IMG/VR virus record: IMGVR_UViG_3300037502_002220
Span: 32,001-96,000 of that record
Length of the DNA stretch: 64,000 nt
Reading direction: 5' to 3' (one strand)
Source: a virus
Below the pieces are notes generated by a model. That model worked only from the letters and a program-made list of their open reading frames with translations. It ran no database searches and had not been told where the DNA came from. Shown piece after piece: positions 1 through 64,000 of this stretch. The position numbers and the translations under genes were made by a program. How positions within the stretch are numbered: position 1 is the stretch's first letter; each line of letters begins with the position of its first letter.

Positions 1-1
1 C

Positions 2-2002
2 AACAATCAAAAGAAACAATTAGATATTGTAGAACAGATGCTTAACTCTAGTAATGTAAATACTAGGAAACAAGCACAACGTGAACTTGGTGTTGCTACT
101 GATGGTATTGTAGGTGAAGAAACTAAGAAAGCTTTATCTAATCTAAGATCAGAACTTGATGGTCAACTTGAAGAAGCTAAGAGTTTATATGAATCTGCTG
201 ACATAGAGAACTTAGTTAAGAATCGTCTTGAGCGTACTATGGGTAATGCTGCTGTACAAAGGTTAGCGTTTTCACAAGAAGATGGTAAGCTTATAGGTAG
301 AGAAGAAATGTTTATGCGAGATAGGTACAGATATCAAAGTAGATTAGATATTGAAAAAGAACAACGTGCAGCTTTAACTGGTCAAGAGAAACAACCTGCA
401 TACAGTAATGTAGGTGCTGCTGTGTTAAACGTAGTTGATATGGCTACTGCAACACAAGATGCTCAAAAGAATTATACAGATGCTTATAACGCATTGTTTA
501 CTCGTCAACCAGAATTAGCTATGTATATTAAGTCTATGACTGGTGATCGTAGATATGGTGAAGCTGTACCTAAGATTGCTGAAGCCTTACAAGACGCTAG
601 AAAAAGTGATGGTACTATAGACGGTAATGTATTTAAACGACGTATGACACAACTTGGATTTACAGATAGAGATGCTAACAAATCTTATAAAGATCAAATT
701 AAAAGCTGGGACGATCTCGTAACTCAGATTAACGGAAGACAATTAACTGTAGATGATTTTACAAATGCTGCTGATAATCTTGAAGGTTATTACAATTCGT
801 TCTTAGATAGTAAAGCGGTGTATAGTAAATGGAGCGATAGAGTTTTAAGTAGTGATGAGTTGAAGCTGGATAAAATGGCTGTTAAAAAAGGCGATGAAAT
901 TATATCTACACCAAGAGGTATAGTCAGGGCTTCTACTTATTATACGTCAGATGAGTTAAAAGAAGGTTTGCGTAAAGGTGATCCTAAGATTGTACAAGGT
1001 GTACAACGATACTTAAAAGAAAATAAACTACAAGGTTATGATCTTATAGTACCTAAAACTGGATTTGTGGGTGGTGCTGTAGAAAAGTACGATGCTTTAA
1101 TATTAAAAACTTTACAAAATGAGCCTGGTGCGTTAGCTGCAAACATTGATCTTAACAAGTTAGTACGTAACAACCCTAACGCAGTAGAAAAATTAGGTAT
1201 TCAAAGACAAGCTGACGGTACTTATGGAATAGACCCTTCGCTTAAAGTAACTACCTTTAGCATTAGTTCTTTTGATGATAACGGTAAAGCTACACATTCA
1301 GTAACCATAGGATATGAGAAAGGTGAAGGTGATAAAAAGATTAAAGGTTCTGTAAACTTAGATGGATATGTGTTGAATACTTCTATGTTAAATGAACGTT
1401 ATGTAGATGCAGCTAGTACTTATATTAATCCAGATGGTACTATATCAAACTTTGAAGCATTTGGCAACGCTGCAGCTAGGAGATTTGATTTAACAAATGG
1501 CTCTAGTCAAGTTACTAATCAAGCTTTGTTAGCTAGAAATATATCTAACAATATACACAACACATATCGTCAAAATGTATACCAACCAGAGTTTCAAAGA
1601 TACATACGTGTTACAGCTAGTACAATGCTTCGTGGTGACGGTAGTGTTGTATATGTGTACGGTGTAGGTAGAGACGCTGCTCTTGCGATAGAGCAAGCTA
1701 ACGGTGACTTTGCAACATACTCAAGGTTAAAAGAAGTTAGCCCTGGTATCGAAGCTAACTTAGACGAAAGAGAAGTAGGTACATTTAAAAGAAATGCTAA
1801 CGGTACCGTAGATCAAAAATCTATTAGAGTAAATGAAGCAGGTTTAGGTAATGCTATCTACAGTTTAAAAGCTGCTTCTTTTATGGATGACACTAGGCAA
1901 GCAGCTATTAGGAATTTAAGGAAGCGTAAAATGACTACTCAAGAACAATACTTGGATAGTGGTTCTTTATTAGATTACGGATTAGAAGACGGTATACAAT
2001 AA
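2..2002 (+). CDS. Virion cargo protein, 5' truncated by window edge, with PG_binding_1-like motif near the visible N-terminus
   Basis: Frame is open from position 2 through the ATG at 38; QRELGVATDGIVGEETKKAL resembles the peptidoglycan-binding motif; lies in the RNAP cargo module. Confidence 0.6.
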   Translation, partial: NNQKKQLDIVEQMLNSSNVNTRKQAQRELGVATDGIVGEETKKALSNLRSELDGQLEEAKSLYESADIENLVKNRLERTMGNAAVQRLAFSQEDGKLIGREEMFMRDRYRYQSRLDIEKEQRAALTGQEKQPAYSNVGAAVLNVVDMATATQDAQKNYTDAYNALFTRQPELAMYIKSMTGDRRYGEAVPKIAEALQDARKSDGTIDGNVFKRRMTQLGFTDRDANKSYKDQIKSWDDLVTQINGRQLTVDDFTNAADNLEGYYNSFLDSKAVYSKWSDRVLSSDELKLDKMAVKKGDEIISTPRGIVRASTYYTSDELKEGLRKGDPKIVQGVQRYLKENKLQGYDLIVPKTGFVGGAVEKYDALILKTLQNEPGALAANIDLNKLVRNNPNAVEKLGIQRQADGTYGIDPSLKVTTFSISSFDDNGKATHSVTIGYEKGEGDKKIKGSVNLDGYVLNTSMLNERYVDAASTYINPDGTISNFEAFGNAAARRFDLTNGSSQVTNQALLARNISNNIHNTYRQNVYQPEFQRYIRVTASTMLRGDGSVVYVYGVGRDAALAIEQANGDFATYSRLKEVSPGIEANLDEREVGTFKRNANGTVDQKSIRVNEAGLGNAIYSLKAASFMDDTRQAAIRNLRKRKMTTQEQYLDSGSLLDYGLEDGIQ

Positions 2003-2007
2003 TACTC

Positions 2008-5000
2008 ATGGCTAAGATATTAACTCCTCAAGATCTAAGTACAGTAGATCGTGGTATTCCACAGACATCTATTAGACCATTTAGCTTTCGTGAAGCAGCG
2101 AACTTAGCTACTGGTGGTATAGGTCCACCTTCACCTATGAAGATACGAGATGCTTCTGAATACGAAGGTGTAGATGTTAGCTTTGCTCTTCAAGGTGGTG
2201 AACGTGCATTACAAGAAGGTAGAGCACTACGTCAAACTAATTTAGAATTAGTAGGTAAAGGTCTAGGTAATATTGCTGAGAACGTAATCTTTGAAACACT
2301 TAAGTTTCCTGGTACTATAGCTAGTGGTATAGGTATTGTAACTGGTAACGAGGGTATGGTTAATAATCTATGGTTACAAGGATTTGATGCTTTACAGAAA
2401 CCACTAACAGAACTTACTGAAGTATATGTACCACCTAGTGTTCAAGAAAAAGGTTTATGGGGTCAGTTATCTAGTCCTTATTTCTGGGCGGGTGAAGGTG
2501 CTGATGCAATAGGTACTATGTTGTCTATGATGATACCTGGACGCTGGTTAGCTACATTTGGTTTAGGTGCTAAAGCCGCTAAAGGATTAGCTAAAGTAGG
2601 TAAGCTAGGTGAAATTGCTGTAGATGGTTCTAGAATACTAGAGACTACTGGGGATGCTAACAAGATAGGTAAGTTCTTAGTTAAAACACTGGGGTCTACA
2701 GGTAGAGGTTTAGACTTTGGTAAACTAGCTAGGAACATAGACTCTGGTGTAGCAGTAGCTACTAACACGCTATTAGAATCTTCTGCTGAAGCTTTAGACA
2801 CTTACGAGAGCTTATTAGCTCAAGGTAAAACTCCTGAAGAAGCTGGTGAAGCTGCTACTAAAGTAATGATGTTGAACATGGGTTTACTTACTGTGTCTAA
2901 TACATTACTTGAAAAGTATGTGTTTAATGGATTCAACAGGTTACCGTCTGTAGGTAAACAACTTACTACAGCACTTAAAGGTGGTACTCCAGTATTTAAA
3001 CCTTTTCAACAAGCTGGTATAAAGTTTGCTGCTGGTGTATTAGCAGAAGGCGTTATTGAAGAAGGTCTTCAAACTTCGTTCCAACAAGAAGAAGGTGATC
3101 CTATACGTTCCTTAGAAAGATATTTTGAAAACTTTCAAAGTTTATTTAGCGCAGACCCAGATATAGAATTTGGTAAAGCTGTAATACTAGGTAGTTTACT
3201 GGGTGGTGCTGTGGGTGGTATTAGTGGATTTTCTGATGTCCGAGAACAAAGAGCAACACTAGAAGGTAGACCAGAGCGTGTACTAGCTAAAGGTAGGTTA
3301 GGTACTCTACAAGGTATGCTTGGGTATAAAGCTAAGCAAGCTGAGAAAGGTCTTATTGATATATTTAGACCTAGCTTTGAAAGTCTTAAGACAGGTAAAG
3401 ATATTTTAAAGAACTCTGTAAATGAAAAAGGAGAGTTTAACGTAGAAGCTTTGAAAGATGATTCTATTATGTTTGCATTATCAAACATGGTAGATGATAT
3501 CTTATTGCAGAATAACGGTGATGTACAAGCATCTAAGACACAAGTAGCTGCTAGTCTTAGTGAACTAGGTATGTCAAATGCAGCTATAAAGAGCTTAGTA
3601 AATGGTCTTATACCTAGTGATATAAATAATTTATCTGGTGAGCAAGTACTTAAGCTTATTACACTTAAGAAAGATAACACGTACTTTTCTAGGTTTGCTG
3701 CTAACCCTGCTGGTTTTGAGATGCTAGATGCACATATCGATGATATGGTAGATGCACTTGAAGAAAGATATGAGATGAACACTGGCGCTAAGCTATCTGA
3801 TGAGAAAAAGAAAAGTATTAGTACTGATCTTAAATCTAAAGCTAAGCGATACAAGAATATGTACGAAGCTGCTACTACGTTTAATAATAACGTACGTTAT
3901 GGTATTGAAGTAGCGCAAGAAGATGCAGAAGATTTTAATGAGTTTATACGTATGACACAAGGTCAAACGTTAGGTTCTATGACCTACATAGAAGAACTTC
4001 GTACGATTGCTGACGAGATTGAAAAAGAAACTAACGCTGAACAACAGAAAATTAATACAGCTAAGAGTACGTTAGAGAACGCTAAAAAGGATGGTGACCC
4101 TGATTTAATTAAAAGCAGAGAACAAGATCTAGCTAAAGCAATTAGTGACGCTAATGCTGCAGTACCTAACTTTAACGATAAAAGAAAAGACTTAGCTAGG
4201 ATTCGTGAGAACGTAGCTGCTCGTGAAAAGAATATTATTGAGTTTGGTACTGAGCCTAAAGTTAGAGAAAAGTGGGAAGCATTCTTAGAAGTTAAGCGTG
4301 AAAAGAAAAAAGCTACACAGCAATATTTTGACGGTGTAGAAGTTGATACTAAGATAATGCCTGCTATATACAAGATTATCTACGATCAGCTTGTTAACAA
4401 AGGATACACACCAGAGCTAATAACAGATATACCTTTTGTTAAGATAGCTGTATTCCATGCAACGTATGAAGGTGATCTATATACCTTTACACAGACCAAA
4501 GATGGTTTTAATGTTCGTAATCACAGTGAACAATCTGATGAAACAGTAGCTAACTGGAAAGCATTAATAGAGAAGTTTCCTAAGTTGACTATACTTACCG
4601 TTGATCAATATAACTTAGAGAAGCAACGTATAGATAAAGAGATTGCTGATCGTAAAGCTGAACTAGAACAACAAGCTGCTATTGAAGCACTTACTCAGTT
4701 ATCTATTGAGCTTAGACAAGAGTTCAATAAGATAGAAGCTAGCTTGCAAAGTGATTACAATACGCTGCAAGGTGTTAAAGAAGAATTAGCTAAAGCTAAA
4801 AAAAGACTTAAGAGTGTTCAAGCTAAACTTAGACGAGATAGTAAAAAAGGCATACCTGTAGGAGAACTTCAGGATACTGTAACTGAACTTAAAACGTTAG
4901 TTAAACAACTTGAAGCTCAGCAAGAGAATACAATTAGAACTATCGCTAATTTAGAAAATGTTAGAATTAGGTTACAATCTGAGCTTAATGGTATTGCTAG

Positions 5001-8000
5001 CTTAATTAATAGAATCCAATCTGGACAACCTGTTCAGTTTACTAAAGAAGCTTTACGTCAAGCTGCAACAACAGAAGTTGGTTTAGCTACTGGTGAGTTC
5101 TTAACAGAAACTTTAGATTTTTTAGAAACAAAGAATGCTGAAAAAACTAAATCAGCGTTTTTAGAAAAGTTTGCTGATTATCAAGTTAGGTTAGAGCGAC
5201 AGATGATGAGTGTATCTAACGAACTTACACTAGCTGTACAACTATCAGATGAAGTACGAGATCTTATTAATTTAATTACTGAGTACATATCTGAAGTTGA
5301 AGCAAGTCCTGCCGTAAAGTCTTTATCTGAAATTCCAGACGATGTTAAAGCTGAGTTAGAAAGTAAGTTTCCTGGTGTACTTAACGCTATGGATAAAGCT
5401 TTAAAAAGCAACAATCCAGATGTTGTATTAAGATTCTTAGCTAACTTAGTAAATAAAGTTAAAGATCAGCACAGTGAAACCTATGTAGAGGTACTTAAAG
5501 ATTTTGCTAAGTTGCTACAACCGTATGTAAACTTATCTGCTGAAATAAGCTCTGACGTACTTAGTAACAGAGCGCAAGAGTTAGTAGATATGATAGATAA
5601 AAATGATACGTATGTTAAAGGACTTCAAGCATTACGTAGGTTTTCTGTCTTGATTAAATATCAAAGACAGTTAAGTAAACTTAAAAATCAAATACTTAAA
5701 GGTTACTCACCTAAAGAAGATCCGCAGATAATACCTGATGTTGAAACACAAGATGTTACAGGTGACCCTACTTTATTTAGTAGTGAAGAACAGAATAGAA
5801 AAGTACTTTCGTTATTTAATACTTCTGGGTTAAATATTGAGTACGATAATGACGGTAATGATGTACGTGCAGATATTCTCAACTTAGGTTATACATTACC
5901 TGTACCTTCACAATCTGATATTACAAGAAACTTCTTTCAATGGTTAGATAGTAGTGATACTGGTAACTTTAAGGTGATACCTTACGCACCAGAGTTTAAC
6001 GATACAGACTTTGATGATATTACAGATCCTGAAACAGCTAAGGTACTTAGAGATTATATTGCAGGTACTCCTCCTGATGCTCGTGCAGAAGCATTGTACG
6101 GTGTTGTTATAGAAGAAGTTGATGGTGCACGTATGCTTAAGATGTATAACGGTAAACCTTTGATTAATTCTATGATGCGTCCGCAAACTAAGTTTCCTAG
6201 CAATAGAAACCCTAGAATGGCTAGACGTGCGTACATAGGTTTATTTTTAAAAGATGTATTAGGTTGGACATCTATACCTTCAGATAAAGATTTAGTAAAT
6301 ACTAATAATTATAATTTAATTAAATCTAGTATTGACAAATTAGAAAAATATGGTATTTCTATACCAGATCCTAAATCATTAACATCTCGTAGTTTTTACC
6401 ATATGATAGAATCTTTTGCGTTAGTATATACGCAAATGAAATATCAGCAAGGATTTAATGAGCTGTTGTCTAAGACTAGAGAACTAAAAGGTAGTGATTT
6501 ATCTTCGCGTAAATTATTAGAAACTACTGGTATTAGTAAAGGATTTCAAGTAGTAGCTAAAACTATTAATGGTGAACCTGTACAATTTGATTCTGAGAAC
6601 ATGGAGTTAGAATATACTCCTGCAGGTAACCCTAAGAACTTTGATGTACTTAAAGCTAACTTTGATGGTGTAGCTACATTAAACGGTGTTAAGTATGATG
6701 CTTTACAACCTGGTCGTTTGTACATTAAAAAACATGATAGCAATACGTTGATACCTGTAGAAATGGGCATGTTGTCTAATAACGAAATAGATGCTATCTT
6801 GTACATGCTTAGTATGTACGCAGATAACAAACGTTCATTAAGACAGATGATACCACAATTAGATGGTAGTGTTAGAATTAAAAATACATATATTAAATTA
6901 TCTAATATGTCTATACTACCAGCTACTAAAGACAGAGTTAGTTTAATATCTATGATAATGAACTGGGGCTTTAAAGTTAAAGGAGACCCTTCACCGTTTG
7001 ATATTTATTTAAGTAAAGGTTCAGTGATATTTAACGATTCTTCAATATCATTAAATGCTCTTAAGAAAGCATACTTAGAAAACGATGCAGCTACTTTACA
7101 ACCATTAATAGCTTTTCTAAGAACAAAGCGTGTTAACGCTAATTATAACTTACTTAGTGTAGCTAATAACTTTTTTGAGTTTACGGTAGAGAGAGATAAA
7201 AAAACTAAAAAACCATTTGACATTAAAGCTGTACAAAAACAAGGATCATACGCTAAACACATATTAGATCGTGCTTCGTTTTACGGTGCACCTAAAGATG
7301 TGTTAGATGCAGCAGGATTGCCTAGTTCTGCGCAGAAATATATTATGTTTAAAGACTTTGATACTAAAGTAGATGTAAATGAGTTTAGAGCTAAGGCACC
7401 TAGCCCTAAACCTAAACCAGTATTTACACTTAAACCTAGTGGAGTTAGTCCTGTTATAAATGCTTTAAGAGAAAGTAGCTCTATAACAGATTTTAGAACT
7501 AGAGCAGCTTCTTATCTTACAGATCCTGAAAGTGTAGGATTGTTTAGTAGGATATTAAAAAAGTTAGAAAATGAAAGTGGTCCTTTGTTTGAAGCAGAGA
7601 AGCTTTTAGTACTTAATGATAAAAGTATTGTTAGTAGTAAAACAACTGCAGACGTTACACCTGAAGAAAGTTCTGTTACAGTAAAAGATATCTTAAGTAG
7701 TTTGGAACAAGAAGAAACTCAGCAAGGTGAAGAGGGTGGTACTAACATTACAATGAAAGAAGCTTTAAGTACGCTGTGGGAACAAGTAGGTGGTAAACCT
7801 GAAACTCAAGAACAACCTGAAGCTGGTGTTACTGAGCAAGAATCTCAACCTCCAGTTGAAGAAACTAAACCTGACTTTAAAACTATTGAACCTGATTTCA
7901 GTAAAGTGTCTGTATCACTTGATATAAGTAGTATAGACGACACTGATTTCTTAGCTATATTTAAAGAAATTAATTCAGACGGCTTTGGTAAATTTGCATC

Positions 8001-8568
8001 TCAAAGTGATGAGTGGATGACTAGGTATCAAAAAAATAATGTAAACTCTTTATTTATTACAGCAAACGGCTTTGTAAGTATGGAGAACATTAGTAATGAT
8101 TCTATTGCACCAGGTAAAACATTTAATTTTCAAGGTACTGTAAGTAATACTTTAAACGAACGTCTTAGACGTAAATATCTATCTGTCACAAAAGATCCTA
8201 CATACAAATTAGCTATAGAAGAAGCTCGTAAACAAACTGAAGCTTTAATCAATAAACCTAGTACTGAACCTACACCTACTAATATTGTCGACGTATCTAA
8301 AATAGACATAAGAACTTATAAACCTGTAGTTGGAGATGTAATTGAAATGGAGGGTAAAGATTACACTGTTGTAAGTGTAAGTAAAACCGTATCTTTAAAA
8401 TCTGGTACAGAAACAAAAGTACTTAGAGTTAGTGCATTTAGACCTGGGTTAGATTCAAATACAATGAAGTTAAAAAGTAGGGTGGTTAAATCTGTAGCTG
8501 ATTACAATAAGATATTAAGTGATGCTATACAGCGTGGTATTATTGACGAAATAAACTGTAATAGATAA
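2008..8568 (+). CDS. Giant virion cargo/ejection protein (2186 aa)
   Basis: Gly/Ala-rich hydrophobic N-terminal segments, long coiled coils, directly upstream of the virion RNAP as in crAss-like phages. Confidence 0.7.
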   Translation: MAKILTPQDLSTVDRGIPQTSIRPFSFREAANLATGGIGPPSPMKIRDASEYEGVDVSFALQGGERALQEGRALRQTNLELVGKGLGNIAENVIFETLKFPGTIASGIGIVTGNEGMVNNLWLQGFDALQKPLTELTEVYVPPSVQEKGLWGQLSSPYFWAGEGADAIGTMLSMMIPGRWLATFGLGAKAAKGLAKVGKLGEIAVDGSRILETTGDANKIGKFLVKTLGSTGRGLDFGKLARNIDSGVAVATNTLLESSAEALDTYESLLAQGKTPEEAGEAATKVMMLNMGLLTVSNTLLEKYVFNGFNRLPSVGKQLTTALKGGTPVFKPFQQAGIKFAAGVLAEGVIEEGLQTSFQQEEGDPIRSLERYFENFQSLFSADPDIEFGKAVILGSLLGGAVGGISGFSDVREQRATLEGRPERVLAKGRLGTLQGMLGYKAKQAEKGLIDIFRPSFESLKTGKDILKNSVNEKGEFNVEALKDDSIMFALSNMVDDILLQNNGDVQASKTQVAASLSELGMSNAAIKSLVNGLIPSDINNLSGEQVLKLITLKKDNTYFSRFAANPAGFEMLDAHIDDMVDALEERYEMNTGAKLSDEKKKSISTDLKSKAKRYKNMYEAATTFNNNVRYGIEVAQEDAEDFNEFIRMTQGQTLGSMTYIEELRTIADEIEKETNAEQQKINTAKSTLENAKKDGDPDLIKSREQDLAKAISDANAAVPNFNDKRKDLARIRENVAAREKNIIEFGTEPKVREKWEAFLEVKREKKKATQQYFDGVEVDTKIMPAIYKIIYDQLVNKGYTPELITDIPFVKIAVFHATYEGDLYTFTQTKDGFNVRNHSEQSDETVANWKALIEKFPKLTILTVDQYNLEKQRIDKEIADRKAELEQQAAIEALTQLSIELRQEFNKIEASLQSDYNTLQGVKEELAKAKKRLKSVQAKLRRDSKKGIPVGELQDTVTELKTLVKQLEAQQENTIRTIANLENVRIRLQSELNGIASLINRIQSGQPVQFTKEALRQAATTEVGLATGEFLTETLDFLETKNAEKTKSAFLEKFADYQVRLERQMMSVSNELTLAVQLSDEVRDLINLITEYISEVEASPAVKSLSEIPDDVKAELESKFPGVLNAMDKALKSNNPDVVLRFLANLVNKVKDQHSETYVEVLKDFAKLLQPYVNLSAEISSDVLSNRAQELVDMIDKNDTYVKGLQALRRFSVLIKYQRQLSKLKNQILKGYSPKEDPQIIPDVETQDVTGDPTLFSSEEQNRKVLSLFNTSGLNIEYDNDGNDVRADILNLGYTLPVPSQSDITRNFFQWLDSSDTGNFKVIPYAPEFNDTDFDDITDPETAKVLRDYIAGTPPDARAEALYGVVIEEVDGARMLKMYNGKPLINSMMRPQTKFPSNRNPRMARRAYIGLFLKDVLGWTSIPSDKDLVNTNNYNLIKSSIDKLEKYGISIPDPKSLTSRSFYHMIESFALVYTQMKYQQGFNELLSKTRELKGSDLSSRKLLETTGISKGFQVVAKTINGEPVQFDSENMELEYTPAGNPKNFDVLKANFDGVATLNGVKYDALQPGRLYIKKHDSNTLIPVEMGMLSNNEIDAILYMLSMYADNKRSLRQMIPQLDGSVRIKNTYIKLSNMSILPATKDRVSLISMIMNWGFKVKGDPSPFDIYLSKGSVIFNDSSISLNALKKAYLENDAATLQPLIAFLRTKRVNANYNLLSVANNFFEFTVERDKKTKKPFDIKAVQKQGSYAKHILDRASFYGAPKDVLDAAGLPSSAQKYIMFKDFDTKVDVNEFRAKAPSPKPKPVFTLKPSGVSPVINALRESSSITDFRTRAASYLTDPESVGLFSRILKKLENESGPLFEAEKLLVLNDKSIVSSKTTADVTPEESSVTVKDILSSLEQEETQQGEEGGTNITMKEALSTLWEQVGGKPETQEQPEAGVTEQESQPPVEETKPDFKTIEPDFSKVSVSLDISSIDDTDFLAIFKEINSDGFGKFASQSDEWMTRYQKNNVNSLFITANGFVSMENISNDSIAPGKTFNFQGTVSNTLNERLRRKYLSVTKDPTYKLAIEEARKQTEALINKPSTEPTPTNIVDVSKIDIRTYKPVVGDVIEMEGKDYTVVSVSKTVSLKSGTETKVLRVSAFRPGLDSNTMKLKSRVVKSVADYNKILSDAIQRGIIDEINCNR

Positions 8569-11500
8569 TGGCTTGTCAATACGTATTTCAAGGTAAGACG
8601 TATAATAAAAGATCTATCCTTAATGCAATTAAGGATGGTGATGTTGTACTTGGTGATATCCAAACAGCACGTGAGAACATACGTAAGATTCTGAACATGA
8701 ACGATTCTGAAATAGAACTTGTTCGTGGTCTTATTGATAACGATGCTGTTGGTGCATTTACACAAGATGGTAGGATACTATTATCTGATCGCTTTGTACA
8801 AGGTGAAGAATATCACGAAGCATTCCATCGTGTGTTTAGAACTGTATTTAGTGATGCACAGCGTAAAGCATTATTTAAAGAGTATCGTAATCGTGAAGGG
8901 TTCCAAGAATCTTTAGATCAGAAACGTAAACTCTATCCTAATCAAAGTACAGAAGAACTTATCGAAGAAGTACTTGCGGATGAGTTTATGATGTATCAAT
9001 TAGCTAATGGTAACTATGTAGTACCTAAGCCTATACAGAATGCATTTCAGCGTATTCTAAATTTTATTAGAAAGTTACTTGGACTTAAAGATATTGCTGG
9101 TGTATATGAAGCTATACGTGCTGGTAATTACAAAAGCGTAAAGCCTAAGTTTTATAAAAGTACTAGGTTAGCTAAATCTAAAGTAAAAGTTGGTAATCTT
9201 GAGTTAGATGTATTTCAGAAAAATGAAATACTAGATGCAGTTATTGCTAAGTTTAGTACTTCGTTTATAGAAGAAGTTAGCGATAAAGATTCTTTTGAAG
9301 ACGTAGATATTAACAGGCATTTAATCGATGGTATAGAAAATGTAATAGATCTTTTGCGAGAAGATTTTACAGATCCAGATAAAAGAGATTTAGCAACTGC
9401 TATTGAAAATGATGCACTTAACTATAGAATTTTAGAAGATGACTTTACTGTAGAAACAACTATAAATGCTAACTCACCTATTGTAGAAGAACTAACATTA
9501 CGCTTAGATCAACTTAGGATTAAAACTAAAGAAGAAACGCTAGAGCCTGAAGAACTTAATGATGAAGAAGCAGTTACTAATGACCATCCGTTTCTAAAAG
9601 CTAGCTGGGAAACAAATCCAGAAGATAACATTACACTAGCTATGAAGATCTTTGCTACTTCAATAGAGAGTTCACAGCTTAGTGATTACTACGCACTACC
9701 TAAACCAGAGCCTTCTGGTAAAGTAGTTATGACGTTGTTTAAAGTACTTAAGAATGCTACACATAACTGGGATGTAGTAAAGAACTTACTTGAAAATAAC
9801 GTAGATACCAATCCTTGGATACAAACTATTCTAGATCGTCTGCAAAATAACTTGAAGTTACGCACACAGTTTGTGCGATCGTTTGTAAAAGCACACTACG
9901 ATATGTACAGTGGTATCTGGGTTAAAGAAGAACTACAGGTACAACCACTAGAAGATGAAACTAGGTTTATATCTTTAATACGTGAAGTTAAAGATTACAT
10001 TAACATACTTGAAGATAGAGAAGGTATAGTTAGTCCTAGTTTATCAGATCGTAATCTCTCTACTAAAGAGAAGTTTCGTATCCTAACAGGTATAGAACTA
10101 TCTGATGAAATATTAAAAGGTACAATAAATACTAGCAAAGGTCTTACAACAGGTGAAGAGATTGCCGATAATATAATTGCTGTTACTCGTACAAACATAA
10201 ATGAAGGAGTTCAGTACAAGGATCTATTTAATAACAAAGTATATAGACCTACTGATAAATCAGAAAAACCTGAAGATTATTCTGTACTAGGTAACTTACG
10301 TCGTCTTCTTAATGAATACAATAAATATAGACCTAGTGAACAAGGTGTAGTACTTAATCATAATCGTGATAGAGTGTGGCCTTGGACTATGCACACATAT
10401 CAAAAGCAAGTAGAGTCTGCACTTAACCTAGTTGCTAACTTAACACCTAGTGAGCTAGCAACTATTGACTCTGGTATAACTGAAGGTGGATTACTCCCTG
10501 AAGAAGTTAATATGCAAAAGCGTATTGCTAAACTTAGAGAGTTGCTACCTTGGTTTGTAGATTACAAGTTTAACTTTTACGTAGATGAAAATGGATTAAC
10601 TAGAACTAATTCATTAATACTTAAGCGTATACTAGAACAAGGAGATACTTACTCCATATCTATATTTAGTGGTATGCGTTTAGATGATGGTACTGATGCT
10701 AAGGATCTACTTACACCAGATATGATACCTATGTACATTAGGTCTATGAGTGGACTAGAACCTAAGTACATTAGCGTTAAGCATGGTGATCGTGGTGCTA
10801 TATTTGCTGGTGGTTTTGAAAGTAAAGTAAAATATACAGATAATATAACTGCACAAGACTACTTAGCTTCACTGCTACTAGATGAGATTAACTTAATCCG
10901 AGAAAGCAGTAAGTACAGTGTATTTAAAAAGATGGGTGACGGTAACCTTAAGCTATTTGAGTTTTTAAACATTGACGCAAATGAACTACAAAAGTTAGTT
11001 AACGATACTACATTGACTTCAAACAAGTTACACAAGAAGTATAAAGAAAGTTTTGATAAGCATGTAGAAGGGATTGAAGCAGACTTTAAAAACTTATTGA
11101 AAGAAGTCTACGCTAACTTTGACGGTAAAAGGTTTGATGATGTATTTACTAAACCTGGAGAAACAAAAGTACCTTTTTATACTACAGCAGAGGTGTTTAG
11201 TATGTACAATAACGATGAAGAAATTCTTATCAAAGAAGTAGTTAAGAATTATTTGATACACTTCTACGAAGATATGCGTGTATTTGTAGGATACGCAGGT
11301 GAGTATCCTAACATGGTAAACTTGTTTAAGCGTATTCAGAGCTTATCTTCTTCTGGTACTCCACTAGTTAATGACGGTGAACTTAATAGCTACATTGATA
11401 ATAAAAATCAACAGGATGCGTACGCAATTATTACAGGTAATGAAGTTGAAATGCGCACGTATGGTGATCGTAACTTAAAGCAAAAAGGTAAGATTAAAGA

Positions 11501-14500
11501 GAAAGTACTTATCGGACCTAGGGTTAGTTATACAGAAGCTGAAAAAGAAAATCTAGCTGCTATCCATAAAGCTAATTTAATCAAAGAAGGATTTCCAGAA
11601 GATATTGCAGAAAAGCGTGCTGAAGAATGGGTATCTGTATTTGATAAATACGAAGAAGCAGATGGTGTAACATTTACAAATATGTTCTTCTATCGTGAAT
11701 ATAAGATTAGATTAGGTGAGTGGAATCAGAACATGGAAAATGCTTTTCAGATTGAGCTAGCTATCCTTAATCAGAATACATTAAACCCAGAAGTATTTCT
11801 TGCAGAAGGTGATCGTGTATTTGCTAATAGACCTACAGATTTACCAGTAATACGCATTAAAGCATTTGATTTAAGTAATGAAAATGCAGCTAGGGTATTT
11901 AACAAGTTAGAACCTTTTACTATGCTTAAGCCAGTGTACACTGGTCCTGTAGAACATCAAGGTGCTACAGTAAATGGTATACGTAAAACAGCATTTCATG
12001 TTATATTACCTAGTATGGTATTTGGTACTGATAAGATGCAGAGTATACATGATTACATGCTACGTAATAACGTAGATATGATATCGTTAGATAGTGCTAC
12101 TAAGAAAGCAGTACCTAGTAATGTAGAAGATATTAATGTAGAAATATATTCTACTAACGAAGACACGTTTACAATCTTAGATACTATGTATCTTAAAGAA
12201 CAAGTAAAGATGTCTAACGATGAAAAGGGTAGGATTAAAAACGCTACACAGTCTACTACAATAGTATTTACTAATATTTTTGAAGAAGATCCTAGAGGGT
12301 TTTCTAAACCAAAAGATTACACAGGTGAAAGACCTTGGAATGAACTTACTGATGAAGAGAAGTTAGCTCAGAGTAAAGTATTTACTAAACACACAAAGTA
12401 CAAAGAAGCACTTGATGCTGTTGTAACAATGCACATGGATCGTGTTAAAGAAGATCTAGGTGTAGTTGGTGATAACATTACAGACATTGAACTTGTTACA
12501 GAAATACTTAGAACTAACATTAACGTACCTTCAGTTAGAGATGCTTTAAATTATGTAACAGAAGCTAAGAGTTTAGACTTATTACCTAGCTTTAATAGGA
12601 TTGAACCAGCGTTACTTAGTATTGTAAGTAATGAAGCTGTTAGGATTAAACGTCCTGGTGAGATGCTAGCTCAATACTCTGTCTATGGTATGGATGAAGT
12701 TACAATATCTGGTGTTAAATCTAAGCGTCTTCAGAACTATAGAATTGAAGGTAATGTAATTAGACCAGCAGAGATTATTGTACCGCTACCTAAGAGTATG
12801 GCTGCTCAGTTAATGAAGAGGTTTAAAACTAATAACTTAGTAGAAGCTATACAAAGATATAACAGTAGAGATAAAAAAATTATTGTAAAAGGTTTGCGTA
12901 TTCCTAATCAGCAGTTATCGTTTAACGGTATCTACGAAATTAAAGAGTTTGCACTACCTACAATGCAAAACTATATTGTATTACCTAGTGAGATTGTACC
13001 AGTAAGTTCTTCTGACTTTGACATTGATAAGCAACAAGTGTACTGGCCTATACTTGATGATAGAGGTAACATGGTTCAAACAGATGAAGCTGGTGTATAT
13101 AATAGGTTACTTCAAGCTGAAATAGATCTGTTGTTAGATCCATCTAATTTTCACACGTTGATGGCACCAGTAAATGAAGCTTGGTTTAGTAAAGATCTAT
13201 TTAAAGACATATTAATAAAACGCGGTGAGTATACTGCAGAACAATTAAATAGTGACGAGAAGTTAGAAAATGCTGTAATCAAGTTTACGTTTAAGGAAAT
13301 TGGTAACATCGCTAGTCAAATACGTACTGCTATTAACATGACGCAATCTAAGCTTAACGTAGGTCTTATGGCTACTAACGCTAAGATGTATCCTGTAGGT
13401 CAAGCAGATTCTTGGAAAGCTAGTAGCGTAGTAGCTAATGAAGATGATATCCTTATAGCTAACTTGATACCTTTTGAAGGTGATAAGCAACACTTCTTTG
13501 CACTGTATGATTCTGATTACAGACATATTACAGAAATTATTAGTACGTTAATGACATCGCAGTTAGATGGCGTTAAGAACCCATATGCTGTAGCATTAAA
13601 CATTGTTAAGAATAGTATTGGACCAATGATGTTTATGGTTAGACGTGGTATGCCTATTAACTTAATAGCTAGGATTATTGCGTCACCTGTAGTAACGAGG
13701 TATAACACAGTTACTAACTTGTATAAATCTAACTCAGCTAAAGCTAGACGTATATACCCTAAGACTAAGGGGAAGAGTAACGTACTTAATTTTATGTACG
13801 ATTTTAGCGGTAAAAACGCAATAGAAAATTATTTAAACGAGTTTAAAAATAGAGATAGGATAGTAAGCTCTGCTACTGTTCTTAAAGCATTATCAGATAA
13901 AACATTAAAGACTGAAGATAGTCTTCAAGTACTTGCTGGTTATATGTACGTTGAAGAACTAGCTAAAGCTATGTTGGAGATATCTACTGCGATGACACCT
14001 GATACTAAGCCATTAGGTAACATGTCTATGGTAGATGTAATGTCTGAAAAATATAAAGACTTTGACAACAACTTTCGTCGTAGAGCAGCTATGATAGATA
14101 AAGATTTTAAAACTGGATTTTTAAAACCTTTCTACAATGCTCAAAAGTTGTATCAACTGTTTGGTAACTTATACTTTACTAGAAAAGATAAATTAGCTAA
14201 TTACTTAACGGTAGAGTTAGGTACACAAGTTAGTGCTGGTGCTATATCTGTAGATGATAGAGCTAGAGTTAAGAACACGTTTGTTAATGACTTTAAAGCG
14301 TATATGTTCTTTAAAAAACTTAACGAAAGTAAAGAATATAAAGGTAAGTACACATTTGATGCTATCATGACTAATAGTAATCTTGTAGATGAAATTGCAA
14401 GCATACGACAAGATGAAACGCACCCTATGAGTACTAACTACCTAATACAGAATTTAATTCCTATTACAGGTATAGCTACAGATCCAGATGGTACTACACC

Positions 14501-16169
14501 TTTGTATTTACTTAAGCTAAGAAGTAGGGGTGATAACGCGTTACATCTTTACGATCTGTATCAAAACTTTGAAGATCTTGTAGATTCTGTTGTAGGTACA
14601 GAGTATGAAGCAAGTATGCACGAACTTGTACGTAAACTTATTGCATATAACGTATACACTACTGGATTTGGATTCTCACCATTTACATTAGATGATGCAG
14701 TATCACCTAGGTTAGTTAATAAACTTTACAAAGAAATAGATTTCTATAACACTAAAATTACAGAAGAAGATGTTACACAGTTTGCTAACTTGTTTGTAGC
14801 TATGAACCCTAATGTGTTTAGGTTCACGATTAAACCTAAGAAAAATGAAACAAACTTTTTTAGAAATGTGAAGTATAAGTGGGACGGTACTTTTACAGCT
14901 AATGAAACAGACGTAACTATCTTAGGTAACTCGTACGCTAAACGTTATGATAGTAAAGTACCTAAGTACTTAACTATTCCTGTTCCACGTGGAACTCAAG
15001 CTCAAGTACAACCTACGCCTGTAACTGAACAACAGATTCCTGATGAACTTAAATGTTCTACACCTGGGTCAAAAGCAGAAGAAGGTATGTCTTTTGGATT
15101 TACACCAGGTAGTAACTGGGAGATAATCAAAGATTTTAAAGGACCTTCGCATGAATACGGTGGTATAGATATTATGGTTGAAGGTGGTACTATACGTATG
15201 TCTGATAAAGAAGGTGATGTTAAAGCACCAGATGGGGTAGTTATATCTAAAATTATGTCTAAGCTTAATCCTAAAAACTGGGGTGTTACTGATTATACAG
15301 ATAAAGGTAGTTTTGATGACGCATTTTTATCTGCGCGGAATGCTGAAGAAAAAGAATTTATGTATAAAAATAAAAGGTACACTACTGCGCAAAAAGGAGA
15401 AGATAGACCAGAGAGTTCTTTTAACTTAAGTAAGCCGCAAAGAGAAAGAATATACAATTCTGTGAGACCTGTAGGTTATCCTGCTGATGAAATGATACCT
15501 GCTGCTAAAAGATACATAACGGGAAGTAAGTTTTCAGATGCAGAAAGCGCTGAAGTAAGAACGGTTGAAGATGAAGATGCATGGGCATTTTTTATGGGAT
15601 TACCTCAGCAAAAAAATTCAGTAACTGAGTCAAAGTATAGACCTTCTAGCGCTAAAGATAAAAACACAAGATATTACACACTGAGAAATGCGTATCCAAA
15701 TTTTGATGAAACTGTTATTAATAACGCAGAAGCTGCTTTTACAGTTAACAAAAAATTAAACGCGGGTACTGTAAGAGGTGTTGAATCTTCATTTTTACCT
15801 TTAGAAAATGTAACTTTTTCTAAAGGTAAAGATGAGAGAGGAGATTATTATTCTATGTACGATGTGTATGATTTTAGCATTCCTTTTGAAGGAAAAATAG
15901 GAAAACCTTATGAAGTATATGACAGGGTTTATTATAAAGATTACGGAGATGGTGTTCGTAAACCTATGTATTATACCGACAATGAGCTTTTATCTTTAGA
16001 CGTAAATAAAAAGAATTTTGATACACTAGCGTTGCAAAAAGAATTATCTAACAGAGGTGTTACCTTTAAAAAGTCTGTAAAAAAAGATGGTTCTTTTGAT
16101 GGTATATTTGGAGAAGAAACTAAAGCTGCGTTGTTAGATTATCAGAATAAAAACAAACCTAAGAAATGA
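8568..16169 (+). CDS. Virion-packaged single-chain RNA polymerase (crAss-like, phi14:2 gp66 type) with N-terminal zincin-like domain and C-terminal appended module
   Basis: Catalytic SDFDIDK (DFDID at 13014-13028) preceded by RIPNQ; HEAFH plus EEVLADEF zincin motif; 2533 aa. Confidence 0.9.
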   Translation: MACQYVFQGKTYNKRSILNAIKDGDVVLGDIQTARENIRKILNMNDSEIELVRGLIDNDAVGAFTQDGRILLSDRFVQGEEYHEAFHRVFRTVFSDAQRKALFKEYRNREGFQESLDQKRKLYPNQSTEELIEEVLADEFMMYQLANGNYVVPKPIQNAFQRILNFIRKLLGLKDIAGVYEAIRAGNYKSVKPKFYKSTRLAKSKVKVGNLELDVFQKNEILDAVIAKFSTSFIEEVSDKDSFEDVDINRHLIDGIENVIDLLREDFTDPDKRDLATAIENDALNYRILEDDFTVETTINANSPIVEELTLRLDQLRIKTKEETLEPEELNDEEAVTNDHPFLKASWETNPEDNITLAMKIFATSIESSQLSDYYALPKPEPSGKVVMTLFKVLKNATHNWDVVKNLLENNVDTNPWIQTILDRLQNNLKLRTQFVRSFVKAHYDMYSGIWVKEELQVQPLEDETRFISLIREVKDYINILEDREGIVSPSLSDRNLSTKEKFRILTGIELSDEILKGTINTSKGLTTGEEIADNIIAVTRTNINEGVQYKDLFNNKVYRPTDKSEKPEDYSVLGNLRRLLNEYNKYRPSEQGVVLNHNRDRVWPWTMHTYQKQVESALNLVANLTPSELATIDSGITEGGLLPEEVNMQKRIAKLRELLPWFVDYKFNFYVDENGLTRTNSLILKRILEQGDTYSISIFSGMRLDDGTDAKDLLTPDMIPMYIRSMSGLEPKYISVKHGDRGAIFAGGFESKVKYTDNITAQDYLASLLLDEINLIRESSKYSVFKKMGDGNLKLFEFLNIDANELQKLVNDTTLTSNKLHKKYKESFDKHVEGIEADFKNLLKEVYANFDGKRFDDVFTKPGETKVPFYTTAEVFSMYNNDEEILIKEVVKNYLIHFYEDMRVFVGYAGEYPNMVNLFKRIQSLSSSGTPLVNDGELNSYIDNKNQQDAYAIITGNEVEMRTYGDRNLKQKGKIKEKVLIGPRVSYTEAEKENLAAIHKANLIKEGFPEDIAEKRAEEWVSVFDKYEEADGVTFTNMFFYREYKIRLGEWNQNMENAFQIELAILNQNTLNPEVFLAEGDRVFANRPTDLPVIRIKAFDLSNENAARVFNKLEPFTMLKPVYTGPVEHQGATVNGIRKTAFHVILPSMVFGTDKMQSIHDYMLRNNVDMISLDSATKKAVPSNVEDINVEIYSTNEDTFTILDTMYLKEQVKMSNDEKGRIKNATQSTTIVFTNIFEEDPRGFSKPKDYTGERPWNELTDEEKLAQSKVFTKHTKYKEALDAVVTMHMDRVKEDLGVVGDNITDIELVTEILRTNINVPSVRDALNYVTEAKSLDLLPSFNRIEPALLSIVSNEAVRIKRPGEMLAQYSVYGMDEVTISGVKSKRLQNYRIEGNVIRPAEIIVPLPKSMAAQLMKRFKTNNLVEAIQRYNSRDKKIIVKGLRIPNQQLSFNGIYEIKEFALPTMQNYIVLPSEIVPVSSSDFDIDKQQVYWPILDDRGNMVQTDEAGVYNRLLQAEIDLLLDPSNFHTLMAPVNEAWFSKDLFKDILIKRGEYTAEQLNSDEKLENAVIKFTFKEIGNIASQIRTAINMTQSKLNVGLMATNAKMYPVGQADSWKASSVVANEDDILIANLIPFEGDKQHFFALYDSDYRHITEIISTLMTSQLDGVKNPYAVALNIVKNSIGPMMFMVRRGMPINLIARIIASPVVTRYNTVTNLYKSNSAKARRIYPKTKGKSNVLNFMYDFSGKNAIENYLNEFKNRDRIVSSATVLKALSDKTLKTEDSLQVLAGYMYVEELAKAMLEISTAMTPDTKPLGNMSMVDVMSEKYKDFDNNFRRRAAMIDKDFKTGFLKPFYNAQKLYQLFGNLYFTRKDKLANYLTVELGTQVSAGAISVDDRARVKNTFVNDFKAYMFFKKLNESKEYKGKYTFDAIMTNSNLVDEIASIRQDETHPMSTNYLIQNLIPITGIATDPDGTTPLYLLKLRSRGDNALHLYDLYQNFEDLVDSVVGTEYEASMHELVRKLIAYNVYTTGFGFSPFTLDDAVSPRLVNKLYKEIDFYNTKITEEDVTQFANLFVAMNPNVFRFTIKPKKNETNFFRNVKYKWDGTFTANETDVTILGNSYAKRYDSKVPKYLTIPVPRGTQAQVQPTPVTEQQIPDELKCSTPGSKAEEGMSFGFTPGSNWEIIKDFKGPSHEYGGIDIMVEGGTIRMSDKEGDVKAPDGVVISKIMSKLNPKNWGVTDYTDKGSFDDAFLSARNAEEKEFMYKNKRYTTAQKGEDRPESSFNLSKPQRERIYNSVRPVGYPADEMIPAAKRYITGSKFSDAESAEVRTVEDEDAWAFFMGLPQQKNSVTESKYRPSSAKDKNTRYYTLRNAYPNFDETVINNAEAAFTVNKKLNAGTVRGVESSFLPLENVTFSKGKDERGDYYSMYDVYDFSIPFEGKIGKPYEVYDRVYYKDYGDGVRKPMYYTDNELLSLDVNKKNFDTLALQKELSNRGVTFKKSVKKDGSFDGIFGEETKAALLDYQNKNKPKK

Positions 16170-16351
16170 AACCTAAGCACATTGAAGTAGAAGGTGGTGA
16201 AATAGCTATACGTAATAAGAACGGTGATATAGCTATTATACCTAAGTATAAGAAACGTTGGTTGCAAAGTCAAATGCGAAAAGGGTGCCACTCTTGTATA
16301 GATGAATTTGTAAAAACACTACCTTCGTATAAAGATCTTAAAGATAAATAA
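16166..16351 (+). CDS. Small protein with IEVEGGE motif and CxxC
   Basis: 61 aa, ATGA-coupled to RNAP; the VEGG motif recurs in the RNAP tail. Confidence 0.6.
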   Translation: MKPKHIEVEGGEIAIRNKNGDIAIIPKYKKRWLQSQMRKGCHSCIDEFVKTLPSYKDLKDK

Positions 16352-16352
16352 C

Positions 16353-18746
16353 ATGGCTTGTCAAATTAAAAGAAAAGATAACGGTACTATAGATACTGTA
16401 CTAGCACCTAATGGTAAACCTAGTGTGTTATACAACTCACTTGTAAATGCTATTGCTAGCTCAGAAGTAACTAGGAACGTTATACAATCTGATCCTTATG
16501 TAAGTTCTGTAATGGATAGTGTATATGTAATGGATAACACTGCTGAAGAACTTGCACTAGCTGCTTGGAGTAAGGCGTACACTGTAGACTTTATAGATAG
16601 CTTTGGTAACTGGAAAGAAGATAAGCTACCTAATACAGATAGTAACGGTGAGCCTACTATAAACATGTTATTTCCAGAGATTGCAGATACTGGTGTTAAA
16701 CCTGGTGTATCTGAGCTGTTTGAATCTAATCCTGAGTTAGCTAATGTAGGCACACAAGAACAATACTCTGCATACCTAGACCAAGTGTTTCCAGATAGCA
16801 AGGTTAAAGACATCATGTATCATGGTAGTGATAAAACGTTTAATAAATTTTCAAAAGAATTTGCAAGAGCTGATAGACCTTATTTTTATTTTTCATTTGC
16901 TGAAGAAGCTAACATGTATAAAGAAGCAAGAGGAGGTTCTTATATTTACCCTGTTATTTTAAATGTTAAAAATTATGCTACAGGTTATACTCCTGATGAA
17001 TTAGAAATAGATACTGTTAATAATTTAATAAAACAAGGATATGATGCTGTTGCTGGTAGAGGTTGGACAACAAGAGAAGAAGTAGCAGTATTTGAACCAG
17101 AACAAATACACATATTAGGTACCCCACAAGACATAGAAGGGTTTAAAAGATTTGTATCTAAACCTACACAATCTGTTAGACTTTTTTCAAGTGAAGAGTA
17201 TTCTAAAAACACTCGTGCGTATGTAGAAGAAGTTGAAAGAGTTACCCGACTTATTGAAAATAAATTAAAGATTAAAGAAAAATCTTTTGTAGGTAAAACA
17301 ACTGACAAGTTTGTTGAAAAACAAGATTATTTAAACGATGTTTTAAAACAGCTATTAAATAACATAGGTTTACCTAATACTATAACTAGCTTAGAAGAAT
17401 TAAAAGCTGGGTTACAGGATGGTACAATCTTAAAATATATTCAGAAGGAATATGATTTTTACAAGCAAAAAACTATTAAGACAAAAGGAAATCTAAACAC
17501 ATTGAACTCTAACGTCAGAGTATTAAATAGATTTTTAAAATCTTTAGATATAAACGCATATTCTATAGAACAACAAGAGTTAATAAGAAAATCTTTTCCT
17601 GCACTGTTTGAAGATTTAGGTAGGTATAAATCTAAAGCGCAAGCACTGTCTTATTACAAGCAAGTTGTAAATACACCTAAGTTTTTAAATAAAGCTTTAA
17701 ACTTACAGTACGTTAAGACACAGTACTTTACTGCACAATCTAAGCTAAACAAATTTGAAAATTTATTGAACTATAACACATTGTCTCCAGAAGATTTTCA
17801 ATATAGAATATACAAAGTTGTTGAAAATGAGCTGGATAGGAGAAGTGAGTTTTTTGATTCTAATAAAATGCAAGCTGTTGTGTTAGCTGAAAAAGAAAAA
17901 ATAGCTAAGCAGACTTACGAAAAAAGTGTAAAAGGGTTATTAGAAAGATTTAGTAAAAATGAGAACACTGTTTCAGGTAAGATAGCTAAGGTATTTTTAG
18001 AACATCCTAATACATTAAACGCAATTAAAGCAGAAAACATAAACAAAACTATTTTTGGATTTGCAGGAGGAGAGTGGAAAGGAGACGGTACTTTAAATGT
18101 TAACTTTAAAGACGAACAATCTCTAAAGCACATATTGTTACATGAGTTAACACATCATTTTACAGTACCTTATGTTTTTACTTATTTAAAAAATCATTCT
18201 AACATAGATAAGTATGTAGGTTTTTCTGAAAGATTTCCTTCAGAAGAAGACTTAAAAGAAAGTATAGAATATTCTGTAAAAGAATTAACTCGACAGGAAG
18301 TAGATTCTATTTCTAAATTAGAAGATATTTACATTCATGTTTTAAATTTACATAAGCAAGGTAAGATACAATTTACTAACAGAGAGTTTTCTGCAAATCC
18401 TGAATATGGATTAGAAAATCTTTATGAGTTTATATCAGAGGTAATATCTAACCCGTATTTTGCTGCAGAGATAGCTAAGCAGCCTGGTTTGTTTAATAAA
18501 AAATCTAATCTTCTTAAAGATATTATTTATGCTATCTTTAAAATGTTTGGGATAAATAATAACAATTCTTTATTAGAAGATGTATATAACTTGTTTGAAG
18601 ATTCTTTTTTATATAAAGATGAAAAGTATAACTTTAAATCTTTAGTAGAATCGAAGTCAAGTTTTAAGTACAACTTACCTCAAGTTCAACAATCTATAAG
18701 TGATGAGTGGACTAACGTAAAAAATAACTGTCCTAAACTAATTTAA
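16353..18746 (+). CDS. Polyvalent protein: ADP-ribosyltransferase (ART-PolyVal-like) plus zincin metallopeptidase
   Basis: YHGS...FYFS...YPVILN...GYDAV...EVAVFEPEQI (H-Y-E ART signature); HELTH plus EFISE; N-terminal APNGKPS and DSNGEP motifs typical of polyvalent proteins. Confidence 0.75.
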   Translation: MACQIKRKDNGTIDTVLAPNGKPSVLYNSLVNAIASSEVTRNVIQSDPYVSSVMDSVYVMDNTAEELALAAWSKAYTVDFIDSFGNWKEDKLPNTDSNGEPTINMLFPEIADTGVKPGVSELFESNPELANVGTQEQYSAYLDQVFPDSKVKDIMYHGSDKTFNKFSKEFARADRPYFYFSFAEEANMYKEARGGSYIYPVILNVKNYATGYTPDELEIDTVNNLIKQGYDAVAGRGWTTREEVAVFEPEQIHILGTPQDIEGFKRFVSKPTQSVRLFSSEEYSKNTRAYVEEVERVTRLIENKLKIKEKSFVGKTTDKFVEKQDYLNDVLKQLLNNIGLPNTITSLEELKAGLQDGTILKYIQKEYDFYKQKTIKTKGNLNTLNSNVRVLNRFLKSLDINAYSIEQQELIRKSFPALFEDLGRYKSKAQALSYYKQVVNTPKFLNKALNLQYVKTQYFTAQSKLNKFENLLNYNTLSPEDFQYRIYKVVENELDRRSEFFDSNKMQAVVLAEKEKIAKQTYEKSVKGLLERFSKNENTVSGKIAKVFLEHPNTLNAIKAENINKTIFGFAGGEWKGDGTLNVNFKDEQSLKHILLHELTHHFTVPYVFTYLKNHSNIDKYVGFSERFPSEEDLKESIEYSVKELTRQEVDSISKLEDIYIHVLNLHKQGKIQFTNREFSANPEYGLENLYEFISEVISNPYFAAEIAKQPGLFNKKSNLLKDIIYAIFKMFGINNNNSLLEDVYNLFEDSFLYKDEKYNFKSLVESKSSFKYNLPQVQQSISDEWTNVKNNCPKLI

Positions 18747-18758
18747 AATTATACAACT

Positions 18759-19250
18759 ATGATGTTAGATAAAGAACTATTAGAACTGTTTAACTACAGG
18801 ATCAACCAGGAAGAAGCTAGTGCTAGGTTATATCTTAAAATGTCTATACACTTAAATGACGTAGGATATTTTAACGCCGCTAAGTTGTGGAAGAAGTTCT
18901 CAGAAGAAGAACGTGAGCACGCAGATATCGCACGTAAGTATTTACTTGCACTAGACATTGAACCAGAGACTAGAGATATTATTGTACCTAACAAAGAGTT
19001 TAACGGTCTAGATGGTGTTATTAACGCTACACTAGAACATGAGTATGAAGTTACACAGCAGTGTGAAGACTTAGCTAAAGCTTGTCTTAAACAACTGTGT
19101 TTTAAATCATTCTCTATTGCACAAGAATATATTAAAATACAAATACACGAGCTTGAGGAATACCACGACATGAAGAATAGATTAGATCTATTTGGTACAG
19201 ATCCTATTAGCTTACGTTTGTATGATAACGAACTCAAAGATATGTTATGA
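18759..19250 (+). CDS. Ferritin (FtnA-like)
   Basis: 163 aa; INQEEASARLYL...EEEREHA...LEHE...QIHE pattern of ferroxidase-centre residues. Confidence 0.85.
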   Translation: MMLDKELLELFNYRINQEEASARLYLKMSIHLNDVGYFNAAKLWKKFSEEEREHADIARKYLLALDIEPETRDIIVPNKEFNGLDGVINATLEHEYEVTQQCEDLAKACLKQLCFKSFSIAQEYIKIQIHELEEYHDMKNRLDLFGTDPISLRLYDNELKDML

Positions 19251-19642
19251 GCTGCGCACCCTTTAGTGATCCACTGATGAACGCATTATCATATCTATAT
19301 ACAAATAAAGCTATAGATAAGGATATGCGCATCAGAACTAAACGCATAGACTTCTACTTGAACATCCTTGATAAACAAGCTGGTGTCAAGCTATTTGATA
19401 TCATGGAAGATACACTAGTACCTATCCAAGAGAACTTTAATACTATGCGTGGTCTAGAGCAAGCTGATGAAGTAGCACCAATACCGTCTTATACAGATCG
19501 TATTGCAGAAGGTAGATCAGAAGCTAAGGAAGTGTGGAATAACTCTGATAAAAAACTACCTTCTGGTTTTGACGAAGATCAGCGCATGTACTTAGAAGAA
19601 TTATTTAATGAAGGTATATTAGAACTTAACTGTACGTTATGA
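19247..19642 (+). CDS. Small cargo-module protein with terminal cysteines
   Basis: 131 aa, ATGA-coupled on both sides; starts MSC, ends NCTL. Confidence 0.65.
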   Translation: MSCAPFSDPLMNALSYLYTNKAIDKDMRIRTKRIDFYLNILDKQAGVKLFDIMEDTLVPIQENFNTMRGLEQADEVAPIPSYTDRIAEGRSEAKEVWNNSDKKLPSGFDEDQRMYLEELFNEGILELNCTL

Positions 19643-22600
19643 GCTGTAAAACACCAACGTTTGAAGAACTAATGCAAGCTGTTAAGAACAGGATGTTCTT
19701 AAAGATAGCTAAAGAAAAAACTCAAGACGGTATTGTAGAAGCACTTAAGTTTACCAGTGATGTTCTTCAATTACGCCAGCAGAATGTAAATCCTAAGAAC
19801 GTAGGTGATGATACTTCTCGCTATACGTTAATAGATCCTAGTGCTGGAGATACTTCTGTGTTCTTATCTAATCGTGTAACAGATAGAGTAGCTAGGTACT
19901 ATCGTAAGATATTTGAGAAACCTAGTAACCCTAATACTGCACAAATGGAGTACGGTACTGCTGTACATAAAGTTATGCAGAATCTGTTAGAAGGTAACTA
20001 TAACAACACGCTAGATATTAATGCTGTGTATGCAGCTCAGGTAAACACACCGTACAGCTTAACGTTGGAACAAGTTCAACAGTTAAATAGCTATGCTAAA
20101 AAGCTTTTAAAAGATATCGACGCACAACAACAAGCTATTGACCCTAAAGGTACTTTTAGAATAGCTGTTGAAAACGTAGTCGTAGATCCTGTTAAAGATC
20201 TAGCTGGTACAGTAGACTTAGTAGTAGTATTCTCAGATGGTACAGTAGGAGTCTATGACTTTAAAACAATGTCACCAAAGTCTAATGTCATAGAAAGAAA
20301 TATGTTTGGTCAAATTACCAACGTAACTGGTAGAGACTTTGTAGCTGCTACTACTAGAACAGGTTGGAGTATGCAGATGAACTCCTATCGTGATACATTA
20401 CTAGAATACTACGGTGCTAAAGACGTTAGGTTTACTAGGATTATTCCTATGTTTATGAACTATACGTTAGATGATAATAAGCAAATTACTGGTCTTAGAG
20501 AAATTATAACTGAAGCTAACTTTGAACAGCTATCACCTAGATCTGTAGGTGTAGAAAAGTTTACTAACGCAGCTATTAACGAGTTTCTAAAGACTAGGTA
20601 CGAGTATATAGAGCAGTTAAATAAACAAATACAATCTGCTTCTAGATTAGAGCGTCCTAAGTTGTATCAACAGCTAAACCAAGTGTATGACTCTATAGAT
20701 ATGTTTGTTAACAACATGGATATTACCATGCTGATTAACGATGCACTTGCTGTATCTAAAGGTACTTACGAAACACTAGCTGAACTTAAGGAAGCATATA
20801 CATTTGTTAAAGCTATAGTAGATCTACAGCGTAACTTATCTGATACTACAGAAGCATTTGATATTACCTTTGATGCTGACGTAATAGATACACTAGCTAA
20901 GAATGCAGCAGTACTACATGAAAAGTATATCAAGTTGATTCTTGATGGTGTTGAAGGTAGATACGGTAAGCTTAATGTAGAAGGTGGTGAGATACTACTT
21001 AGTGAAGATGATCTACTTACACAGATCTTTAGCACTACCACAGAATCTCAGAACCCTATTGTAAGATATGCACAAGATTTATTTCAAGGTAGTTACAATT
21101 ATCAACGTAGAGAATTTAGAGATTTTGATGAAGCATTAGCTAGTGTAGAGAAACCATTAATAGAATGGGCTAAGTCTAGAGGTGAAACGTTAGCAGATGT
21201 ATATAAGTATTTACTTGATCTTGAAAACGGTAAGTTCTATGGTAGAGTAGATCTAGCATTTATTGAACGTGCTAATCAAGAACGTGATGCTGAGAACGTA
21301 GAGTTCTTTACTAAGAATTACGAGATAAAAGATAAGAATGCTAAAGGGGAAACGTATAAAGAATGGTACAATCGCAACATAAAAGAACTAACGCAAGTAC
21401 TTGAAGCTAGGTTTAAAAACTTAGATGAAAATCAACGTGTAACTGCTGTACAGCGTGCGCTTGATAATTGGCAGAGTAACAACGATTTAAAGATAGAAAA
21501 CGGTATACCTAGATACCCTAAAGCTTGGTTGAATAAACACAACAGTTGGCTTAAGATTAAACCAGGAGTACTTGCTGCTAATCAATCTGAGCAGTATACG
21601 TTCATGAAAGCTAATAAACCACTGCTAGATTATTACGAGTTCTTGCGCGATAGTGTAGCTAAGTGGAGAGGAGAAACTAGCTACAAACTTATAGATAGTT
21701 ATTTGTTCTATCCTATGGTTAGAGCTAGTGCTATTGAAAAACTAGGTAGGACTAATGCTTATGATACATTACTTACAGACATTAAAGAAGTACTAGAGAT
21801 CAAACAAGATGATCAACTCTTTGGTGTATCTGAAATTAATGACGATGGTACTATGGTAGAAGCTAAGCAGATACCGCTGTACTTTACACAACCGTTTAGG
21901 AACGCTGCTGGTGGTATAGATACATCGCAGATGAGTACAGATATCAGTGCTAGCTTTAGGTTAATGGCTAAGTCTGTGTACAATTACAAGTACATGAATC
22001 AGATTGAAGCTGATATACTAGCACTGCAAGATCTTCTTAAGATGGTCAACTACGAAGAAGGTGGTTGGGGTAAGAAGGTAGTTGACTTTATGAACAGTGT
22101 AGCTAAGAAAGATAAAACAGAATCTGGTTCTATGACCGATACTGTATTTAAAGCACTTAGAGACTATCACCTATATGGTATTAGATTACAGCCAGGGTTT
22201 AATCCTAAGTTTGTAAAAGCTGTAGATAGTGCGATGCAGTGGTTTACACTTAGGTCATTAGGTCTAGGTATCATACCAGCTACTACTTCTTATGTTGCTG
22301 GTCAAGTAAGTGCTAGGTTAGAAGCTGTTAAAGGTCAAATATGGGATACTGAAAAGTGGAACTTAGCTACCAAGCTAATGGCTAAAGAATCTAAGAAGTA
22401 TCACGGTATAGGTTTTTTCTTTGGTGTACACAACGAAGATATGCTACAAGATATCTTACGCCAACGTGTAGGTGGTGTATCTTCAGTACTAGGTAATACG
22501 CTGTACAATAACAATCTTAATAAGTACGTAGATCAGCGTTTGTTAATGGCACCGTGGTCTTATGGTCAAGAACGTTTAGATAATCACATTGCTGTAGCAA

Positions 22601-23637
22601 TGGCACACAGCTATGGTTTTGATAGCAACGGTAATGTAAGATTATTGACTAATCTACCACAAGAGAATCAAAAGAGTGTATACGAACGCATGATCTTTGA
22701 TGAAGCTAAAGGTAGCTTTACTATCGAAGGTCTTAATGAAGAACAAACTTCTAGGGCTATTATACAGTTTCAACAAGCTGTTAGAGCTGGTCAAAAGCGT
22801 GTTACTGGTACACTATCACAAGAAGATATCGCATACTGGCAAACTACGTTAACAGGTAAATTAGTAATGATGTTTAAATCTTGGATGCCTTCTATCCTTA
22901 AAGAAAGATTTGGTGCTACTAGGTTTAATGACGTACTAGATGTAGTAGAGCAAGGTAGATATCGTGCTGTATGGGAGAATAACGAAATAGAAGATAACAC
23001 AAACACACTGGTATATTTCTTACATACTACTAAGAATACAGCAGCGTTTGTAGTTAAGAATCTATTAATGACAAATAGTATTGCACGTAGGTTTGGTGCT
23101 AAGGTTAAGCTAGATGATACTAAACTTAGAAAACAGTACGCTGCATTTCTAAAGAAGTATGAGAAGTACCCTGGTATGCTAGAGAAGGTACCTACGTTTG
23201 AATCTTTTGTGCAAATGAAAGAAGGTCAAATACGTGCTGCTATTGGAGAGTTAGAAGTTTTAATACTACTTTCAGCAGCTATATTCTTGTTAGGTTCTGA
23301 TTTTGATGATGACGGTGAACCACTGTGGTCTGAAACTTGGGTAGCACACCAGATCTTTAAAGTACTTAACCGTACTAAAACAGAACTTAGCTTTACATAT
23401 AATGCAACAGAATACGCTAAGCTAGTAGCTAATCCTATACCTCTTACTGGGTTATTGACACATGTAATTAAGCTACTTGGAAACACAATAGATGAGACTG
23501 GTGATACATTACTTGGTGAAAATAATCAACGAGACAAAGCAGAAAAGTTACATTATACTACAGGACTTATTCAAGGTATGTATCAGCTTAGGAAATTTTT
23601 TGATGTCCTTAGCGTTGATGAAGCAGCTACTCGTTAA
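19639..23637 (+). CDS. Large cargo protein with N-terminal PD-(D/E)XK (RecB/Cas4-like) nuclease domain
   Basis: GTAVH...LAGTVDLV...VYDFKT...QMNSY; 1332 aa; last gene of the + strand module. Confidence 0.75.
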   Translation: MSCKTPTFEELMQAVKNRMFLKIAKEKTQDGIVEALKFTSDVLQLRQQNVNPKNVGDDTSRYTLIDPSAGDTSVFLSNRVTDRVARYYRKIFEKPSNPNTAQMEYGTAVHKVMQNLLEGNYNNTLDINAVYAAQVNTPYSLTLEQVQQLNSYAKKLLKDIDAQQQAIDPKGTFRIAVENVVVDPVKDLAGTVDLVVVFSDGTVGVYDFKTMSPKSNVIERNMFGQITNVTGRDFVAATTRTGWSMQMNSYRDTLLEYYGAKDVRFTRIIPMFMNYTLDDNKQITGLREIITEANFEQLSPRSVGVEKFTNAAINEFLKTRYEYIEQLNKQIQSASRLERPKLYQQLNQVYDSIDMFVNNMDITMLINDALAVSKGTYETLAELKEAYTFVKAIVDLQRNLSDTTEAFDITFDADVIDTLAKNAAVLHEKYIKLILDGVEGRYGKLNVEGGEILLSEDDLLTQIFSTTTESQNPIVRYAQDLFQGSYNYQRREFRDFDEALASVEKPLIEWAKSRGETLADVYKYLLDLENGKFYGRVDLAFIERANQERDAENVEFFTKNYEIKDKNAKGETYKEWYNRNIKELTQVLEARFKNLDENQRVTAVQRALDNWQSNNDLKIENGIPRYPKAWLNKHNSWLKIKPGVLAANQSEQYTFMKANKPLLDYYEFLRDSVAKWRGETSYKLIDSYLFYPMVRASAIEKLGRTNAYDTLLTDIKEVLEIKQDDQLFGVSEINDDGTMVEAKQIPLYFTQPFRNAAGGIDTSQMSTDISASFRLMAKSVYNYKYMNQIEADILALQDLLKMVNYEEGGWGKKVVDFMNSVAKKDKTESGSMTDTVFKALRDYHLYGIRLQPGFNPKFVKAVDSAMQWFTLRSLGLGIIPATTSYVAGQVSARLEAVKGQIWDTEKWNLATKLMAKESKKYHGIGFFFGVHNEDMLQDILRQRVGGVSSVLGNTLYNNNLNKYVDQRLLMAPWSYGQERLDNHIAVAMAHSYGFDSNGNVRLLTNLPQENQKSVYERMIFDEAKGSFTIEGLNEEQTSRAIIQFQQAVRAGQKRVTGTLSQEDIAYWQTTLTGKLVMMFKSWMPSILKERFGATRFNDVLDVVEQGRYRAVWENNEIEDNTNTLVYFLHTTKNTAAFVVKNLLMTNSIARRFGAKVKLDDTKLRKQYAAFLKKYEKYPGMLEKVPTFESFVQMKEGQIRAAIGELEVLILLSAAIFLLGSDFDDDGEPLWSETWVAHQIFKVLNRTKTELSFTYNATEYAKLVANPIPLTGLLTHVIKLLGNTIDETGDTLLGENNQRDKAEKLHYTTGLIQGMYQLRKFFDVLSVDEAATR

Positions 23638-23656
23638 AGTACGTGAGCGGTGCGGT

Positions 23657-23690
23657 AAAAAAAAGGACTACACCGCATTTGGTGTAGCCC
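23657..23690 (-). terminator. Intrinsic terminator at the convergence of the two transcription arms
   Basis: ctacacc/ggtgtag stem with an 8-A tract on + (U tract on -). Confidence 0.7.
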
Positions 23691-23712
23691 CTAAAATTAC
23701 CCTATGAAAGCA

Positions 23713-23985
23713 TTACAAATTTACACAATAAACTGGATCTTTTACAATAATCCTCCTGTTAGTTTTTTCAACATCAACAGGAATAGCTTTGTTACCGTAG
23801 ACTACAACAACAGGTTCTATGATATGTTTACTGAGTTCTATAGTCTTAGCTACAATAGCTTTATTAAGACTTTCTAATTCTGCTTTATAAGCCTCGAATC
23901 TATTCTGTAGCGTAACTACATCATTAACCATTGCTGCAATCTGCTCTTCAGAAAGATTACTTTCTGGGTGAAATACTTCTTTCAT
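23713..23985 (-). CDS. Hypothetical protein (coiled coil)
   Basis: 90 aa ORF in the tightly packed - strand operon. Confidence 0.65.
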   Translation of the reverse strand: MKEVFHPESNLSEEQIAAMVNDVVTLQNRFEAYKAELESLNKAIVAKTIELSKHIIEPVVVVYGNKAIPVDVEKTNRRIIVKDPVYCVNL

Positions 23986-23987
23986 GT

Positions 23988-24347
23988 TTAAAGTTCTGTG
24001 TGATCTAATAATACATTTAACTTCGCGTAAAATTCACTGTGCGTAATAATCTGATAGTCTCTGTATAGATCTTTAATGATACTAGGTACCTTACAATCCA
24101 TAGTCTCTACGATAACCCTAGCTAATGTTAAAGCATCTCTACCGTCTATGTATAGTTCTGGTAGTGCTTCCATGCGTACAATCTCACTATTAAACTCGCG
24201 TTCAGACATATGATGCGCACGCATGTACACTCTCTTAGCATCGACACCGACATTAACTAACATATACTGTGGATGTGGATCCTCATGTCTGTAAAATATG
24301 TAGCGTACTTTCCATATTAAACTAGCGTGTAATGGACTATCCTCCAT
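23988..24347 (-). CDS. Hypothetical protein
   Basis: 119 aa ORF, operon packing. Confidence 0.65.
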   Translation of the reverse strand: MEDSPLHASLIWKVRYIFYRHEDPHPQYMLVNVGVDAKRVYMRAHHMSEREFNSEIVRMEALPELYIDGRDALTLARVIVETMDCKVPSIIKDLYRDYQIITHSEFYAKLNVLLDHTEL

Positions 24348-24669
24348 AGCTTTCGTAGTTATTCTCGATTAGATACTCAAGGTGTTCTTGCATAGACCTT
24401 TCATCAGATTCTTTAAGCCTACGCATATCATCAGATGCAGCTTCATTAGCTTCATCTCTAGCACGTAAACATACTTCAACAGCTTTAGCTAACACTCTTT
24501 TACGTTTATCATTTGCAGATAACCATTCGTTGATCTTAATTAAACGTTCTGTCTTACTAAGTGCTGGAAATAAATGTTTATTACAGTAGTTTATGGTATC
24601 TTGAAAATCAGGTATACGTGGTATTATTTCGTCGTCTTCTATCTCCCCGATGGAAAGAGTTTCTTCCAA
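24337..24669 (-). CDS. Hypothetical protein
   Basis: 110 aa ORF, operon packing. Confidence 0.6.
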   Translation of the reverse strand: MEETLSIGEIEDDEIIPRIPDFQDTINYCNKHLFPALSKTERLIKINEWLSANDKRKRVLAKAVEVCLRARDEANEAASDDMRRLKESDERSMQEHLEYLIENNYESYGG

Positions 24670-25388
24670 CGGGGGTTCTTCTTTTTTTTATCATCTTCCT
24701 CCTCAAGATCATCGTCATTTACGTTAGCAGGCTTAGGCTCTGGTTTAGGTTCTGGCTTAGGTTTATTCTCTACTCTAGGTGCAGGTCTATCTAATACGTT
24801 AGATACACCATCATTGACCTGAGCAAATAATCCTAGATAGAACGGTAAGCTAACGTGCGCTATGAGAATAAATATAGACATAAACGTAGTACCATCTTGA
24901 ATAGTAAGCAACGCTTTACCTATACTACCTGAAAAGAGAAAGTTCAAAAACGTGTAAGCTTCTACTTGAGTACCTCTACCTAGTACAATAAACCAAGTGT
25001 TAGCAAATGCTGGTAACACCGTCCATAAACCAGACATGAGTACATCAAGTAATTCTTTACCAACAACCCAAACATTTTGCTTTAACTTAATAGAAGCATA
25101 TAACTCTTGGAATTGTCTATACAGTGTACTACCAAAGACTACTGATATTGCAGCAATAGCCATATGTGACGCTAACCTTACCCAATAGTTCATATTGTGT
25201 AAGAACGCTACGTCAGCAGCTATGAGACCTTCGAGTACAGCTAAGAATACCAAGAGTGCTTCTTGCAATACTACTTTACGATCACGTATAGCATCGATAA
25301 TATCAGTACCTTTAGACTTAGATTTAAAGATTGCGTACAACATTGCTACACCAAGTGCAGCTACAATCATAGGTACATACTGTGTCAT
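24639..25388 (-). CDS. Multi-pass membrane protein with Pro/Lys/acidic C-terminal tail
   Basis: Several hydrophobic segments; KPKPEPKPEPKP followed by an acidic run. Confidence 0.7.
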   Translation of the reverse strand: MTQYVPMIVAALGVAMLYAIFKSKSKGTDIIDAIRDRKVVLQEALLVFLAVLEGLIAADVAFLHNMNYWVRLASHMAIAAISVVFGSTLYRQFQELYASIKLKQNVWVVGKELLDVLMSGLWTVLPAFANTWFIVLGRGTQVEAYTFLNFLFSGSIGKALLTIQDGTTFMSIFILIAHVSLPFYLGLFAQVNDGVSNVLDRPAPRVENKPKPEPKPEPKPANVNDDDLEEEDDKKKKNPRWKKLFPSGR

Positions 25389-25464
25389 TTCTTAGGAAAC
25401 ATTTTTAAATACAATTTGTAAATGAATACTAACCAGATAAGCCAAGCTATTACGTGTATGATCA

Positions 25465-25833
25465 TCATATTCCGTACATTAACTTGCGAATAAAAAGATT
25501 CATGTTTGAACTTGCTGAACGAAGATCTAGTATCTTATTCTGTACTAAGCTATCTAGTTCTTGTTCTTTTCTATCCATGATCATATTAACTTCTTTTTCA
25601 ACAGCTTTACGTACGAAATCTTCACGTGTACATAGCGTATCTACAATGTGCATACGTTCGTTCTTTAGTACTTTAAAAGTACCTGCGTAAACTTCAGTAG
25701 TATCTACAGTACTAATTGAATCTACCGTAGTAGTTTCTTCCCTAGAACATGCGTACTTGTTAAACATCACTATTACAGCGATCATTACAATACCTTGTAC
25801 GATGTTACTTATCCAACTTGATTTTTGCGACAT
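25465..25833 (-). CDS. Membrane-anchored hypothetical protein
   Basis: N-terminal hydrophobic segment followed by Cys (YACS). Confidence 0.6.
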   Translation of the reverse strand: MSQKSSWISNIVQGIVMIAVIVMFNKYACSREETTTVDSISTVDTTEVYAGTFKVLKNERMHIVDTLCTREDFVRKAVEKEVNMIMDRKEQELDSLVQNKILDLRSASSNMNLFIRKLMYGI

Positions 25834-26230
25834 GATAATTAGGTCCTTTTTGAATCTTTCCAGATCGGTTTAACAATAAAAATAAATCATCCACTTGCTG
25901 TACTGTGTAACCTTCAAGCATATTATCTTCAATATACTTTTCTACTTGCTCTTTAGATGCAGAAGCCTTGCTCATGTTACTGTTATATACAGCAGTCATT
26001 GCTTTTCTTACATCATCATAACTGTAACCTAACGCTAATATCTTAGCCATGGTAACCCACAGTAAGTCTATAGCTTCTTTGAGTTCAGCTTCAGATCTAC
26101 CGTGTTTAAACTCAGCTTCAAGCTCTTTGAGTTCTTCTTGTATCAGCTTAGAGTAAAGGCTACAGGTTTTACGATCTCTGTGCATAGGTACTCCAAACTT
26201 AGACATCCAAATTTCAACTAGTGTAAACAT
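25805..26230 (-). CDS. MazG-like/PRA-PH-type nucleoside triphosphate pyrophosphohydrolase
   Basis: LIQEELKEL...KEAIDLLWV...VYNSNMSK...GKIQKGPNY. Confidence 0.8.
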   Translation of the reverse strand: MFTLVEIWMSKFGVPMHRDRKTCSLYSKLIQEELKELEAEFKHGRSEAELKEAIDLLWVTMAKILALGYSYDDVRKAMTAVYNSNMSKASASKEQVEKYIEDNMLEGYTVQQVDDLFLLLNRSGKIQKGPNYHVAKIKLDK

Positions 26231-27095
26231 GTAAAAGGTTTTTATATTGTTTAATAGACTCGTGAATTAAATCCTCATCTTTGACTGCAGCGTTAACAGG
26301 TATTTTCATATCTACAGGATAGCGTATGATGTTTTTACCATGCCACCAACTAGCTGTAGTTACTAACTGGGCACCACAAAGAGCTGCTTCATGATACGCA
26401 CTCATAGACTTACACCTATTTACTTGCGTATCCATGATAGGGTGAAATATAAAATGTGGGCTTATATCACAAAGCTTCATAAAGTAAGCCATAGGTTCTG
26501 TCCATGTGATTACATCTTGAAACTGTGAATTAAATCCTGTTGGTGTAATACCCATGAAGTACCACTTAGGTTGCAAGCGATCATCGATTTCTATAAAAAC
26601 ATCTTTGTAGTGTTCGTAATCTTCAAACCTAGCAATAGAACCACGTACTACAATAGTAGGTCTTACTTTCTTAGGTTTATAGCTTAGGTTTAAGTTCAAG
26701 AAGTTTTTAATAGTAACGATATGATGATCTTTACCTAGCTTTTCTTTCCAATATTTTGTAAGTTCGTCTGTAGCACAGATTATAGTATCTGCTAACTCTA
26801 AACAATCTTGATGATCTCGGTAATGATCTGGGTACTGATCATAGATCATAAGATCATCAACATCACATATCACAGGTATACCCATACACTTAGCTACCAT
26901 AATAGCAAAAAGATGGTCTCTGGTATGTGGCATACTCATAAAGAGTATAGAAGCACCAGATAATATCCTAGCATGGTTCTCAGCAGGAATGTACATATCT
27001 TTAACTGTAAAGTTCCTAGCTGCATGGTGAAGCATGTTATCGATCCTGTAATAGTTAGTACCTCTACTTGCTGAACGTACTGTTACAATGGTCAT
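26214..27095 (-). CDS. Glycosyltransferase-like protein (GT-B)
   Basis: ICDVDDL, ADTIICAT, NRCKS...HEAA motifs seen in phage GT-B enzymes. Confidence 0.6.
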   Translation of the reverse strand: MTIVTVRSASRGTNYYRIDNMLHHAARNFTVKDMYIPAENHARILSGASILFMSMPHTRDHLFAIMVAKCMGIPVICDVDDLMIYDQYPDHYRDHQDCLELADTIICATDELTKYWKEKLGKDHHIVTIKNFLNLNLSYKPKKVRPTIVVRGSIARFEDYEHYKDVFIEIDDRLQPKWYFMGITPTGFNSQFQDVITWTEPMAYFMKLCDISPHFIFHPIMDTQVNRCKSMSAYHEAALCGAQLVTTASWWHGKNIIRYPVDMKIPVNAAVKDEDLIHESIKQYKNLLHVYTS

Positions 27096-27110
27096 AGTTG
27101 TAAAATTAAA

Positions 27111-27136
27111 AGATGTGGGATGTTACTCCCACATCT
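27111..27136 (-). terminator. Hairpin with GTAACA loop followed by a U tract
   Basis: agatgtggga/tcccacatct perfect 10-bp stem. Confidence 0.6.
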
Positions 27137-27140
27137 AAAG

Positions 27141-27335
27141 TTATTTTCTTTTTCTTTCGTTATCCTCTATGATAGCAGAATCTATTTCAAGTGATAAACT
27201 AGTAGTCTTACCGTAAACAGTAATATCCATACTTTCAAGTTCATCACGTAACTTCTCGTATATACCTTCTGTGTGTGCATGGTCACCATTAAGTACTACA
27301 TCTAGTGTAACAATTAGTTTCTTTCTAAGATTCAT
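27141..27335 (-). CDS. Hypothetical protein
   Basis: 64 aa ORF. Confidence 0.55.
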   Translation of the reverse strand: MNLRKKLIVTLDVVLNGDHAHTEGIYEKLRDELESMDITVYGKTTSLSLEIDSAIIEDNERKRK

Positions 27336-27341
27336 GGTACA

Positions 27342-27629
27342 CTAGTTTAAATGTACTTTATCAGATTCTATCTTAGTAGCTAACTTCTGTTCAGCTAACT
27401 TTTCAAGAAATGCTACAGGTACTGCAATACAATCATCAATCCTGTTTACACACTTACAGAAAGCATCAAGTTCTGGTGTAACATCATGCTTAGTACACAG
27501 CGTTAAAAAAGCACTGAGCATAGGTTCAAGTTGGCTTTCATCTTTCATACAAGTAGCTATCTTCCACTCGTAGGTAGTATCTTGATACTCGAAAGAAATA
27601 GTACTAGAATTAAAACATATCGTTTGCAT
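27342..27629 (-). CDS. Hypothetical protein (start re-called at MQTICF)
   Basis: ATG preceded by TTTAAATTT; avoids overlap with the upstream gene. Confidence 0.55.
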   Translation of the reverse strand: MQTICFNSSTISFEYQDTTYEWKIATCMKDESQLEPMLSAFLTLCTKHDVTPELDAFCKCVNRIDDCIAVPVAFLEKLAEQKLATKIESDKVHLN

Positions 27630-27648
27630 AGGAATAAATTTAAAATGG

Positions 27649-28284
27649 CTAAGCGCCACCTGTATAATCAGGTGGCAACTTAGGACCATGGTGATCAACA
27701 TTAAAAGCTTCGTATGTTGGCGGTACGTAAAATGAATCTAACTCAGAACCTTCTAGTTCTTCTTCAGATACATTGACTTCGTAATGCTCTTGCAACTTAC
27801 TTTTAAAGATAGTAACAAACTGTTGCTTTTTAGTAAGTACTGCATACAATGGATTAACGACTTTGTTTTCATATTCTGTAATACCCATTTTCTTGAGCTG
27901 ATCTACTGTGAACATTTCAGAAAACTTACCTTCGATAAAGCTATTGTAGCTACGATGTAATTCTTTAGGTATTCTAAATACAATAAACACGTGTGCGTTA
28001 TCTTTTAGTTTCATTGGATAATCATCCTCATAAAACTCATGTGTGCGCAAGTACGTTAACGCTTGTCGTTGTAACTTAGTCTTGTTTTCTACAAGTGCAA
28101 ATAAGCGATACCCTACTTGACCATAGTTCTTAGCTTGAAGATATCTCAGATCATAAGTACCCCACATAATAGGTCTCGTCATCTGTAATTTACTAAGGCT
28201 TTCTTTATCAAAGTAAGATAGCATTGCACGAGCTAGGTAAATCCTAGTGCGGTTTACATAAATCTTATTTAACTGTATCTTCAT
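27649..28284 (-). CDS. Hypothetical protein
   Basis: 211 aa, ATGA-coupled. Confidence 0.7.
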   Translation of the reverse strand: MKIQLNKIYVNRTRIYLARAMLSYFDKESLSKLQMTRPIMWGTYDLRYLQAKNYGQVGYRLFALVENKTKLQRQALTYLRTHEFYEDDYPMKLKDNAHVFIVFRIPKELHRSYNSFIEGKFSEMFTVDQLKKMGITEYENKVVNPLYAVLTKKQQFVTIFKSKLQEHYEVNVSEEELEGSELDSFYVPPTYEAFNVDHHGPKLPPDYTGGA

Positions 28285-29060
28285 ACAGTAAAGAATTTGT
28301 ACGCATCAAGTACTTTATCTGGTCTAGCAATAGACACTTCACGATCTTTACCTATCGTATAGGTCATTGCTTGATACAGATCATACCTGGTGTATACACC
28401 ATCTGGCTTGTGATACTTACCGTTAGGCTTAAATGATAAATCCATCATCTGTGAGAAGTGTGTCTTCATCGCAATAGCTTTGTGAGCTTTGAGTGCCACC
28501 TGGCCAATAACGCGTTCAAGTTGTTCACCTTGTAATTGCTCACCAGTAAGTAATGCGTGCGCTTGTACGAGTTCTTCTCTACGTGTTTCAATACGTTGCA
28601 GATAGTTATCGATTACATCATAGATAGCACCGAAGTCTGTAGATGCAAAGTCACGTTGTACAATGTCTACAGCATTGAACACAGATAGGTTCAAACACGC
28701 TTGGTTTTCAAATCCTAAGTACACCTTCATGATAGGTTTGCTTACGTCATGCGCATACAGAAAACCAATAACTGTTTTGTACCTATCGCTACCAAAGACT
28801 TGATCTTCAGTGTTGAGTACAGCTTCTACAAGCACGCGATCTGCGAACATGTACTTCTCAGCAATTTCACCGCTATCAGTAGTATCTACTGCTTTACGGT
28901 TAGGCTCTTGTACGTAGCAGTTGTAACTACTAACGTGTGACGATAGCTTTGTAAATGCAGGTGTAAGTACTGCTTCCGGTGAAGGTAGTGTTAGAAACTG
29001 ATTACCTTCTTGTTGTGACGCTTTGTAGCGCAACAAGTTACTTAATTCAACTTGCTTCAT
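28281..29060 (-). CDS. DUF932-like protein
   Basis: GFENQACLNL resembles the DUF932 RxVCxN motif; C-terminal YDLYQAMT. Confidence 0.5.
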   Translation of the reverse strand: MKQVELSNLLRYKASQQEGNQFLTLPSPEAVLTPAFTKLSSHVSSYNCYVQEPNRKAVDTTDSGEIAEKYMFADRVLVEAVLNTEDQVFGSDRYKTVIGFLYAHDVSKPIMKVYLGFENQACLNLSVFNAVDIVQRDFASTDFGAIYDVIDNYLQRIETRREELVQAHALLTGEQLQGEQLERVIGQVALKAHKAIAMKTHFSQMMDLSFKPNGKYHKPDGVYTRYDLYQAMTYTIGKDREVSIARPDKVLDAYKFFTV

Positions 29061-29080
29061 GGTAAAGTATTTATTGATTA

Positions 29081-30025
29081 TTAATTCCAAATAGATGGGA
29101 TATCTAAACTATCTTGCTCTCTAGGACTAAAGTATTCACTCCAACCTTTGATACGCATACGATGCTTTATGATATTGTTATTGATATAAATATCTCCAAG
29201 ATCTTTAATAGCACCGTGCTTAGCAATCTCTAAATCTAAGTCAGAGATATTTATAGTAGCACAGGTGTTATCTGGCTTAGAGTACACAGCAATGTGACAC
29301 GTTACTGGTTTATCGTAGATAAGCTGTAGTGCTTCACGATAAAAAGAAAGTTGTATATCTGTTCTACGTCTACGTATTTCATTGTTGTAGTCTTCAATAG
29401 GTAACTCAGTATACTTGATGTCGTAGAGTTCAATACTATCTTCGTTAAATACAACTAGATCTATAAGACCTTTACATTCTTTACCATCGTACTTAAAGTA
29501 CACAGGCTTCTGAGCCTCATGTTCAGATCCTAGTTGATCTTTAAGATGGTACCTAAGTAGTTCACTAGGTGCATATAGGTTAATACGTAAATCAGCAGGT
29601 ACTAACTTTCTATCACCTTGCATGTGTAGATGTTCTAGATACTTCTGACCATTCTTAGTTACAACTACTGTGTTAATTCTAGTAGGTGTTTTATAACGCA
29701 TGTTGTACTCTAGCTCATCCATAATTTGAACTAGACCTTCTGTGTTACGATGTAATTCTTTTTCTTCAGGAAATCTTTTGTAATAGGTATCTACAATCTG
29801 TTTTACTTTACCTGTAGGCATCGCTGAAGATTGAGTCCATTCACAAAATAACTTTGTGTACAGCGATGGTGTAAGCACTAAGCAGTCAAAGATAGAACCT
29901 TTGAGTAGTGCTGGATTATCATCATTCTTTTCTCTTCTTGCTATTCCCAGCTCTACTTTTATTTGACTTTGGCTTATCGCTGGGTGATTGTAATACTCCT
30001 TGATTTGTTGCACCTTCGTATCCAT
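29081..30025 (-). CDS. PD-(D/E)XK exonuclease (RecE/DUF3799-like)
   Basis: ISQSQIK, GSIFD, CKGLIDLV, YDIKYT, QLSFY. Confidence 0.8.
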   Translation of the reverse strand: MDTKVQQIKEYYNHPAISQSQIKVELGIARREKNDDNPALLKGSIFDCLVLTPSLYTKLFCEWTQSSAMPTGKVKQIVDTYYKRFPEEKELHRNTEGLVQIMDELEYNMRYKTPTRINTVVVTKNGQKYLEHLHMQGDRKLVPADLRINLYAPSELLRYHLKDQLGSEHEAQKPVYFKYDGKECKGLIDLVVFNEDSIELYDIKYTELPIEDYNNEIRRRRTDIQLSFYREALQLIYDKPVTCHIAVYSKPDNTCATINISDLDLEIAKHGAIKDLGDIYINNNIIKHRMRIKGWSEYFSPREQDSLDIPSIWN

Positions 30026-30368
30026 GTTCTTTAAGGTATGAAGTTATTAATTTGATGAATGTTTCTTCAGTCATCGTTACATAAGTACCGTGTCTTGGTT
30101 TTCTATGAAACAAAACATTAAGTAAGTTCTTAGGCATATTACCTAATACTTCTATGTAGTTAGGTCTATTGATATAGTATTTACACTGCACACCAAAGTC
30201 ACCAGTATTTACCAGATCAATACCTTTATCATCTGCGTGCTTAGACATTAAACGAGAAGTAGCTACATTATCAAACCCTAATAGTTTAAATAGTGCAGCT
30301 ACTTTACGTTCGTACGCATGACCACTAGTTCTGTTTCTTTTACCAATACTAGCTTTATCTTTTTTCAT
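29922..30368 (-). CDS. Holliday junction resolvase-like PD-(D/E)XK nuclease
   Basis: GHAYERKVA...DDKGIDL...VQCK. Confidence 0.75.
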   Translation of the reverse strand: MKKDKASIGKRNRTSGHAYERKVAALFKLLGFDNVATSRLMSKHADDKGIDLVNTGDFGVQCKYYINRPNYIEVLGNMPKNLLNVLFHRKPRHGTYVTMTEETFIKLITSYLKEHGYEGATNQGVLQSPSDKPKSNKSRAGNSKKRKE

Positions 30369-30370
30369 AA

Positions 30371-31057
30371 TTAAAACGGTAGCGTAAACTCAAAATCTTT
30401 TTTGTATATGGCTTTGTACAAGCTAGCAAACTGTTCAAACTTATCTCTGAAGTCTCTATCTTCGTACGCAGCTCTAGCTGGATGTTCAGAAGCTATCACA
30501 TAATTGCGTAGTGGAAATACTAATGCCGATAGTTTAACAGCTTCTTGGCCCATAAAGTAAAAGATAATGTCTTGCTTGTTATCATTAAGCCATCCAATAA
30601 GTACTTTATTAAATGCACCCCATAGTTCTAAATGTGCAGTAGGATTGCTCGTAGTTGCTGTTAACGCAGTGTTCAATAATAGCACACCTTGTTGTCTCCA
30701 AAGACTAAGGTCTGATTGTAGATACTCACTAATAGGATCTTGCTTTGTAATCCTTTTAATAGAGTCTGCAATCTTTTGTAAACTCTTAGGCCACTCATGA
30801 TAACTACGACCTGTTTCTTCAACAGCAAACGCATATCCACATGCGTGATCTGTACCATCCATAAACGTACCTGGATATGGACTCAAGCCTACGATAACAG
30901 CTTTAACATCATCTACAGGCATTTCAAAGGCTCTAAATATATTAGGCCCTGGTTGTGGTTTATATGCTCCTGGTGTGAGCTGTGCCATAATATTAGGCAC
31001 AAGCTCAAACGCAGGACACTTTACCCAACTTTCATGTGCTAACTTCGGTTTTGTCAC
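30371..31057 (-). CDS. ung: Uracil-DNA glycosylase family 1 homologue with divergent active site
   Basis: IFRAF...VKAVIVGLSPY...QQGVLLLNTALT...HP. Confidence 0.75.
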   Translation of the reverse strand: MTKPKLAHESWVKCPAFELVPNIMAQLTPGAYKPQPGPNIFRAFEMPVDDVKAVIVGLSPYPGTFMDGTDHACGYAFAVEETGRSYHEWPKSLQKIADSIKRITKQDPISEYLQSDLSLWRQQGVLLLNTALTATTSNPTAHLELWGAFNKVLIGWLNDNKQDIIFYFMGQEAVKLSALVFPLRNYVIASEHPARAAYEDRDFRDKFEQFASLYKAIYKKDFEFTLPF

Positions 31058-31290
31058 AGTCTTGGTTGTTTTAGATACTGAAGCTTAACACGTTTAGGAT
31101 CTGCTACTCTAGATATGGTATCACCAAAGTGTTTAGCTTCTTCAAAATTATCAAACTCAAATTGCATTTCGTACATTGTGTTCAGCGTTAAAAAATCTTT
31201 TAAGCTCTCAGATTCTAATATAGTTTGTTTAAACTTAACTAAATCTTGTGAGCTTTTAAATTTCATGAACACAGGGTAGCTAAACTTCAT
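31054..31290 (-). CDS. Hypothetical protein
   Basis: 78 aa, coupled to neighbours. Confidence 0.6.
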   Translation of the reverse strand: MKFSYPVFMKFKSSQDLVKFKQTILESESLKDFLTLNTMYEMQFEFDNFEEAKHFGDTISRVADPKRVKLQYLKQPRL

Positions 31291-31547
31291 GGTTTAGGCA
31301 TTAGTGTAGTGTACAAAGCTTTTTCTACGTCACTAGGAATATACACAGGTTCACCGTTATTCAACTTGATTGTAGTTACGTCAGATAACTGTGCACCAAA
31401 ATCACTAGCATCTACTTCTGGAAACTTATCTAGAAGCATTCTAATTTCGTGAGGTGTATATCCTTCTTTGTTAGCTCTGTAAAATTTAGAAGTCTCTGAT
31501 TCTACTTTTTCAATTACTTCAAATACTTTTTCTTTTAATGAATCCAT
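31287..31547 (-). CDS. Hypothetical protein
   Basis: 86 aa, coupled to neighbour. Confidence 0.6.
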   Translation of the reverse strand: MDSLKEKVFEVIEKVESETSKFYRANKEGYTPHEIRMLLDKFPEVDASDFGAQLSDVTTIKLNNGEPVYIPSDVEKALYTTLMPKP

Positions 31548-31640
31548 AGTTCAATGATTGTAGTTATTAAAATACCTATACTAATTGCCATCAGTATAGT
31601 GATAATAGCTATAATAATTAGCAGTAAATACAGTCAGCGT

Positions 31641-33275
31641 TTATTCATAGCCCATTGCTTCCGATACTACAGGGAATCTTTTTTTAAATAGTTCACGAAT
31701 TTCATTAGCTACTTGACGATGTTCTAACTGTGTATGTGGATCCATGCGTACAGGAAGATAGTGCATCCAAGAACGCACAGAACCTTTCATATACATTGTA
31801 GTACTGGTAGCTAACGGTAATATACTTCTTGCAGTTTCTCTAGATACACCAGCGTCTAACAACGCTTCATACACATCAAAAGTAAGATCTGTAACCATAG
31901 CTACAAGTTCATCAGCTTCGTACTGTTGATCGTGTAATGTTACAATAGGATTAAATTCTTCTTCAGAAGATTGTCTATTGTTCTTAGCTTGCCTGCGTAT
32001 AGAGATAGGCTCTATACCTTGTGCATTTGCATATCTTTGTGAATTATGAGTTATAATATTGTTGGCTACATAATTGTGACTTTTATGGTTTACTTCTAAA
32101 TCATAGGTCATCTCTTCTCCTACATATTCTATTGAAACTATGTGAGAATAACCTATTGTTTTTCTACTCTCTATTGATTCTTTTACACTTTTAAGCTTAT
32201 GTTCTTCTTTTGTTAACAACTGTAAGTTGTTTATATCAAAAGCTAATTCTGGGTACAAATAAACAGGTAAAATATGGTCTACTTCATATAAGTGAAGATC
32301 TTTAAAATTAATATTTTGTCTTACAGCCAAAAGCGCTTTGTGTTTTATACACTCATTTGCAACTTGTTTTCTCCAAGATATAGTATTACCTGTATACAAA
32401 TTAGAATCAGAACCTTTTCTAGAAGCTTTTCTCAAGTTTAATCTTAACTCAAGATTAAACTTTTTACCAAAATTAGGTTGCAATTCAGTAGGTAATCCTT
32501 TATTCCAGGCTTCTGTATACAAGCTTGTTTCACTTTTAGTAAACTGCAAAGAGTGTATCTTTAACCACTTTCTAATTGTGTGATAAGAAACATTAGCTTT
32601 ATCTGCAATATACTGCACTCCATTTCTACTTAGCGATTCTTCTTTAGCTTTAGCTAGCCAGTCTTTATCTTGATAACAAGCTATTCCGTTAACGGCTATG
32701 TAATTACCTACAGCTAAATCACTTAGTTTTTTAAATCCTTCTTTGGTTAAAAACTTGTGGTCTAATGTAGACTTAATATTTTTACCGTTTGCTAAAGTAA
32801 CTTTGTAAACAGGTTTTACTCCTGTCTGAAATACTTCTTTTATTTCTACACTCTTAAATGTTTTTGAATCTTCGTCGTATACTTTCACTCTCGGTGCTCC
32901 GAATCTGTTCCAATAAGAACTCTTGTATCGTTTATACAAGCTTTCTATTGTTACTTTTTTACATTTACGAGCGTCAGGATAAAATAATGTTATCAGACTA
33001 TCTCCTGATATACAAAATTCTTGAAAAAAGAACGAACGATGCCTAAGAATTTGTGCAGCTACATATCTACTGGTTGTAATCTCAACAGTGTAATCTACCA
33101 TCTCAAAAGGAGACCAGTGTTTATGTTTTACAAGATACTGTAACAGCTTAGGTGCAGTATCTAGATTAAGTTGATTCTCTGGATTACTGACCCTAGCTTC
33201 ATACACAATTAGATCTTCTGCTTTATCAATACCTTTTACTAGAGGCATTGTAATAGATACTTCAGATACTTTCAT
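31641..33275 (-). CDS. thyX: Flavin-dependent thymidylate synthase interrupted by an intein
   Basis: HWSPFE, QILRHRSF..QEF|SQRY, RETARSILP, RSWMHY, TQLEHR. Confidence 0.92.
   Translation of the reverse strand: MKVSEVSITMPLVKGIDKAEDLIVYEARVSNPENQLNLDTAPKLLQYLVKHKHWSPFEMVDYTVEITTSRYVAAQILRHRSFFFQEFCISGDSLITLFYPDARKCKKVTIESLYKRYKSSYWNRFGAPRVKVYDEDSKTFKSVEIKEVFQTGVKPVYKVTLANGKNIKSTLDHKFLTKEGFKKLSDLAVGNYIAVNGIACYQDKDWLAKAKEESLSRNGVQYIADKANVSYHTIRKWLKIHSLQFTKSETSLYTEAWNKGLPTELQPNFGKKFNLELRLNLRKASRKGSDSNLYTGNTISWRKQVANECIKHKALLAVRQNINFKDLHLYEVDHILPVYLYPELAFDINNLQLLTKEEHKLKSVKESIESRKTIGYSHIVSIEYVGEEMTYDLEVNHKSHNYVANNIITHNSQRYANAQGIEPISIRRQAKNNRQSSEEEFNPIVTLHDQQYEADELVAMVTDLTFDVYEALLDAGVSRETARSILPLATSTTMYMKGSVRSWMHYLPVRMDPHTQLEHRQVANEIRELFKKRFPVVSEAMGYE
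32043..33014 (-). mobile_element. Intein (324 aa) carrying an HNH homing endonuclease
   Basis: Starts Cys (CISGDS), TLDHKF block B, ends TYDLEV...IITHN before Ser; EVDHILP...NLQLL...H HNH motif. Confidence 0.9.
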
Positions 33276-33280
33276 GATGT

Positions 33281-33520
33281 TTACATTAGTGATAAGATAA
33301 ATTCATAAGCTTGTGCTAACTTCTCTACTTGCGTAGGTTTTTTAGAAGTCTCCACAATGCGTGTAAATATAAGATTGAGATTCTTAATGTGCAAAGAATC
33401 ATCAACACTTAAATTAGGAATTTCGTGTTCGCTGTAATGTGTTAGGTACATCGACATTATTCTCATCCGATGTATCTTCGGTAACCTTTGAAAGTTTTCT
33501 GACAAATCTACGATGTTCAT
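33281..33520 (-). CDS. Hypothetical protein (start MNIVDL)
   Basis: ORF with A-rich upstream region. Confidence 0.5.
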   Translation of the reverse strand: MNIVDLSENFQRLPKIHRMRIMSMYLTHYSEHEIPNLSVDDSLHIKNLNLIFTRIVETSKKPTQVEKLAQAYEFILSLM

Positions 33521-33603
33521 TTTTTGGATTTTTAGGACAATAATATAAATCATCTACGGTTTTACAACCATCTTCCTGACCACATACGGGACATATACTA
33601 AAA

Positions 33604-33819
33604 TTAGATTGATTCATTCTCTAAATTTTTTATGTGTCTATCTAAGTACCACTGTGCTTTTTTAAGGTCTTCTACAGTTTTGTTTTTATCCTTAAGTCCA
33701 GCACGTAATATGTACTTAAGTACATTACCTAGATGAAAACCTAATTTTTTAGCTTCAATAATTTTAATAGGTTCATACGGATCTGTAGCACCTCCGTAGT
33801 GTTCAGGATGATCTATCAT
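33604..33819 (-). CDS. DUF3310 protein (putative nucleotide kinase family)
   Basis: HPEHY...GFHLGNVLKYILRAG...EDLKKAQWYL. Confidence 0.85.
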   Translation of the reverse strand: MIDHPEHYGGATDPYEPIKIIEAKKLGFHLGNVLKYILRAGLKDKNKTVEDLKKAQWYLDRHIKNLENESI

Positions 33820-34790
33820 TGTAATGATGTTATTAACATGTTTTTGGCAATATTACCAAATCCTGCAACAACTAGATCATCTGTATCTTTTCCTAATTGC
33901 TCAGGATAAAATAATTTCTTACTGTTAGGAATTATAGAACTTAACCTTTTAGCACCTTCTACACCAGCTTGATCGTTATCATATACAATAATCTTCTTGT
34001 TGTACTTATCTAAGAAACTAAGATCTGATGGTATAGTACCTTCACTTTGAAAAGCATAAGTATCGTACCCTGTAAGCTTGTTAATAAGCAAGCCATCTTT
34101 GTAAGACTTAGTTACTACACAACTACTAGTACCAGTTTCCCATTTCCACACATCATTTTTGATAGCAGTAGATAATGGAAAGCGCTTATCTTTTTCATTA
34201 TAAGGACAGTACATCTTAAACCTTAGTGTATCTTGAAACGTAAGTGCATAGCATGGATATGTTTTAGGGTAATATGCTTTACCATCTACCCAATATCTAT
34301 ACACAGAATAACACGGTTGCTTAGATTGTAGCAACTCAGGATAAGATACTTCTCTTTTAGACCAGTAATCTACATCAGATAATGTATATGTTACTTCACC
34401 GTTGTCCATATATGCTTCGTAATACACATCTTTTTTAGTATCTGTTTGCGTGACAACAAACTGTGTTACTTTAAACATAGGTCTGTTAACACTTATTGGT
34501 ACTTGATAGTATACAAAGTTAGCTAAAAGTTGCTCAGCTTCGTTAAATTGTATACCTTTGAGATGTGCAAGTGCATGTATTACGGTATATTTATTATACT
34601 CTTGGAAAGCCCAATCTGTAAATAACATAAGACCGTTGTACATACGCAGATAACAATTAGCTTTAGTATCTGCTCTAAATGGACTAGTGATTAATTGGTT
34701 AGGTTCTATATCTTGACCTAATACCATAGACCACAATACACGCTGATCTACATTGCGTAAGTTAAACTTGGTGTTCGTAATTCCATACAT
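33816..34790 (-). CDS. DNA primase (TOPRIM)
   Basis: SPFRAD, TKSYKD, YDNDQAG, KDTDD. Confidence 0.8.
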   Translation of the reverse strand: MYGITNTKFNLRNVDQRVLWSMVLGQDIEPNQLITSPFRADTKANCYLRMYNGLMLFTDWAFQEYNKYTVIHALAHLKGIQFNEAEQLLANFVYYQVPISVNRPMFKVTQFVVTQTDTKKDVYYEAYMDNGEVTYTLSDVDYWSKREVSYPELLQSKQPCYSVYRYWVDGKAYYPKTYPCYALTFQDTLRFKMYCPYNEKDKRFPLSTAIKNDVWKWETGTSSCVVTKSYKDGLLINKLTGYDTYAFQSEGTIPSDLSFLDKYNKKIIVYDNDQAGVEGAKRLSSIIPNSKKLFYPEQLGKDTDDLVVAGFGNIAKNMLITSLQ

Positions 34791-34813
34791 GACGGTTTTG
34801 TTTAAAAAGAGAA

Positions 34814-34836
34814 GGAGGTACTCGTAAGGTACCTCC
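34814..34836 (-). terminator. Hairpin/terminator downstream of putative SSB
   Basis: ggaggtac/gtacctcc stem followed by U-rich tract on -. Confidence 0.55.
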
Positions 34837-34855
34837 TCTCAGATATAAAGGAAAC

Positions 34856-35509
34856 TCAGAAATCACTTTCTCCTTTAGTCACAGGTGCTGGTGCATTAGG
34901 ATTATCCTTAGTCCAGCGTGCTGACTTCATGTACTTAGTATCTGGATCTCCAATCTTCTTAGGGTTGAGAACCGTACAGAAGAAATCTCCAACTACGTAC
35001 ATCTCATCAGGTACTTCCATGTACTGTGAGTTAGCTTTGTACCCTACTGCGATCGTAGCTTCTACAGTGTTGTACGATGCTGGTAACATGGACTTAGCCA
35101 TGATTACAAACTGATCAAAGCTAGGCTCGTGTACACCAGGTACAAAGTTATTAGCTTGTACCCACTGGTTCATCTTCTCAATCCACACACTTTCGGTAAC
35201 AAAGCCAGTGACGATGTGCTTGATGTAAGAACTAAGATCTTTCATCTTAGCACCTACAATCTCGTCAATAGAACGCGTAGTACCATCTTTCTTCTTGAAC
35301 CTTTCTGGATATTTATCCAGGTCAGAAGCAAGTTTTGCTTTATCGATAGGAAACTTGCGCACACCAAGCTCTTGACCTGTTTCAAGTCTAAAGCTAATAT
35401 CTAGCGCAGGACCCTTGTACTTATCTGTTGTCACAATAGACAACTCAAATTTCTCCAGCGTGCACTTCTGTACACCAGCTTTCATTGATGGAGCGGTTTC
35501 TCCGTACAT
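34856..35509 (-). CDS. Putative single-stranded DNA-binding protein
   Basis: Between AAA_24 ATPase and primase; Pro-rich tail ending ESDF; inferred from context. Confidence 0.45.
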   Translation of the reverse strand: MYGETAPSMKAGVQKCTLEKFELSIVTTDKYKGPALDISFRLETGQELGVRKFPIDKAKLASDLDKYPERFKKKDGTTRSIDEIVGAKMKDLSSYIKHIVTGFVTESVWIEKMNQWVQANNFVPGVHEPSFDQFVIMAKSMLPASYNTVEATIAVGYKANSQYMEVPDEMYVVGDFFCTVLNPKKIGDPDTKYMKSARWTKDNPNAPAPVTKGESDF

Positions 35510-35520
35510 AACGAAAATAT

Positions 35521-36288
35521 TTATTGGTTAATAAAATCAGTGCTTACACCAAAGTACTCACAGATAATCCTCAATGCTTCACCAGCATCGTTAGGTAGCG
35601 TACCTTCGCTAGGGAACATACCATAAGGTGCTCTTGCGGGAGTATCACCTAGTGGCTTAGTTCTAAAAAGGTACTTAGGCTGCTGTGTAACAGGATCTGT
35701 TTGTACATCAGTTACTAAGATGATATCCCACAGTGATGCCAAAGGTACATTCTTTTTCAACATTTGACCAGCGCAAGAGATCTCATGTTTAGTACGTACC
35801 ATGTAACCATCCATGATCTCGGTTGCTGTCAGGTGAAAGTTAAAAACAATAAATAAGTCATCACGGTTCAAAGCAGGGTTAGCAGTAATCTTATCTAAGG
35901 CATCAAACATTTTGTAAGTGTTAACACCTAAATCAGCCCAATCTTGGCGTTCAAGTTTAGACTTCTGCATTACTGTTTTACCCATCGTAAAGTTAGCATC
36001 GTCAACGATAATAACTTTAATATCAGGTCTTTTTTCTGCTACATACAAGAGTACGTCAGCAATCTTTTCTGGATCTATGGTAGCTAAATACCTACCACCT
36101 TCCATAATCTTTTTGTCAGCGTTGAATACCTTACGCCAATTAGGTACAGGAATAAGTTTACCTGGGCCAGCGCAAGTAATATACAACGTTTTATCCACAG
36201 GTAAACCTTTTATTCCTAATTCTTCATTAGGAAATAATGACGTGGTTTTACCTGAACCTGGATAACCAGCAATTACAAATGATACCAT
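35521..36288 (-). CDS. AAA_24 family P-loop ATPase (Sak4-like)
   Basis: GYPGSGKTT Walker A, IIVDD Walker B, PYGMF...PND tail. Confidence 0.8.
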   Translation of the reverse strand: MVSFVIAGYPGSGKTTSLFPNEELGIKGLPVDKTLYITCAGPGKLIPVPNWRKVFNADKKIMEGGRYLATIDPEKIADVLLYVAEKRPDIKVIIVDDANFTMGKTVMQKSKLERQDWADLGVNTYKMFDALDKITANPALNRDDLFIVFNFHLTATEIMDGYMVRTKHEISCAGQMLKKNVPLASLWDIILVTDVQTDPVTQQPKYLFRTKPLGDTPARAPYGMFPSEGTLPNDAGEALRIICEYFGVSTDFINQ

Positions 36289-36300
36289 AATTAATCAGTT

Positions 36301-37362
36301 TTAAATTTCGTAAAAATGCGAACCACCAACAAATCCTAAACGCATATCGGCGTTATCACCATAACGATTCTCTACAATGTGTGCAGATCTGTACTTAGAT
36401 AAACCAGCTTGATTAAATGCTACAAAGTCATAGCCCATATGCTTAGTTAATCTGTAGCTAGGATCTGCTGGATCCATCATAGTAATCATTACGGAACAAT
36501 CTTCGGAGATATTACCAGTGTCTTTAATTGAATCTGACGTTGGCTTTATTTTATCACCGTAGAATTTAAGACTATCGACATTCACCCATCTGTTAAGGTG
36601 AATAACGCCTATGTTTACATGACCAAATATTCTAGCAGATTCTACTAAATACGCAGACATAGCATCTACATTATCTTTCATGTTATAACCACGTTCACGA
36701 TGAAGTTGACGCATGTGATCCACGATATTAATTACAATCTTGTTAGGATTATTTGGCTTGTAACCTACAATACGTTCTACTATTCTACTCCCAGTATCAT
36801 CTTGTATGTTAAACTGTTGCGTAATAAAAGTACCATTATCTTTAGCGTTTTGTTTAAAGTATTTATTTAAACCAGTAGGGTTATCTCTACCTAACCAGTT
36901 TATTTTACCTTTATGTAACAACACACCATCTTCTGAATATTCACCAGATATAGGTACTACATAGTCTTTGTAAACACGTTCAATAATGCGGTAGTGATCT
37001 TCACTAAGTTTTATCCTAGAACCATCTGGATTTAACTTCCTACCTAGAATATAATCAGTACCTAGTACTATTCTATGGTCTAGATAAATCTTTCTTGAAA
37101 TCATTTTAGCTTCGATATCTTGTCTAGGCATCTCTGTAGATACAAAGTTAAACTCGATATCTAAGTCTGGATTGAGTTCAATTAGCGAATTAACAAAAAA
37201 CTCTGTAACAAATGTAGACTTACCTACTTTTTGTTCTGAAGCAATGGCTATGTACATTCCTGGATGTATACCATTCATGTGCATATTCATGGTTTTAGAT
37301 GCTGTTCTAGCACCATTAATCTCACCACGCATTGCTTTTTGAATATAAAATAGTAAGCTCAT
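36301..37362 (-). CDS. Replicative SF4 (DnaB-like) helicase
   Basis: SEQKVGKST, STEM, IVDH, HLNR, IKDTGNISED, ENRYG. Confidence 0.85.
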   Translation of the reverse strand: MSLLFYIQKAMRGEINGARTASKTMNMHMNGIHPGMYIAIASEQKVGKSTFVTEFFVNSLIELNPDLDIEFNFVSTEMPRQDIEAKMISRKIYLDHRIVLGTDYILGRKLNPDGSRIKLSEDHYRIIERVYKDYVVPISGEYSEDGVLLHKGKINWLGRDNPTGLNKYFKQNAKDNGTFITQQFNIQDDTGSRIVERIVGYKPNNPNKIVINIVDHMRQLHRERGYNMKDNVDAMSAYLVESARIFGHVNIGVIHLNRWVNVDSLKFYGDKIKPTSDSIKDTGNISEDCSVMITMMDPADPSYRLTKHMGYDFVAFNQAGLSKYRSAHIVENRYGDNADMRLGFVGGSHFYEI

Positions 37363-37877
37363 TAGGCAATCTTGTATGCTATGCTAGCGTCATTCTTTAG
37401 AAATGATTTTAATGACTTAGCTTTAGCAGTTTGTTGATAATAAGTAGCTGTGGCTTTTACTAGTTTTTCTAGGTTAAAGTCATCCGTAGACATCTTAAAC
37501 CTAGCGAACAACAATCTAGTTTCTTCATCGCTGGTAAGTACAGTGTAATCTTGCAGGTTGTAACTAAATCCTTGTAGTTGCATACCTGCGTCAATAAGAC
37601 CTTGTAGGAAGTTATCAAAGTCTTTATCATTAGGTACATCAACGTACAGTGGATAACGTAATGTTACATTACCATCTTCGTCAGCAATACAGAAGTTAAT
37701 TCTGAACAGATGTTCATTCTCAGTAGTCAGCAAATCTTTGTCGATAAGCTCTTCAAGTAGTCCATGTGTAGGGTGTGCAATCGCAAAACAAAAGAATAAA
37801 GCACTAGCTTTATCTATTGTTACTTCGTCGATTACGTCAAGCAGTTTCTGATTAATCGGTAAAATCTCCATATTCAA
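37362..37877 (-). CDS. Hypothetical protein
   Basis: 171 aa between the two helicases. Confidence 0.65.
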   Translation of the reverse strand: MNMEILPINQKLLDVIDEVTIDKASALFFCFAIAHPTHGLLEELIDKDLLTTENEHLFRINFCIADEDGNVTLRYPLYVDVPNDKDFDNFLQGLIDAGMQLQGFSYNLQDYTVLTSDEETRLLFARFKMSTDDFNLEKLVKATATYYQQTAKAKSLKSFLKNDASIAYKIA

Positions 37878-39072
37878 AGTTGTTTAATTCTGCGATGTGC
37901 ATAATCCTAGTCTTTTCTTCATAACCTTCAATAAACTTTTGAAAGTTTACGTGGTCTTTAGTTACAGGTACGTATAGAACATAGACCACTGGGTTAACAC
38001 CTCTAGTAGATCTACCTCTTCTCTGAATGTTCTGAATATCTACACCACTCAACGATAGTATTACTACAGCATCGATATCTGCTAGGTTAATACCTTCGTT
38101 TAGCATACGTACAGTATTCAGTACTTTAATCTGTTTCGTATTGAACTTGAAAATAGCTTTTTCAACTTCTTCTTTAGGCATCTTAGAGTGAATACAAGTA
38201 CCTTCAAGACCTTGTATTTGTTCAATAGTCTCAGCAAATACTACGTATCGCTTACCTTTAAGATGTTGCTGTATGTATTGCATGTACTTAGCTTTGTGAT
38301 CAGCTAGTATTCTCTTACGAAGTGCACCAAGTGGTAACCACCGAGTATCTTTTACCCACTGTTGTTTACAGTGATAGTAATAGTTCTTCCAGTAGTCCAT
38401 CTCTGATGATACTACGTTTAGATACTCTTCAAAAGTACAACCTTGTACAAAGAAATCCGTGTTTATAAAACGCTTGCGACGCTCGTAGTCTCTGTATGGA
38501 ATCTCATCGCTACCACGATTCATTCTCTTAACAGGTACGCTGTAAAGTGCTGTATCTAAGTCTACGGGTACTTCTAAACCTACTATTTTCATAGGTGGGA
38601 TAATACCATTCTTCATACCTTCTGTAAGCGTAATGCGCCATGATTTTACATAGCCTGTAACTTCTTTAAGTAAAGCTCTACGCTCTGGTGTAATAGAAGC
38701 AGATAGACAAATACAGTACTCAAACTTAATCTTACGTAAGTCTTTAGCTGCATCTGGTGTTAGCCTGTGACATTCGTCTAAGATTACACCTTTGAAACTA
38801 ATACCTGCGTACTTGGATAATGAACGGTAGTTAACAAACACAAAAGAAGGTTTTAAGTTAAACTTTTTACACTCTTCTTTAATGTTTTTTTCTTGAACGT
38901 TTTGAGACATTACCCATAGCCAACTACCTCCAATCTTTTTAGCAGCTTTGATAGCAGGTAGTGTTTTACCAACGCCTGTTTCCCAGTTTAAGAATATTCG
39001 CTTAAAGGTTTCAATAGCCTCTACAGCTTTATCCTGTATTTGGTTGAGATAGTCAAGGTTTTTTGTAAACAT
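37852..39072 (-). CDS. SF2 helicase
   Basis: TGVGKT, ILDECH, LSAS, LNEGINL, QRRGR. Confidence 0.9.
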   Translation of the reverse strand: MFTKNLDYLNQIQDKAVEAIETFKRIFLNWETGVGKTLPAIKAAKKIGGSWLWVMSQNVQEKNIKEECKKFNLKPSFVFVNYRSLSKYAGISFKGVILDECHRLTPDAAKDLRKIKFEYCICLSASITPERRALLKEVTGYVKSWRITLTEGMKNGIIPPMKIVGLEVPVDLDTALYSVPVKRMNRGSDEIPYRDYERRKRFINTDFFVQGCTFEEYLNVVSSEMDYWKNYYYHCKQQWVKDTRWLPLGALRKRILADHKAKYMQYIQQHLKGKRYVVFAETIEQIQGLEGTCIHSKMPKEEVEKAIFKFNTKQIKVLNTVRMLNEGINLADIDAVVILSLSGVDIQNIQRRGRSTRGVNPVVYVLYVPVTKDHVNFQKFIEGYEEKTRIMHIAELNNFEYGDFTD

Positions 39073-39389
39073 TAGTTGTCATGATTTTCTTTATAAAATA
39101 CGTACATCTGTTCTCCATCTTCATCGTACACAAAACAATGCAATAGATCTGAATATCTAAGATCTTCTACTCTTTGTATAGGATCGTTAGTATAAAAACC
39201 TTCTTGACCAGGAATATAAAAAGCAATAATACCATTTTCGATAAATTGCTCTATACTATCTTCGTCATCAGGATCTTCTACTACGTCTAATACTATTTCA
39301 AAGTCATCTTGATCAAGTACCCATACTAGCAACACACTATCTGGGTACTTATCAGCTAATGCTTTAAGTTCCATGTACATGAAGTTCAT
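39072..39389 (-). CDS. Acidic hypothetical protein
   Basis: 105 aa, coupled to neighbours. Confidence 0.6.
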   Translation of the reverse strand: MNFMYMELKALADKYPDSVLLVWVLDQDDFEIVLDVVEDPDDEDSIEQFIENGIIAFYIPGQEGFYTNDPIQRVEDLRYSDLLHCFVYDEDGEQMYVFYKENHDN

Positions 39390-41260
39390 ATAAATAACGT
39401 TAACTGTGATTGTATCAAGCCTAGATCTGTTAAGATCTCTTCCGCCTTACGTTTGTAAAAATTGTAATCTATATTATAAGGTCCTTTAACATACTTATTA
39501 AATATCGTAACCTTAGTAGATTTGATATTACCTAGCGCATGTTTTTTACCTTGACGTTCTTTAAACAAAAAGTTTCCATCTTTGGAAACATAGTACACAT
39601 TCAGTCGCTGTGGTAGTTGTTCATCACCTAAGTACATCGTATAAGATTTATCTATCTTTTGCGCACCACAAAAGTCGTAGATATCACACTTATCAAAAGT
39701 ATCTTGTAATGGTATACCATATACGAGATAGTTCTGCACTGCTTTAGGTACTGCTAAGAAATCTACTTTATTACCTAAGTCTGGATCAGTAACAAACCAA
39801 CCTTTTTCTTTAATGGAACCATCTGTAAACACACCTAGATAGCTATTTACATTAAGCATGTAGAGTGTCTCATAGCTGAAGTGTTCTAGCTCAAAGCCAG
39901 TGTACGCTTCCCAAGCTTTACACTTAGCCATAAATTCATCAAACCTATGCTCTGGTACATAAAGCTCAAAGCCATCTGTATTAGCCATAATAGGTTCACA
40001 GCCTAAGCTAATAGCTTCTTCCAGTAACATCAACAAAAACAACTGACCATTAATTGTAATCCTAAAAAAACTATATGGATCATATACTGGTGAGTTCTCT
40101 TGATTAAAGTTACCAATAGTACCATTAGCTGCTAGTTTAAGCAAGTTAGCTTCTGGTGATTTACCTTGACCAGAGTGTTTAAGTTTAAGTCTTTCTTTGC
40201 GAATATAACCTAGCTGCTCATGTAACTTACATTTTAATGTCTCAGCTAAAGCAGGATAATAACCAGCTACATCTAATGAATGGAATATATACCCTGGTTT
40301 TTGACGATACGTAGATGGTTTATTTTTACTGTGTAAACCACCTTGTTTAAGTTCAAACTGTACGTCAGCTAAAGTTACATTAAAGTGTAATGGTTTTTTA
40401 CGATGATGCCTGTTGACTTTAGTTAGCAGTACTTTAAGTTCGTGTGATTTGAATTTGATGCGATCATCTACAACTTCATAAAAGAAGTTAAAGTCTCTAG
40501 GTTCTGAGATAGGTGTTTCTATCAGCTTAAGTGCTACGTTAAGACCTAGTTTAACAGCATCAGCACTAAGTACAGATTTAGTAAACCCGTACTTTTGTAT
40601 AGCTGCTTTACGTAGATCTATCATCTCTGGAAAAGTAGTTGATTTACCTTGCCAGTTAAATTTCTTGGTGAGTAGATACTTAAGAATACCTAAGTCATGA
40701 ACTGAGTTATACTCTAATAGCTTCATGCGCATGTTATCCTGTACTGGTTCATCTGGTCTAATAGGTAACTCTTGTATAACAGGATAACGTAATTGTACAG
40801 CTAAACCTTTAAGGCTTATCTTCTTAACGATACGTAGCATTCTAGACCAGTACGTAAATAAATCTATATCGTGCCACTTGTGATGCCATTTATATTTCTT
40901 GTAGTCTTCGTTCATAAACCACGTATCATCTGTAATTACCATATCTGAAAACATCTTAATGTCTTCGTTCGTAGCTTCTGGATTAAGACGTACGTAGTTA
41001 AGTACAGGACAATCGTAGTGTATACCATTAAAGGTAACTACTTCAGTTCGTTTGTGATCTAGTAAGTTCAAGTAATGTATAAGTAATTGCCTATCGTCTT
41101 GGTACTTATCGTAAATAAAAACGTGGGTGCTACCATTAAAATCAGTAACACCCACGCAGAAGAAATTTACAAAGCACTCAACGTCTAACCCAACTCTAGT
41201 AGCATTACAGAGTTGCGTATAGGCGTACGGCATGTTTTGAATCATAGAAGGTGTGGTCAT
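39386..41260 (-). CDS. polB: DNA polymerase family B (crAss-like)
   Basis: Exonuclease DVE, FNGIHYD, YNSVHD; polymerase DVAGYYP, KLAANGTIG, ANTDG. Confidence 0.9.
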   Translation of the reverse strand: MTTPSMIQNMPYAYTQLCNATRVGLDVECFVNFFCVGVTDFNGSTHVFIYDKYQDDRQLLIHYLNLLDHKRTEVVTFNGIHYDCPVLNYVRLNPEATNEDIKMFSDMVITDDTWFMNEDYKKYKWHHKWHDIDLFTYWSRMLRIVKKISLKGLAVQLRYPVIQELPIRPDEPVQDNMRMKLLEYNSVHDLGILKYLLTKKFNWQGKSTTFPEMIDLRKAAIQKYGFTKSVLSADAVKLGLNVALKLIETPISEPRDFNFFYEVVDDRIKFKSHELKVLLTKVNRHHRKKPLHFNVTLADVQFELKQGGLHSKNKPSTYRQKPGYIFHSLDVAGYYPALAETLKCKLHEQLGYIRKERLKLKHSGQGKSPEANLLKLAANGTIGNFNQENSPVYDPYSFFRITINGQLFLLMLLEEAISLGCEPIMANTDGFELYVPEHRFDEFMAKCKAWEAYTGFELEHFSYETLYMLNVNSYLGVFTDGSIKEKGWFVTDPDLGNKVDFLAVPKAVQNYLVYGIPLQDTFDKCDIYDFCGAQKIDKSYTMYLGDEQLPQRLNVYYVSKDGNFLFKERQGKKHALGNIKSTKVTIFNKYVKGPYNIDYNFYKRKAEEILTDLGLIQSQLTLFI

Positions 41261-41705
41261 GATACCTAATTACTTTTTCATTTTTAATAGTTCTTAACCA
41301 TTTCTTGTCGGTTGCAATCTTTTCATTTGCAAAATACAATACTGTTTCTGGTAGAACTTTCTCTTCCATGACCAGTACTCTAAACGCAGCATCATAAGAT
41401 TCTTGATTAGGTCTTTCATAAAAGTGCTTAGTTCTCACACCGTCGAATTGTCCTTTAGACAATATTACGGAACGAATACTAGTTTTCATACCTAATCTTA
41501 AAAAATATTTTTGCCTGTTTATTACAACTTGTGCTACAGCTAGTTTACCAACCATAGGTTGATTACCAGCTTCGCAGTAAATAAGTCTTGCAAGTAGTTG
41601 TAAATCATCACAAGACTTTGCTGATACTGTAATTGTATCACCGTGTGCTACATAAGTAGGTTCTGGTGGTACGAACATTAACATAAACCATAAACATAAT
41701 TTCAT
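41205..41705 (-). CDS. Cell wall hydrolase, SleB/Hydrolase_2 family
   Basis: LARLIYCEAG...GKLAVAQVVINR...GQF...LYF...HTFY. Confidence 0.9.
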   Translation of the reverse strand: MKLCLWFMLMFVPPEPTYVAHGDTITVSAKSCDDLQLLARLIYCEAGNQPMVGKLAVAQVVINRQKYFLRLGMKTSIRSVILSKGQFDGVRTKHFYERPNQESYDAAFRVLVMEEKVLPETVLYFANEKIATDKKWLRTIKNEKVIRYHDHTFYDSKHAVRLYATL

Positions 41706-41762
41706 TATTATGTGTTTGGTGAACGAATAACAAGGTACTTACACCTTGCCTTAGACAAAAAA

Positions 41763-41798
41763 ACTGTTTGAGTTAGGTGTTACCCTAACCCAAACAGT
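41763..41798 (-). terminator. Long hairpin with GTAACA loop and U tract after the AAA ATPase
   Basis: actgtttgagttagg/cctaacccaaacagt; A tract at 41757-41763 on +. Confidence 0.7.
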
Positions 41799-41870
41799 AT
41801 TGATACCTAGTCTATTGTAGGTAGATATCTACTAACTTATATGTAAAGTTAGAGAATTACCTTCAATAAA

Positions 41871-43304
41871 TCAACCCTTGTAGTCTTCAGAAGAAAACTC
41901 AGAGATAATACCAGGTGCAGCTTTCTGAAGAACAGTGTGCATAACCTTACCAGCGTAGTACTCAAGACCAGCAGGTTTCTCTTGATCTTTGTGAATAAAC
42001 GCATTGTGCTGTGTGATCTGAGAGATGTTAGCTTCGATGAAATCTTCGCTAAGTTCAATCTTGAGTTCTTCAGCAGCTAAGATCAGACGCTTGCACAACT
42101 GCGTAACCTCTGAGCCAGCAATGTTTTCTGGTAAACGATTTGCAAGCTTTTCTGTGTCGATGTTCTCAAAGCCAGCAATGTGACCCAAGTTAAGGTCCAT
42201 GATGGTTTTAGACATCTCCTTAGTACAGTACGGAAACTCCACGATGAAGTCAATCCTACCACTGCGACGGAAGCTCTGGTGAATACGATCGATGTTGTTT
42301 GTAGTAAATACAAAGATAACATCAGTATTCTTCAGGCTTTGACCATCAATAGTGTTAAGGATATCGTTCATATCCGAGTTACGCTCGCCACCGAGAACAT
42401 CGTCAATGTCTTCTGCAAACACTGTAGAGTAACCGTAGTTCTCCAAGTACGGAAGCAGTGTTTCGAGCTGGTTAGAGTTGTGCAGATAGAAGAATGTTCT
42501 ACCAGCATCAATGGATTCTTTACCAAGACGGATAGCAGTTTCTGTTTTACCCGTACCATAAGGGCCATAGAACAACATCTTCTGAGACTTCTTGTTGTGA
42601 AGTTTTACATACGGAAGAATCAGGTTCGTAATCGTGACGTTGGTATCACGACTAAGTACGATGTTCTTAGCTACCTTGAGGTTGATAGGGTGCATAAGCA
42701 AACCAGAACGCAGTTGTTCGATAGTAACAGCTTTCCCTTGCATTACTTTGTTAGTAGCAACTTCTTTGCCGATGTTGCTCAAGAAGGCTTCTGCGGTTGC
42801 TTTGTACTTGTTCTTACACCGAATACCAATCGCACTTGGTGTCAACGTAAGGATAGCATCATCCCATACTTTGATAACCATAGAGCCGATAAATGCAGAT
42901 TCTTCGATTTTGTTACCTTGGTCATCAAAGCCAATAGGAATTTGCATGTACGTAGATTGCGTACGCTCACCAGTGTAATCACGTGGCGACTCGATGAACT
43001 TACCAATAGTCTTGGTAAGCACGCGGTTTACGGTAAGCAAGAAATCGTTCAGGAAGAAATTAGGGTAGTTTTGAGATACTGTGGTGATGTTCTCCCTGTG
43101 TTCAAACAGCACTGTAAGTATTTCAGCACCGTGTAGTAAATCCATGTTCCTAGGTAACAAAATGTACGGTTGATCATGATACAGAGGTTCTTCTGGAATC
43201 TTGTCAACTTTTGACTTGTAGCCGTTAGGCTTCACTGCTCTGAAGAGATCTTTGATAAACTCAAGACCTGCTGCAGATTGAACTTCTTTGACGTTTTTAG
43301 CCAT
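41871..43304 (-). CDS. AAA+ ATPase (classical AAA clade), start re-called at MAKNVK
   Basis: GPYGTGKT, FAEDID, TTN, RRSGRID (second region of homology); codon usage suggests high expression. Confidence 0.88.
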   Translation of the reverse strand: MAKNVKEVQSAAGLEFIKDLFRAVKPNGYKSKVDKIPEEPLYHDQPYILLPRNMDLLHGAEILTVLFEHRENITTVSQNYPNFFLNDFLLTVNRVLTKTIGKFIESPRDYTGERTQSTYMQIPIGFDDQGNKIEESAFIGSMVIKVWDDAILTLTPSAIGIRCKNKYKATAEAFLSNIGKEVATNKVMQGKAVTIEQLRSGLLMHPINLKVAKNIVLSRDTNVTITNLILPYVKLHNKKSQKMLFYGPYGTGKTETAIRLGKESIDAGRTFFYLHNSNQLETLLPYLENYGYSTVFAEDIDDVLGGERNSDMNDILNTIDGQSLKNTDVIFVFTTNNIDRIHQSFRRSGRIDFIVEFPYCTKEMSKTIMDLNLGHIAGFENIDTEKLANRLPENIAGSEVTQLCKRLILAAEELKIELSEDFIEANISQITQHNAFIHKDQEKPAGLEYYAGKVMHTVLQKAAPGIISEFSSEDYKG

Positions 43305-43338
43305 GATAAAGTGTTTATGAATAAATAAATAAATAGCC

Positions 43339-43440
43339 TTATTTGTGTGCAACTAATACCAATAACCCACCAGGTTGCTGATAAAAATCACAGTGTACAT
43401 CTTTAGGGGCAATTAGCCAGTGTAAGTAGTATGCTTGCAT
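43339..43440 (-). CDS. Array micro-ORF 50 (33 aa)
   Basis: MQAYYLHWLIAPKDVHCDFYQQPGGLLVLVAHK. Confidence 0.55.
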   Translation of the reverse strand: MQAYYLHWLIAPKDVHCDFYQQPGGLLVLVAHK

Positions 43441-43531
43441 ACTTTAGTATTAAAAAGTAAGAAGTATTACTTAAGTTATTTTCTACTGGAATACGAATAT
43501 ACATGTGGTAATAGAACTTTATTGTGTTCAT
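43403..43531 (-). CDS. Array micro-ORF 49 (42 aa)
   Basis: MNTIKFYYHMYIRIPVENNLSNTSYFLILKYASILLTLANCP. Confidence 0.65.
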   Translation of the reverse strand: MNTIKFYYHMYIRIPVENNLSNTSYFLILKYASILLTLANCP

Positions 43532-43641
43532 ACTTTAAAGTTTAATGTGTAGAAAATAGAAGTCTTTGCTAACAAGAATACAGTTCGTCGTTTCATAGAC
43601 CACCAGTATTTTTTATTCACGTCAATGCTGTATATATTCAT
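43528..43641 (-). CDS. Array micro-ORF 48 (37 aa)
   Basis: MNIYSIDVNKKYWWSMKRRTVFLLAKTSIFYTLNFKV. Confidence 0.6.
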   Translation of the reverse strand: MNIYSIDVNKKYWWSMKRRTVFLLAKTSIFYTLNFKV

Positions 43642-43746
43642 TTACTGTATATATAGTTTTTGAACTAAATAACAATAGTTAAGTTCGTATACTAAACTGC
43701 AGTGAAAAGTAGGATGTACCCACTCCATGTTTTTAAATATCAACAT
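43642..43746 (-). CDS. Array micro-ORF 47 (34 aa)
   Basis: MLIFKNMEWVHPTFHCSLVYELNYCYLVQKLYIQ. Confidence 0.6.
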   Translation of the reverse strand: MLIFKNMEWVHPTFHCSLVYELNYCYLVQKLYIQ

Positions 43747-43850
43747 ATTAACTTATTTACTAATATGAATATTTTTGAAGCAGCGTGTATTCTAATTATA
43801 GTAGTGCGATAATTGTACGCAAACATTGTTGAAATACCTCTTACTAACAT
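43740..43850 (-). CDS. Array micro-ORF 46 (36 aa)
   Basis: MLVRGISTMFAYNYRTTIIRIHAASKIFILVNKLIC. Confidence 0.6.
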   Translation of the reverse strand: MLVRGISTMFAYNYRTTIIRIHAASKIFILVNKLIC

Positions 43851-43951
43851 AACATGTATTTTAACAAGGCTTTTACATCAACTCTATTTTCATTAGCATT
43901 GCTGAAGTAAAAGTCTTGTGCTCTTGTTAATCTTAGATTACTTACCTCCAT
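43844..43951 (-). CDS. Array micro-ORF 45 (35 aa)
   Basis: MEVSNLRLTRAQDFYFSNANENRVDVKALLKYMLC. Confidence 0.65.
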   Translation of the reverse strand: MEVSNLRLTRAQDFYFSNANENRVDVKALLKYMLC

Positions 43952-44058
43952 AGTACATACTTTAAGACTGGTACAAGATCAGCTTCTGGTTGATTTGCAA
44001 AATGTATTAGTTTTTTAGAACCGTAGTTACTTACATCGTAAAGTGTAGTACATCTCAT
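43942..44058 (-). CDS. Array micro-ORF 44 (38 aa)
   Basis: MRCTTLYDVSNYGSKKLIHFANQPEADLVPVLKYVLWR. Confidence 0.65.
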   Translation of the reverse strand: MRCTTLYDVSNYGSKKLIHFANQPEADLVPVLKYVLWR

Positions 44059-44168
44059 ACAATAAACTTTAAGCAGCAGTCGTGAAAAACAAGTTGTCTA
44101 GTAGAAGCTTTATGTAGTTCTTTACAACCAGCAGAGTAGTTTGTGAACCTAAGCATTACAAATGTCAT
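44055..44168 (-). CDS. Array micro-ORF 43 (37 aa)
   Basis: MTFVMLRFTNYSAGCKELHKASTRQLVFHDCCLKFIV. Confidence 0.65.
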   Translation of the reverse strand: MTFVMLRFTNYSAGCKELHKASTRQLVFHDCCLKFIV

Positions 44169-44274
44169 AGTACAGGTATTTAATCATCAATAAATACTTA
44201 GTGTTATACATCTCTCCAGATATAAAACTACGTAGATTTTGTATATGGTATCTATTTAATCTTTCTGTAGGCAT
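44149..44274 (-). CDS. Array micro-ORF 42 (41 aa)
   Basis: MPTERLNRYHIQNLRSFISGEMYNTKYLLMIKYLYYDICNA. Confidence 0.6.
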   Translation of the reverse strand: MPTERLNRYHIQNLRSFISGEMYNTKYLLMIKYLYYDICNA

Positions 44275-44369
44275 TATTGAAATTTTATAATTAATTGATA
44301 ACTATTTCTAACCGTAGGTGAGTAAAACATCATATCAACTACATGGTACCTTACTTTTATTACGTGCAT
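44274..44369 (-). CDS. Array micro-ORF 41 (31 aa)
   Basis: MHVIKVRYHVVDMMFYSPTVRNSYQLIIKFQ. Confidence 0.6.
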   Translation of the reverse strand: MHVIKVRYHVVDMMFYSPTVRNSYQLIIKFQ

Positions 44370-44464
44370 TTTACAATTATTTTTACGTAGTGATCGTAAT
44401 AAGGTTTCCACATGAACTTTCTACTTATACGAGCTCGTATGTATTGTACTTCTTCACTCCACAT
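44360..44464 (-). CDS. Array micro-ORF 40 (34 aa)
   Basis: MWSEEVQYIRARISRKFMWKPYYDHYVKIIVKCT. Confidence 0.55.
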   Translation of the reverse strand: MWSEEVQYIRARISRKFMWKPYYDHYVKIIVKCT

Positions 44465-44567
44465 ATTTTATAGGTATTAGCGCATATGATTTTGTAAATG
44501 TATTTGGTCTGTACAATATCTCAGCGTGAGCTCTATCAAATAGATAAACAGATTTAGCTGTGTTCAT
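44454..44567 (-). CDS. Array micro-ORF 39 (37 aa)
   Basis: MNTAKSVYLFDRAHAEILYRPNTFTKSYALIPIKYVE. Confidence 0.6.
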   Translation of the reverse strand: MNTAKSVYLFDRAHAEILYRPNTFTKSYALIPIKYVE

Positions 44568-44686
44568 CGTTTTTTACATATGATTAAGTAAATAGTATTT
44601 ACATTATCAAAATATAAATCACCGCACGATTCTTTCTTAGAACGGTAATAATACTGATAGTAAAAATCATCTGGTTCAAATTCCAT
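44564..44686 (-). CDS. Array micro-ORF 38 (40 aa)
   Basis: MEFEPDDFYYQYYYRSKKESCGDLYFDNVNTIYLIICKKR. Confidence 0.6.
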   Translation of the reverse strand: MEFEPDDFYYQYYYRSKKESCGDLYFDNVNTIYLIICKKR

Positions 44687-44689
44687 AGT

Positions 44690-44788
44690 TTACAGTTTAT
44701 ATGTTTGTGATACAATAAAATGTAATTTAGTTCCACCAAACTTAATAGTACTAATTACAACTTCTTGCATTAGAAAAAATATGTTCAT
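44690..44788 (-). CDS. Array micro-ORF 37 (32 aa)
   Basis: MNIFFLMQEVVISTIKFGGTKLHFIVSQTYKL. Confidence 0.55.
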   Translation of the reverse strand: MNIFFLMQEVVISTIKFGGTKLHFIVSQTYKL

Positions 44789-44886
44789 AGCTGTTTGATT
44801 ATAACACGGTGCCAGATATCTTCAGAGTAATGTTCTTTATCTACAGACTTGTAAATTGTAAATAACTTTACAAATTGTGTAAGCAT
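44785..44886 (-). CDS. Array micro-ORF 36 (33 aa)
   Basis: MLTQFVKLFTIYKSVDKEHYSEDIWHRVIIKQL. Confidence 0.6.
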   Translation of the reverse strand: MLTQFVKLFTIYKSVDKEHYSEDIWHRVIIKQL

Positions 44887-44887
44887 G

Positions 44888-45010
44888 CTAGTGGTATTTA
44901 AGCATTGTAATAAATGTATGTAGATGATACTCTATTGTTATAGCTGGGTAGCATTTAGGTACGTAGAACGTATAGCTTAGTTCCATAGTGTATATCTTAC
45001 TTGTTTGCAT
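44888..45010 (-). CDS. Array micro-ORF 35 (40 aa; alternative start 44986)
   Basis: MQTSKIYTMELSYTFYVPKCYPAITIEYHLHTFITMLKYH. Confidence 0.6.
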   Translation of the reverse strand: MQTSKIYTMELSYTFYVPKCYPAITIEYHLHTFITMLKYH

Positions 45011-45123
45011 GGTACGTGTTTTGTAATTATACCGAATGATTGCATTGTGTACGTAAACATTAATTTATGCGGTATAAACGTTTTACTGCGATTAGGTACA
45101 CAAATAATTAAAATTACTTCCAT
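44977..45123 (-). CDS. Array micro-ORF 34 (48 aa)
   Basis: MEVILIICVPNRSKTFIPHKLMFTYTMQSFGIITKHVPCKQVRYTLWN. Confidence 0.65.
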   Translation of the reverse strand: MEVILIICVPNRSKTFIPHKLMFTYTMQSFGIITKHVPCKQVRYTLWN

Positions 45124-45227
45124 GATACACGTTTTACTACAATTCTAAACCCAGTATCTAGTATATTTCTATTAGGAAACCTGAGTTCGTGATTAGCTTG
45201 TACAACACCGTTTAGATATATCATCAT
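45114..45227 (-). CDS. Array micro-ORF 33 (37 aa)
   Basis: MMIYLNGVVQANHELRFPNRNILDTGFRIVVKRVSWK. Confidence 0.7.
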   Translation of the reverse strand: MMIYLNGVVQANHELRFPNRNILDTGFRIVVKRVSWK

Positions 45228-45346
45228 CGTATAAACTTTAGTGTTAGTATAAACCTATCTCTTTCTGTCATATTGTTGTGTATATATTGAATAACACTCT
45301 TACCCATACCTCTAAAATCTGGATATATACAAATTAAGATCATCAT
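45224..45346 (-). CDS. Array micro-ORF 32 (40 aa)
   Basis: MMILICIYPDFRGMGKSVIQYIHNNMTERDRFILTLKFIR. Confidence 0.7.
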   Translation of the reverse strand: MMILICIYPDFRGMGKSVIQYIHNNMTERDRFILTLKFIR

Positions 45347-45462
45347 AGTATTTGCTTTAGTGTTATTTTAAATACGTCGTATATAGTTAAGGTGTCTTGC
45401 AAAGATTGAGGACAATCTTTATTTGCATTAAATTTTGGGTAACAAACTATTATGTAAATCAT
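45343..45462 (-). CDS. Array micro-ORF 31 (39 aa)
   Basis: MIYIIVCYPKFNANKDCPQSLQDTLTIYDVFKITLKQIL. Confidence 0.7.
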   Translation of the reverse strand: MIYIIVCYPKFNANKDCPQSLQDTLTIYDVFKITLKQIL

Positions 45463-45578
45463 GATACATGTTTTAAGATAAGTTGAAATCTATCGTCGTA
45501 CACAATATCAGCTACAAGGTTTGCTTCTACCCTACTCTTGTAAGCTGCAGGATTGCGTACAAATATTACTGCTAACAT
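45459..45578 (-). CDS. Array micro-ORF 30 (39 aa)
   Basis: MLAVIFVRNPAAYKSRVEANLVADIVYDDRFQLILKHVS. Confidence 0.7.
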   Translation of the reverse strand: MLAVIFVRNPAAYKSRVEANLVADIVYDDRFQLILKHVS

Positions 45579-45685
45579 GGTATCTGTTTTAAGGTAACAT
45601 GAAGTCTAAGCGCATTGATTGAAGGATGACCTAAACGTATGTGTGAAAATTGTTCAGATTTAATTTGTAGTTCTATGTATTTCAT
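45572..45685 (-). CDS. Array micro-ORF 29 (37 aa)
   Basis: MKYIELQIKSEQFSHIRLGHPSINALRLHVTLKQIPC. Confidence 0.7.
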   Translation of the reverse strand: MKYIELQIKSEQFSHIRLGHPSINALRLHVTLKQIPC

Positions 45686-45701
45686 GGTATTTGTTTTAAT
45701 A

Positions 45702-45818
45702 TTACAGTAATTGTGCTTGTTTTAAGATAACACGATATCTTTCCATACTAATTCCCATACCGTGAATATACGCTTGATAAATCGTATTAGGACTAGTTAT
45801 TATGTCAATGTGAAACAT
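45702..45818 (-). CDS. Array micro-ORF 28 (38 aa)
   Basis: MFHIDIITSPNTIYQAYIHGMGISMERYRVILKQAQLL. Confidence 0.65.
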   Translation of the reverse strand: MFHIDIITSPNTIYQAYIHGMGISMERYRVILKQAQLL

Positions 45819-45918
45819 GTACTTGTTTTAAGATAATAGAAAAGCTCTCACGACCACTGTATCCTAACATTATTACAGTTAAAAAAGCGGCTGTGTATCC
45901 ATATGCGTCAGTTCTCAT
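45805..45918 (-). CDS. Array micro-ORF 27 (37 aa)
   Basis: MRTDAYGYTAAFLTVIMLGYSGRESFSIILKQVHVSH. Confidence 0.7.
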   Translation of the reverse strand: MRTDAYGYTAAFLTVIMLGYSGRESFSIILKQVHVSH

Positions 45919-46019
45919 GGTATTAATTTTAAAGTAATCGAAAAGCAATCATATCCGCTATGTCCTAGTTCGTGTACATAAATATAACTATACGCGTGTC
46001 CATATGCCCATGTGTTCAT
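45915..46019 (-). CDS. Array micro-ORF 26 (34 aa)
   Basis: MNTWAYGHAYSYIYVHELGHSGYDCFSITLKLIP. Confidence 0.7.
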   Translation of the reverse strand: MNTWAYGHAYSYIYVHELGHSGYDCFSITLKLIP

Positions 46020-46126
46020 AACATTAGTTTTAATATTATTGACAAATCATCTTGAACAACTTCGTTTAGTTCTACTTCATTAAAAGGTATTACGCCTTTT
46101 CCAATAAGTAAGTATATCGTATTCAT
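46016..46126 (-). CDS. Array micro-ORF 25 (36 aa)
   Basis: MNTIYLLIGKGVIPFNEVELNEVVQDDLSIILKLML. Confidence 0.7.
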   Translation of the reverse strand: MNTIYLLIGKGVIPFNEVELNEVVQDDLSIILKLML

Positions 46127-46242
46127 AATACAAACTTTATCATAACTAAAAAATCATCATCAAAAATTGGTATTAAACCACGGTCTTTGTTTACTAGCTT
46201 ACAAGAATAAAAAGAGTAACCTACGTAACTTGTTAAGTCCAT
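46123..46242 (-). CDS. Array micro-ORF 24 (39 aa)
   Basis: MDLTSYVGYSFYSCKLVNKDRGLIPIFDDDFLVMIKFVL. Confidence 0.7.
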   Translation of the reverse strand: MDLTSYVGYSFYSCKLVNKDRGLIPIFDDDFLVMIKFVL

Positions 46243-46319
46243 AATATTTTGATTGTGATTAAAACACTGTCGTCTGCGTAAAATATGTGATCTACAAGTG
46301 TTATGTATTTTGTGTCCAT
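46233..46319 (-). CDS. Array micro-ORF 23 (28 aa)
   Basis: MDTKYITLVDHIFYADDSVLITIKILWT. Confidence 0.65.
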   Translation of the reverse strand: MDTKYITLVDHIFYADDSVLITIKILWT

Positions 46320-46426
46320 AATATTAGTTTTAACGTAATTACAAAATCTTCGCACATAGCATTTGAACGTTTGATTTCACGTGCTGTAAGTAATGATTCA
46401 GATACTAGTATTCTGTAATATTCCAC
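46301..46426 (-). CDS. Array micro-ORF 22 (41 aa, GTG start)
   Basis: MEYYRILVSESLLTAREIKRSNAMCEDFVITLKLILWTQNT. Confidence 0.6.
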   Translation of the reverse strand: MEYYRILVSESLLTAREIKRSNAMCEDFVITLKLILWTQNT

Positions 46427-46542
46427 TTTAAGGTTATTAAAACATTATCGTATAAGTTTACACCCCTGTACGAATTAAAATATGTACTAGACATTATTTC
46501 TCGTCCAAGAAGTTTAACTGCTTCTAAACGTCGTATTTCCAT
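46405..46542 (-). CDS. Array micro-ORF 21 (45 aa)
   Basis: MEIRRLEAVKLLGREIMSSTYFNSYRGVNLYDNVLITLKWNITEY. Confidence 0.6.
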   Translation of the reverse strand: MEIRRLEAVKLLGREIMSSTYFNSYRGVNLYDNVLITLKWNITEY

Positions 46543-46667
46543 GTCAGTATAATTAAGAAATCTTTATCCTCAAGTTTTGTTCTTTTTAATCTATCCAGTA
46601 AATGTTCATTACCATGTGTACCAATAGGCATACATAGATCTAACATTGTAAAGTATTTTACTTCCAT
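46524..46667 (-). CDS. Array micro-ORF 20 (47 aa)
   Basis: MEVKYFTMLDLCMPIGTHGNEHLLDRLKRTKLEDKDFLIILTWKYDV. Confidence 0.6.
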   Translation of the reverse strand: MEVKYFTMLDLCMPIGTHGNEHLLDRLKRTKLEDKDFLIILTWKYDV

Positions 46668-46792
46668 CACATGTATTTAACCGTAAAAATAAAATCATTC
46701 TTGACGTAGCTACAATTACTAAATGCTAGGTAATCTAAATACAGTTTACAATCTATACTATGTACCCACATTGTTAAGTCTGTAAATTTCAT
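46667..46792 (-). CDS. Array micro-ORF 19 (41 aa)
   Basis: MKFTDLTMWVHSIDCKLYLDYLAFSNCSYVKNDFIFTVKYM. Confidence 0.7.
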   Translation of the reverse strand: MKFTDLTMWVHSIDCKLYLDYLAFSNCSYVKNDFIFTVKYM

Positions 46793-46911
46793 ACCATGTG
46801 TTTATTTGCTAATTGTAAAATAACCTTAAGATGTGCACAGTTAACATAAGGTGGAATAAACACATCATTATCTAATAAAATGTATTCCCAATCCCTATAT
46901 TCTACTTGCAT
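46789..46911 (-). CDS. Array micro-ORF 18 (40 aa)
   Basis: MQVEYRDWEYILLDNDVFIPPYVNCAHLKVILQLANKHMV. Confidence 0.7.
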   Translation of the reverse strand: MQVEYRDWEYILLDNDVFIPPYVNCAHLKVILQLANKHMV

Positions 46912-47021
46912 ACCATGTACTTTTTTATAAGCCTAAAGTTAGGTTTAAAGAAAGCGTATTTAATAACATAGGGCTCAAGAAACACGTCTGTAGTATAGTT
47001 CCAACCAGTTTCTACTTTCAC
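46902..47021 (-). CDS. Array micro-ORF 17 (39 aa, GTG start)
   Basis: MKVETGWNYTTDVFLEPYVIKYAFFKPNFRLIKKYMVCK. Confidence 0.7.
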   Translation of the reverse strand: MKVETGWNYTTDVFLEPYVIKYAFFKPNFRLIKKYMVCK

Positions 47022-47137
47022 GATATTTGTTTTACAGTAATTAAAGGTAGTACAGTAGGCTTACTTATTCTGCGATCAGCATCATACATTGGATTTGATA
47101 TAGGAAGGTTTACGTAAAAGGTCATAAATGCTATCAT
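47018..47137 (-). CDS. Array micro-ORF 16 (39 aa)
   Basis: MIAFMTFYVNLPISNPMYDADRRISKPTVLPLITVKQIS. Confidence 0.7.
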   Translation of the reverse strand: MIAFMTFYVNLPISNPMYDADRRISKPTVLPLITVKQIS

Positions 47138-47241
47138 AATCTGTATTTTAGTACAAATATTACAATGTCTATCTTAGGTGCATGTTTTAGCTTGTCGTGA
47201 AATCTATAGCCATCAAAGGTATAGTCTAATGAAGCTTTCAT
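47134..47241 (-). CDS. Array micro-ORF 15 (35 aa)
   Basis: MKASLDYTFDGYRFHDKLKHAPKIDIVIFVLKYRL. Confidence 0.7.
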   Translation of the reverse strand: MKASLDYTFDGYRFHDKLKHAPKIDIVIFVLKYRL

Positions 47242-47339
47242 ACAAATATTTTACTGATGACTAAAAGAGATCTACCTGCGTAAGTTGTTTTTAATTTTCC
47301 ACTAGAACTGTCGACCCATAAAATGTATAGCAACCTCAT
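47238..47339 (-). CDS. Array micro-ORF 14 (33 aa)
   Basis: MRLLYILWVDSSSGKLKTTYAGRSLLVISKIFV. Confidence 0.7.
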   Translation of the reverse strand: MRLLYILWVDSSSGKLKTTYAGRSLLVISKIFV

Positions 47340-47437
47340 TCTGCATGTTTTATAGTAATGAATAAACATATTCCACATTTACCAGATCTTCTGTCATTCT
47401 TAAGGTTAGTACCTACGACACTGTGTGTTATAATCAT
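47336..47437 (-). CDS. Array micro-ORF 13 (33 aa)
   Basis: MIITHSVVGTNLKNDRRSGKCGICLFITIKHAE. Confidence 0.7.
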   Translation of the reverse strand: MIITHSVVGTNLKNDRRSGKCGICLFITIKHAE

Positions 47438-47553
47438 TGTATGTGTTTTAAACTAATTCTAAATCTAAGTACAGTAATGACATAGGCTTTAAGATCCATT
47501 TTTAGCACTAAGTCACTGTTCTTTAATGTCTCAACAAATCCTACAAATTTCAT
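47434..47553 (-). CDS. Array micro-ORF 12 (39 aa)
   Basis: MKFVGFVETLKNSDLVLKMDLKAYVITVLRFRISLKHIQ. Confidence 0.7.
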   Translation of the reverse strand: MKFVGFVETLKNSDLVLKMDLKAYVITVLRFRISLKHIQ

Positions 47554-47699
47554 GGTATGTATTTTACAATAGCTCCAAAATTACTTGCGTTATGGTTCAA
47601 GTTTAAATAATCTACAGCTTCGTGTAAACGTATAGTCATGTAGTTATTTATGTACGGTGTAGTAACTGCTCTGTACATCATTAAGTCTATAAATTTCAT
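47550..47699 (-). CDS. Array micro-ORF 11 (49 aa)
   Basis: MKFIDLMMYRAVTTPYINNYMTIRLHEAVDYLNLNHNASNFGAIVKYIP. Confidence 0.7.
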   Translation of the reverse strand: MKFIDLMMYRAVTTPYINNYMTIRLHEAVDYLNLNHNASNFGAIVKYIP

Positions 47700-47821
47700 G
47701 ATACAAGTTTTAATGTAAACAAATGTCCACGACTTTGCCGAGATGCGTTCATTACATAGGTTTTTGCACGTGTCCGATCACTTGTAAATGGGAGGTATGC
47801 AATTATGTGCCTTATTTTCAC
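47696..47821 (-). CDS. Array micro-ORF 10 (41 aa, GTG start)
   Basis: MKIRHIIAYLPFTSDRTRAKTYVMNASRQSRGHLFTLKLVS. Confidence 0.7.
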   Translation of the reverse strand: MKIRHIIAYLPFTSDRTRAKTYVMNASRQSRGHLFTLKLVS

Positions 47822-47925
47822 GGTATTATTTTTAATGTAATTAATAATCTTTTTGGTATCGTACTTCTTATCAATCTTATGTTGAGGAAGTCAGTGTCAT
47901 TTTTAAATATTTGTACAAATTTCAT
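47818..47925 (-). CDS. Array micro-ORF 9 (35 aa)
   Basis: MKFVQIFKNDTDFLNIRLIRSTIPKRLLITLKIIP. Confidence 0.7.
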   Translation of the reverse strand: MKFVQIFKNDTDFLNIRLIRSTIPKRLLITLKIIP

Positions 47926-48053
47926 AAAACTAGCTTTAGCATAACGTAAAATGAATAAGGAGGTACGTTATCTAATTGTAATACCTCAAGTACGTGTTCT
48001 GTTAACGTGCATACAGACTCGTCTTTAACAAGTATCATTTCAATAAATCTCAT
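47922..48053 (-). CDS. Array micro-ORF 8 (43 aa)
   Basis: MRFIEMILVKDESVCTLTEHVLEVLQLDNVPPYSFYVMLKLVL. Confidence 0.7.
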   Translation of the reverse strand: MRFIEMILVKDESVCTLTEHVLEVLQLDNVPPYSFYVMLKLVL

Positions 48054-48074
48054 GATTTAAGTTTTAACAGGGTT

Positions 48075-48290
48075 TTACGTAAGTGGTCCAAAATATCTTC
48101 TGTTAATTTCAGTTAACAGCGCACTTCTTAAAACAATTAATCCTATGTGAAAACTTTTTGCAAGATTGTATTTAAAAATTAATTGCCTGACAATTGAATT
48201 TTCATTAAAAGCTAATGATTCAGACTCTTTAGAAATGCCCATTAATTCTTCTGTAGATAATTCTTTTAGGTATTCAGCTAATGTTTCCAT
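48075..48290 (-). CDS. Unrelated helical 71-aa protein inserted in the array
   Basis: METLAEYLKELSTEEL...; lacks the array motif; flanked by 17-nt near-identical direct repeats. Confidence 0.7.
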   Translation of the reverse strand: METLAEYLKELSTEELMGISKESESLAFNENSIVRQLIFKYNLAKSFHIGLIVLRSALLTEINRRYFGPLT

Positions 48291-48394
48291 GATTTATGTT
48301 TTAAAATAATTTGAAAATGTGTACGTTTTACAGAGTAGCTCAAATCGAGCACTAAAATCTTATAGTCACTTAAGTAATAAACTAAAGTGTTCAC
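48278..48394 (-). CDS. Array micro-ORF 7 (38 aa, GTG start)
   Basis: MNTLVYYLSDYKILVLDLSYSVKRTHFQIILKHKSWKH. Confidence 0.7.
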   Translation of the reverse strand: MNTLVYYLSDYKILVLDLSYSVKRTHFQIILKHKSWKH

Positions 48395-48531
48395 AGTTTA
48401 TGTTTTTGCACAAAAAAGAAGTAATTACAATCTTTAAAATCGTAATCTATAACTGTACATATTTCTGCAAAGTTGATTGTTAAAAGTGTATAGCTATTTT
48501 TGAATATTAATACTATATAAACATTGCTCAT
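48391..48531 (-). CDS. Array micro-ORF 6 (46 aa)
   Basis: MSNVYIVLIFKNSYTLLTINFAEICTVIDYDFKDCNYFFFVQKHKL. Confidence 0.7.
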   Translation of the reverse strand: MSNVYIVLIFKNSYTLLTINFAEICTVIDYDFKDCNYFFFVQKHKL

Positions 48532-48641
48532 AGCTTATATTTTAATAAGATATTGTAATGAAGCATGTAATTACCTCTACCTGTGAGATATACATCTATA
48601 CCATTGTGGCGTATATCTAACAATAATCTGAGTGTGTTCAT
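48528..48641 (-). CDS. Array micro-ORF 5 (37 aa)
   Basis: MNTLRLLLDIRHNGIDVYLTGRGNYMLHYNILLKYKL. Confidence 0.7.
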   Translation of the reverse strand: MNTLRLLLDIRHNGIDVYLTGRGNYMLHYNILLKYKL

Positions 48642-48763
48642 TTTCTGTATTTTATTACAGCCCAGAAATGCATCAATAAACCTGTACCTATATGTCGATG
48701 TAATATTATATTACCATCTGTAGATTTAAAGTTTGATATCTCAAGTACTCCTAAGTAGTTCAT
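48638..48763 (-). CDS. Array micro-ORF 4 (41 aa)
   Basis: MNYLGVLEISNFKSTDGNIILHRHIGTGLLMHFWAVIKYRK. Confidence 0.7.
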   Translation of the reverse strand: MNYLGVLEISNFKSTDGNIILHRHIGTGLLMHFWAVIKYRK

Positions 48764-48879
48764 AATGCCAGTTTTAGTAGTGATAAATAACAAAAATCAA
48801 GCCTTAAAAAGTGGTTTGTTTCATCGTGGTGTGAGTATGTTATACATATGTACATAGAATAAATTTCAGATAGATACAT
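48760..48879 (-). CDS. Array micro-ORF 3 (39 aa)
   Basis: MYLSEIYSMYICITYSHHDETNHFLRLDFCYLSLLKLAL. Confidence 0.6.
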   Translation of the reverse strand: MYLSEIYSMYICITYSHHDETNHFLRLDFCYLSLLKLAL

Positions 48880-48979
48880 AACTAGGTATGTATTTTAATA
48901 TTAAATGAGGTGTTATCTTAGCCATAGACATTGTCATAGAATATACGTTGATGTCTGCAAATAAAAGTACCGTCTTCAT
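48866..48979 (-). CDS. Array micro-ORF 2 (37 aa)
   Basis: MKTVLLFADINVYSMTMSMAKITPHLILKYIPSYVSI. Confidence 0.65.
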   Translation of the reverse strand: MKTVLLFADINVYSMTMSMAKITPHLILKYIPSYVSI

Positions 48980-49080
48980 GATAGAATTTTCATTGTTACA
49001 GGTATGCTTATTTCATCAGCTTGTAGTGTATATAAATAAAGTCTATCGTACTGTGTTATGTATAAAACTTTCATTTTCAT
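48976..49080 (-). CDS. Array micro-ORF 1 (34 aa)
   Basis: MKMKVLYITQYDRLYLYTLQADEISIPVTMKILS. Confidence 0.65.
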   Translation of the reverse strand: MKMKVLYITQYDRLYLYTLQADEISIPVTMKILS

Positions 49081-49101
49081 AGGTAGGTATATTAAACACA
49101 A

Positions 49102-49124
49102 ATGCCCTTGGTTTACAAGGGCAT
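49102..49124 (-). promoter_or_regulatory. Hairpin just upstream of the micro-ORF array (terminator/attenuator or 5' stabiliser)
   Basis: atgcccttg/caagggcat perfect 9-bp stem, followed by TTGTGTTT on -. Confidence 0.55.
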
Positions 49125-49130
49125 CGTGGA

Positions 49131-49271
49131 TTACGCAATTTCTGCAAGTTCTGGTTCTAAACCTGGGTAGATTTCTCGTATCTTAATTTCAGCTTCATCT
49201 TTATTAGAAGCTTCAATATGTACGACACCTGCACCAATAAAAAAAGTAAACGTTTGCTTTTCTTCTTCCAT
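49131..49271 (-). CDS. Small protein (46 aa), below the ORF-track cutoff
   Basis: MEEEKQTFTFFIGAGVVHIEASNKDEAEIKIREIYPGLEPELAEIA. Confidence 0.6.
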   Translation of the reverse strand: MEEEKQTFTFFIGAGVVHIEASNKDEAEIKIREIYPGLEPELAEIA

Positions 49272-49300
49272 AACAGTTTATTTATTAAGTTAGATAAAAA

Positions 49301-49326
49301 ACCAGGGCTATATTTCAAGCCCTGGT
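49301..49326 (-). terminator. Terminator hairpin with TGAAATAT loop
   Basis: accagggct/agccctggt stem plus U tract; same loop as 54176-54201. Confidence 0.7.
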
Positions 49327-49351
49327 ACATAGTGAATCACAATACGAGGGA

Positions 49352-49516
49352 TTACTTATTCTTCCAGATACGTTCTCTAGTCTTCTTTCCGGTAACAGTA
49401 CACACTGTTTCTAGGTAATATGCACCATGTTTAGGTAGACTTTCTTTAATAGCTTCGATGCTATCAGCCTCTATGATACGCTTACCTTTTTCGGTCACAA
49501 TGTAATACTTTTTCAT
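49352..49516 (-). CDS. Small protein (54 aa; start re-called at MKKYYIV)
   Basis: Re-called start avoids overlap with the upstream gene; ends IWKNK. Confidence 0.6.
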   Translation of the reverse strand: MKKYYIVTEKGKRIIEADSIEAIKESLPKHGAYYLETVCTVTGKKTRERIWKNK

Positions 49517-49523
49517 GTTTGTG

Positions 49524-50348
49524 TCAATAGAAAAAGATATTAGACATGTACTCTTCTTTTGGAAACTTATCTTTCCAGATATCCTCGTCCATATAGGGTA
49601 AGTTATCGGGAACAGCCATTTTCCACACATTACCTACAGTATCGTAGATACCGTACTTGTTTGGTTTCTTCTTCTTTACAGGTTGTGTTTTACCACCCAT
49701 CTCTGCAGTAGTCCATGCAATCTCTTGAATATCTGTACGAGTATCTAAGTTCTCAGCATGATCTGCAGCGATTGTAGTCCACTCTGCTTTTGTAGGAAAC
49801 AGGAATACAGCGTGACCTTTGATAGCTGGGTTATACCAGAACCACCACTGACCGTTGTACTCTTTCATGATATACGGCATTGGTTTACCGTGCATATCAT
49901 TTAACCAGTTGATGTACGAGATTGCGTTCAAGATCTCAAGGTTAATCGCTGGGCGATCATCGCGACCATAGTTTTGATCATTAGCGAGATCTCTTCCTGT
50001 CATATAACAGAAAGCATCAAACTGGTTGAACGTAACTACGGTATCTGCTGATGCAACAAGTGGAAAACACTCTGCAGGTAACGGTACAAAAGTACCTAAA
50101 TCAATGTCTTTGTCGCTGATAGTCTTTTGCTCAAAAGCACGTTGTGATGTAGCTACAGCAACTACAAACGGTTCTACAGGTTTTCTGTTGACCACATTAA
50201 TAATTGCAATAGCATTACGGTGTACTTCTTCAAGCTCTGGTGTGTTGAAATACTTACGCATTTTAGGTAATGCTTGTGCATACCATTTACCAAAATCTTT
50301 AGAAGAAGCTTTTTGTTGAACTTGATCTTTAAATTCTTGTACAGTCAT
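49524..50348 (-). CDS. FGE-sulfatase/SUMF1-family (C-type lectin fold) domain protein, divergent
   Basis: VTFNQF, RPAINL, PTKAEW, TQPVKKKKPNKYGIYDTVGNVW. Confidence 0.75.
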   Translation of the reverse strand: MTVQEFKDQVQQKASSKDFGKWYAQALPKMRKYFNTPELEEVHRNAIAIINVVNRKPVEPFVVAVATSQRAFEQKTISDKDIDLGTFVPLPAECFPLVASADTVVTFNQFDAFCYMTGRDLANDQNYGRDDRPAINLEILNAISYINWLNDMHGKPMPYIMKEYNGQWWFWYNPAIKGHAVFLFPTKAEWTTIAADHAENLDTRTDIQEIAWTTAEMGGKTQPVKKKKPNKYGIYDTVGNVWKMAVPDNLPYMDEDIWKDKFPKEEYMSNIFFY

Positions 50349-50374
50349 GATTGTAATTTTAGTTAAAAAGAGAA

Positions 50375-50390
50375 GGGAGTGTTACCTCCC
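50375..50390 (-). terminator. Hairpin with GTAACA loop
   Basis: gggag-tgttac-ctccc on +, followed by pyrimidine/U tract on -. Confidence 0.5.
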
Positions 50391-50418
50391 CTCTCCAAAT
50401 GCTTACTGAAAAAGTGTC

Positions 50419-50739
50419 TTAGTCCCAAGCATCGCTGATTGCATCTTCTCCTTCACCAAGTGGATTGTACTCTACTTGGATAGAAGAAATGTGAAAACCA
50501 GCTTCCAGTTCTACAGTTGGGTGTACTGGATGCTTGAGAAATGCTTTCTTACCTTCAGGTACTACAAAAGCAACGATGTTACCCCTATCCGCAGGAATAG
50601 GTGTAGGCATTGTGAACCCTGTAGGTGCCTTGAAATCAGGTTTGAAGTCGTTGCGTACTACGGTAAAATCACCTTCGAGTACATGCTTTTCAGCACTCCC
50701 TGGTGTTACCGTAACTGGATCAATTACGTTTACATGCAT
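50419..50739 (-). CDS. Small protein of the type that accompanies DUF6745 genes
   Basis: LKHPVHPTVELEAG...QVEYNP matches the recalled LxHxxH...LxxG...QxEYxP pattern. Confidence 0.55.
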   Translation of the reverse strand: MHVNVIDPVTVTPGSAEKHVLEGDFTVVRNDFKPDFKAPTGFTMPTPIPADRGNIVAFVVPEGKKAFLKHPVHPTVELEAGFHISSIQVEYNPLGEGEDAISDAWD

Positions 50740-50749
50740 GATAACAGAA

Positions 50750-51457
50750 TTAAGATTGTTCAACAATAAGTTTAAAGAAGTCTTCTTTGCTGATGTGGTA
50801 CGGAGAATCTAGCCATGGTTTGCTAAGGTATTCAGGTTTAATCGTAGTGATAATAACCTCACCTTGACGACGTATACACTTGATATGTTCAAGTGGTATC
50901 CTAGTTCTAAAAGCCCACGCTACTGCAGCAGCAGCATCATAGCTACCTTTTTTGCAGAACTTCTCACTATGTGGTACCATCAAGAAATATGGTGTACCAA
51001 AGTGTACGTCAAATACTTGTACAGCATACACGTGCGTAACCTTTTTACCGTTGATGGCAGGCTCACGCATCTCAGGAAATACCTCTTTAATAGGTCTCCT
51101 TCTGAGAATGTAGTGGTTCGTAATCGTAGAATCTTTCTGTTTGGTTTCTACAGTGCGCTCATCTACAATTTCTGCGTCAGCAAAGATAGTAGAAAACGGT
51201 AAAAACCTAAACAGTGCTTGACGTTTAGTAGAAGCTTGTTCTGCCCGTAGATTAGGGAACAATGACTTAAAATCAGAGAGTTCAGAAAATGTAATTGGTG
51301 TTACATCTTTCCAGATCTCTCTGATAAAATCATTGTCAAGTACAGGAAGATCTATGAACATATCTTCAAGATCTTCTCTGTACTTAGCCTTTAGTACCCT
51401 TAGTGCAAAGTCGAAAGGAAACAAAAAGTTCCCAATCTGAAGTACTCTCATTTTCAT
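50750..51457 (-). CDS. DUF6745-like protein
   Basis: YFLMVP...AAAAVAWAF C-terminal pattern (family call from memory). Confidence 0.5.
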   Translation of the reverse strand: MKMRVLQIGNFLFPFDFALRVLKAKYREDLEDMFIDLPVLDNDFIREIWKDVTPITFSELSDFKSLFPNLRAEQASTKRQALFRFLPFSTIFADAEIVDERTVETKQKDSTITNHYILRRRPIKEVFPEMREPAINGKKVTHVYAVQVFDVHFGTPYFLMVPHSEKFCKKGSYDAAAAVAWAFRTRIPLEHIKCIRRQGEVIITTIKPEYLSKPWLDSPYHISKEDFFKLIVEQS

Positions 51458-51765
51458 AGTTTCATCTTCTTTTTGGTGGCAGCGTAATTCAATTTTACCA
51501 GCTTGCGTTTAGCAGCTAGTAACATGTGTGTGCGAGCTCTTTCTTCTTTAGAATCTTTCCAGAGCCTCACATAGTGCTCGTACAGCTCTTCTGTACACGT
51601 AGTAAGGTAGAACACCGCTTCTGCATTTGTGAAGCTCCTAGAGACCGTGTGAGCCTCCAGGATACCTTCTGGTGAAACATACTCTGTAGTCTCATTTACA
51701 TGAGGTAGAATATGCTTCCAGTACTTTACGATGTTCGTAATAATAGACTCACTTCTTTCTGTCAT
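51454..51765 (-). CDS. Hypothetical protein
   Basis: 103 aa, coupled to neighbour. Confidence 0.6.
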   Translation of the reverse strand: MTERSESIITNIVKYWKHILPHVNETTEYVSPEGILEAHTVSRSFTNAEAVFYLTTCTEELYEHYVRLWKDSKEERARTHMLLAAKRKLVKLNYAATKKKMKL

Positions 51766-51790
51766 GATCTGTAGTTTTTTAGATTAGTAA

Positions 51791-51958
51791 TCATCGTTTG
51801 TTTTTCCAAATCATCTTTCCGTCACCTTCACGGATTGTAGTGGTTTTACCATCTGCAGTTTTTACTTCAGAATCAAAACCTTTCCCTTTACCAGTAGTAA
51901 CCGCAGTTACTCTTTGACCAGTTTCAGGGTGCTTAACGTTTACACGAATCTTTGCCAT
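51791..51958 (-). CDS. Small basic protein (55 aa), below the ORF-track cutoff
   Basis: MAKIRVNVKHPETGQRVTAVTTGKGKGFDSEVKTADGKTTTIREGDGKMIWKNKR. Confidence 0.65.
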   Translation of the reverse strand: MAKIRVNVKHPETGQRVTAVTTGKGKGFDSEVKTADGKTTTIREGDGKMIWKNKR

Positions 51959-51968
51959 TGTATTAGAT

Positions 51969-52196
51969 TTAATTGTTAGAAAATATTAGTTCCTTAGCGA
52001 ATACTTCTTCAGTGTTACCTTTGTAATCACGGATACGCATGATTGTATCCGGTTCTAGTTTAGCGATACCTTCCTGTACAGGTTCTGCGATCCACACTTT
52101 CAGCTTGTAATAGTGTGCGCGATACTTACCTGATCCATTAGGTTTAGCATCTTTGTAAGATACTTCACCGTTGTAGAGCTTCCTTGGTTCCTTCAT
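51969..52196 (-). CDS. Hypothetical protein
   Basis: 75 aa. Confidence 0.6.
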   Translation of the reverse strand: MKEPRKLYNGEVSYKDAKPNGSGKYRAHYYKLKVWIAEPVQEGIAKLEPDTIMRIRDYKGNTEEVFAKELIFSNN

Positions 52197-52197
52197 A

Positions 52198-53031
52198 TTA
52201 CGTCATGTTTATTTTTATGGAAATGTTATCACGATCAGTACCTTTTATTTCTAAGTACCAACCTCCTATATTTTTAGGTACTCCTAGTTTTTCAACAGCC
52301 CAGCTAGTAGCAACTGCATATTCTTCTTTATAAGTTCCAGATTTAATAAAATATTGAGGTCTTAGTAAAAGATTTCCAGTTTTAGTTATATCATACCTCA
52401 TAATTTCAGCTAAACTTCGGTCATGTGTATGTCCGCTAACAACAAAATCTGCGTCAGTAACTACACCATACCTACTATATGCTTGAAATCCACGTGATAC
52501 TACACCTCCCCAGAGACCATGATGATAGTACATGAGATATGTTTTTACATTAGCACCATTGCGGTGTAGTACAAACTTAATAAATCCATGATAACCTCCA
52601 GCATATACTTTCTCTTCTGGACCTTTATATAGATTTGTACCGTCTACAAATCTTTTAATGACATCAGTTTCTAACCTGTTTAATAGCCCTAATTCGTGGT
52701 TCCCTTTGGAAATCAATGAGATAGGATAATCTTTGAACTTTTCTATTGTATCTTCTATTACAGCGTCTATATAATTACTGGTATTGTGTTCTGGTCTAAT
52801 ATCTTTTTTACTAGACCTAGGATCATATTTCCCTTGCATCATGCAGAAGAAGTCTCCAAACACAAATATCTTACCGTTGCGTTCTGCTACATAGTCTAAG
52901 TGCTTATGTAGTTTATCACGTTGACATTTAGGGTTGTCATAGTGAAAATCGCTACCTAAAAAGAATAGCACATCTTCGCCGTAAGGAATACGTACTTCCA
53001 AGAGCACGTCACTAATCTGTTTAATTTCCAT
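52198..53031 (-). CDS. Calcineurin-like metallophosphoesterase
   Basis: SDFH, FGD, GNHE, HHG, GHTH. Confidence 0.88.
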   Translation of the reverse strand: MEIKQISDVLLEVRIPYGEDVLFFLGSDFHYDNPKCQRDKLHKHLDYVAERNGKIFVFGDFFCMMQGKYDPRSSKKDIRPEHNTSNYIDAVIEDTIEKFKDYPISLISKGNHELGLLNRLETDVIKRFVDGTNLYKGPEEKVYAGGYHGFIKFVLHRNGANVKTYLMYYHHGLWGGVVSRGFQAYSRYGVVTDADFVVSGHTHDRSLAEIMRYDITKTGNLLLRPQYFIKSGTYKEEYAVATSWAVEKLGVPKNIGGWYLEIKGTDRDNISIKINMT

Positions 53032-53073
53032 GGTTTTAATTTTTTTTCAAAATTAAACAGATTTCTGATAAAA

Positions 53074-53101
53074 GTGAGAGGATCTTTTACGACCCTCTCA
53101 C
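53074..53101 (-). terminator. Terminator hairpin
   Basis: gtgagagg/cctctcac stem plus U tract. Confidence 0.6.
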
Positions 53102-53124
53102 AAAACTACAGTCAAAACTAATTC

Positions 53125-54150
53125 TTACAGATATTCGTACTCAGGATTGTAGATTTTGATGATGCGTTCTACATCCTCTAGAGTTACGTTGTGGTCTAAA
53201 AACCACTGTACTCTTTCGATAGAATCGTATGCAAACATCTCATCACACCAAGTTTTGTTATTAGTGTGCTGATAGTACGACACCAGCGATGGCATTGTAA
53301 TTGGTATCCTACAAAACATTTTTTCAAGCTCAAGTGAGTCTATAGCTGAGCTGTAGAATACAGCTTGCTCAATATCTGTGAGCTTGAGTTCGTTTACGCG
53401 GTTGATAAAGTGCTTTACGTTATCGCACTCTTCTACTATATCTAGCATAGATTTGTACGATACACCATAGATTTGTGCAACGGAGTTAGCATTGCTATAC
53501 AATAATCTATGCGTAGGATCGTTTTGTACAATCATGCGATCCGTAAAATCATCGTCAATACCTAGTATATCATACTCTTCGTCTTGTTTTACTTTACCGT
53601 CAAATGACACAGGCGCAAGTTTAGGTGAAGAATCATTTGCTATCATCTTCAACATCTTTAACATTTCAGCAGCATTGTCTTTAGCAAGTTCAAGACCTTT
53701 CATTTTCATCGCATGTCTGAAAAGCATAAGTACGTAAATCTCACTTTTGCTGTAGTTTTCTTCAATAAACTTTACAGCATATGAACGTCTATTAATAAGC
53801 GCGTACGATAATACAATCCAACTATGCCAAGATGCAAACTTGTTAATGCGAACATCGTCAGATAACATTTGTACATCACTAACAAGTTGCTCTATGTCAA
53901 AGTTGTTTCTTTTGCGGTTGAGATTAAATGGTCTTAGTTTCACATGTGGTCTTGCAAAAACCATAATCGCAGTGTGGTCATCAGTATACATAGGAGCAAG
54001 TTCGGAGCTGAGCATTATAGCAAGCTCGCGTTCGTTGAAGACTGAAAAGTATTCAAGTACTTCATTTTCTTTAACTCTTTCCTTAAAACTTTGTTCATCT
54101 ATACCACACGCTTCGTAAATGTTGTTAGCTTCATGATTATATGGTTCCAT
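53125..54150 (-). CDS. Hypothetical protein
   Basis: 341 aa. Confidence 0.7.
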   Translation of the reverse strand: MEPYNHEANNIYEACGIDEQSFKERVKENEVLEYFSVFNERELAIMLSSELAPMYTDDHTAIMVFARPHVKLRPFNLNRKRNNFDIEQLVSDVQMLSDDVRINKFASWHSWIVLSYALINRRSYAVKFIEENYSKSEIYVLMLFRHAMKMKGLELAKDNAAEMLKMLKMIANDSSPKLAPVSFDGKVKQDEEYDILGIDDDFTDRMIVQNDPTHRLLYSNANSVAQIYGVSYKSMLDIVEECDNVKHFINRVNELKLTDIEQAVFYSSAIDSLELEKMFCRIPITMPSLVSYYQHTNNKTWCDEMFAYDSIERVQWFLDHNVTLEDVERIIKIYNPEYEYL

Positions 54151-54175
54151 AACTATTTTTCTAAGGTTAAGAAAA

Positions 54176-54201
54176 AGGGTAGCTATATTTCAAGCTACCC
54201 T
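54176..54201 (-). terminator. Terminator hairpin with TGAAATAT loop
   Basis: agggtagct/agctaccct stem plus U tract. Confidence 0.7.
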
Positions 54202-54220
54202 CTATACGCACTCTCACAAA

Positions 54221-55021
54221 CTATTTGACACCAGTCAGCAGCGTAATCTCTGCTTCTTCAAGCTTTGCCGCATTCACAGAGTTGGTTAATACACTTGGCA
54301 CAGTGTACGGATCCTCCATGAGTGAGGTAAGTACCTCAAGTGAAGCATCATTGCTAGCCATCTGCACGATCTGAGAAGGTAAGAGAATGTGAGGTTTTTC
54401 ATTATTCTTTACCTTTTCTACATACTGCTGGATGCTTTGGTTCTCGAGGCCATGAAGCTCAGATACAAGCCTGATTTCTGTGTGCCTGTAATAAGGTGCA
54501 CTATGGCCTTCAGGCGTAAGTACCTTTACAGGTTGTTTAGAAACCGGATTCAGAACAGGAGCCATGTTCACGCGATAAGGATTTGGAGTAAACGACTCGA
54601 TGACTACAATCGTAGTAGCGTCGTTTTCTACACCAAAGAACTCATCTGCAGACATAGCCTTGTTTTCAATGGTGTAGTCACCTTCGATATTACTATCGAC
54701 GGCGGCACCATTAAGCCCTTGTGATACGAAAAACAAATTCTTACCATCCCAGTTAGGGAATCTTTCACGAATTACCTTCTCGCTTAAGGTAATAATCGCG
54801 GTGTTGGTAACCCAGGCATTGATACCTAGAGCTACACGCAACAGCGAATTTTGAGATGGTGCAGATGCTTTTGCGGGTGATTGCTGTACTATCGTAGCAC
54901 GATAGCCAGCTTTACCTCCGCGACTACGGTTGTCTTGGTAAAAGATAGCCCTGATGTAGGGCTTAGTAGCTTTCCCAGTTTCAAGTAATTGATCGAGCTG
55001 AGTTTTTGCGGTTTGTGACAT
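54221..55021 (-). CDS. Hypothetical protein
   Basis: 266 aa, TAAC/A-rich leader, own terminator. Confidence 0.7.
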   Translation of the reverse strand: MSQTAKTQLDQLLETGKATKPYIRAIFYQDNRSRGGKAGYRATIVQQSPAKASAPSQNSLLRVALGINAWVTNTAIITLSEKVIRERFPNWDGKNLFFVSQGLNGAAVDSNIEGDYTIENKAMSADEFFGVENDATTIVVIESFTPNPYRVNMAPVLNPVSKQPVKVLTPEGHSAPYYRHTEIRLVSELHGLENQSIQQYVEKVKNNEKPHILLPSQIVQMASNDASLEVLTSLMEDPYTVPSVLTNSVNAAKLEEAEITLLTGVK

Positions 55022-55053
55022 GATACAAGTGTTAAAAATGATTAAATAAAAAC

Positions 55054-55350
55054 TTACTTCAGTTTGATCTTAATTGTGATTGTCTTTTCTTCTTCGTTGT
55101 AGGAATACGTCATCACCTCAACAGGTTCAAACTTGAGCTGTTGCTGCATATCAGCTAGTGATGCTACAGCTTCTTGCATTTTTTTACGCATATCCCAAAG
55201 CTTAGAGTTGATGCTTAGATAAGATCTATCTAAAACTCTGGTAAGATTTGCGATTTCTTGCGTTTCTTGTTCTTGGTTGAGATTGCGGTGTAGTAGTTCT
55301 TCGAGAATCTTTTTCTCCGATGGAGACCACTTCTTTACTTGTCTTGGCAT
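55054..55350 (-). CDS. Myb/SANT-like helix-turn-helix hypothetical protein
   Basis: KWSPSEKKIL...LDRSYLSINSKLW. Confidence 0.5.
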   Translation of the reverse strand: MPRQVKKWSPSEKKILEELLHRNLNQEQETQEIANLTRVLDRSYLSINSKLWDMRKKMQEAVASLADMQQQLKFEPVEVMTYSYNEEEKTITIKIKLK

Positions 55351-55497
55351 TGTACATGAATTTATGTGTGAGTAATAAAAATGACACAGGCATCACTTCT
55401 TTAATCGTATCACGTTGTGCGTGTACAGTTAGAGAGATAAGCATCAGTGCGAATAGAATAATGTTTTTCATGATTACGCTTTTATATTAAATAATAG

Positions 55498-55564
55498 TGG
55501 TCAAAACAGGAATCGAACCTGTATCTAGATGTTATCTAGGTTTTAGCCATTAAACTATTTGACC
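55498..55564 (-). tRNA. tRNA-like RNA with reduced anticodon arm (no assignable anticodon)
   Basis: GGTCAAA/TTTGACC acceptor stem, GTTT/AAAC D stem with GG loop, ACAGG-TTCGATT-CCTGT T arm; anticodon loop only TAACA. Confidence 0.7.
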
Positions 55565-55628
55565 ATAAAGGGACACCTGCTTAGGAAACAATACCCTCCA
55601 TAAAATATTGTAAGCGGTGTCCCTAATC

Positions 55629-55847
55629 TTAAAACCAACCCTCACGTAGTTTACTTCTAGGTGTAAGCATTGGTTGTGTATATACACCTTCATTACCTTG
55701 TTTACGTAAGTATTTGACGTAAATGCGTTCTGTGTTGAACTCATCTACAACAATCTTAGTAACGATTCCTTTTTCCCACAGTTCTTTACTACATCCTTCG
55801 TAAGGAATGTAGTGAACTGCGTCGTCTACTTGGTAGTTTACTTTCAT
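55629..55847 (-). CDS. Small SH3/Tudor-like hypothetical protein
   Basis: 72 aa; YQVDDAVHY...KGIVTKI. Confidence 0.55.
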   Translation of the reverse strand: MKVNYQVDDAVHYIPYEGCSKELWEKGIVTKIVVDEFNTERIYVKYLRKQGNEGVYTQPMLTPRSKLREGWF

Positions 55848-56059
55848 AGCTTATTTTTTAAGTTGTTATACGCCTGCATACATTGATCTAAGCTATCAAA
55901 CAACTCAGGTTTACCGTCTGAGTTTTGACTAAGTATGTTCCAGTACTTAATTTGTACACCTAGTTGTTTATTACTGTCTTTATCGTAGACAGCACTCACA
56001 ACCTGGTGTATACCTTTTTGTACAGTTTTACCGTACAAAGGTTTTGTATATGTTCCCAT
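55844..56059 (-). CDS. Hypothetical protein (start MGTYTK)
   Basis: A-rich leader; coupled to the next gene. Confidence 0.55.
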   Translation of the reverse strand: MGTYTKPLYGKTVQKGIHQVVSAVYDKDSNKQLGVQIKYWNILSQNSDGKPELFDSLDQCMQAYNNLKNKL

Positions 56060-56140
56060 GATTATTTTTTTGTAATAAAAAAGCAACTCCCAACATTTCT
56101 GTTAAGGAGTTGCCTATAATAATCTCAAAAACCCTATTCT

Positions 56141-56326
56141 TTATAGTAGTCCTGTTTTTTCACTAATAATAAATAATAGTGCTAAACAAACTACTGTTTT
56201 CGTAATCGTTACTACCTCAAATATTATCACACGTGTGTAAGATAACTCTTGTGGATAACATTGTATACATGAAAATGTTACCCACAAGAATATCCAAATA
56301 GCTGTTGCAATTATCTTCCTTTTCAT
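56141..56326 (-). CDS. Small two-TM membrane protein
   Basis: Two hydrophobic segments. Confidence 0.55.
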   Translation of the reverse strand: MKRKIIATAIWIFLWVTFSCIQCYPQELSYTRVIIFEVVTITKTVVCLALLFIISEKTGLL

Positions 56327-56439
56327 TACTTGTACATGAGATAATTGCTAACTGCAACTACAAAAAAGATGATGGATACCACTAACGTAGTAGCTAGTAC
56401 CCAAAACAAAATCTTGTTACCGTCGTTGTTCTGTTTCAT
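56326..56439 (-). CDS. Small single-TM protein (37 aa)
   Basis: MKQNNDGNKILFWVLATTLVVSIIFFVVAVSNYLMYK; TAATG-coupled on both sides. Confidence 0.55.
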   Translation of the reverse strand: MKQNNDGNKILFWVLATTLVVSIIFFVVAVSNYLMYK

Positions 56440-56756
56440 TAGCTTACGATTTTACCGTAAACAATACTGTCATCTTCTTCGCGAATAGCAAGGGTTTTGA
56501 TTTCCCACTGCATTGTTGATGTGTACTCGTTGGATAATTCCCCTGTACTAGGATTGTAGTACTTGTAAGCGTTGTCAAGTACGCGTACAACCTGCATTGC
56601 AGTATTATACTTAGTGCTGGTAATCGTGTTACCTACCGCAACCTCGTCACTGGTGTTGAATGCGTACTTTTTCAAGTTGCGACATTCTTCACTCGTGAGA
56701 AAATTGTTTGTAAATACTACGATAATCGTCTTAGGCTTGCGCAAATCAATACTCAT
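56439..56756 (-). CDS. Hypothetical protein, paralogue of 57080-57376
   Basis: Shares VL..YKY.N..TGEL....Q..IKT. Confidence 0.7.
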   Translation of the reverse strand: MSIDLRKPKTIIVVFTNNFLTSEECRNLKKYAFNTSDEVAVGNTITSTKYNTAMQVVRVLDNAYKYYNPSTGELSNEYTSTMQWEIKTLAIREEDDSIVYGKIVS

Positions 56757-56773
56757 AGTTCAAAGTTTTATAA

Positions 56774-57076
56774 TTATATAAACATTACATGTTTGTTGCA
56801 AAACTGAACAAGTTTTTCTCTTGCGGTTTCTTTGTTGATAGCAACAGCAAAACCTTTTATTACGATAGTTACTCCTTCATGGCGCTCACGGTGAAACAAG
56901 TAGATATCTTGCATAGATTTCTCTATGCGAGTTGCGTACTCTCTTTTTTCTGATTTCTGTAGTTGCGTGCTATCTAACACTTTCTGTTTTACGCGATCCC
57001 AACTCTGAAGTTCAGGATACACGTTCCAGGCAATCTCATTCTTTTTTATAATTGCCATAAACTCGTAAATTTCCAT
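56774..57076 (-). CDS. Hypothetical protein
   Basis: 100 aa. Confidence 0.6.
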   Translation of the reverse strand: MEIYEFMAIIKKNEIAWNVYPELQSWDRVKQKVLDSTQLQKSEKREYATRIEKSMQDIYLFHRERHEGVTIVIKGFAVAINKETAREKLVQFCNKHVMFI

Positions 57077-57079
57077 AAT

Positions 57080-57376
57080 TTAAAGTTTTTTAAATTCTGA
57101 AATGCTTTTCGCTAATATCTTTATGGTGCAAGTTTTGATTATTACTTGTCGTACAGTATTGGAGTTATTATGTAACTCTCCTGTCATTCTGTTCCAGTAT
57201 TTATAGTGCTTATTAAGCACTTTATTTATTACATATGGGCTTTGTTTGTGATCCTCGTACGTAATAGTTATTACATTTCCTTCTTCGACTTGTGTGTCAT
57301 CTTCAACGTTGATACACGAGTCGCCGTTTAGGTAGTCTCCTCCTTCTTCTACATAACTTACAACTAACGTTTTCAT
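57080..57376 (-). CDS. Hypothetical protein, paralogue of 56439-56756
   Basis: KVLNKHYKYWNRMTGELHN...QVIIKT. Confidence 0.7.
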   Translation of the reverse strand: MKTLVVSYVEEGGDYLNGDSCINVEDDTQVEEGNVITITYEDHKQSPYVINKVLNKHYKYWNRMTGELHNNSNTVRQVIIKTCTIKILAKSISEFKKL

Positions 57377-57713
57377 AATCTTATAATTTTTAGTGAAAAA
57401 ATAAACCATTAGGTTACCAGAGCAGGTTCTGGGTCAATGGTTACACTTATTAAACCATGTTCGGTTCAAGTGTGGATGCTCTCTCTTTAATAGTACAACA
57501 ACGTTTTATACATCCATCGCTGTGTGATTTTGTTTGAGGCTACCTTATCTAGCTTGATAAGATATTCACTACTTACTTGCTATTACAAGGCGTACCATGT
57601 ACTCAAGTTTATTTCGTTAACCTCAAATTGTAAGTACCTCTTAGTTTTTAATTTAGTCATCGCAGAAATAAGAGGAATAGAATAACCTACGTTACCCTAA
57701 AAACTGCGCTTTT

Positions 57714-58031
57714 TTAACGTTGTATTTGTTCTAAATAAGCAAGTTGTTTACGTAGTTCAGATAATTTACGATTCCATTCCTGATGGATCTTGTGAATACC
57801 TGGAACATTTTCAAAAGCGTTTGCAGAAATACGATTAGCCTTTTTCAAGGCTTCGATTTCTGCAATTTCTTTTTTGATTTCTGTAATCCTACCGTTTATG
57901 TCAACAGGTAGGTTTCTGTCAGCTTCTAAACATTGCTGACAAACGATTTTGAGTTCTTCGTCGCACGTGCACGTGTAACCAGGATTAATCTGGTTTAACA
58001 TGTGCATGTCTTGTGCTTCTTCGTAAGTCAT
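57714..58031 (-). CDS. Small Zn-binding plus coiled-coil protein
   Basis: CTC...CQQC. Confidence 0.6.
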   Translation of the reverse strand: MTYEEAQDMHMLNQINPGYTCTCDEELKIVCQQCLEADRNLPVDINGRITEIKKEIAEIEALKKANRISANAFENVPGIHKIHQEWNRKLSELRKQLAYLEQIQR

Positions 58032-58137
58032 GTATAAGGTTTTTAAGTTTATAAAAAAGTAACTCCCAACAGCCTGCTAAATACCTCCAACACTGAAGTT
58101 GTGTTGCCCTATCCCTTTCGAGGAAGAGGTTTTGGAG

Positions 58138-58839
58138 TTACTTTGTAAGTGCTAAACGAAATCCACTGCCACCTGAAGAAAGGGCAACAAAGCGAGACGC
58201 AATGCGGCAGTTTATGATATTGGCAGTATAAGCACCACCACGTTCTGCCCGAAGAGGAGTTCCATCATATTCGTAATAACCTACTATGTCTTCGCACCAT
58301 TCCCTTATATTCCCGCTCATATCGTACAGCCCCAACTCATTAGGCTTCTTCTGCCCCACTGGATGCACTGTATTTCCAGAATTACCTTCATACCACGCAA
58401 CTTCATGTAAGTTATTACTGCCTGCGTACCTGTATCCTTTGGTTTTTAAACCGCCACGGGCTGCAAACTCCCACTCTGCTTCCGTTGGCAAGCGATATTT
58501 CAGACCTGTTTTTCTGTTTATTTTAGCCAGAAACTTTTCAATCTTATAATAGTTTGCATATTGTACTGGACAATTATCGCAGGTTCTCAAATACTTTGCT
58601 TTGATTTTCATCACCTCGCGCCACTGTTTCTGCGTAACCGGATACTTACTAATATAAAAATCCGATACCGTTACTTGGTGTACAGGCTTTGTGTCCCTAT
58701 CCCAACACATAAAATTTCTGTAATCACGTTCTCCTGGAAAAATGTTGATTCTTTGTTCTGGGGTGCAACCCATCATTAATGTGCCTCCTTTCACAAGAAT
58801 CATGTTATTAAACATTTCTTCTAAGATTTCTTCTAGCAT
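58138..58839 (-). CDS. FGE-sulfatase/SUMF1-family (C-type lectin fold) protein
   Basis: RLPTEAEWEFAARGG, PNELGLYDMSGNIREWC, RGGAY, GFRL. Confidence 0.92.
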   Translation of the reverse strand: MLEEILEEMFNNMILVKGGTLMMGCTPEQRINIFPGERDYRNFMCWDRDTKPVHQVTVSDFYISKYPVTQKQWREVMKIKAKYLRTCDNCPVQYANYYKIEKFLAKINRKTGLKYRLPTEAEWEFAARGGLKTKGYRYAGSNNLHEVAWYEGNSGNTVHPVGQKKPNELGLYDMSGNIREWCEDIVGYYEYDGTPLRAERGGAYTANIINCRIASRFVALSSGGSGFRLALTK

Positions 58840-58873
58840 AATATCGTTTTTTGTTTTTTAAGGTTACAAAATA

Positions 58874-59004
58874 ATTGCACTTAGCCTAACACTATAAGAA
58901 TTTGGAACTTCGTCGATATTACTATCTCCATCCACTGTTCTTATATATTACTTGTGTTCGAGCGGTAATGAACACAACTTTCCTGTGTTAGAACTAAGTG
59001 CAAT
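58874..59004 (-). ncRNA. Candidate structured intergenic RNA (multibranch)
   Basis: Closing stem attgcacttag-c-ctaacac/gtgttag-aa-ctaagtgcaat with two internal stems. Confidence 0.5.
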
Positions 59005-59006
59005 GT

Positions 59007-59402
59007 TTATTTTATTGTTGTACGTAATTTTTTTGAATCATTTGACAACATTTGATGTCGCCATTTTTCATAAATCATGAAAGGTTCTTCGCGGTCTATG
59101 TAGATTCCAAAATAGTTTTGGATACAATCTCTTACCACGCTGGCAGGGATAGAGATGTACTCATTTCCTTCTTGCGGCATTACACGATACCCTTCGCTTT
59201 GATTTGCAGGGCATGATGTGTAAATGGTGTATCTTACATATTCTGGATATTTACAATCCAGATAATACGCTAAACCGTGAAAACCTGCTTTTCTTGCACG
59301 TCTTGACATCGCACTCCATTTAGAAGGTACGTCAAAAATAAGTTTGAAATACATGTGGTCTTTTATTACATGCTTAATACATGATACAGGTAGTATTTTC
59401 AT
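59007..59402 (-). CDS. Hypothetical protein
   Basis: 131 aa. Confidence 0.6.
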   Translation of the reverse strand: MKILPVSCIKHVIKDHMYFKLIFDVPSKWSAMSRRARKAGFHGLAYYLDCKYPEYVRYTIYTSCPANQSEGYRVMPQEGNEYISIPASVVRDCIQNYFGIYIDREEPFMIYEKWRHQMLSNDSKKLRTTIK

Positions 59403-59465
59403 TTTTTTTCTTTTTGAAATAATAAAATATGCAGTGTTTTGCTGGATGCTGCACCCCAGATTTCG

Positions 59466-60044
59466 TTAATATTTCAGTCTTTTTGTTGGAACCCACATCC
59501 AACCTTCAGTGGCCGAATACCAGTGTGAAACACCGGTTATCCCTTCCACAAAGTAAGCTTTGCCTACTTTGTATACGTTGTGGCCCAGGTATTTGACAAG
59601 CTTGTTGTCTTCATCGAAGACCCCATGTGTCCAAGAGTCTCCGTACTCGTCAGAATCTCTTCTGTTAGCTAAGTACATCATGTACTCAGCTTTGAAGAAA
59701 AATCCTCTTGCAAATTTCTCTTCCTTGTAATAAGCACGCGCAAACCTGCGCATACCATTAAAAGAAGCGCCTCTTCTTATGGCTGCAAGACAAATACTGT
59801 CTAACGTGGTGTACAAGCCGTGATTAGCCCACAATTGCGTCAGGTTTTGTGTTCCTGACAACGAAATAGGGTTTTTAAACCCTGTGGACCCTTTTTCTTC
59901 CGTAGTTCCTGCTAATATCTCGGCAAATAGTTGCCGTAGGATAATAGCGTCCTTTTCAAGTATTTCAGCGTCTTTCAACGACTGAAAAAAGTTAACGAAT
60001 TGATAATCCTTGTGAAAGGATTTTGCTAAAATTGAAGCTTCCAT
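59466..60044 (-). CDS. Hypothetical protein
   Basis: 192 aa. Confidence 0.65.
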   Translation of the reverse strand: MEASILAKSFHKDYQFVNFFQSLKDAEILEKDAIILRQLFAEILAGTTEEKGSTGFKNPISLSGTQNLTQLWANHGLYTTLDSICLAAIRRGASFNGMRRFARAYYKEEKFARGFFFKAEYMMYLANRRDSDEYGDSWTHGVFDEDNKLVKYLGHNVYKVGKAYFVEGITGVSHWYSATEGWMWVPTKRLKY

Positions 60045-60298
60045 AATTTACGCGAGTTTTACTACTTCACGTTGGTAGGGTTTTTATTGAGATTAAACAA
60101 TACACAAGTTTTATATAAGCACTAATACTGTATCAAGTACAGATATAAGCCACGCAAAAACTTGCAAAAACTTTCAAGGATTCTCACCTTGACTGCATAC
60201 TTTATCTGGGAACTACGAGATGCTAAGTATATAGCGATCAGTAGGAGTGTGCATGAAACATATCTACCAGTTTTCTCTAGATATGTTATGATTATAGT

Positions 60299-60568
60299 TT
60301 ATAATTTGTGAAAAATAGGAATTTCCGTTATCACATCTAAAACTACATAGGATCCGCAGATCCCTTTCACAATAGCATGAAAGTTTTTGTCTTCGTCCGA
60401 AAACATGACCACTTTATTTACAAGCGGTCCCAACTTTTCGTCGAGAATTTCACACTTTTTTTCGTGTTCTAGCTCTTCTTCAGAAGGGCTAAATCCTGGT
60501 GCCCAGTATGGTGAGTCCCAGAAACCATTTAGTCTTATTTCTTCGTAAGTGAAAATTGGAACTGACAT
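60299..60568 (-). CDS. Hypothetical protein
   Basis: 89 aa. Confidence 0.55.
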   Translation of the reverse strand: MSVPIFTYEEIRLNGFWDSPYWAPGFSPSEEELEHEKKCEILDEKLGPLVNKVVMFSDEDKNFHAIVKGICGSYVVLDVITEIPIFHKL

Positions 60569-60678
60569 AACATTACCTCAACGATTTTAGAGGATTTATT
60601 TAAACCAGTACGTTACGCTGGTTTTAAGGTTTTTGAAAGTTGAGATAAGCAGTTTATAGAGGTGCTCAGCTCTCAATA

Positions 60679-61005
60679 TTAGTTCATGTAAGCAGGTTTT
60701 TCACCTGCTTTACAGTTATATGTATATTCAAATGCGCCTAACATCATAAGCGCCTTTTCCCTATTTTCTGCTATTACGTAGCCAGAAATTTGTGTGTTAT
60801 CACCCCAATAATTTCTTGAGTACAAAAACACTCCAGTTTTTTTCACTACAGTTTCACCGTTGTGAATATTTCCTTCGTGAATTTTCTTTTTTGCTTCTTC
60901 CCAAGTATGTTCGCTCCACAAGTTACAACTCATAGGTGAACTGTAGTTCTCTTCGTTCCAGTACATGGAACTTCCTCTAAATTTGAAAACTTTTAAGTCT
61001 TGCAT
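60679..61005 (-). CDS. Hypothetical protein
   Basis: 108 aa. Confidence 0.6.
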   Translation of the reverse strand: MQDLKVFKFRGSSMYWNEENYSSPMSCNLWSEHTWEEAKKKIHEGNIHNGETVVKKTGVFLYSRNYWGDNTQISGYVIAENREKALMMLGAFEYTYNCKAGEKPAYMN

Positions 61006-61085
61006 TATGCTTAAGGTTTTTAAAGATTAATAAAAGGTGACGCAGCTACATTACATAGACTGCGCCATCCGAATCTAAAAATTTA

Positions 61086-61298
61086 TTATGATCCTTCTTT
61101 TTTTTTCCTAGTAATATCTGTAAGAACTATTACGGGTGGTATCCACCCGAATATTACAAGAATCATAATCATCCCGTTGCTCGTTGCGATTTCTCGCAAC
61201 GATAACCCAGGATTAAATATTAATCCTAGCGTAGACAAAAGCAACCACGTTATTAAAAACGTGATTACTATTACAATCATGATTTTTGTGTTTTTCAT
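61086..61298 (-). CDS. Small two-TM membrane protein
   Basis: Two hydrophobic segments, basic C-terminus. Confidence 0.6.
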   Translation of the reverse strand: MKNTKIMIVIVITFLITWLLLSTLGLIFNPGLSLREIATSNGMIMILVIFGWIPPVIVLTDITRKKKEGS

Positions 61299-61332
61299 GA
61301 TTTTGTATATTTTACAAGGTTAAGAGATTTGC

Positions 61333-61493
61333 TTTGCGCTAAGTTGTAATGACAGACCCAATAACTTAGGGTTTCTTGGACTCACTTATTTCAGAGAGTA
61401 TCCTACTGTCTACGTCAGATTTAAGCTATCATTAATCTGATATTACTAAGGATTTCCCTTAGCTCAATTACAACTGTTCACCCTTAGCGCAAA
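61333..61493 (-). ncRNA. Candidate structured intergenic RNA (multibranch)
   Basis: tttgcgctaag/cttagcgcaaa closing stem plus nested stems. Confidence 0.55.
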
Positions 61494-61850
61494 AGAATTT
61501 TATTTGGGCTGTCTTACACCTTTTAATGCTAGTTTAACAACCTCTCTTTTCGAGTACTAGCAGGTGGAATAGTGTTTAAGTAAGTATCAACACTATTCTG
61601 CATACTTCGGTAGTTTTAGGGTATAGGATATTAACTACATTAATCCCACCCTAGTTTTGTGCTTGCAACACAAGCACTTAGAAGTAATAAACATGATGTT
61701 TGTCTTAAAACACTGGATTTGAGCCGCGAAAACTCAAATCACTTTGTAGTTGAAAGAGTTGTGATAAATGGTGTTGAGTGGTTAATACCCTCTACACACA
61801 CTACACAACTCTTTCATTATCAGTTGTTTTGTAAAAAACCAACTAAGGAC

Positions 61851-62141
61851 CTACAAGAGGTCCTTAGCGGTTATCTTTACGCGGGCTTGAGCTTCATCAG
61901 CTCGTAACCACTCAGATGTGTTAGATGCTTTCCTCCAATTGGCGGAGAAGAACATCTTGTCACCAGACTTAGTAGCAGAGATTCCTTCACCCATCTCTTC
62001 AAGATGACGGATGGATACAAGATACAGGTTTTTGTCGTCTTTAAGAACGACTGCACCCTGTTCGGGTGCAACCTTGACAACCTCTAGCTTATTTGGGACG
62101 CTAGTGCCCATTGCTTCGTTTACGAAGTCTATAGCTCTCAT
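61851..62141 (-). CDS. Hypothetical protein (start MRAIDF), first gene after the repeat region
   Basis: A-rich leader; higher GC codon usage. Confidence 0.6.
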   Translation of the reverse strand: MRAIDFVNEAMGTSVPNKLEVVKVAPEQGAVVLKDDKNLYLVSIRHLEEMGEGISATKSGDKMFFSANWRKASNTSEWLRADEAQARVKITAKDLL

Positions 62142-62208
62142 GACTGTAGTATTTTGAGAGTACAGGGGCAATATTACCCACAAGTACAAGGGGGGGTTGG
62201 AATTGGGA

Positions 62209-62440
62209 AGCTCAAACTCTCTCTATTATATATAACTAGTCTTGTATATTAGCCTAAACTCTCTCTATTATATATAAGCTATATTATATAACAACTTATA
62301 TTTAGCTCATACTCCTACCATTATATATTATTCCGTTAATTTCTTAGTTTAAACCTATACCATTATATATTACTACTTTAATTTTTTAGCCTAGACTCTC
62401 ACTATATTATATATGCTTATTAAAACTTAGCTTATACTCT
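62209..62440. repeat. Six degenerate direct repeats of about 41-53 nt period (iteron-like; possible origin, promoter cluster or terminus)
   Basis: Consensus TTAGCyTAnACTCT-n-ATTATATAT at about 62209, 62249, 62302, 62344, 62386, 62427 (last one partial). Confidence 0.7.
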
Positions 62441-62857
62441 AACTACAAGGTTATACGCAATCAGATATAATTCAACCTATATCTTATGAATTATATGTGA
62501 TAGGGTATAATTTTAGGATACAAACTACATAGGGGAGATCTTTACTAAGATCTAAGGGTAGGGGGTATTAAATAAAGTAGAAGTAATACGGGTATATAGG
62601 ATCTATATATAGCGTTCGCGTATAGATAGTACTCACCCAAAGGAGGATAAATAAGAGGAAGAATTAGTAGGAGAACATTAGTACGTGTACTAGTTTATAA
62701 TCTATCACGTAAAACCGTAATTATCTTTTCTTCGTCTTATGCTAATACGAACAATTTTTTTTTGACATAAGTTCGCAGAAGTTCCTATTTTTTAAAAAAA
62801 ATATCAAAATATCTAAACTACGTAACATTTTTTGTTAACGACACATAAATAAAAAAA

Positions 62858-62879
62858 CCTAGGGCTTTTACACCCTAGG
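62858..62879 (-). terminator. Terminator of the methyltransferase operon
   Basis: cctaggg/ccctagg stem with 7-A tract on +. Confidence 0.7.
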
Positions 62880-62914
62880 CTCCAAAACACTCGACCATGA
62901 CAACAAAAATAGAA

Positions 62915-63526
62915 TTATATCTTTTTAATCCAAATGAACCATTCTTTGTGTAGGCTTGGAATAAATATTTTAGTTACAAAATAAGGATCTTTATCTAACA
63001 CCCAGGTGTCAGTATACTTGTTAGTAAGAATTAGTTGGTTATCGATAGTATTTAAGTTCCACTGATGAAAGCCTTCGTAGTTTTCATAACTACCTTCGTT
63101 AGCAAAACTTTGTACGATAAGATAACCATTTACATTTACACAAGCACACAAGTTGTTATATGCTTTTTGTACATCTTGACAGTGATCTAATGCATTTGAA
63201 ATATGTACGATATTAAACTTAGTATTTAAGTCTAATGATTCTGCAGACTTAGCTATAGGTGGATTAATTCTATAGCCATTATAGTTAAAAAACTTAGCGT
63301 ATTCATCTGCAAGTGGATCGCAGGCTACAAGTTTATCTGAATCTATTGTACCGTGTAATAATGATACTACACCACTACCTACATCTAAAACTGAAGAAGA
63401 ACGGTGATTTAGTAAAAACCCATAGACAATATCGTTTAGTTCTGGTGTTTTACTACTACTTAACCAACCGTCTAGGAATCTGTTAGTAGTTACAAAATGT
63501 TTCCAGAAGTCTATTTCATGTTGCAT
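62915..63526 (-). CDS. Class I SAM-dependent methyltransferase
   Basis: VLDVGSG, ACDPL, ISNALDH, GYLIV. Confidence 0.85.
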   Translation of the reverse strand: MQHEIDFWKHFVTTNRFLDGWLSSSKTPELNDIVYGFLLNHRSSSVLDVGSGVVSLLHGTIDSDKLVACDPLADEYAKFFNYNGYRINPPIAKSAESLDLNTKFNIVHISNALDHCQDVQKAYNNLCACVNVNGYLIVQSFANEGSYENYEGFHQWNLNTIDNQLILTNKYTDTWVLDKDPYFVTKIFIPSLHKEWFIWIKKI

Positions 63527-63975
63527 TATATCTTCAGTTTGTATTCTAGTATTAGTTCTTCTACAATACCGTCGCCACCTTTAGTTTCTAAACGATGTAC
63601 TTCTAAGTGGTCGTATTCATCAAATAGTATACTACCGTCTAAAGGTGTACACGGGTATTCACTCTGTAATAAAGCTTCTTTATCTAAGAAGTAATCATCT
63701 GCACACATTAAGGTACTATTCCAATCTACATCTATTTTATGTTTTGTTTTAGTGTAGATATATTCAACACCTACTTTCTCGGCCCAAGCTCTAGTACCTA
63801 ACCATTCATCTGCTGTACAAATAACTATTCTGTAGTAATCAGATAATCTACGTAGTGCACTAATATCTCTACAGTTAAATGTTTTAAACTGTTTAGAACC
63901 ATTTACATCTATATTCTGATGTGCTGGAGTTAGTACACCGTCACAGTCAAGTACTATGGTAGTAATGTTATTCAT
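63526..63975 (-). CDS. KdsC-like HAD phosphatase
   Basis: LDCDGVLT...KTFNCRD...DDYFLD...KGGDGIV. Confidence 0.85.
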   Translation of the reverse strand: MNNITTIVLDCDGVLTPAHQNIDVNGSKQFKTFNCRDISALRRLSDYYRIVICTADEWLGTRAWAEKVGVEYIYTKTKHKIDVDWNSTLMCADDYFLDKEALLQSEYPCTPLDGSILFDEYDHLEVHRLETKGGDGIVEELILEYKLKI

Positions 63976-64000
63976 TGTCTTTTACTTTTTCGTTGTCTTC

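Follow-up and report, generated by a model that had tools for sequence, protein, structure and literature searches.

Paired terminal cysteines at protein breaks point to possible end-to-end disulfide links in the probable injected cargo of crAss-like phages

The giant cargo proteins of Crassvirales, otherwise nearly free of cysteine, carry one cysteine on each side of every break between them. This layout is conserved, is lost when the proteins are fused and is independent of gene adjacency. A cysteine pair that is present at breaks and absent from fusions points to putative end-to-end disulfide links. On the grounds of sequence and of analogy with a cyanophage, we consider it reasonably probable that the cargo block represents one giant 'polyvalent' protein cut into pieces, which would be rejoined end-to-end by inter-chain disulfides in the particle.

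Crassvirales are the most abundant human gut phages, and they pack and inject near-megadalton protein, including the RNA polymerase (RNAP) that starts infection. A rule of one cysteine pair per break, if true, would explain the equal stoichiometry of the cargo proteins, the co-injection of extra effectors and the interchangeable fused and split gene architectures of Crassvirales. We found no paper describing a terminal-cysteine rule for Crassvirales. In the crAss001 atlas, the cargo proteins within the capsid are not resolved (PMC10172136).

Organization of the cargo block

The stretch of DNA analysed here (the window) comprises 64,000 nucleotides of IMGVR_UViG_3300037502_002220, at record positions 32,001–96,000. 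It encodes five chain proteins of 2186, 2533, 797, 131 and 1332 amino acids (aa), all on the + strand and together 6979 residues long, which probably make up the cargo that a crAss-like gut phage injects, RNA polymerase included. Homology, along with a position after the tail and muzzle genes, suggests that these proteins are present in the virion and ejected from it. The features of the block are as follows, in window positions.

2..2002, + strand: C-terminal 666 aa of a 928-aa protein (the 5′-open ORF of the window); zero cysteines
2008..8568, + strand: chain start, 2186-aa gp67 homologue; sole cysteine Cys2184 (codon 8557–8559), end ...EINCNR
8568..16169, + strand: virion RNA polymerase, 2533 aa in all; Cys3 and Cys2163
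8568..15056, + strand: RNAP body, residues 1–2163; Cys3 (codon 8574–8576) and junction Cys2163 (codon 15054–15056, ...ELKC)
15057..16169, + strand: 370-aa tail, in frame after the junction cysteine; conserved N-terminal motif of ~65 aa, PG_binding_1 near threshold at its end
16166..16351, + strand: 61-aa ORF, non-chain; internal CxxC (GCHSC), no terminal cysteine
16353..18746, + strand: chain link 3, 797-aa effector-like protein; Cys3 (codon 16359–16361) and Cys793 (codon 18729–18731, ...NNCPKLI)
18759..19250, + strand: ferritin-like protein, 163 aa, non-chain; internal Cys102, Cys109 and Cys114, no terminal cysteine; Pfam Ferritin, E = 1.5e-19
19247..19642, + strand: chain link 4, 131-aa helical protein; Cys3 (codon 19253–19255) and Cys129 (codon 19631–19633, ...LNCTL)
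19639..23637, + strand: chain end, 1332 aa, PD-(D/E)XK nuclease domain, gp49 homologue; sole cysteine Cys3 (codon 19645–19647)

The start protein matches phi14:2 gp67 in BLASTP (E = 5e-31), and the end protein matches crAss001 gp49 (E = 2.6e-11), with Cys3 invariant in its alignment (A1). The RNAP body contains an HEAFH zincin-like motif at residue 83 and the catalytic DFDID (two-barrel motif DFDxD) at residue 1483. BLASTP alignments with phi14:2 gp66 (E = 5.8e-8) and crAss001 gp50 (E = 2.7e-8) both span the DFDID region, and tblastn with the RNAP yielded matches in 31 phage records, nearly all from Crassvirales, including phi14:2 g066. In the 797-aa protein, residues 154–208 match Pfam ART-PolyVal (PF18760; 32.6 bits, cut-off 31.2; E = 1.7e-7), and a HELTH zincin-like motif is located at residue 597. 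Residues 583–749, which include this motif, align to residues 231–351 of phi14:2 gp65 (E = 2.6e-7), a region described as zincin-like in the bioRxiv preprint on the phi14:2 RNAP. No peptidase family in Pfam matched the RNAP or the 797-aa protein, despite the HExxH motifs at residues 83 and 597. The structural model of the 131-aa protein (pLDDT 77.5, falling below 50 at residues 129–131) found no match in a fold comparison.

Three proteins of 431, 406 and 928 aa, each with zero cysteines, lie between a muzzle-like gene and the chain. The last of them, the 928-aa protein, is probably cargo of the crAss001 gp45/gp46 kind, outside the chain, as its matching position and lack of cysteine suggest. 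The 61-aa ORF may be a remnant, because it resembles the N-terminus of 646- and 740-aa proteins in relatives. The ferritin-like gene is kept at the same place in the related loci L004, L005, L010, L016, L018, L019 and L058.

Cysteine content of the chain

A scripted count of the window proteins found 8 cysteines among the 6979 chain residues (0.11%), all of them at breaks. Seven of the eight are located at residue 3 or within the last 5 residues, and the eighth is RNAP Cys2163. By comparison, the 41 minus-strand ORFs of the window contain 111 cysteines in 9139 residues (1.21%), a rate at which ~84 would be expected in the chain. With 50 of the 6979 positions counted as terminal, at least 7 of 8 randomly placed cysteines would lie no more than 5 residues from a terminus with a probability on the order of 1e-14. 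The numbers on the two sides of the four breaks are equal, with 4 cysteines on C-terminal and 4 on N-terminal sides, and the outer ends of the chain have none: the start protein lacks an N-terminal cysteine and the end protein a C-terminal one. The count thus confirms both the terminal pattern and the bare outer ends proposed in the first-pass annotation. The accompanying claim that there is no other cysteine in roughly 7000 residues is correct for the five chain proteins and has to be limited to them, because the interleaved 61-aa ORF and 163-aa ferritin-like protein hold internal cysteines.

Conservation across Crassvirales

The survey of Crassvirales that the first-pass annotation had suggested found the pattern conserved in phi14:2, crAss001 and IMG/VR loci, and, as judged by sequence, the terminal-cysteine rule holds across Crassvirales. 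In phi14:2, the sole cysteine of gp67 is its last residue, gp66 has Cys3 and Cys2179, and gp65 has Cys3 only. In crAss001, gp47 has Cys2339 only, gp50 has Cys5, Cys1334 and Cys2404, and gp49 has Cys5 only. The gene for crAss001 gp47 lies on the strand opposite to those for gp50 and gp49 and is not adjacent to that for gp50, and the cysteine pair is kept; a nucleotide signal at gene junctions therefore cannot account for the pattern.

Loci L004 and L005 (44% identity) encode the same five proteins with the same cysteine pattern. The start-protein homologues P0024–P0028 each have a single C-terminal cysteine, with one additional internal cysteine in P0028. Relatives of the 797-aa protein, of 506, 909 and 1110 aa, differ in their middles and retain both terminal cysteines, and Cys3 and Cys129 of the 131-aa protein are invariant among homologues at 48–52% identity. 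The survey covered 65 non-redundant IMG/VR loci with 53 complete end proteins, 50 of which have a cysteine at residue 3–5; the other 3 are miscalled starts or split genes. Only 7 other cysteines occur in the 75,723 residues of the complete end proteins. In 42 of 50 loci, the ORF immediately upstream of the end protein has a cysteine among its 10 C-terminal residues; in most of the remaining 8, a small non-chain ORF intervenes and the next large upstream ORF has the cysteine. Internal cysteines occur in relatives at a frequency of 0.009–0.017%.

The C-terminal ends share the motif G-x-[IL]-x-[LI]-x-C-K-hydrophobic, which could dock without any bond. The terminal cysteines might then be free thiols, part of a motif that docks or packages the proteins non-covalently, or sites of redox chemistry or acylation. 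We regard this as quite unlikely: cysteine has been purged elsewhere, yet every break retains exactly one on either side, at positions that vary slightly, which is hard to explain without mutual thiol chemistry, and the disulfide of cyanopodophage A4 (described below) provides a precedent for a bond.

Alternatively, facing cysteines might share a metal ion (Zn, Fe or Cu), with the same chain logic and a different chemistry, an option that the first-pass annotation had also named. The hosts are anaerobes, two thiolates together with water or carboxylates are able to hold a metal, and the block contains the ferritin-like gene. However, each terminus offers a single cysteine, and a comparison of 69 N-terminal and 54 C-terminal ends shows no conserved His, Cys or Asp adjoining it. 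Moreover, A4, which has the same layout, forms a true disulfide, and crAss001 virions hold structural disulfides, in the tail (PMC10172136). A metal bridge is thus unlikely.

Fused and split forms

Fused homologues provide a natural control, which we examined in 150 database representatives sharing ≤50% identity. Proteins that start at the RNAP break of the window have a cysteine in their first 8 residues in 55 of 55 cases, whereas fused forms, in which the same domain is internal, have one within 60 residues of the equivalent site in 0 of 68 (Fisher p = 2.6e-36). Three probable full fusions, 4744, 4788 and 5860 aa long, contain zero cysteines. Internal cysteines amount to 0.017% of the 356,019 residues of the representatives. 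The break also shifts relative to the domains, and the cysteine pair shifts along with it: RNAP residues 46–147 (the zincin region) align to residues 2116–2207 of crAss001 gp47.

General cysteine depletion, combined with accidental terminal cysteines or miscalled gene ends, has next to no chance of producing this behaviour. Depletion as such is known for the ejected proteins N4 gp50 and DEV gp71 (PMC11445570), but N4-like proteins have no such terminal cysteines, and cysteines at the terminal positions are found repeatedly, in >100 proteins sharing ≤50% identity, and disappear on fusion. Chance or artefact is refuted by the 65-locus survey and the comparison of fused and split representatives.

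Where the start protein and the RNAP are fused (cr118_1, cr4_1 and P0018), exactly one cysteine pair is lost and the pair between the RNAP C-terminus and the end-protein N-terminus stays, as a chain in series predicts. Were the middle proteins instead to close on themselves (Cys3 to their own C-terminal cysteine), with only the start and end proteins pairing, the two cysteines kept in these fusions would be non-partners. In the single-chain model of the 131-aa protein, residues 3 and 129 are marked as bridge residues, so the protein's own ends might touch; the A4 pair, by contrast, is inter-chain, and self-closure seems highly improbable.

A terminal cysteine might also bond a partner other than its neighbour, be it a portal or capsid protein or its own counterpart in a second copy, the latter giving head-to-head or tail-to-tail dimers. 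Each virion packs multiple copies of every cargo protein (PMC10172136), which would allow like-with-like contacts. Such bonding is very unlikely, as it leaves the two-sided cysteines at breaks and the cysteine-free outer ends unexplained, and the A4 bond joins two different proteins.

Junction cysteine and appended tail of the RNAP

By comparison with its relatives, RNAP Cys2163 is the ancestral C-terminal cysteine, to which the tail of 370 aa was added afterwards: the RNAPs of relatives stop 1–2 residues past the junction cysteine (...NQCK in L004 and ...KTQC in L005). The ~65-aa motif directly following this cysteine also occurs in L010, L066 and L018, and the tail extends over 573 aa in L010 and 631 aa in L066. 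The end of the window's tail scores 22.8 bits against Pfam PG_binding_1, just under the cut-off of 23, and the L066 tail contains a YkuD domain (E = 8.6e-7). The AlphaFold model of the 370-aa tail (pLDDT 32) is unusable. The head-to-tail chain of the earlier annotation is retained in one respect, a cysteine pair at every break, and not in another: with 370 residues following the junction cysteine, a strictly linear thread fails here unless the tail is removed. If the tail is retained, the linked product would be branched rather than a simple thread.

Proposed mechanism

In the proposed mechanism, a giant cargo protein would be cut at sites that differ between lineages, giving five pieces in the window: a gp67/gp47-like start, the virion RNAP, an ADP-ribosyltransferase/zincin effector, a 131-aa adaptor and a gp49-like nuclease end. 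The pieces are purged of cysteine, as are other proteins that cross the cell envelope on ejection, except that each cut is flanked by two cysteines, one close to the C-terminal end of the upstream piece (within its final few residues) and the other at residue 3–5 of the downstream piece. Facing termini would dock, and their two thiols would form an inter-chain disulfide in the particle, rejoining the pieces into a single covalent assembly of ~0.8 MDa, whose order would most likely be that of the genes. Such linkage would set a 1:1 stoichiometry at packaging and hold the pieces together during ejection, and reduction in the host cytoplasm would then release them.

Largely anoxic conditions, in the hosts as in the gut, speak against the disulfide reading.

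The order of partners is most likely the gene order, given the parity of the cysteines, the behaviour of the fusions and one weak motif match, in which an HMM of 35 C-termini preceding end proteins matched, among 7 window proteins, only residues 94–130 of the 131-aa protein (E = 0.0025). In other crAss-like phages, the end protein is preceded by a tail similar to the C-terminal tail of this protein. Counting against the chain order, the pairing among the four N-side and four C-side cysteines is not readable from the sequence.

More tentatively, the terminal cysteines may act as tags of a plug-in system, in which an M-x-C start and a ...x-C-x end would splice any protein post-translationally into the injected thread; we consider this possible, albeit doubtful. 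Injected effectors, such as the 797-aa and 131-aa proteins, could then be gained, lost and reordered without individual packaging signals, and peptide bond and disulfide would be interchangeable means of building one megadalton injected assembly.

Comparison with known systems

The cargo proteins gp67–gp66–gp65 of Cellulophaga phage phi14:2 and gp47–gp50–gp49 of Bacteroides phage crAss001 are homologous to those of the window and share its terminal cysteine layout, and mass spectrometry has identified them in virions (record annotation; PMC10172136). Both phages have three chain members. The five of the window include two insertions, an ADP-ribosyltransferase/zincin module and a 131-aa adaptor, and the window further differs from both phages by a putative cell-wall-binding tail after the RNAP junction cysteine. 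The word 'cysteine' is absent from the phi14:2 RNAP preprint (bioRxiv), and the disulfides described in the crAss001 atlas are confined to the tail and portal vertex (PMC10172136).

N4 gp50 and DEV gp71, gp72 and gp73 resemble the window in that a giant virion RNAP and its companions are purged of cysteine (PMC11445570), which the authors attribute to the disulfide-forming enzymes that the proteins would meet while crossing the periplasm (PMC11445570). Unlike the window proteins, these N4-like ejected proteins have essentially zero cysteines, termini included. Polyvalent proteins of phages and conjugative elements and the giant fusions of all three cargo proteins in crAss-like phages contain the same kinds of module (ART-PolyVal and HExxH motifs). 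The published idea for them, fusions that are then cleaved, is the opposite of that proposed here, in which separate gene products are apparently rejoined after translation. In AB toxins such as the clostridial neurotoxins, a single inter-chain disulfide links two chains and is needed for function, since toxicity is lost upon its reduction (PMC6899712). The analogy is one of mechanism, as the toxins share no homology with the window proteins, derive both chains from one precursor and act in other cells by other routes.

The cryo-EM structure of the pre-ejectosome of cyanopodophage A4 (Anabaena phage A-4L) contains a disulfide between gp27 Cys1715 and gp26 Cys5 (PNAS 2025, PMC12002296), adjoining a C-terminal helix docked into the partner (PMC12002296). 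In the A-4L genome, these residues are the sole cysteines of the 1717-aa gp27 and the 1114-aa gp26. As in the window, consecutive large ejection proteins thus carry a cysteine at the upstream C-terminal end and at downstream residue 3–5. BLASTP of A-4L gp24–gp29 against the window cargo proteins gave nothing better than E = 0.05, and this shared layout without sequence similarity amounts to a likeness in mechanism rather than to family membership. In A4, a T7-like phage of 42 kb that lacks a virion RNAP, a single bond joins two proteins, whereas the window has four putative links among five proteins under an order-wide rule; the A4 paper presents the bond as a structural detail rather than a rule (PMC12002296). 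If the proposed linkage is true, this detail would become a recurring principle of podophage ejection systems.

Cysteine layout of the cargo block

The window is bases 32001-96000 of a single contig of 105,444 bp. The cargo block and the genes that precede it on the contig are arranged as follows.

Upstream of three Cys-free proteins, + strand: muzzle-like gene, 1322 aa
Between the muzzle-like gene and the chain block, + strand: three proteins of 431, 406 and 928 aa, with zero Cys
2008-8568, + strand: start protein, 2186 aa, homologue of phi14:2 gp67 (E 5e-31)
8568-16169, + strand: virion RNA polymerase (RNAP), 2533 aa, with DFDID at residue 1483
16166-16351, + strand: 61-aa ORF, with GCHSC
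16353-18746, + strand: 797-aa protein, with an ART-PolyVal ADP-ribosyltransferase domain above the Pfam cut-off
18759-19250, + strand: ferritin-like protein, 163 aa (Pfam Ferritin, E 1.5e-19)
19247-19642, + strand: 131-aa protein, the chain link before the end protein
19639-23637, + strand: end protein, 1332 aa, homologue of gp49 (E 2.6e-11), with a PD-(D/E)XK nuclease domain

The 2533-aa protein is assigned as a crAss-type virion RNAP; it matches phi14:2 gp66 (E 5.8e-8), crAss001 gp50 (E 2.7e-8) and 31 phage records, which are Crassvirales nearly throughout, and found no match as a query in a PDB sequence search. The 797-aa protein also contains an HExxH region that resembles a portion of gp65. 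Matches in a PHROGs search were confined to the ferritin-like ORF and the nuclease domain, and neither a Foldseek comparison of the 131-aa model with the PDB nor the protein atlas gave a functional lead. Farther along the window, at positions 43400-49500, lies an AT-rich region of about 6 kb (GC 0.30) in which no ORF exceeds 73 aa and tRNA genes are absent; it may hold many very small early genes or be non-coding.

Counted by script, the five chain proteins contain 8 Cys in 6979 residues, at positions 2184 of 2186 in the start protein, 3 and 2163 of 2533 in the RNAP, 3 and 793 of 797, 3 and 129 of 131, and 3 of 1332 in the end protein, whereas Cys makes up 1.21% of the remaining window ORFs. 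The count bears out every Cys position that the first-pass annotation had read by eye in these proteins. Its further remark that no other Cys occurs holds for the five chain proteins and fails for two ORFs that it left unmentioned: the 61-aa ORF, whose GCHSC motif contains two Cys, and the ferritin-like ORF, with three internal Cys. Neither has a terminal Cys, and both fall outside the pattern. The Cys layout is real and far beyond chance.

Conservation of the terminal cysteines

The arrangement noticed in the window is conserved in its Crassvirales homologues, and comparison of sequences shows that the window exemplifies a rule valid throughout the order. The five proteins and eight Cys positions are the same in two related loci, L004 (RNAP 95% identical) and L005 (44%). 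In phi14:2, gp67 ends on its one Cys, gp66 has Cys3 and Cys2179, and gp65 has Cys3 alone; in crAss001, gp47 has Cys2339 alone, gp50 has Cys5, Cys1334 and Cys2404, and gp49 has Cys5 alone. Database homologues of all three families behave in the same way.

Using an end-protein alignment as the query, we collected 74 IMG/VR loci, 65 of them non-redundant. A Cys lies at residue 3-5 in 50 of the 53 complete end proteins (residue 3 in 34, residue 4 in 15 and residue 5 in 1); the other three are accounted for by a contig edge in one case, by a broken gene in another, and in the third by a split gene with M-T-C at the start of its first piece. Elsewhere in the end proteins surveyed, Cys occurs at 7 of 75,723 residues. 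The next upstream ORF has a Cys in its last 10 residues at 42 of 50 loci, and at most of the other eight the intervening ORF is small and not part of the chain, and the Cys is on the next large upstream protein.

A nucleotide-level junction signal behind the Cys codons can be rejected. In crAss001, gp47 is encoded on the plus strand and gp50 and gp49 on the minus strand, and gp47, which is not adjacent to gp50, nevertheless keeps its Cys; the pattern is thus independent of gene adjacency. Varying codons (TGT or TGC) and positions also rule out such a signal.

Two further features were observed in the locus set. In L034, L016 and L059 (IMG/VR), two or three ORFs together make up the RNAP or the end protein. 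The internal split points lack Cys, and these splits resemble gene interruptions (by introns, recoded stops or errors) more than genuine breaks in the chain. In cr4_1 (NC_055893, 3163-32952), reading the annotated late genes with table 11 meets many in-frame stops, including 38 in a 4491-aa fused cargo protein, which fits the stop-codon recoding known from some crAss-like phages; the terminal Cys rule holds in cr4_1.

Fused and split cargo proteins

Natural fusions of the cargo proteins provide a control. A phmmer search with RNAP residues 1-400 against 1.84 billion representatives returned 150 proteins. Where the homologous domain begins at residue 1 of the hit, a Cys is present in the first 8 residues in 55 of 55 proteins; where the domain is internal, fused to upstream sequence, a Cys lies within 60 residues of the equivalent site in 0 of 68 (Fisher p = 2.6e-36). 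The fused forms mostly carry one Cys, placed at the extreme C terminus, and proteins of 4744, 4788 and 5860 aa, probably fusions of all three cargo proteins, have none. Internal Cys account for 0.017% of the 356,019 residues in this set.

The position of the break itself also varies. A zincin-like HExxH domain at RNAP residues 46-147 (window 8568-9008, +) aligns to crAss001 gp47 residues 2116-2207, and is therefore N-terminal in the window RNAP, while crAss001 has it upstream of the break, where gp47 approaches its C-terminal end. Its location on different sides of the cut implies a shift of about 200 residues between lineages. As the break moves relative to the domains, the Cys pair marks the polypeptide break and not a domain.

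Pairing across breaks and probable order of the chain

These comparisons strongly support a pairing of Cys across each break, since one Cys is always present on both sides, the counts match, the outer ends lack Cys, and a peptide bond makes both Cys dispensable. N-side and C-side Cys number 4 + 4 in the window, 2 + 2 in phi14:2 and crAss001, and 1 + 1 in cr118_1 and cr4_1. The middle proteins, with a Cys at either end, might instead close on themselves; this does not fit the start-RNAP fusion, which loses exactly one Cys pair yet keeps the pair formed by the RNAP C terminus and the end-protein N terminus. The same loss fits pairing in series along the gene order. A weak hint of gene-order pairing comes from a profile built on the final 140 residues of 35 proteins located immediately before the end protein in other phages: of seven window proteins, only the 131-aa protein matched, over its C-terminal 37 residues (E 0.0025).

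By eye across loci, no clear pairing code between C-terminal and N-terminal motifs emerged, and the C-P-N class of N termini is preceded by many different C termini. A complex prediction that paired the first 400 residues of the RNAP with the final 149 of the start protein gave scores of 0.65, 0.04 and 0.06, which speak neither for nor against docking. Among 54 C-terminal ends, the tendency is G-x-[IL]-x-[LI]-x-C-K-hydrophobic, and the 69 N-terminal ends have M, a small residue and C, then often K, T or P. The first-pass annotation had left room for a metal bridge between the terminal Cys, against which we weigh the absence of any conserved metal-binding residue beside the Cys in both sets of ends.

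Additional links and the RNAP tail

The window chain has five members rather than three: the 797-aa effector-like protein and the 131-aa protein stand as insertions after the RNAP and before the end protein, and each adds exactly one N-side and one C-side Cys. Counterparts of the 797-aa protein in relatives (506, 909 or 1110 aa) have the middle swapped and both ends kept. Other lineages have small links of their own, among them proteins of 296-315 aa with M-I-C-P-N at the start and T-C-T-I at the end. The ferritin-like 163-aa ORF keeps the same place in L004, L005, L010, L016, L018, L019 and L058, down to 39% identity.

RNAP Cys2163 is evidently the ancestral C-terminal Cys: the RNAP ends two residues after it in L004 (...NQCK) and on the Cys itself in L005 (...KTQC), whereas the window RNAP continues in frame for 370 aa. 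Where a tail is appended, a motif of about 65 aa always comes directly after the junction Cys (window 15057-15260, +; L010 3894-4076; L066 3063-3635; L018 6022-6204), with F..T, W and K..KGP.H..GG.D invariant. Beyond this motif the tail is a predicted cell-wall module, with a near-threshold PG_binding_1 match in the window and L010 and a YkuD domain in L066; the fold model of the 370-aa tail has a pLDDT of 32, too low to be of use. The tail is the chief argument against a strictly linear thread: unless it is cleaved away, any link formed at Cys2163 would make the chain of this phage branch there. The 61-aa CxxC ORF (16166-16351, +) overlaps the RNAP stop codon, matches the N terminus of 646-aa (L066) and 740-aa (L018) proteins, and may be what is left of a larger gene travelling with the tail module.

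Comparison with known systems

Disulfides have been described in crAss001 virions, where the atlas lists them for the tail and portal vertex only (PMC10172136). In N4-like phages, ejected proteins are Cys-depleted, which has been attributed to passage through the periplasm (PMC11445570), an explanation that covers the missing Cys but not the terminal pairs. The phi14:2 RNAP preprint reports the three cargo proteins fused in some phages and supposes cleavage; the word "cysteine" does not occur in it. A full-text literature search covering few subscription papers, and thus no proof of novelty, returned no description of the terminal Cys rule.

The closest precedent is the cyanopodophage A4, in which cryo-EM revealed gp27 Cys1715 bonded to gp26 Cys5, next to a docked C-terminal helix (PMC12002296). 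We checked the A-4L genome, in which these two are the sole Cys of the 1717-aa and 1114-aa proteins. A-4L gp27/gp26 and the window proteins share no detectable similarity, and homology between the A4 and crAss proteins is rejected. This one structure in an unrelated phage supports, by analogy, a disulfide as the putative bond across the break. The first-pass reading of a chain of cargo proteins joined through terminal Cys, with putative roles in packaging, ejection and release, is the best available interpretation, its pairing across breaks upheld by comparison and its disulfide chemistry drawn from the A4 precedent.

Follow-up and report, generated by a model that had tools for sequence, protein, structure and literature searches.

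A chained array of about 50 micro-ORFs upstream of an AAA+ ATPase gene in an environmental crAss-like phage

Prochlorosin-type precursor libraries consist of many small genes, each combining a conserved recognition segment with a highly variable remainder. Translational coupling via ATGA or TGATG overlaps is, to our knowledge, described for ordinary genes that occur in pairs or in short operons. Among phages, two systems come close to the locus presented here. Yutin et al. 2021 (PMC7886860) report crAss-like phages with blocks of short genes without homologues, which the authors suspect to target host defence. A study from 2017 (PMC5646251) reports tandem arrays in jumbophages, in which more than 30 genes are called 'very similar' and are interpreted as the result of tandem duplication. 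For the start signals discussed below, the reference is the translation-initiation region of Bacteroidia (Baez et al. 2019, PMC6847099), which has no Shine-Dalgarno sequence. Herein, an upstream A-run and A at -3 are positive determinants, with the A-run located at -14 to -11 and positions -12 and -13 being the most critical.

The array described here belongs to a 105-kb environmental crAss-like phage record, whose major capsid protein is distantly (~25%) similar to those of crAss-like phages. The phage originates from subsurface and freshwater samples. The window is the whole stretch of 64,000 nucleotides that was analysed, and the positions of all features within it are given in Table 1.

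Table 1. Positions of the array, its internal features and its neighbours in the window
Feature	Position	Strand	Basis
Chained micro-protein gene array	43339..49080	-	ORF lists; tiling versus shuffles; junction classes; dN/dS by frame; indel pattern
Example of a dual-coded junction	45459..45494	-	Position weight table; codon test; repeat families D1-D12; PMC6847099 positions
Nested 45-aa GTG ORF, probably no gene	44599..44736	-	pN 0.17 versus pS 0.11 against L002
Nested 29-aa ORF, probably no gene	46609..46698	-	pN 0.10 versus pS 0.06 against L002; without junction motif
71-aa non-family gene inside the array	48075..48290	-	No Pfam hit; missing from sister phage L002
AAA+ ATPase, 477 aa, classical p97/CDC48/Rpt-like clade	41871..43304	-	Pfam PF00004; PDB sequence matches; synteny; terminator scan
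Terminator-like hairpin directly upstream of the first micro-ORF	49101..49125	-	Terminator scan
Terminator-like hairpin after the ATPase	41763..41798	-	Terminator scan
FGE-sulfatase-domain protein, 274 aa	49524..50348	-	Pfam PF03781; synteny by tblastn

Anatomy of the array and its junctions

The array spans 5.7 kb and comprises about 50 family members of 32 to 49 aa (median 39). It also contains a 71-aa insert and a pair of nested ORFs that are probably spurious. When ORFs of at least 25 aa with ATG or GTG starts are called in the region 43300-49200, the - strand yields 53 ORFs that cover 96.7% of the DNA; leaving out the two nested ORFs and the insert gives the number of about 50 family members. 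The + strand of the same region has 16 ORFs with 32% cover. The null sets, consisting of 300 mononucleotide shuffles and 300 first-order Markov resamples, contain on average 15 to 16 ORFs with 26 to 28% cover, their maxima being 29 ORFs and 44%. The array is real, far beyond chance: shuffled sequence does not tile equally, and the tiling of the - strand by some 50 micro-ORFs that had been proposed in a sequence-only reading of the window is borne out. The two nested ORFs look spurious because pN exceeds pS in both. The 71-aa insert is bracketed by two copies of a 17-nt junction motif, identical at 16 of 17 positions, and a freshwater contig spans it. Variant contigs in runs from freshwater and wetland studies cover the array partially, and none of the RNA runs contains the stretch.

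The 50 junctions comprise 25 exact 4-nt xTGA overlaps (ATGA or GTGA), 15 junctions that keep the same register with a fourth base other than A, five other overlaps, four gaps of at most 21 nt and one abutting pair. Exact overlaps are expected only 0.2 times by chance, with a null maximum of 3, and their number agrees with the earlier count; the same-register class had likewise been recognised, but with 13 members instead of 15. For 40 of 52 pairs of successive starts, the spacing is 2 mod 3 (p = 1.5e-10). The layout thus displays the same-strand overlap or abutment of stop and start by which translationally coupled genes are recognised.

At the 15 same-register junctions, the stop is read through as TGG, TGC or TGT. 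Read-through of this kind would be compatible with an array encoding one giant protein or several fusion proteins, for which either stop codons would be recoded or ribosomes would repeatedly slip by -1 on the junction A-run. The conserved run of four A puts AAA into the old as well as the next frame, so that a tRNA-Lys slipping back by one base would enter the next frame, which, as read from the sequence, is open from the A-run up to the ATG. However, each unit keeps its own ATG or GTG and its own start signal, and fifty serial frameshifts would presumably reduce the yield to a vanishing amount. Recoding creates no long ORF either: the longest has 120 aa with code 4 and 104 aa with TAG read as Gln, which is the reading of TAG in some crAss-like phages. 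The flanking genes are intact under the standard code 11, and no suppressor tRNA is found, the sole tRNA-like element being without a normal anticodon loop. Fusion proteins are thus considered extremely improbable.

The junction motif is about 30 nt long and recurs with a period of 100 to 137 nt, and its repeats (families D1-D12) are degenerate, with 62 to 89% identity. The example junction listed in Table 1 demonstrates its dual coding. The C-terminal F-x-[ILV]-x-L-K-x-[IV]-x is overlaid with an A-rich start signal that consists of T at -13, A at -12 to -9 and T-A at -4/-3, and the ATGA is at once the stop of one ORF and the start of the next. Throughout the array junctions T at -13 is conserved, and according to the position weight table A occupies -12 to -9 in 33 to 46 of 53 units and -3 in 34 of 53. 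The last five codons of each micro-gene overlap the translation-initiation region of the next gene, the C-terminal L-K-x-[IV]-x overlapping its start signal. In the codon test, the A at nt -12 and at nt -3, both third codon positions, is retained whatever residue is encoded. The M-[KN] beginning of the peptides, in turn, follows from the position of the start within ATGA. Ordinary genes of the phage bear a similar signal, TAAA(A)-N7-9-ATG.

The C-terminal pair of a hydrophobic residue and Lys is carried by 42 of 50 ORFs in the window, by 47 of 56 in the sister phage L002 and by 25 of 29 in a second lineage, L065. In these carriers the Lys is preceded by L, I or V, an F or Y (Asp in the second lineage) is located 5 to 7 residues upstream, and mostly three residues follow the Lys. 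The C-terminal motif described in the sequence-only reading is thus real and kept in relatives. Its constancy arises at least partly at the nucleotide level, as a by-product of the start signal. This weakens the earlier interpretation of the termini as constant docking ends.

Compared with the Bacteroidia region (PMC6847099), the array shares the absence of a Shine-Dalgarno sequence, the A-run and the A at -3, and differs by a conserved T at -13 and by an A-run that is shifted 1 to 2 nt towards the start. With this shift, the initiation region is of the Bacteroidia type.

Selection and turnover in two lineages

The sister phage L002 has an ATPase that is 93% identical to that of the window and a syntenic array at 78 to 88% nucleotide identity. 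Across 21 orthologue pairs that align without gaps, the in-frame dN/dS of 0.29 compares with 0.79 and 0.88 out of frame; the interiors taken by themselves give 0.31 versus 0.91 and 1.02. The array pS of 0.27 is similar to the pS of the ATPase (0.31), which itself has a dN/dS of 0.09. Small indels between the two phages are multiples of 3 in 14 of 19 cases (p = 4e-4). Frame-breaking indels and loss of the motif, for which the relatives were checked, are not seen. The array thus exhibits both the frame-specific synonymous excess and the frame-keeping indels of coding genes, which indicate that the micro-ORFs behave as true genes under protein-level purifying selection.

These data also bear on a non-coding interpretation, according to which the ORFs are incidental and the repeated unit is an element of ~115 nt acting as RNA or DNA, for instance as a binding site, promoter or structured RNA. 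The periodic recurrence of the junction motif and the conserved third-codon positions within it are compatible with such an element. The mod-3 rule of the spacing, the frame-specific dN/dS, the indels in multiples of 3 and the fact that 97% of this AT-rich DNA lies in open frames speak against it. Furthermore, no Rfam family matches in the array at gathering score, TRF finds no tandem repeat, and the unpaired probability rises only slightly at the junction. A structured RNA or a CRISPR-like array is rejected on these grounds, because the repeats are degenerate and because a coding signal is present; the non-coding reading as a whole is already disfavoured and retains only a very small probability.

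Between relatives, the copy number varies by whole units, with about 50 in the window, 56 in L002 and 29 to 35 in L065. Ten indels between the window and L002 are unit-sized, and the breakpoint lies at most 6 nt from a unit start in six of them (p = 3e-4). The second lineage is more distant, with a downstream AAA ATPase that is only 50% identical to that of the window. Its array of about 35 micro-ORFs has the same junction motif and architecture and occupies the same position, flanked by the FGE-like gene region on one side and the ATPase on the other; it contains a recent internal duplication of 71 nt with 86% identity. Unit-wise turnover and conservation of the architecture are thus established.

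The peptide interiors of L065 have no match in the window. Within each genome, interior matches between paralogues at E < 1e-3 number 2 in the window, 4 in L002 and 2 in L065. As only these two to four pairs per genome are detectable from the interiors, it is chiefly the junction that speaks for a putative common descent of all units; nearly all of them have the junction motif and the size in common. Between orthologues, 42 of 50 interiors are recognisable in L002. The description of the micro-proteins as hypervariable, as given in the sequence-only reading, hence holds only among paralogues and not among orthologues, given these recognisable interiors, their dN/dS of 0.3 and the lack of a reverse transcriptase. 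A diversity-generating retroelement target is rejected, since the 105-kb record has no PF00078 match and mutation is not adenine-biased: the proportion of sites that differ is lowest for A (15%, versus 28-34% for G and C), and most changes are transitions.

The peptides contain much I, L, Y, H and C but little A, G and E, thus resembling random AT-rich ORFs. None of 80 members matches PHROGs at E 0.01 or better, and none of 10 proteins scanned reaches a Pfam family cutoff, two weak hits having E > 0.01; a known phage protein or anti-defence family is rejected on the lack of such profile matches. For the micro-proteins, the PDB contains no sequence match, and the ESM Atlas and 1.84 billion representative proteins provide no homologue or functional hint. 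Two AlphaFold runs disagree, with helices in one (pLDDT 65) and a pair of terminal beta-strands in the other (pLDDT 74), and hence no fold is established. Random-like composition, the want of a recognised family or fold, interiors that are unalignable among paralogues and wholly turned over between lineages, and gain and loss of entire units at the junction would all suit a selfish or near-neutral amplification. Herein, a cassette with its own start signal and stop would be spread by unequal crossing-over, and its peptides would be translated with mostly little or no function, making the array a gene nursery or junk that the phage tolerates. However, such an origin does not account for an in-frame dN/dS of 0.3 in the interiors as opposed to about 0.9-1.0 out of frame, for frame-preserving indels, or for 42 of 50 units being kept between two phages at a pS of ~0.27. 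In addition, an array of 4-6 kb is kept in two lineages although the capsid should limit genome length. We regard this explanation as unlikely.

Transcription unit and role of the peptides

The ATPase keeps its position next to the array in both array-bearing lineages, starting 34 nt past the last micro-ORF in the window and after an 11-nt gap in L065. In neither lineage does a terminator lie between array and ATPase, and the terminator scan reveals no terminator-like hairpin within the array-plus-ATPase stretch. The hairpin upstream of the first micro-ORF is likely the 5' boundary of the transcription unit, and the hairpin after the ATPase likely marks its 3' end. An array leading into the ATPase in this way, with junction signals more strongly conserved than peptide interiors, could be a cis-acting translated leader, in which 50 coupled cistrons act as a relay or timer for the timing and amount of ATPase and the peptides are by-products. 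A pure relay does not need purifying selection on interior amino acids, however, and 5.7 kb is a costly length. The ATPase gene has its own start signal and is not overlapped, and ATPase relatives at 37% identity do their work although they lack an array, which shows that the ATPase does not need one. A leader function is therefore quite unlikely.

In both lineages the array region has the FGE-sulfatase-domain gene as a conserved neighbour on its upstream side, and small ordinary genes and hairpins lie between this gene and the array. With this protein and the ATPase as conserved neighbours, the many diverse small peptides with a common recognition-like motif and a variable core might be viewed as a RiPP-like precursor library, in which an enzyme for processing or modification recognises the C-terminal follower (and N-terminal strand) and the variable core is the product, as in prochlorosins. 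Among the 18 larger window proteins, however, no LanM, YcaO, radical-SAM or protease match occurs; their matches are FGE-sulfatase-like, AAA+, cell-wall hydrolase, DNA polymerase, helicases and phosphoesterase, and several have none. The cores contain no conserved Cys, Ser or Thr pattern, the nucleotide-level start signal explains part of the motif, and the FGE-like gene is set apart from the array. With no modifying enzyme among these 18 larger proteins, a RiPP precursor library is accordingly considered very unlikely.

The explanation that we favour, with moderate confidence, is a co-transcribed and translationally coupled battery of ~50 genuine micro-protein genes plus the AAA+ ATPase, which grows and shrinks by units. 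We infer transcription as one long polycistronic unit, in which ~50 micro-protein genes would be followed by the ATPase gene. Each micro-gene has its own Shine-Dalgarno-less, Bacteroidia-type start signal, which is set in the five terminal codons of the gene before it. Because the stop either overlaps the start (ATGA) or is only a few codons away from it, ribosomes could move from cistron to cistron by termination-reinitiation. The family would have grown via tandem duplication, whole units being gained and lost with breakpoints at the conserved junction while interiors diverged until paralogues became unalignable. The selected product would be the peptides themselves, presumably small, individually constrained proteins produced in the replication phase. 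Most likely they would bind or modulate components of the host or of the phage, and the unfoldase-type ATPase of the same transcript may have them as its clients or adaptors. Overall, the interpretation in the sequence-only reading is partly supported; the roles put forward there, namely decoys, takeover peptides or a split repeat protein, are candidate roles.

Comparison with described systems

With coupled overlapping gene pairs, the array shares the same-strand four-nucleotide stop-start overlap, found here at 25 of 50 junctions. It differs by chaining ~50 cistrons and by a start signal without Shine-Dalgarno sequence, the coupling itself being putative. Compared with prochlorosin-type libraries, no modifying enzyme is present among the larger neighbours, the conserved segment is C-terminal and in part nucleotide-level, and the genes form a chain in one putative operon.

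The locus shares with the jumbophage arrays (PMC5646251) its large size and its tandem arrangement within a phage genome. In the account of those arrays the genes are 'very similar', whereas the micro-genes have unalignable interiors and only the junction in common. With the blocks of PMC7886860 it shares runs of short orphan genes in crAss-like genomes; the description of the blocks themselves in that paper concerns gut phages rather than a subsurface/freshwater phage and does not include a paralogous family of ~50 units of ~39 aa, a dual-coded junction or chained ATGA. The published precedents found are general mentions only, namely crAss-like short-gene blocks (PMC7886860) and jumbophage tandem arrays (PMC5646251). 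The initial statement that no such system had been described comes near the truth for the exact architecture, while short-gene blocks and tandem arrays have been published.

Architecture and setting of the micro-protein array

With ATG or GTG as start and a cutoff of 25 aa, 53 ORFs cover 96.7% of the minus strand between positions 43300 and 49200 of the window. Control sequences, comprising 300 mononucleotide shuffles and 300 first-order Markov resamples, contain on average 15 to 16 ORFs with 26 to 28% cover, and the plus strand of the array region holds 16 ORFs with 32% cover. Hence, the tiled array described by the sequence-only reading is real and robust. Its count of 25 exact stop–start overlaps is reproduced as well: these 4-nt xTGA overlaps are expected 0.2 times, and the controls never exceed three. 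The other half of the 50 junctions consists of 15 that keep the register but carry TGG, TGC, or TGT instead of TGA, five other overlaps, four gaps of at most 21 nt, and one abutting pair; the sequence-only reading had counted 13 in the same-register class. Start-to-start spacing between full units ranges from about 100 to 146 nt and equals 2 mod 3 in 40 of 52 cases (p = 1.5e-10), which is the spacing that an ATGA-linked chain of frames needs.

Several simpler descriptions of the array are rejected. TRF finds nothing in it, which excludes a simple tandem repeat, and Rfam and ARAGORN give no matches in it, which excludes a tRNA array or a known RNA family. Stop-codon recoding fails since neither code 4 nor a Gln reading of TAG yields a long ORF; the standard code leaves the flanking genes intact. 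Fusion of the units by recoding or slippage, for which the 15 same-register junctions without a TGA stop might be invoked, is scarcely credible. Within the array lies one 71-aa gene that does not belong to the family. It is flanked by two 17-nt copies of the junction motif that are identical at 16 of 17 positions, and no ORF feeds into the downstream copy. In the sister phage L002, which carries a syntenic array, this gene is missing and a 40-aa unit occupies its place.

The source record (105,444 nt) is an IMG/VR virus with an estimated completeness of 95%. Its major capsid protein matches a PHROG head-protein family and is approximately 25% identical to those of crAss-like phages, and giant proteins (2186, 2533, and 2780 aa) and a two-strand layout, typical of crAss-like phages, are present. 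The DNA originates from a subsurface metagenome; freshwater and wetland runs of other studies contain contigs that match portions of the array and of its flanking DNA at 85 to 99% identity, and none of the runs listed as holding the stretch is an RNA sequencing run. Elsewhere in the genome, a 544-aa ORF matches thymidylate synthase at its ends (residues 19–88 and 411–541), and its middle matches HNH endonuclease families as well as part of a terminase-large-subunit family, which suggests an intein or the insertion of a homing-endonuclease domain. A tRNA-like element scores 50.3 bits as tRNA in Rfam, and ARAGORN calls nothing there. It folds into a 7-bp acceptor stem, a D arm, a T arm, and an anticodon arm of a 6-bp stem and a 3-nt loop, and thus has no normal anticodon loop.

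The array shares its strand with the replication genes (DNA polymerase, helicases, and thymidylate synthase) and runs straight into an AAA+ ATPase gene, with gaps of 34 nt and 11 nt in the two array-bearing lineages. Terminator-like hairpins lie just before the first unit and after the ATPase, and a scan of the region found none inside the array or between array and ATPase. A scan for sigma-70-like promoters yielded fewer sites than shuffled sequence and is uninformative. From this arrangement we infer that array and ATPase form one transcript. The adjacency would also suit a translated leader that acts in cis on the ATPase, a reading that we regard as unlikely; the selection on peptide interiors described below speaks against it. 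The ATPase is a classical-clade AAA protein, the closest solved relatives of which are p97/CDC48/VAT and the proteasomal Rpt subunits, all of them protein unfoldases. Upstream of the array region, both lineages encode an FGE-sulfatase-domain protein (96% and 59% identity), a fold that often serves as a variable ligand-binding scaffold.

Coordinates of features in the window and in related contigs
Feature	Sequence	Position	Strand	Remark
Micro-protein array	window	43339-49080	-	about 50 units
AAA+ ATPase gene	window	41871-43304	-	downstream of array
Terminator-like hairpin	window	49101-49125	-	
Terminator-like hairpin	window	41763-41798	-	
FGE-sulfatase-domain protein	window	49524-50348	-	PF03781, E 1e-9
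71-aa gene with flanks	window	48051-48304	-	
Nested ORF	window	46609-46698		
Nested ORF	window	44599-44736		
Hairpin, T-run, and start	window	50369-50396	-	
Hairpin, T-run, and start	window	49301-49326	-	
Hairpin, T-run, and start	window	41121-41157	-	
544-aa ORF	window	31641-33275	-	
tRNA-like element	window	55495-55567	-	
Unit of a different kind	L002	8652-8780	+	
Internal duplication	L065	6034-6307	+	

The dual-coded junction

Upstream of the unit ATGs, the nucleotide profile has T at -13 and a run of A from -12 to -9, then T-A at -4/-3 followed by pyrimidines at -2/-1. The residue before the conserved Lys is encoded by TTA, CTA, ATA, or GTA, and the residue two positions after it by ATA, GTA, GCA, or CTA, meaning that the third-position A persists at nucleotides -12 and -3 regardless of the residue encoded. 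A similar TAAA(A)-N7-9-ATG signal precedes ordinary genes of the phage, which lack a Shine–Dalgarno sequence. Work on Flavobacterium johnsoniae identified an A-run at -14 to -11, together with A at -3, -6, -12, and -13, as favoring initiation (PMC6847099). Taken together, these observations indicate that each peptide's final five codons consist in large part of the initiation signal for the gene that follows; likewise, the M-[KN] start of the peptides is largely a consequence of ATGA. Further upstream in the C-terminal motif, F/Y or Asp and the alternating hydrophobic residues are encoded by varied codons and, thus, look selected at the protein level. Peptide positions 3 to 9 are enriched in hydrophobic residues (0.5–0.8 compared with 0.42 in interiors). 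The junction is therefore dual-coded, being a nucleotide start signal and a protein end at once. The constant ends that had been proposed as docking elements are indeed common to the units, but the last five codons and M-[KN] belong largely to the nucleotide level.

Local RNA accessibility rises only slightly at -15 to -6 (0.53–0.55 against a mean of 0.46) and is given no weight here. Ordinary genes on the same strand are often preceded by a GC-rich hairpin and a T-run, followed within about 20 nt by TAAA-N9-ATG, which suggests tightly packed terminator and start modules.

Selection on the peptides and turnover of units

Forty orthologous pairs between the window and L002 give pS 0.29, pN 0.11, and a dN/dS of about 0.32. 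Among the 21 pairs that align without gaps, the in-frame dN/dS of 0.29 compares with 0.79 and 0.88 for the two alternative frames; with the ends removed, the interiors alone give 0.31 in frame versus 0.91 and 1.02. The pS of these 21 pairs (0.27) is similar to that of the adjoining ATPase (0.31), the own dN/dS of which is 0.09, and at nonsynonymous sites the interiors evolve roughly three times faster than the ATPase. Small indels between window and L002 are multiples of three in 14 of 19 cases (p = 4e-4). Substitutions, frame control, and indels thus point to moderate purifying selection on the peptide interiors, and the micro-ORFs are very probably translated genes the peptides of which are under selection. 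A noncoding repeat, which would make the frames incidental, is highly improbable beside the frame dependence of dN/dS. Two nested ORFs are probably not genes because their pN exceeds pS.

Large indels between the two phages are unit-sized and mostly 2 mod 3, and in six of ten a breakpoint falls no more than 6 nt from the start of a unit (p = 3e-4). Near-neutral amplification of cassettes could produce such unit-wise change; set against the dN/dS of the interiors, it is a rather unlikely account of the array. In an interior-only comparison, 42 of the 50 window units have an orthologue in L002, none has a match in the second array-bearing lineage (L065, L066, and L067), and two to four paralogue pairs are found per genome. 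The label hypervariable is thus apt among paralogues and between distant lineages, but not among orthologues. The substitution pattern, with A sites differing least and transitions dominating, gives no evidence of targeted mutagenesis. A diversity-generating retroelement is rejected for the same behavior of A sites and since the whole 105,444-nt record lacks a reverse transcriptase.

The peptides are rich in I, L, Y, H, and C and poor in A, G, and E, with a mean net charge of about +2. AlphaFold2 pairs an N-terminal strand (residues 2–10) with a C-terminal one (residues 27–35) in one member (80-row family alignment, mean pLDDT 73.6) and predicts three helices for a neighboring member (20-row alignment, pLDDT 65.3). 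Because these low-to-moderate-confidence models conflict, no fold is claimed. A complex prediction for two neighboring peptides scored 0.02, which counts neither for nor against binding. Searches of Pfam, PHROGs, and PDB profiles with the array peptides gave nothing, and the family profile had no hit at E ≤ 0.001 among 1.84 billion representative proteins, a search for which its 38 positions are too short to be informative. The ESM Atlas contains one array member letter for letter, without a model, and no usable look-alike of the members. A library of RiPP-like precursors, in which common ends would frame variable cores, is improbable given the partly nucleotide-level nature of those ends.

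Distribution, proposed working, and comparison with known systems

L002 is a 102-kb contig with an ATPase 93% identical to that of the window and an array of about 56 units at 78 to 88% nucleotide identity. L065, L066, and L067 represent one phage, and its ATPase is just 50% identical. It carries about 35 micro-ORFs of 29 to 61 aa with the same junction, positioned as in the window between an FGE-sulfatase-like gene region and the AAA ATPase; the C-terminal motif reads D-x-[ILV]-L-[TI]-L-K-[HY]-I. Genomic contexts of the ATPase homologues P0002–P0008 were taken from related loci; ATPase relatives at 37% identity have ordinary genes upstream. In DNA scans with three motifs, two of IMG/VR (62 and 11 loci) and one of 185,579 species genomes (25 loci), chains were confined to the window's own lineage and the L065 lineage; at the other loci, no chain exceeded eight small ORFs. 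The array had no match by megablast or blastn in 50,697 GenBank phage records. As far as these scans of IMG/VR, species genomes, and GenBank phages reach, the array is hence confined to a small clade.

Both relatives show peculiarities of their own. L002 contains a unit of a different kind, with a length of 0 mod 3, that is missing from the window; its 42-aa peptide has a hydrophobic, membrane-helix–like middle and a basic tail. In L065, two adjacent 71-nt stretches are 86% identical, a recent internal duplication that leaves neighboring units with near-identical middles.

The proposed working starts from what the sequences show. The array comprises about 50 independently selected micro-genes with stop–start overlap, the start signal of each embedded in the preceding gene. 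Whole units are gained and lost at the junction, and the architecture is kept while interiors turn over. Beyond this, ribosomes may pass along a single transcript by termination–reinitiation, aided by each unit's own signal, and the peptides may target components of the host or the phage during the replication phase, perhaps together with the unfoldase. Their function could be host takeover, counter-defense, or work with the unfoldase. As a whole, this statement (selected and translated micro-genes, growth by unit-wise recombination, and a role in trans) is slightly favored. The sequence-only reading, which saw a peptide library with a variable payload, was partly right. A bolder reading would make the junction a three-in-one module of stop/start with initiation signal, coded terminal strand, and recombination site. 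It would let the phage assemble a set of about 50 micro-proteins and rearrange that set one unit at a time; the members would have common terminal segments and different middles, each with a different host or phage partner and perhaps loaded or cleared by the cotranscribed AAA+ unfoldase. This is a long shot.

Standard gene calling shows hardly any genes in these 5.7 kb, which make up about 5% of the genome and contain some 50 genes under selection. Were arrays of this kind to recur among large phages, a sizeable part of what phages encode, and of the micro-proteome, would be going unnoticed; should the three-in-one reading also be true, such arrays would form a widespread, undescribed class of phage micro-protein batteries. 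The junction illustrates clearly how, in nature, a single stretch can be protein end, Shine–Dalgarno-less start signal, and unit boundary together. The array offers a tractable system for termination–reinitiation in Bacteroidia-type translation and for how new small genes arise and turn over.

Many crAss-like phages carry blocks of short genes without homologues that are suspected to counter host defense (PMC7886860), and tandem arrays of more than 30 genes are published for jumbophages (PMC5646251). The passages concerned describe no micro-genes chained by a conserved dual-coded junction. The array falls among the known tandem small-gene families of large phages. What sets it apart is how small its units are, how many copies there are, the chaining of the overlaps, and the threefold role of the junction as protein end, start signal, and unit boundary.

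Follow-up and report, generated by a model that had tools for sequence, protein, structure and literature searches.

Junctions of a 50-unit micro-gene array in a crAss-like phage probably serve both as start signals and as coding sequence for conserved protein tails

Bacteroidota and their phages start translation without Shine-Dalgarno (SD) pairing. The SD-less Kozak-like regions described in Bacteroidia carry A-3, A-12 and an adenine run from about -14 to -10 (Baez et al., 2019; PMC6847099), and in F. johnsoniae initiation is determined by A at -3, -6, -12 and -13 (PMC6847099). Overlapping gene pairs of the ATGA or TAATG type hold intragenic initiation signals and show termination-reinitiation coupling, and Bacteroidetes make no use of SD motifs even for re-initiation (Huber et al., 2019; PMC6728339). 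In such pairs the start signal of the second gene lies in the final codons of the first, and these codons are therefore under two constraints. In Crassvirales, regions of short ORFs are known to arise from stop-codon reassignment (PMC7886860).

We analyzed a 64-kb stretch (the window) of the 105-kb genome of an uncultured crAss-like phage from a subsurface metagenome. Tiling of the window with ORFs revealed an array of 50 chained ORFs (units) of 28-49 aa that spans 5.7 kb of the minus strand, running from 49080 down to 43339. Like the overlapping pairs, the array has stop/start overlaps and places the downstream start signal within the last codons of the upstream gene. It shares A-3, A-12, an adenine run, the lack of an SD motif and low structure with the Kozak-like regions of Bacteroidia, and differs from them in that A-13 is replaced by T, A-6 is not kept and the region lies inside coding sequence; the evidence here therefore comes from silent sites, not from reporters.

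The units begin with ATG (45 units) or GTG (five units). Signs of coupling seen in the array are an exact ATGA overlap of stop and start codons at 26/49 junctions, a -1 frame register common to 40/49 (the remaining nine have other registers or gaps), and a terminator scan that found no terminator-like site within the array. A terminator-like hairpin lies just upstream of unit 1 (49101..49125, minus strand), and the next such site lies past the AAA+ ATPase (41798-41763). A 71-aa ORF that does not belong to the family interrupts the array (48290-48075, minus strand). On the array strand, 99.5% of the sequence lies in open stretches of 28 codons or more, versus 66% in shuffles.

Next to the array lie genes for a C-type-lectin/FGE-fold protein resembling the DGR variable protein TvpA, for a classic AAA+ ATPase and for a SleB-like hydrolase. 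We rejected a DGR link: the 105-kb genome has no RVT_1 match, and the 3' end of the lectin-fold gene has no second copy. The idea that the ATPase is an obligate partner of the array was weakened when the genomic context of ATPase homologues P0002-P0008 was checked, as phages with a 37%-identical ATPase have no array. No RiPP enzyme family was found near the array. The phage DNA polymerase is ~28% identical to those of the nearest phages, which are crAss-like; this kinship and the initiation logo (see below) suggest a putative host in the Bacteroidota. Freshwater and subsurface metagenome runs, X2-X7 among them, also contain parts of the array. Reads of other metagenome runs, compared with the stretch, give about 725 variant positions, and none of the runs listed as holding it is recorded as RNA.

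Rates of change were computed for 38 orthologous unit pairs between the array phage (G000) and a sister phage (L001). The in-frame dN/dS of the units is 0.30, and the two other frames give 0.73 and 0.98. The unit dS (0.398) has the same value as that of the flanking ATPase, and differences per codon position 1, 2 and 3 are 0.149, 0.099 and 0.190. Judged by these comparisons, the array units are real genes under purifying selection. The opposing view is that the units are not separate genes at all, and that the region is a non-coding repeat, a long gene recoded to read TGA or TAG as sense, or a frameshifted polyprotein. The short-ORF regions known in Crassvirales (PMC7886860) and the single -1 register of most junctions speak for this view, which we nevertheless regard as extremely improbable. 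A CRISPR-like non-coding repeat was rejected, as the selection is frame-specific and no tandem DNA repeat was detected. Recoding was rejected as well: the genome has no tRNA, its giant ORFs are intact in the standard code, and with TGA as sense the median read-on is only ~3 codons. An ATG or GTG stands at the joint of every unit, and nine junctions are in other registers or have gaps.

The consensus of the junctions is yTA AAr nnn rTA nnA TGA, which across the 50 units bears out the junction given in the initial annotation (TTA AAA NNN NTA NNA TGA, with A-3). Aligned on the start codon, the 50 units have T-13 in 37, A-12 in 42, A-11 in 46, A-10 in 39, A-9 in 31, T-4 in 31 and A-3 in 35, and 29-32 of them have T at -26 to -24. 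Matches to the strict pattern TAAARNNNNTANNATG number 13 in the window versus 1.24 expected, a count reached by 0/100 shuffles; all 13 are on the minus strand within the array, and nine lie inside 45300-47560. The junction of units 30/31 is typical (CTT ATC TTA AAA CAT GTA TCA TGA; 45459..45476, minus strand): it encodes ...LILKHVS-stop and contains the ATG of unit 31. The junction of units 31/32 (45343..45360, minus strand) reads CTA-AAG, encoding Leu-Lys through alternative codons with A-12 kept, and that of units 11/12 (GTA AAA TAC ATA CCA TGA, ...VKYIP-stop; 47550..47567, minus strand) has Val in place of Leu and retains A-12. Two orphan copies of the motif occur in non-coding DNA. One, TATTAAAACAAATACC (45683..45701, minus strand), lies between the unit 28 stop (45702) and the unit 29 ATG (45685); having no in-frame upstream ORF of the family, it is compatible with a role at the RNA level or with being the remnant of a lost unit. 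The other, TGTTAAAACTTAAATC (48051..48067, minus strand), precedes unit 8 and follows the stop codon of the 71-aa insert.

The initiation logo of 94 ordinary genes of the same genome shows A-14 (0.57), A-13 (0.56), A-12 (0.73), A-11 (0.63) and A-3 (0.64); an SD motif is absent from these 94 genes, and G is depleted (4-17%). At -15 to -5 of the units we found no SD-like G-rich element (G in 0-8/50 at each of -14 to -6, and in 11/50 at -5). The array signal, described at the outset as Bacteroidota-type, matches both this logo and the Flavobacterium determinants (PMC6847099), and array and ordinary genes do not differ at A-12 and A-3. Two of the four published positive positions, A-13 and A-6, are not kept in the array; A-6 shows no excess (16/50) and is weak in the ordinary genes as well (0.37). 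Predicted pairing is lowest at -12 to -10 (0.36) and about 0.55 elsewhere. Among starts out of register, the two orphan motifs in non-coding DNA included, A-12 and A-3 each occur in 8/12. The junction consensus holds no Bacteroides -7 promoter (TAnnTTTG) in sense or antisense.

That the nucleotide conservation merely follows from a conserved peptide, through AT-rich codon bias or a recent common ancestry of the units, is a reading with something in its favor, since TTA, AAA, ATA and GTA are the most frequent codons for their residues in this genome. Silent A was tested against the expectation from codon usage (for G000, the array's own) at the in-register junctions, 38 in G000 and 22 in the independent lineage L008. 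A at the third-base position -12 occurs at 34/38 junctions versus 22.5 expected in G000 (P 8e-6) and at 19/22 versus 12.9 in L008 (P 0.004); A-3 occurs at 27/38 versus 20.2 (P 0.008) and at 19/22 versus 12.6 (P 0.002), respectively. The other third positions of G000 show no A excess at -24, -18, -15, -9 and -6, and a marginal one at -21 (18/38 versus 13.8, P 0.05, uncorrected for nine positions). A-9 is in excess in L008 (P 0.004), given which the RNA side may require a purine at -9. Between orthologues, -12 changes in 0/23 comparisons versus about 4.7/23 at other third positions (P 0.005; 4-6/23 at -9, -15, -18 and -21), and 8/8 changes in the codon that ends at -12 hit its first base (CTA<->TTA four times, ATA<->GTA three times). 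These orthologue rate tests cover the G000/L001 pair, L008 being without a sister genome; paralogous units and the G000/L001 pair are non-independent samples, and L008 is the only independent replicate.

The Leu codons add to this. The initial annotation had Leu alternating among TTA, CTA and CTT and exchanging with Ile or Val. TTA (15) and CTA (5) are found and the exchange is seen, as in the Val of units 11/12; CTT does not stand. No Leu codon at an in-register junction is CTT, TTG, CTC or CTG, although CTT makes up 21% of interior Leu codons, and the seeming CTT results from reading ...TCTTAAAA in the wrong frame. With Leu restricted to TTA and CTA, the third base of its codon is constrained, and no other evidence speaks as strongly for the RNA layer. 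If shared ancestry or gene conversion were at work, every third position would be frozen, not two, and we consider a purely protein-level origin of the conservation very improbable.

The converse reading takes the Leu-Lys ending as a translated A-rich initiation region and the tail as having no selected role. The register of the A-tract equals that of the genomic logo, and ordinary coupled genes are mildly enriched in Lys (4/15 both at codon 0 and at codon -1) and Leu (5/15 at -1) at the same codons, which is the expected by-product of an A-tract. Several observations contradict this reading. T-13, which encodes Leu, Ile or Val, is found in 37/50 units, against the RNA optimum; in ordinary genes this position is T in 30% and A in 56% (P 5e-7). 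AAN at codon 0 is Lys 29 times and Asn twice in G000 (P 7e-7), and 15 versus 0 in L008, though ordinary genes show no constraint at -9. AAA and AAG switched four times between orthologues with Lys retained; AAG-Lys was listed from the start in units 8, 24, 31, 32, 43 and 44, exactly as found here, with unit 17 as a seventh. Both lineages show a D/E enrichment at codons -8 to -6, an acidic patch 27-35 nt upstream of the start that reaches out to -35, where ordinary genes give no signal.

The periodicity of the tail also runs against an RNA-only origin. Hydrophobic residues occupy codons -5, -3, -1 and +2 in 31, 30, 30 and 29 of 38 junctions (baseline 0.44), the enrichment at -5, -3 and -1 agreeing with the i,i+2 pattern noted earlier. 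Scored as hydrophobic at -5, -3 and -1 with Lys at 0, the motif is present at 16/38 array junctions and 0/15 ordinary coupled genes of this genome (Fisher 0.002). T recurs with 3-nt periodicity at second codon positions (-25, -19, -16, -13 and -4), and third positions are free except -12 and -3. The initial annotation had proposed protein-level selection on top of the RNA signal, and had named as evidence against it the same ending in ordinary coupled genes or conservation indifferent to codon position; both comparisons were run, neither result was obtained, and the proposal is supported. The RNA-only reading is already largely refuted, and we hold it to be highly improbable.

The tail is no slower to change than the rest of the unit (omega 0.31 in the last 10 codons, 0.29 in the variable part); what the motif constrains is the class of a residue (hydrophobic, Lys) rather than its identity. 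AlphaFold models the units with low confidence (57.6 and 60.5) and with pLDDT about 70 at the ends; with all 133 units aligned, pLDDT was 57.6 and no secondary structure was predicted. A predicted complex of two copies of unit 30 scored 0.01. A beta-strand is a plausible, weakly supported, model for the tail.

The tail motif is kept in L008, which has about 30 units, although N-terminal similarity is gone and unit-level orthology between the two lineages does not rise above shuffled controls. When IMG/VR was searched with three two-junction patterns, arrays turned up in the G000/L001 clade and the L008/L009/L010 phage only, other loci being chance matches without arrays. The units have no match in Pfam or PHROGs; the best ESM Atlas score (0.77) is under the level where matches mean anything; a family profile gave 0 matches at E <= 0.001 among 1.84 billion representatives; a word-based search for the family gave 0 matches; and megablast of the array found no match in the phage database.

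Whole units have been gained and lost between G000 and L001, and contigs of two other metagenome runs (X3, X7) lack unit 31 as a clean 116-nt period (45342..45457, minus strand; a 45341->45458 skip), with 8 nt of homology at the joint. With the orphan motifs that flank the 71-aa insert, these events raise the alternative that the 18 nt are kept mainly as homology for unequal crossing-over of units. We judge this very improbable. Eighteen nucleotides with variable positions make poor homology, recombination needs identity rather than A at two positions favored by the initiation logo, and the codon-position pattern is left unexplained. Recombination more probably follows from the repeat than gives rise to it.

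The two selective pressures on the junction are separable base by base, and the ~18-base joints probably serve twice, as the start signal of the next gene and as code for the conserved tail of the previous mini-protein. Our preferred explanation, which we consider likely, is one of two superimposed constraints; the tests above show that both layers of constraint exist. As mRNA, the junction would be an SD-less Bacteroidota-type initiation region of the next cistron, composed of the A-tract at -12 to -9, A-3, low predicted pairing and the AUGA overlap; ribosomes finishing one micro-gene would re-initiate on the next along a 50-cistron message. As coding sequence, the same bases and ~20 upstream encode the tail, the one section that the micro-proteins conserve ([D/E]1-2, hydrophobic, x, hydrophobic, T/I/V, L/I/V, K, x, I/V, x, C-terminus). 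Where the demands coincide (Lys AA at -11 and -10), conservation exceeds that of ordinary genes. Where they separate, the RNA leaves its mark in silent third bases frozen as A at -12 and -3, and the protein in T-13 prevailing over the RNA-preferred A and in AAR kept over AAY.

More tentatively, the tail could be a shared docking or pairing strand, with a hypervariable middle held between N- and C-terminal strands, and the array a fast-turnover accessory library in phage-host conflict; this is possible, but we would not presume it. It is rather unlikely that the joint has three roles, as initiation signal of the next unit, docking or pairing strand of the previous micro-protein and micro-homology for duplication and loss of units. 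Were that so, a duplicated unit would be expressed and 'plugged in' automatically, and the library of ~50 mini-proteins (terminal strands, hypervariable middle) could act as binders or decoys against the host; the array would also be the first natural read-out of the bases that drive SD-less re-initiation in Bacteroidota.

For the re-initiation signal at overlapping Bacteroidota genes, the array amounts to a natural experiment, replicated ~50 times in one genome and ~30 times in an independent lineage. It singles out A-12 and A-3 as silent sites under selection, and at -13 the trade-off can be measured, the peptide prevailing over the RNA. The 5.7-kb region, largely skipped by annotation pipelines, holds a real family of micro-proteins that had not been described and that is under purifying selection in this crAss-like phage.

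The array resembles the hyperplastic or accessory regions in which large phages carry small orphan genes (plastic regions of T4-type phages, the lambdoid nin region) in its tandem, same-strand, tightly coupled tiny genes between conserved modules, in having no database relatives and in the gain and loss of whole cassettes; it differs from them in that its 50 units all belong to a single paralogous family and share a C-terminal motif. With prochlorosin-type RiPP precursors it shares many short paralogous peptides that have one constant, recognition-like end and are otherwise hypervariable. Here, in contrast, the constant part is C-terminal, no modifying enzyme was recognized nearby, the cores are not Cys/Ser/Thr-rich and the array sits in the replication module of a lytic-type phage. 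The overlapping pairs (PMC6728339) use an SD motif as signal, whereas the array uses an A-tract and A-3, ~50 times in one operon; and unlike in those pairs, the signal in the array falls on the one peptide motif that the family conserves.

The minus strand of the window is tiled from 49080 to 43339 by 50 ORFs of 28–49 aa (units, numbered from 49080 downwards), 45 starting with ATG and five with GTG. Adjacent units overlap by ATGA at 26 of 49 junctions and share a common frame register at 40 of 49. Open stretches of 28 codons or more account for 99.5% of the array strand and 72% of the opposite strand; in shuffled arrays the mean is 66% and the maximum 84%. Tandem Repeats Finder detected no DNA repeats in the array, indicating that the units have diverged past nucleotide recognition except at the joint, the bases shared by the end of one unit and the start of the next. 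A 71-aa ORF from outside the family (48075–48290, minus strand) breaks the array, with an orphan junction motif downstream of it; the sister phage L001 lacks this insert and has a different unit at that place.

We compared 38 orthologous units (1374 codons) with L001 (IMG/VR), in which the flanking ATPase is 93% identical and the homologous array is 78–88% identical in nucleotide sequence, with unit gains and losses. Array dS (0.398) equals that of the flanking ATPase. The annotated frame gives an omega of 0.30, the remaining two give 0.73 and 0.98, and differences by codon position are 0.149, 0.099 and 0.190. These frame-specific values mark the units, on sequence comparison, as protein-coding in the standard code and under moderate purifying selection (omega of the flanking ATPase is 0.094). 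TGA as a sense codon was considered and rejected; the units would gain just a few codons.

With all units aligned at their start codons, the consensus of the joint is yTA AAr nnn rTA nnA TG (of 50 units, T−13 in 37, A−12 in 42, A−11 in 46, A−10 in 39, A−9 in 31, T−4 in 31 and A−3 in 35), with a T-rich stretch at −26 to −24. The strict pattern has 13 matches against 1.24 expected, every one within the array. For comparison, the initiation logo of 94 ordinary (non-array) genes (ORFs of at least 70 aa with usable upstream sequence) has no SD motif; adenine peaks at −14 to −11 (A−12, 0.73), and A−3 is at 0.64. The same pattern has been published for Flavobacterium johnsoniae, in which initiation is promoted by A at −3, −6, −12 and −13 (PMC6847099). 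At −12 and −3, array units and ordinary genes do not differ.

These two positions are third codon positions in the 38 in-register junctions and can therefore be tested against codon usage. A exceeded expectation at −12 (34/38 observed, 22.5 expected, P 8e-6) and at −3 (27/38, 20.2 expected, P 0.008), as it did in a second, independent phage lineage, L008 (−12, 19/22, 12.9 expected, P 0.004; −3, 19/22, 12.6 expected, P 0.002). No A excess was found in the phage under study at third positions −24, −18, −15, −9 and −6, and that at −21 was marginal (P 0.05, uncorrected); L008 has an excess at −9 as well (P 0.004). Contrary to the initial annotation, which had CTT among the alternating Leu codons, junction Leu is only TTA (15) or CTA (5); CTT, TTG, CTC and CTG, 35% of interior Leu codons, are absent. 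Between orthologues −12 changed in 0/23 cases, against approximately 4.7/23 at other third positions (P 0.005), and the eight changes in the codon ending at −12 were reported as all first-base (CTA<->TTA four times, ATA<->GTA three times, ACG->ATG). Common ancestry or gene conversion could not account for this conservation, because either would freeze every silent site, not two. Among 12 out-of-register starts, eight have A−12 and eight A−3, and two are preceded by orphan motifs in non-coding DNA. Predicted pairing is at its minimum at −12 to −10.

Other features of the joint follow the protein. T−13 (37/50), the middle base of a Leu, Ile or Val codon, replaces the A preferred by ordinary genes (P 5e-7). 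AAN at the next codon (codon 0) specifies Lys 29 times and Asn twice (P 7e-7; 15 to 0 in L008), and ordinary genes have no base preference at −9. AAA and AAG were exchanged four times between orthologues with Lys retained; the units listed earlier as having AAG-coded Lys were exactly right. Codons −5, −3, −1 and +2 are hydrophobic in 29–31 of 38 (baseline 0.44), and Thr, Ile or Val occupies codon −2 in 27/38. Both lineages have an excess of Asp and Glu at codons −8 to −6 and none at −2 to +2; this acidic patch lies 27–35 nt upstream, farther than any signal in ordinary genes. The comparison proposed initially, with ordinary coupled genes, found the full pattern in 0/15, whereas 16/38 array junctions have it (Fisher 0.002). 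In the same register these genes have Lys in 4/15 and Leu in 5/15, which is the by-product effect only.

AlphaFold with unit 32 and 73 length-matched relatives gave low confidence overall (pLDDT 60.5), with strands at residues 2–7 and 31–36, the second being the motif, and terminal blocks at pLDDT 67 and 73. An initial model from all units showed no secondary structure, so a beta-strand is plausible but not established. Residues 3–9 are enriched in hydrophobics (position 6 in 41/50). At the second residue Lys and Asn predominate, and +4 and +5 are A-rich, likewise in ordinary genes; with the shared N-terminal segment, this indicates that both protein ends are partly shaped by the initiation region.

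L008 (one phage with L009 and L010, 99.9% identity) has an ATPase 50% and a polymerase 67% identical, and the same order of lectin-fold gene, array, ATPase, SleB-like gene and polymerase. Its approximately 30 units (29–60 aa) end in ...T-L-K-H/Y-I-x; the nucleotide consensus at the joint is nearly identical, and N-terminal likeness does not rise above shuffled controls. At L008 8316–8466 (plus strand) a unit is apparently broken, with the motif ...FSIALKLMSL in a start-less frame behind an in-frame stop, so unit decay occurs. Phages with a 37%-identical ATPase have ordinary genes where the array would be. No further family members came from three IMG/VR motif scans, from profile searching against 1.84 billion proteins or from a word-based search.

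Gain and loss involve whole units. Unit 31 (116 nt) is exactly missing from contigs of two other studies, with 8 nt shared at the joint; the junction may thus double as micro-homology, which we view as a consequence of the repeat, not its cause. Close paralogy links units 31 and 32 (45222–45462, minus strand) and L001 units 34 and 35 (7372–7616, plus strand), and the region of units 31/32 is a local hotspot of duplication and loss.

The 105,444-bp virus record that contains the window comes from a subsurface metagenome, and freshwater runs contain partial relatives. Its last 100 bases repeat positions 104–203 (outside the window), which suggests a terminal overlap of a circular or terminally redundant assembly. 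The genome has giant ORFs on the plus strand (2186, 2533 and 1332 aa), a minus-strand replication module (DNA polymerase, helicase, exonuclease, thymidylate synthase) and no tRNA genes; within the phage collection, the polymerase is closest to those of crAss-like phages (~28% identity). Both ends of a 544-aa ORF (31641–33275, minus strand) match thymidylate synthase, and its middle has HNH-endonuclease-like and terminase-like matches, suggesting an intein or inserted homing endonuclease.

Directly upstream of the array lies an FGE-sulfatase/C-type-lectin-fold gene (49524–50348, minus strand). Among solved structures, its best relative is TvpA, a DGR variable protein of Treponema denticola (2Y3C, E 2e-8). 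As the genome has neither reverse transcriptase nor template repeat, the gene may be an orphan DGR target or a former one. The other neighbour is a classic AAA+ ATPase of the PAN/Cdc48/FtsH kind, also present in array-less phages. Between it and the DNA polymerase lies a SleB-like cell-wall hydrolase domain (41205–41705, minus strand; E 4e-13), an unusual position for a lysis-type enzyme.

Our best guess is that the units would form a mini-protein library with fast turnover, whose members would share a docking or pairing strand. Dual constraint is already known from coupled junctions with SD motifs, and no SD use was found in Bacteroidetes (PMC6728339). Compared with those junctions, the array described here is an A-tract/A−3 counterpart that recurs approximately 50 times and is merged with a motif of the family.
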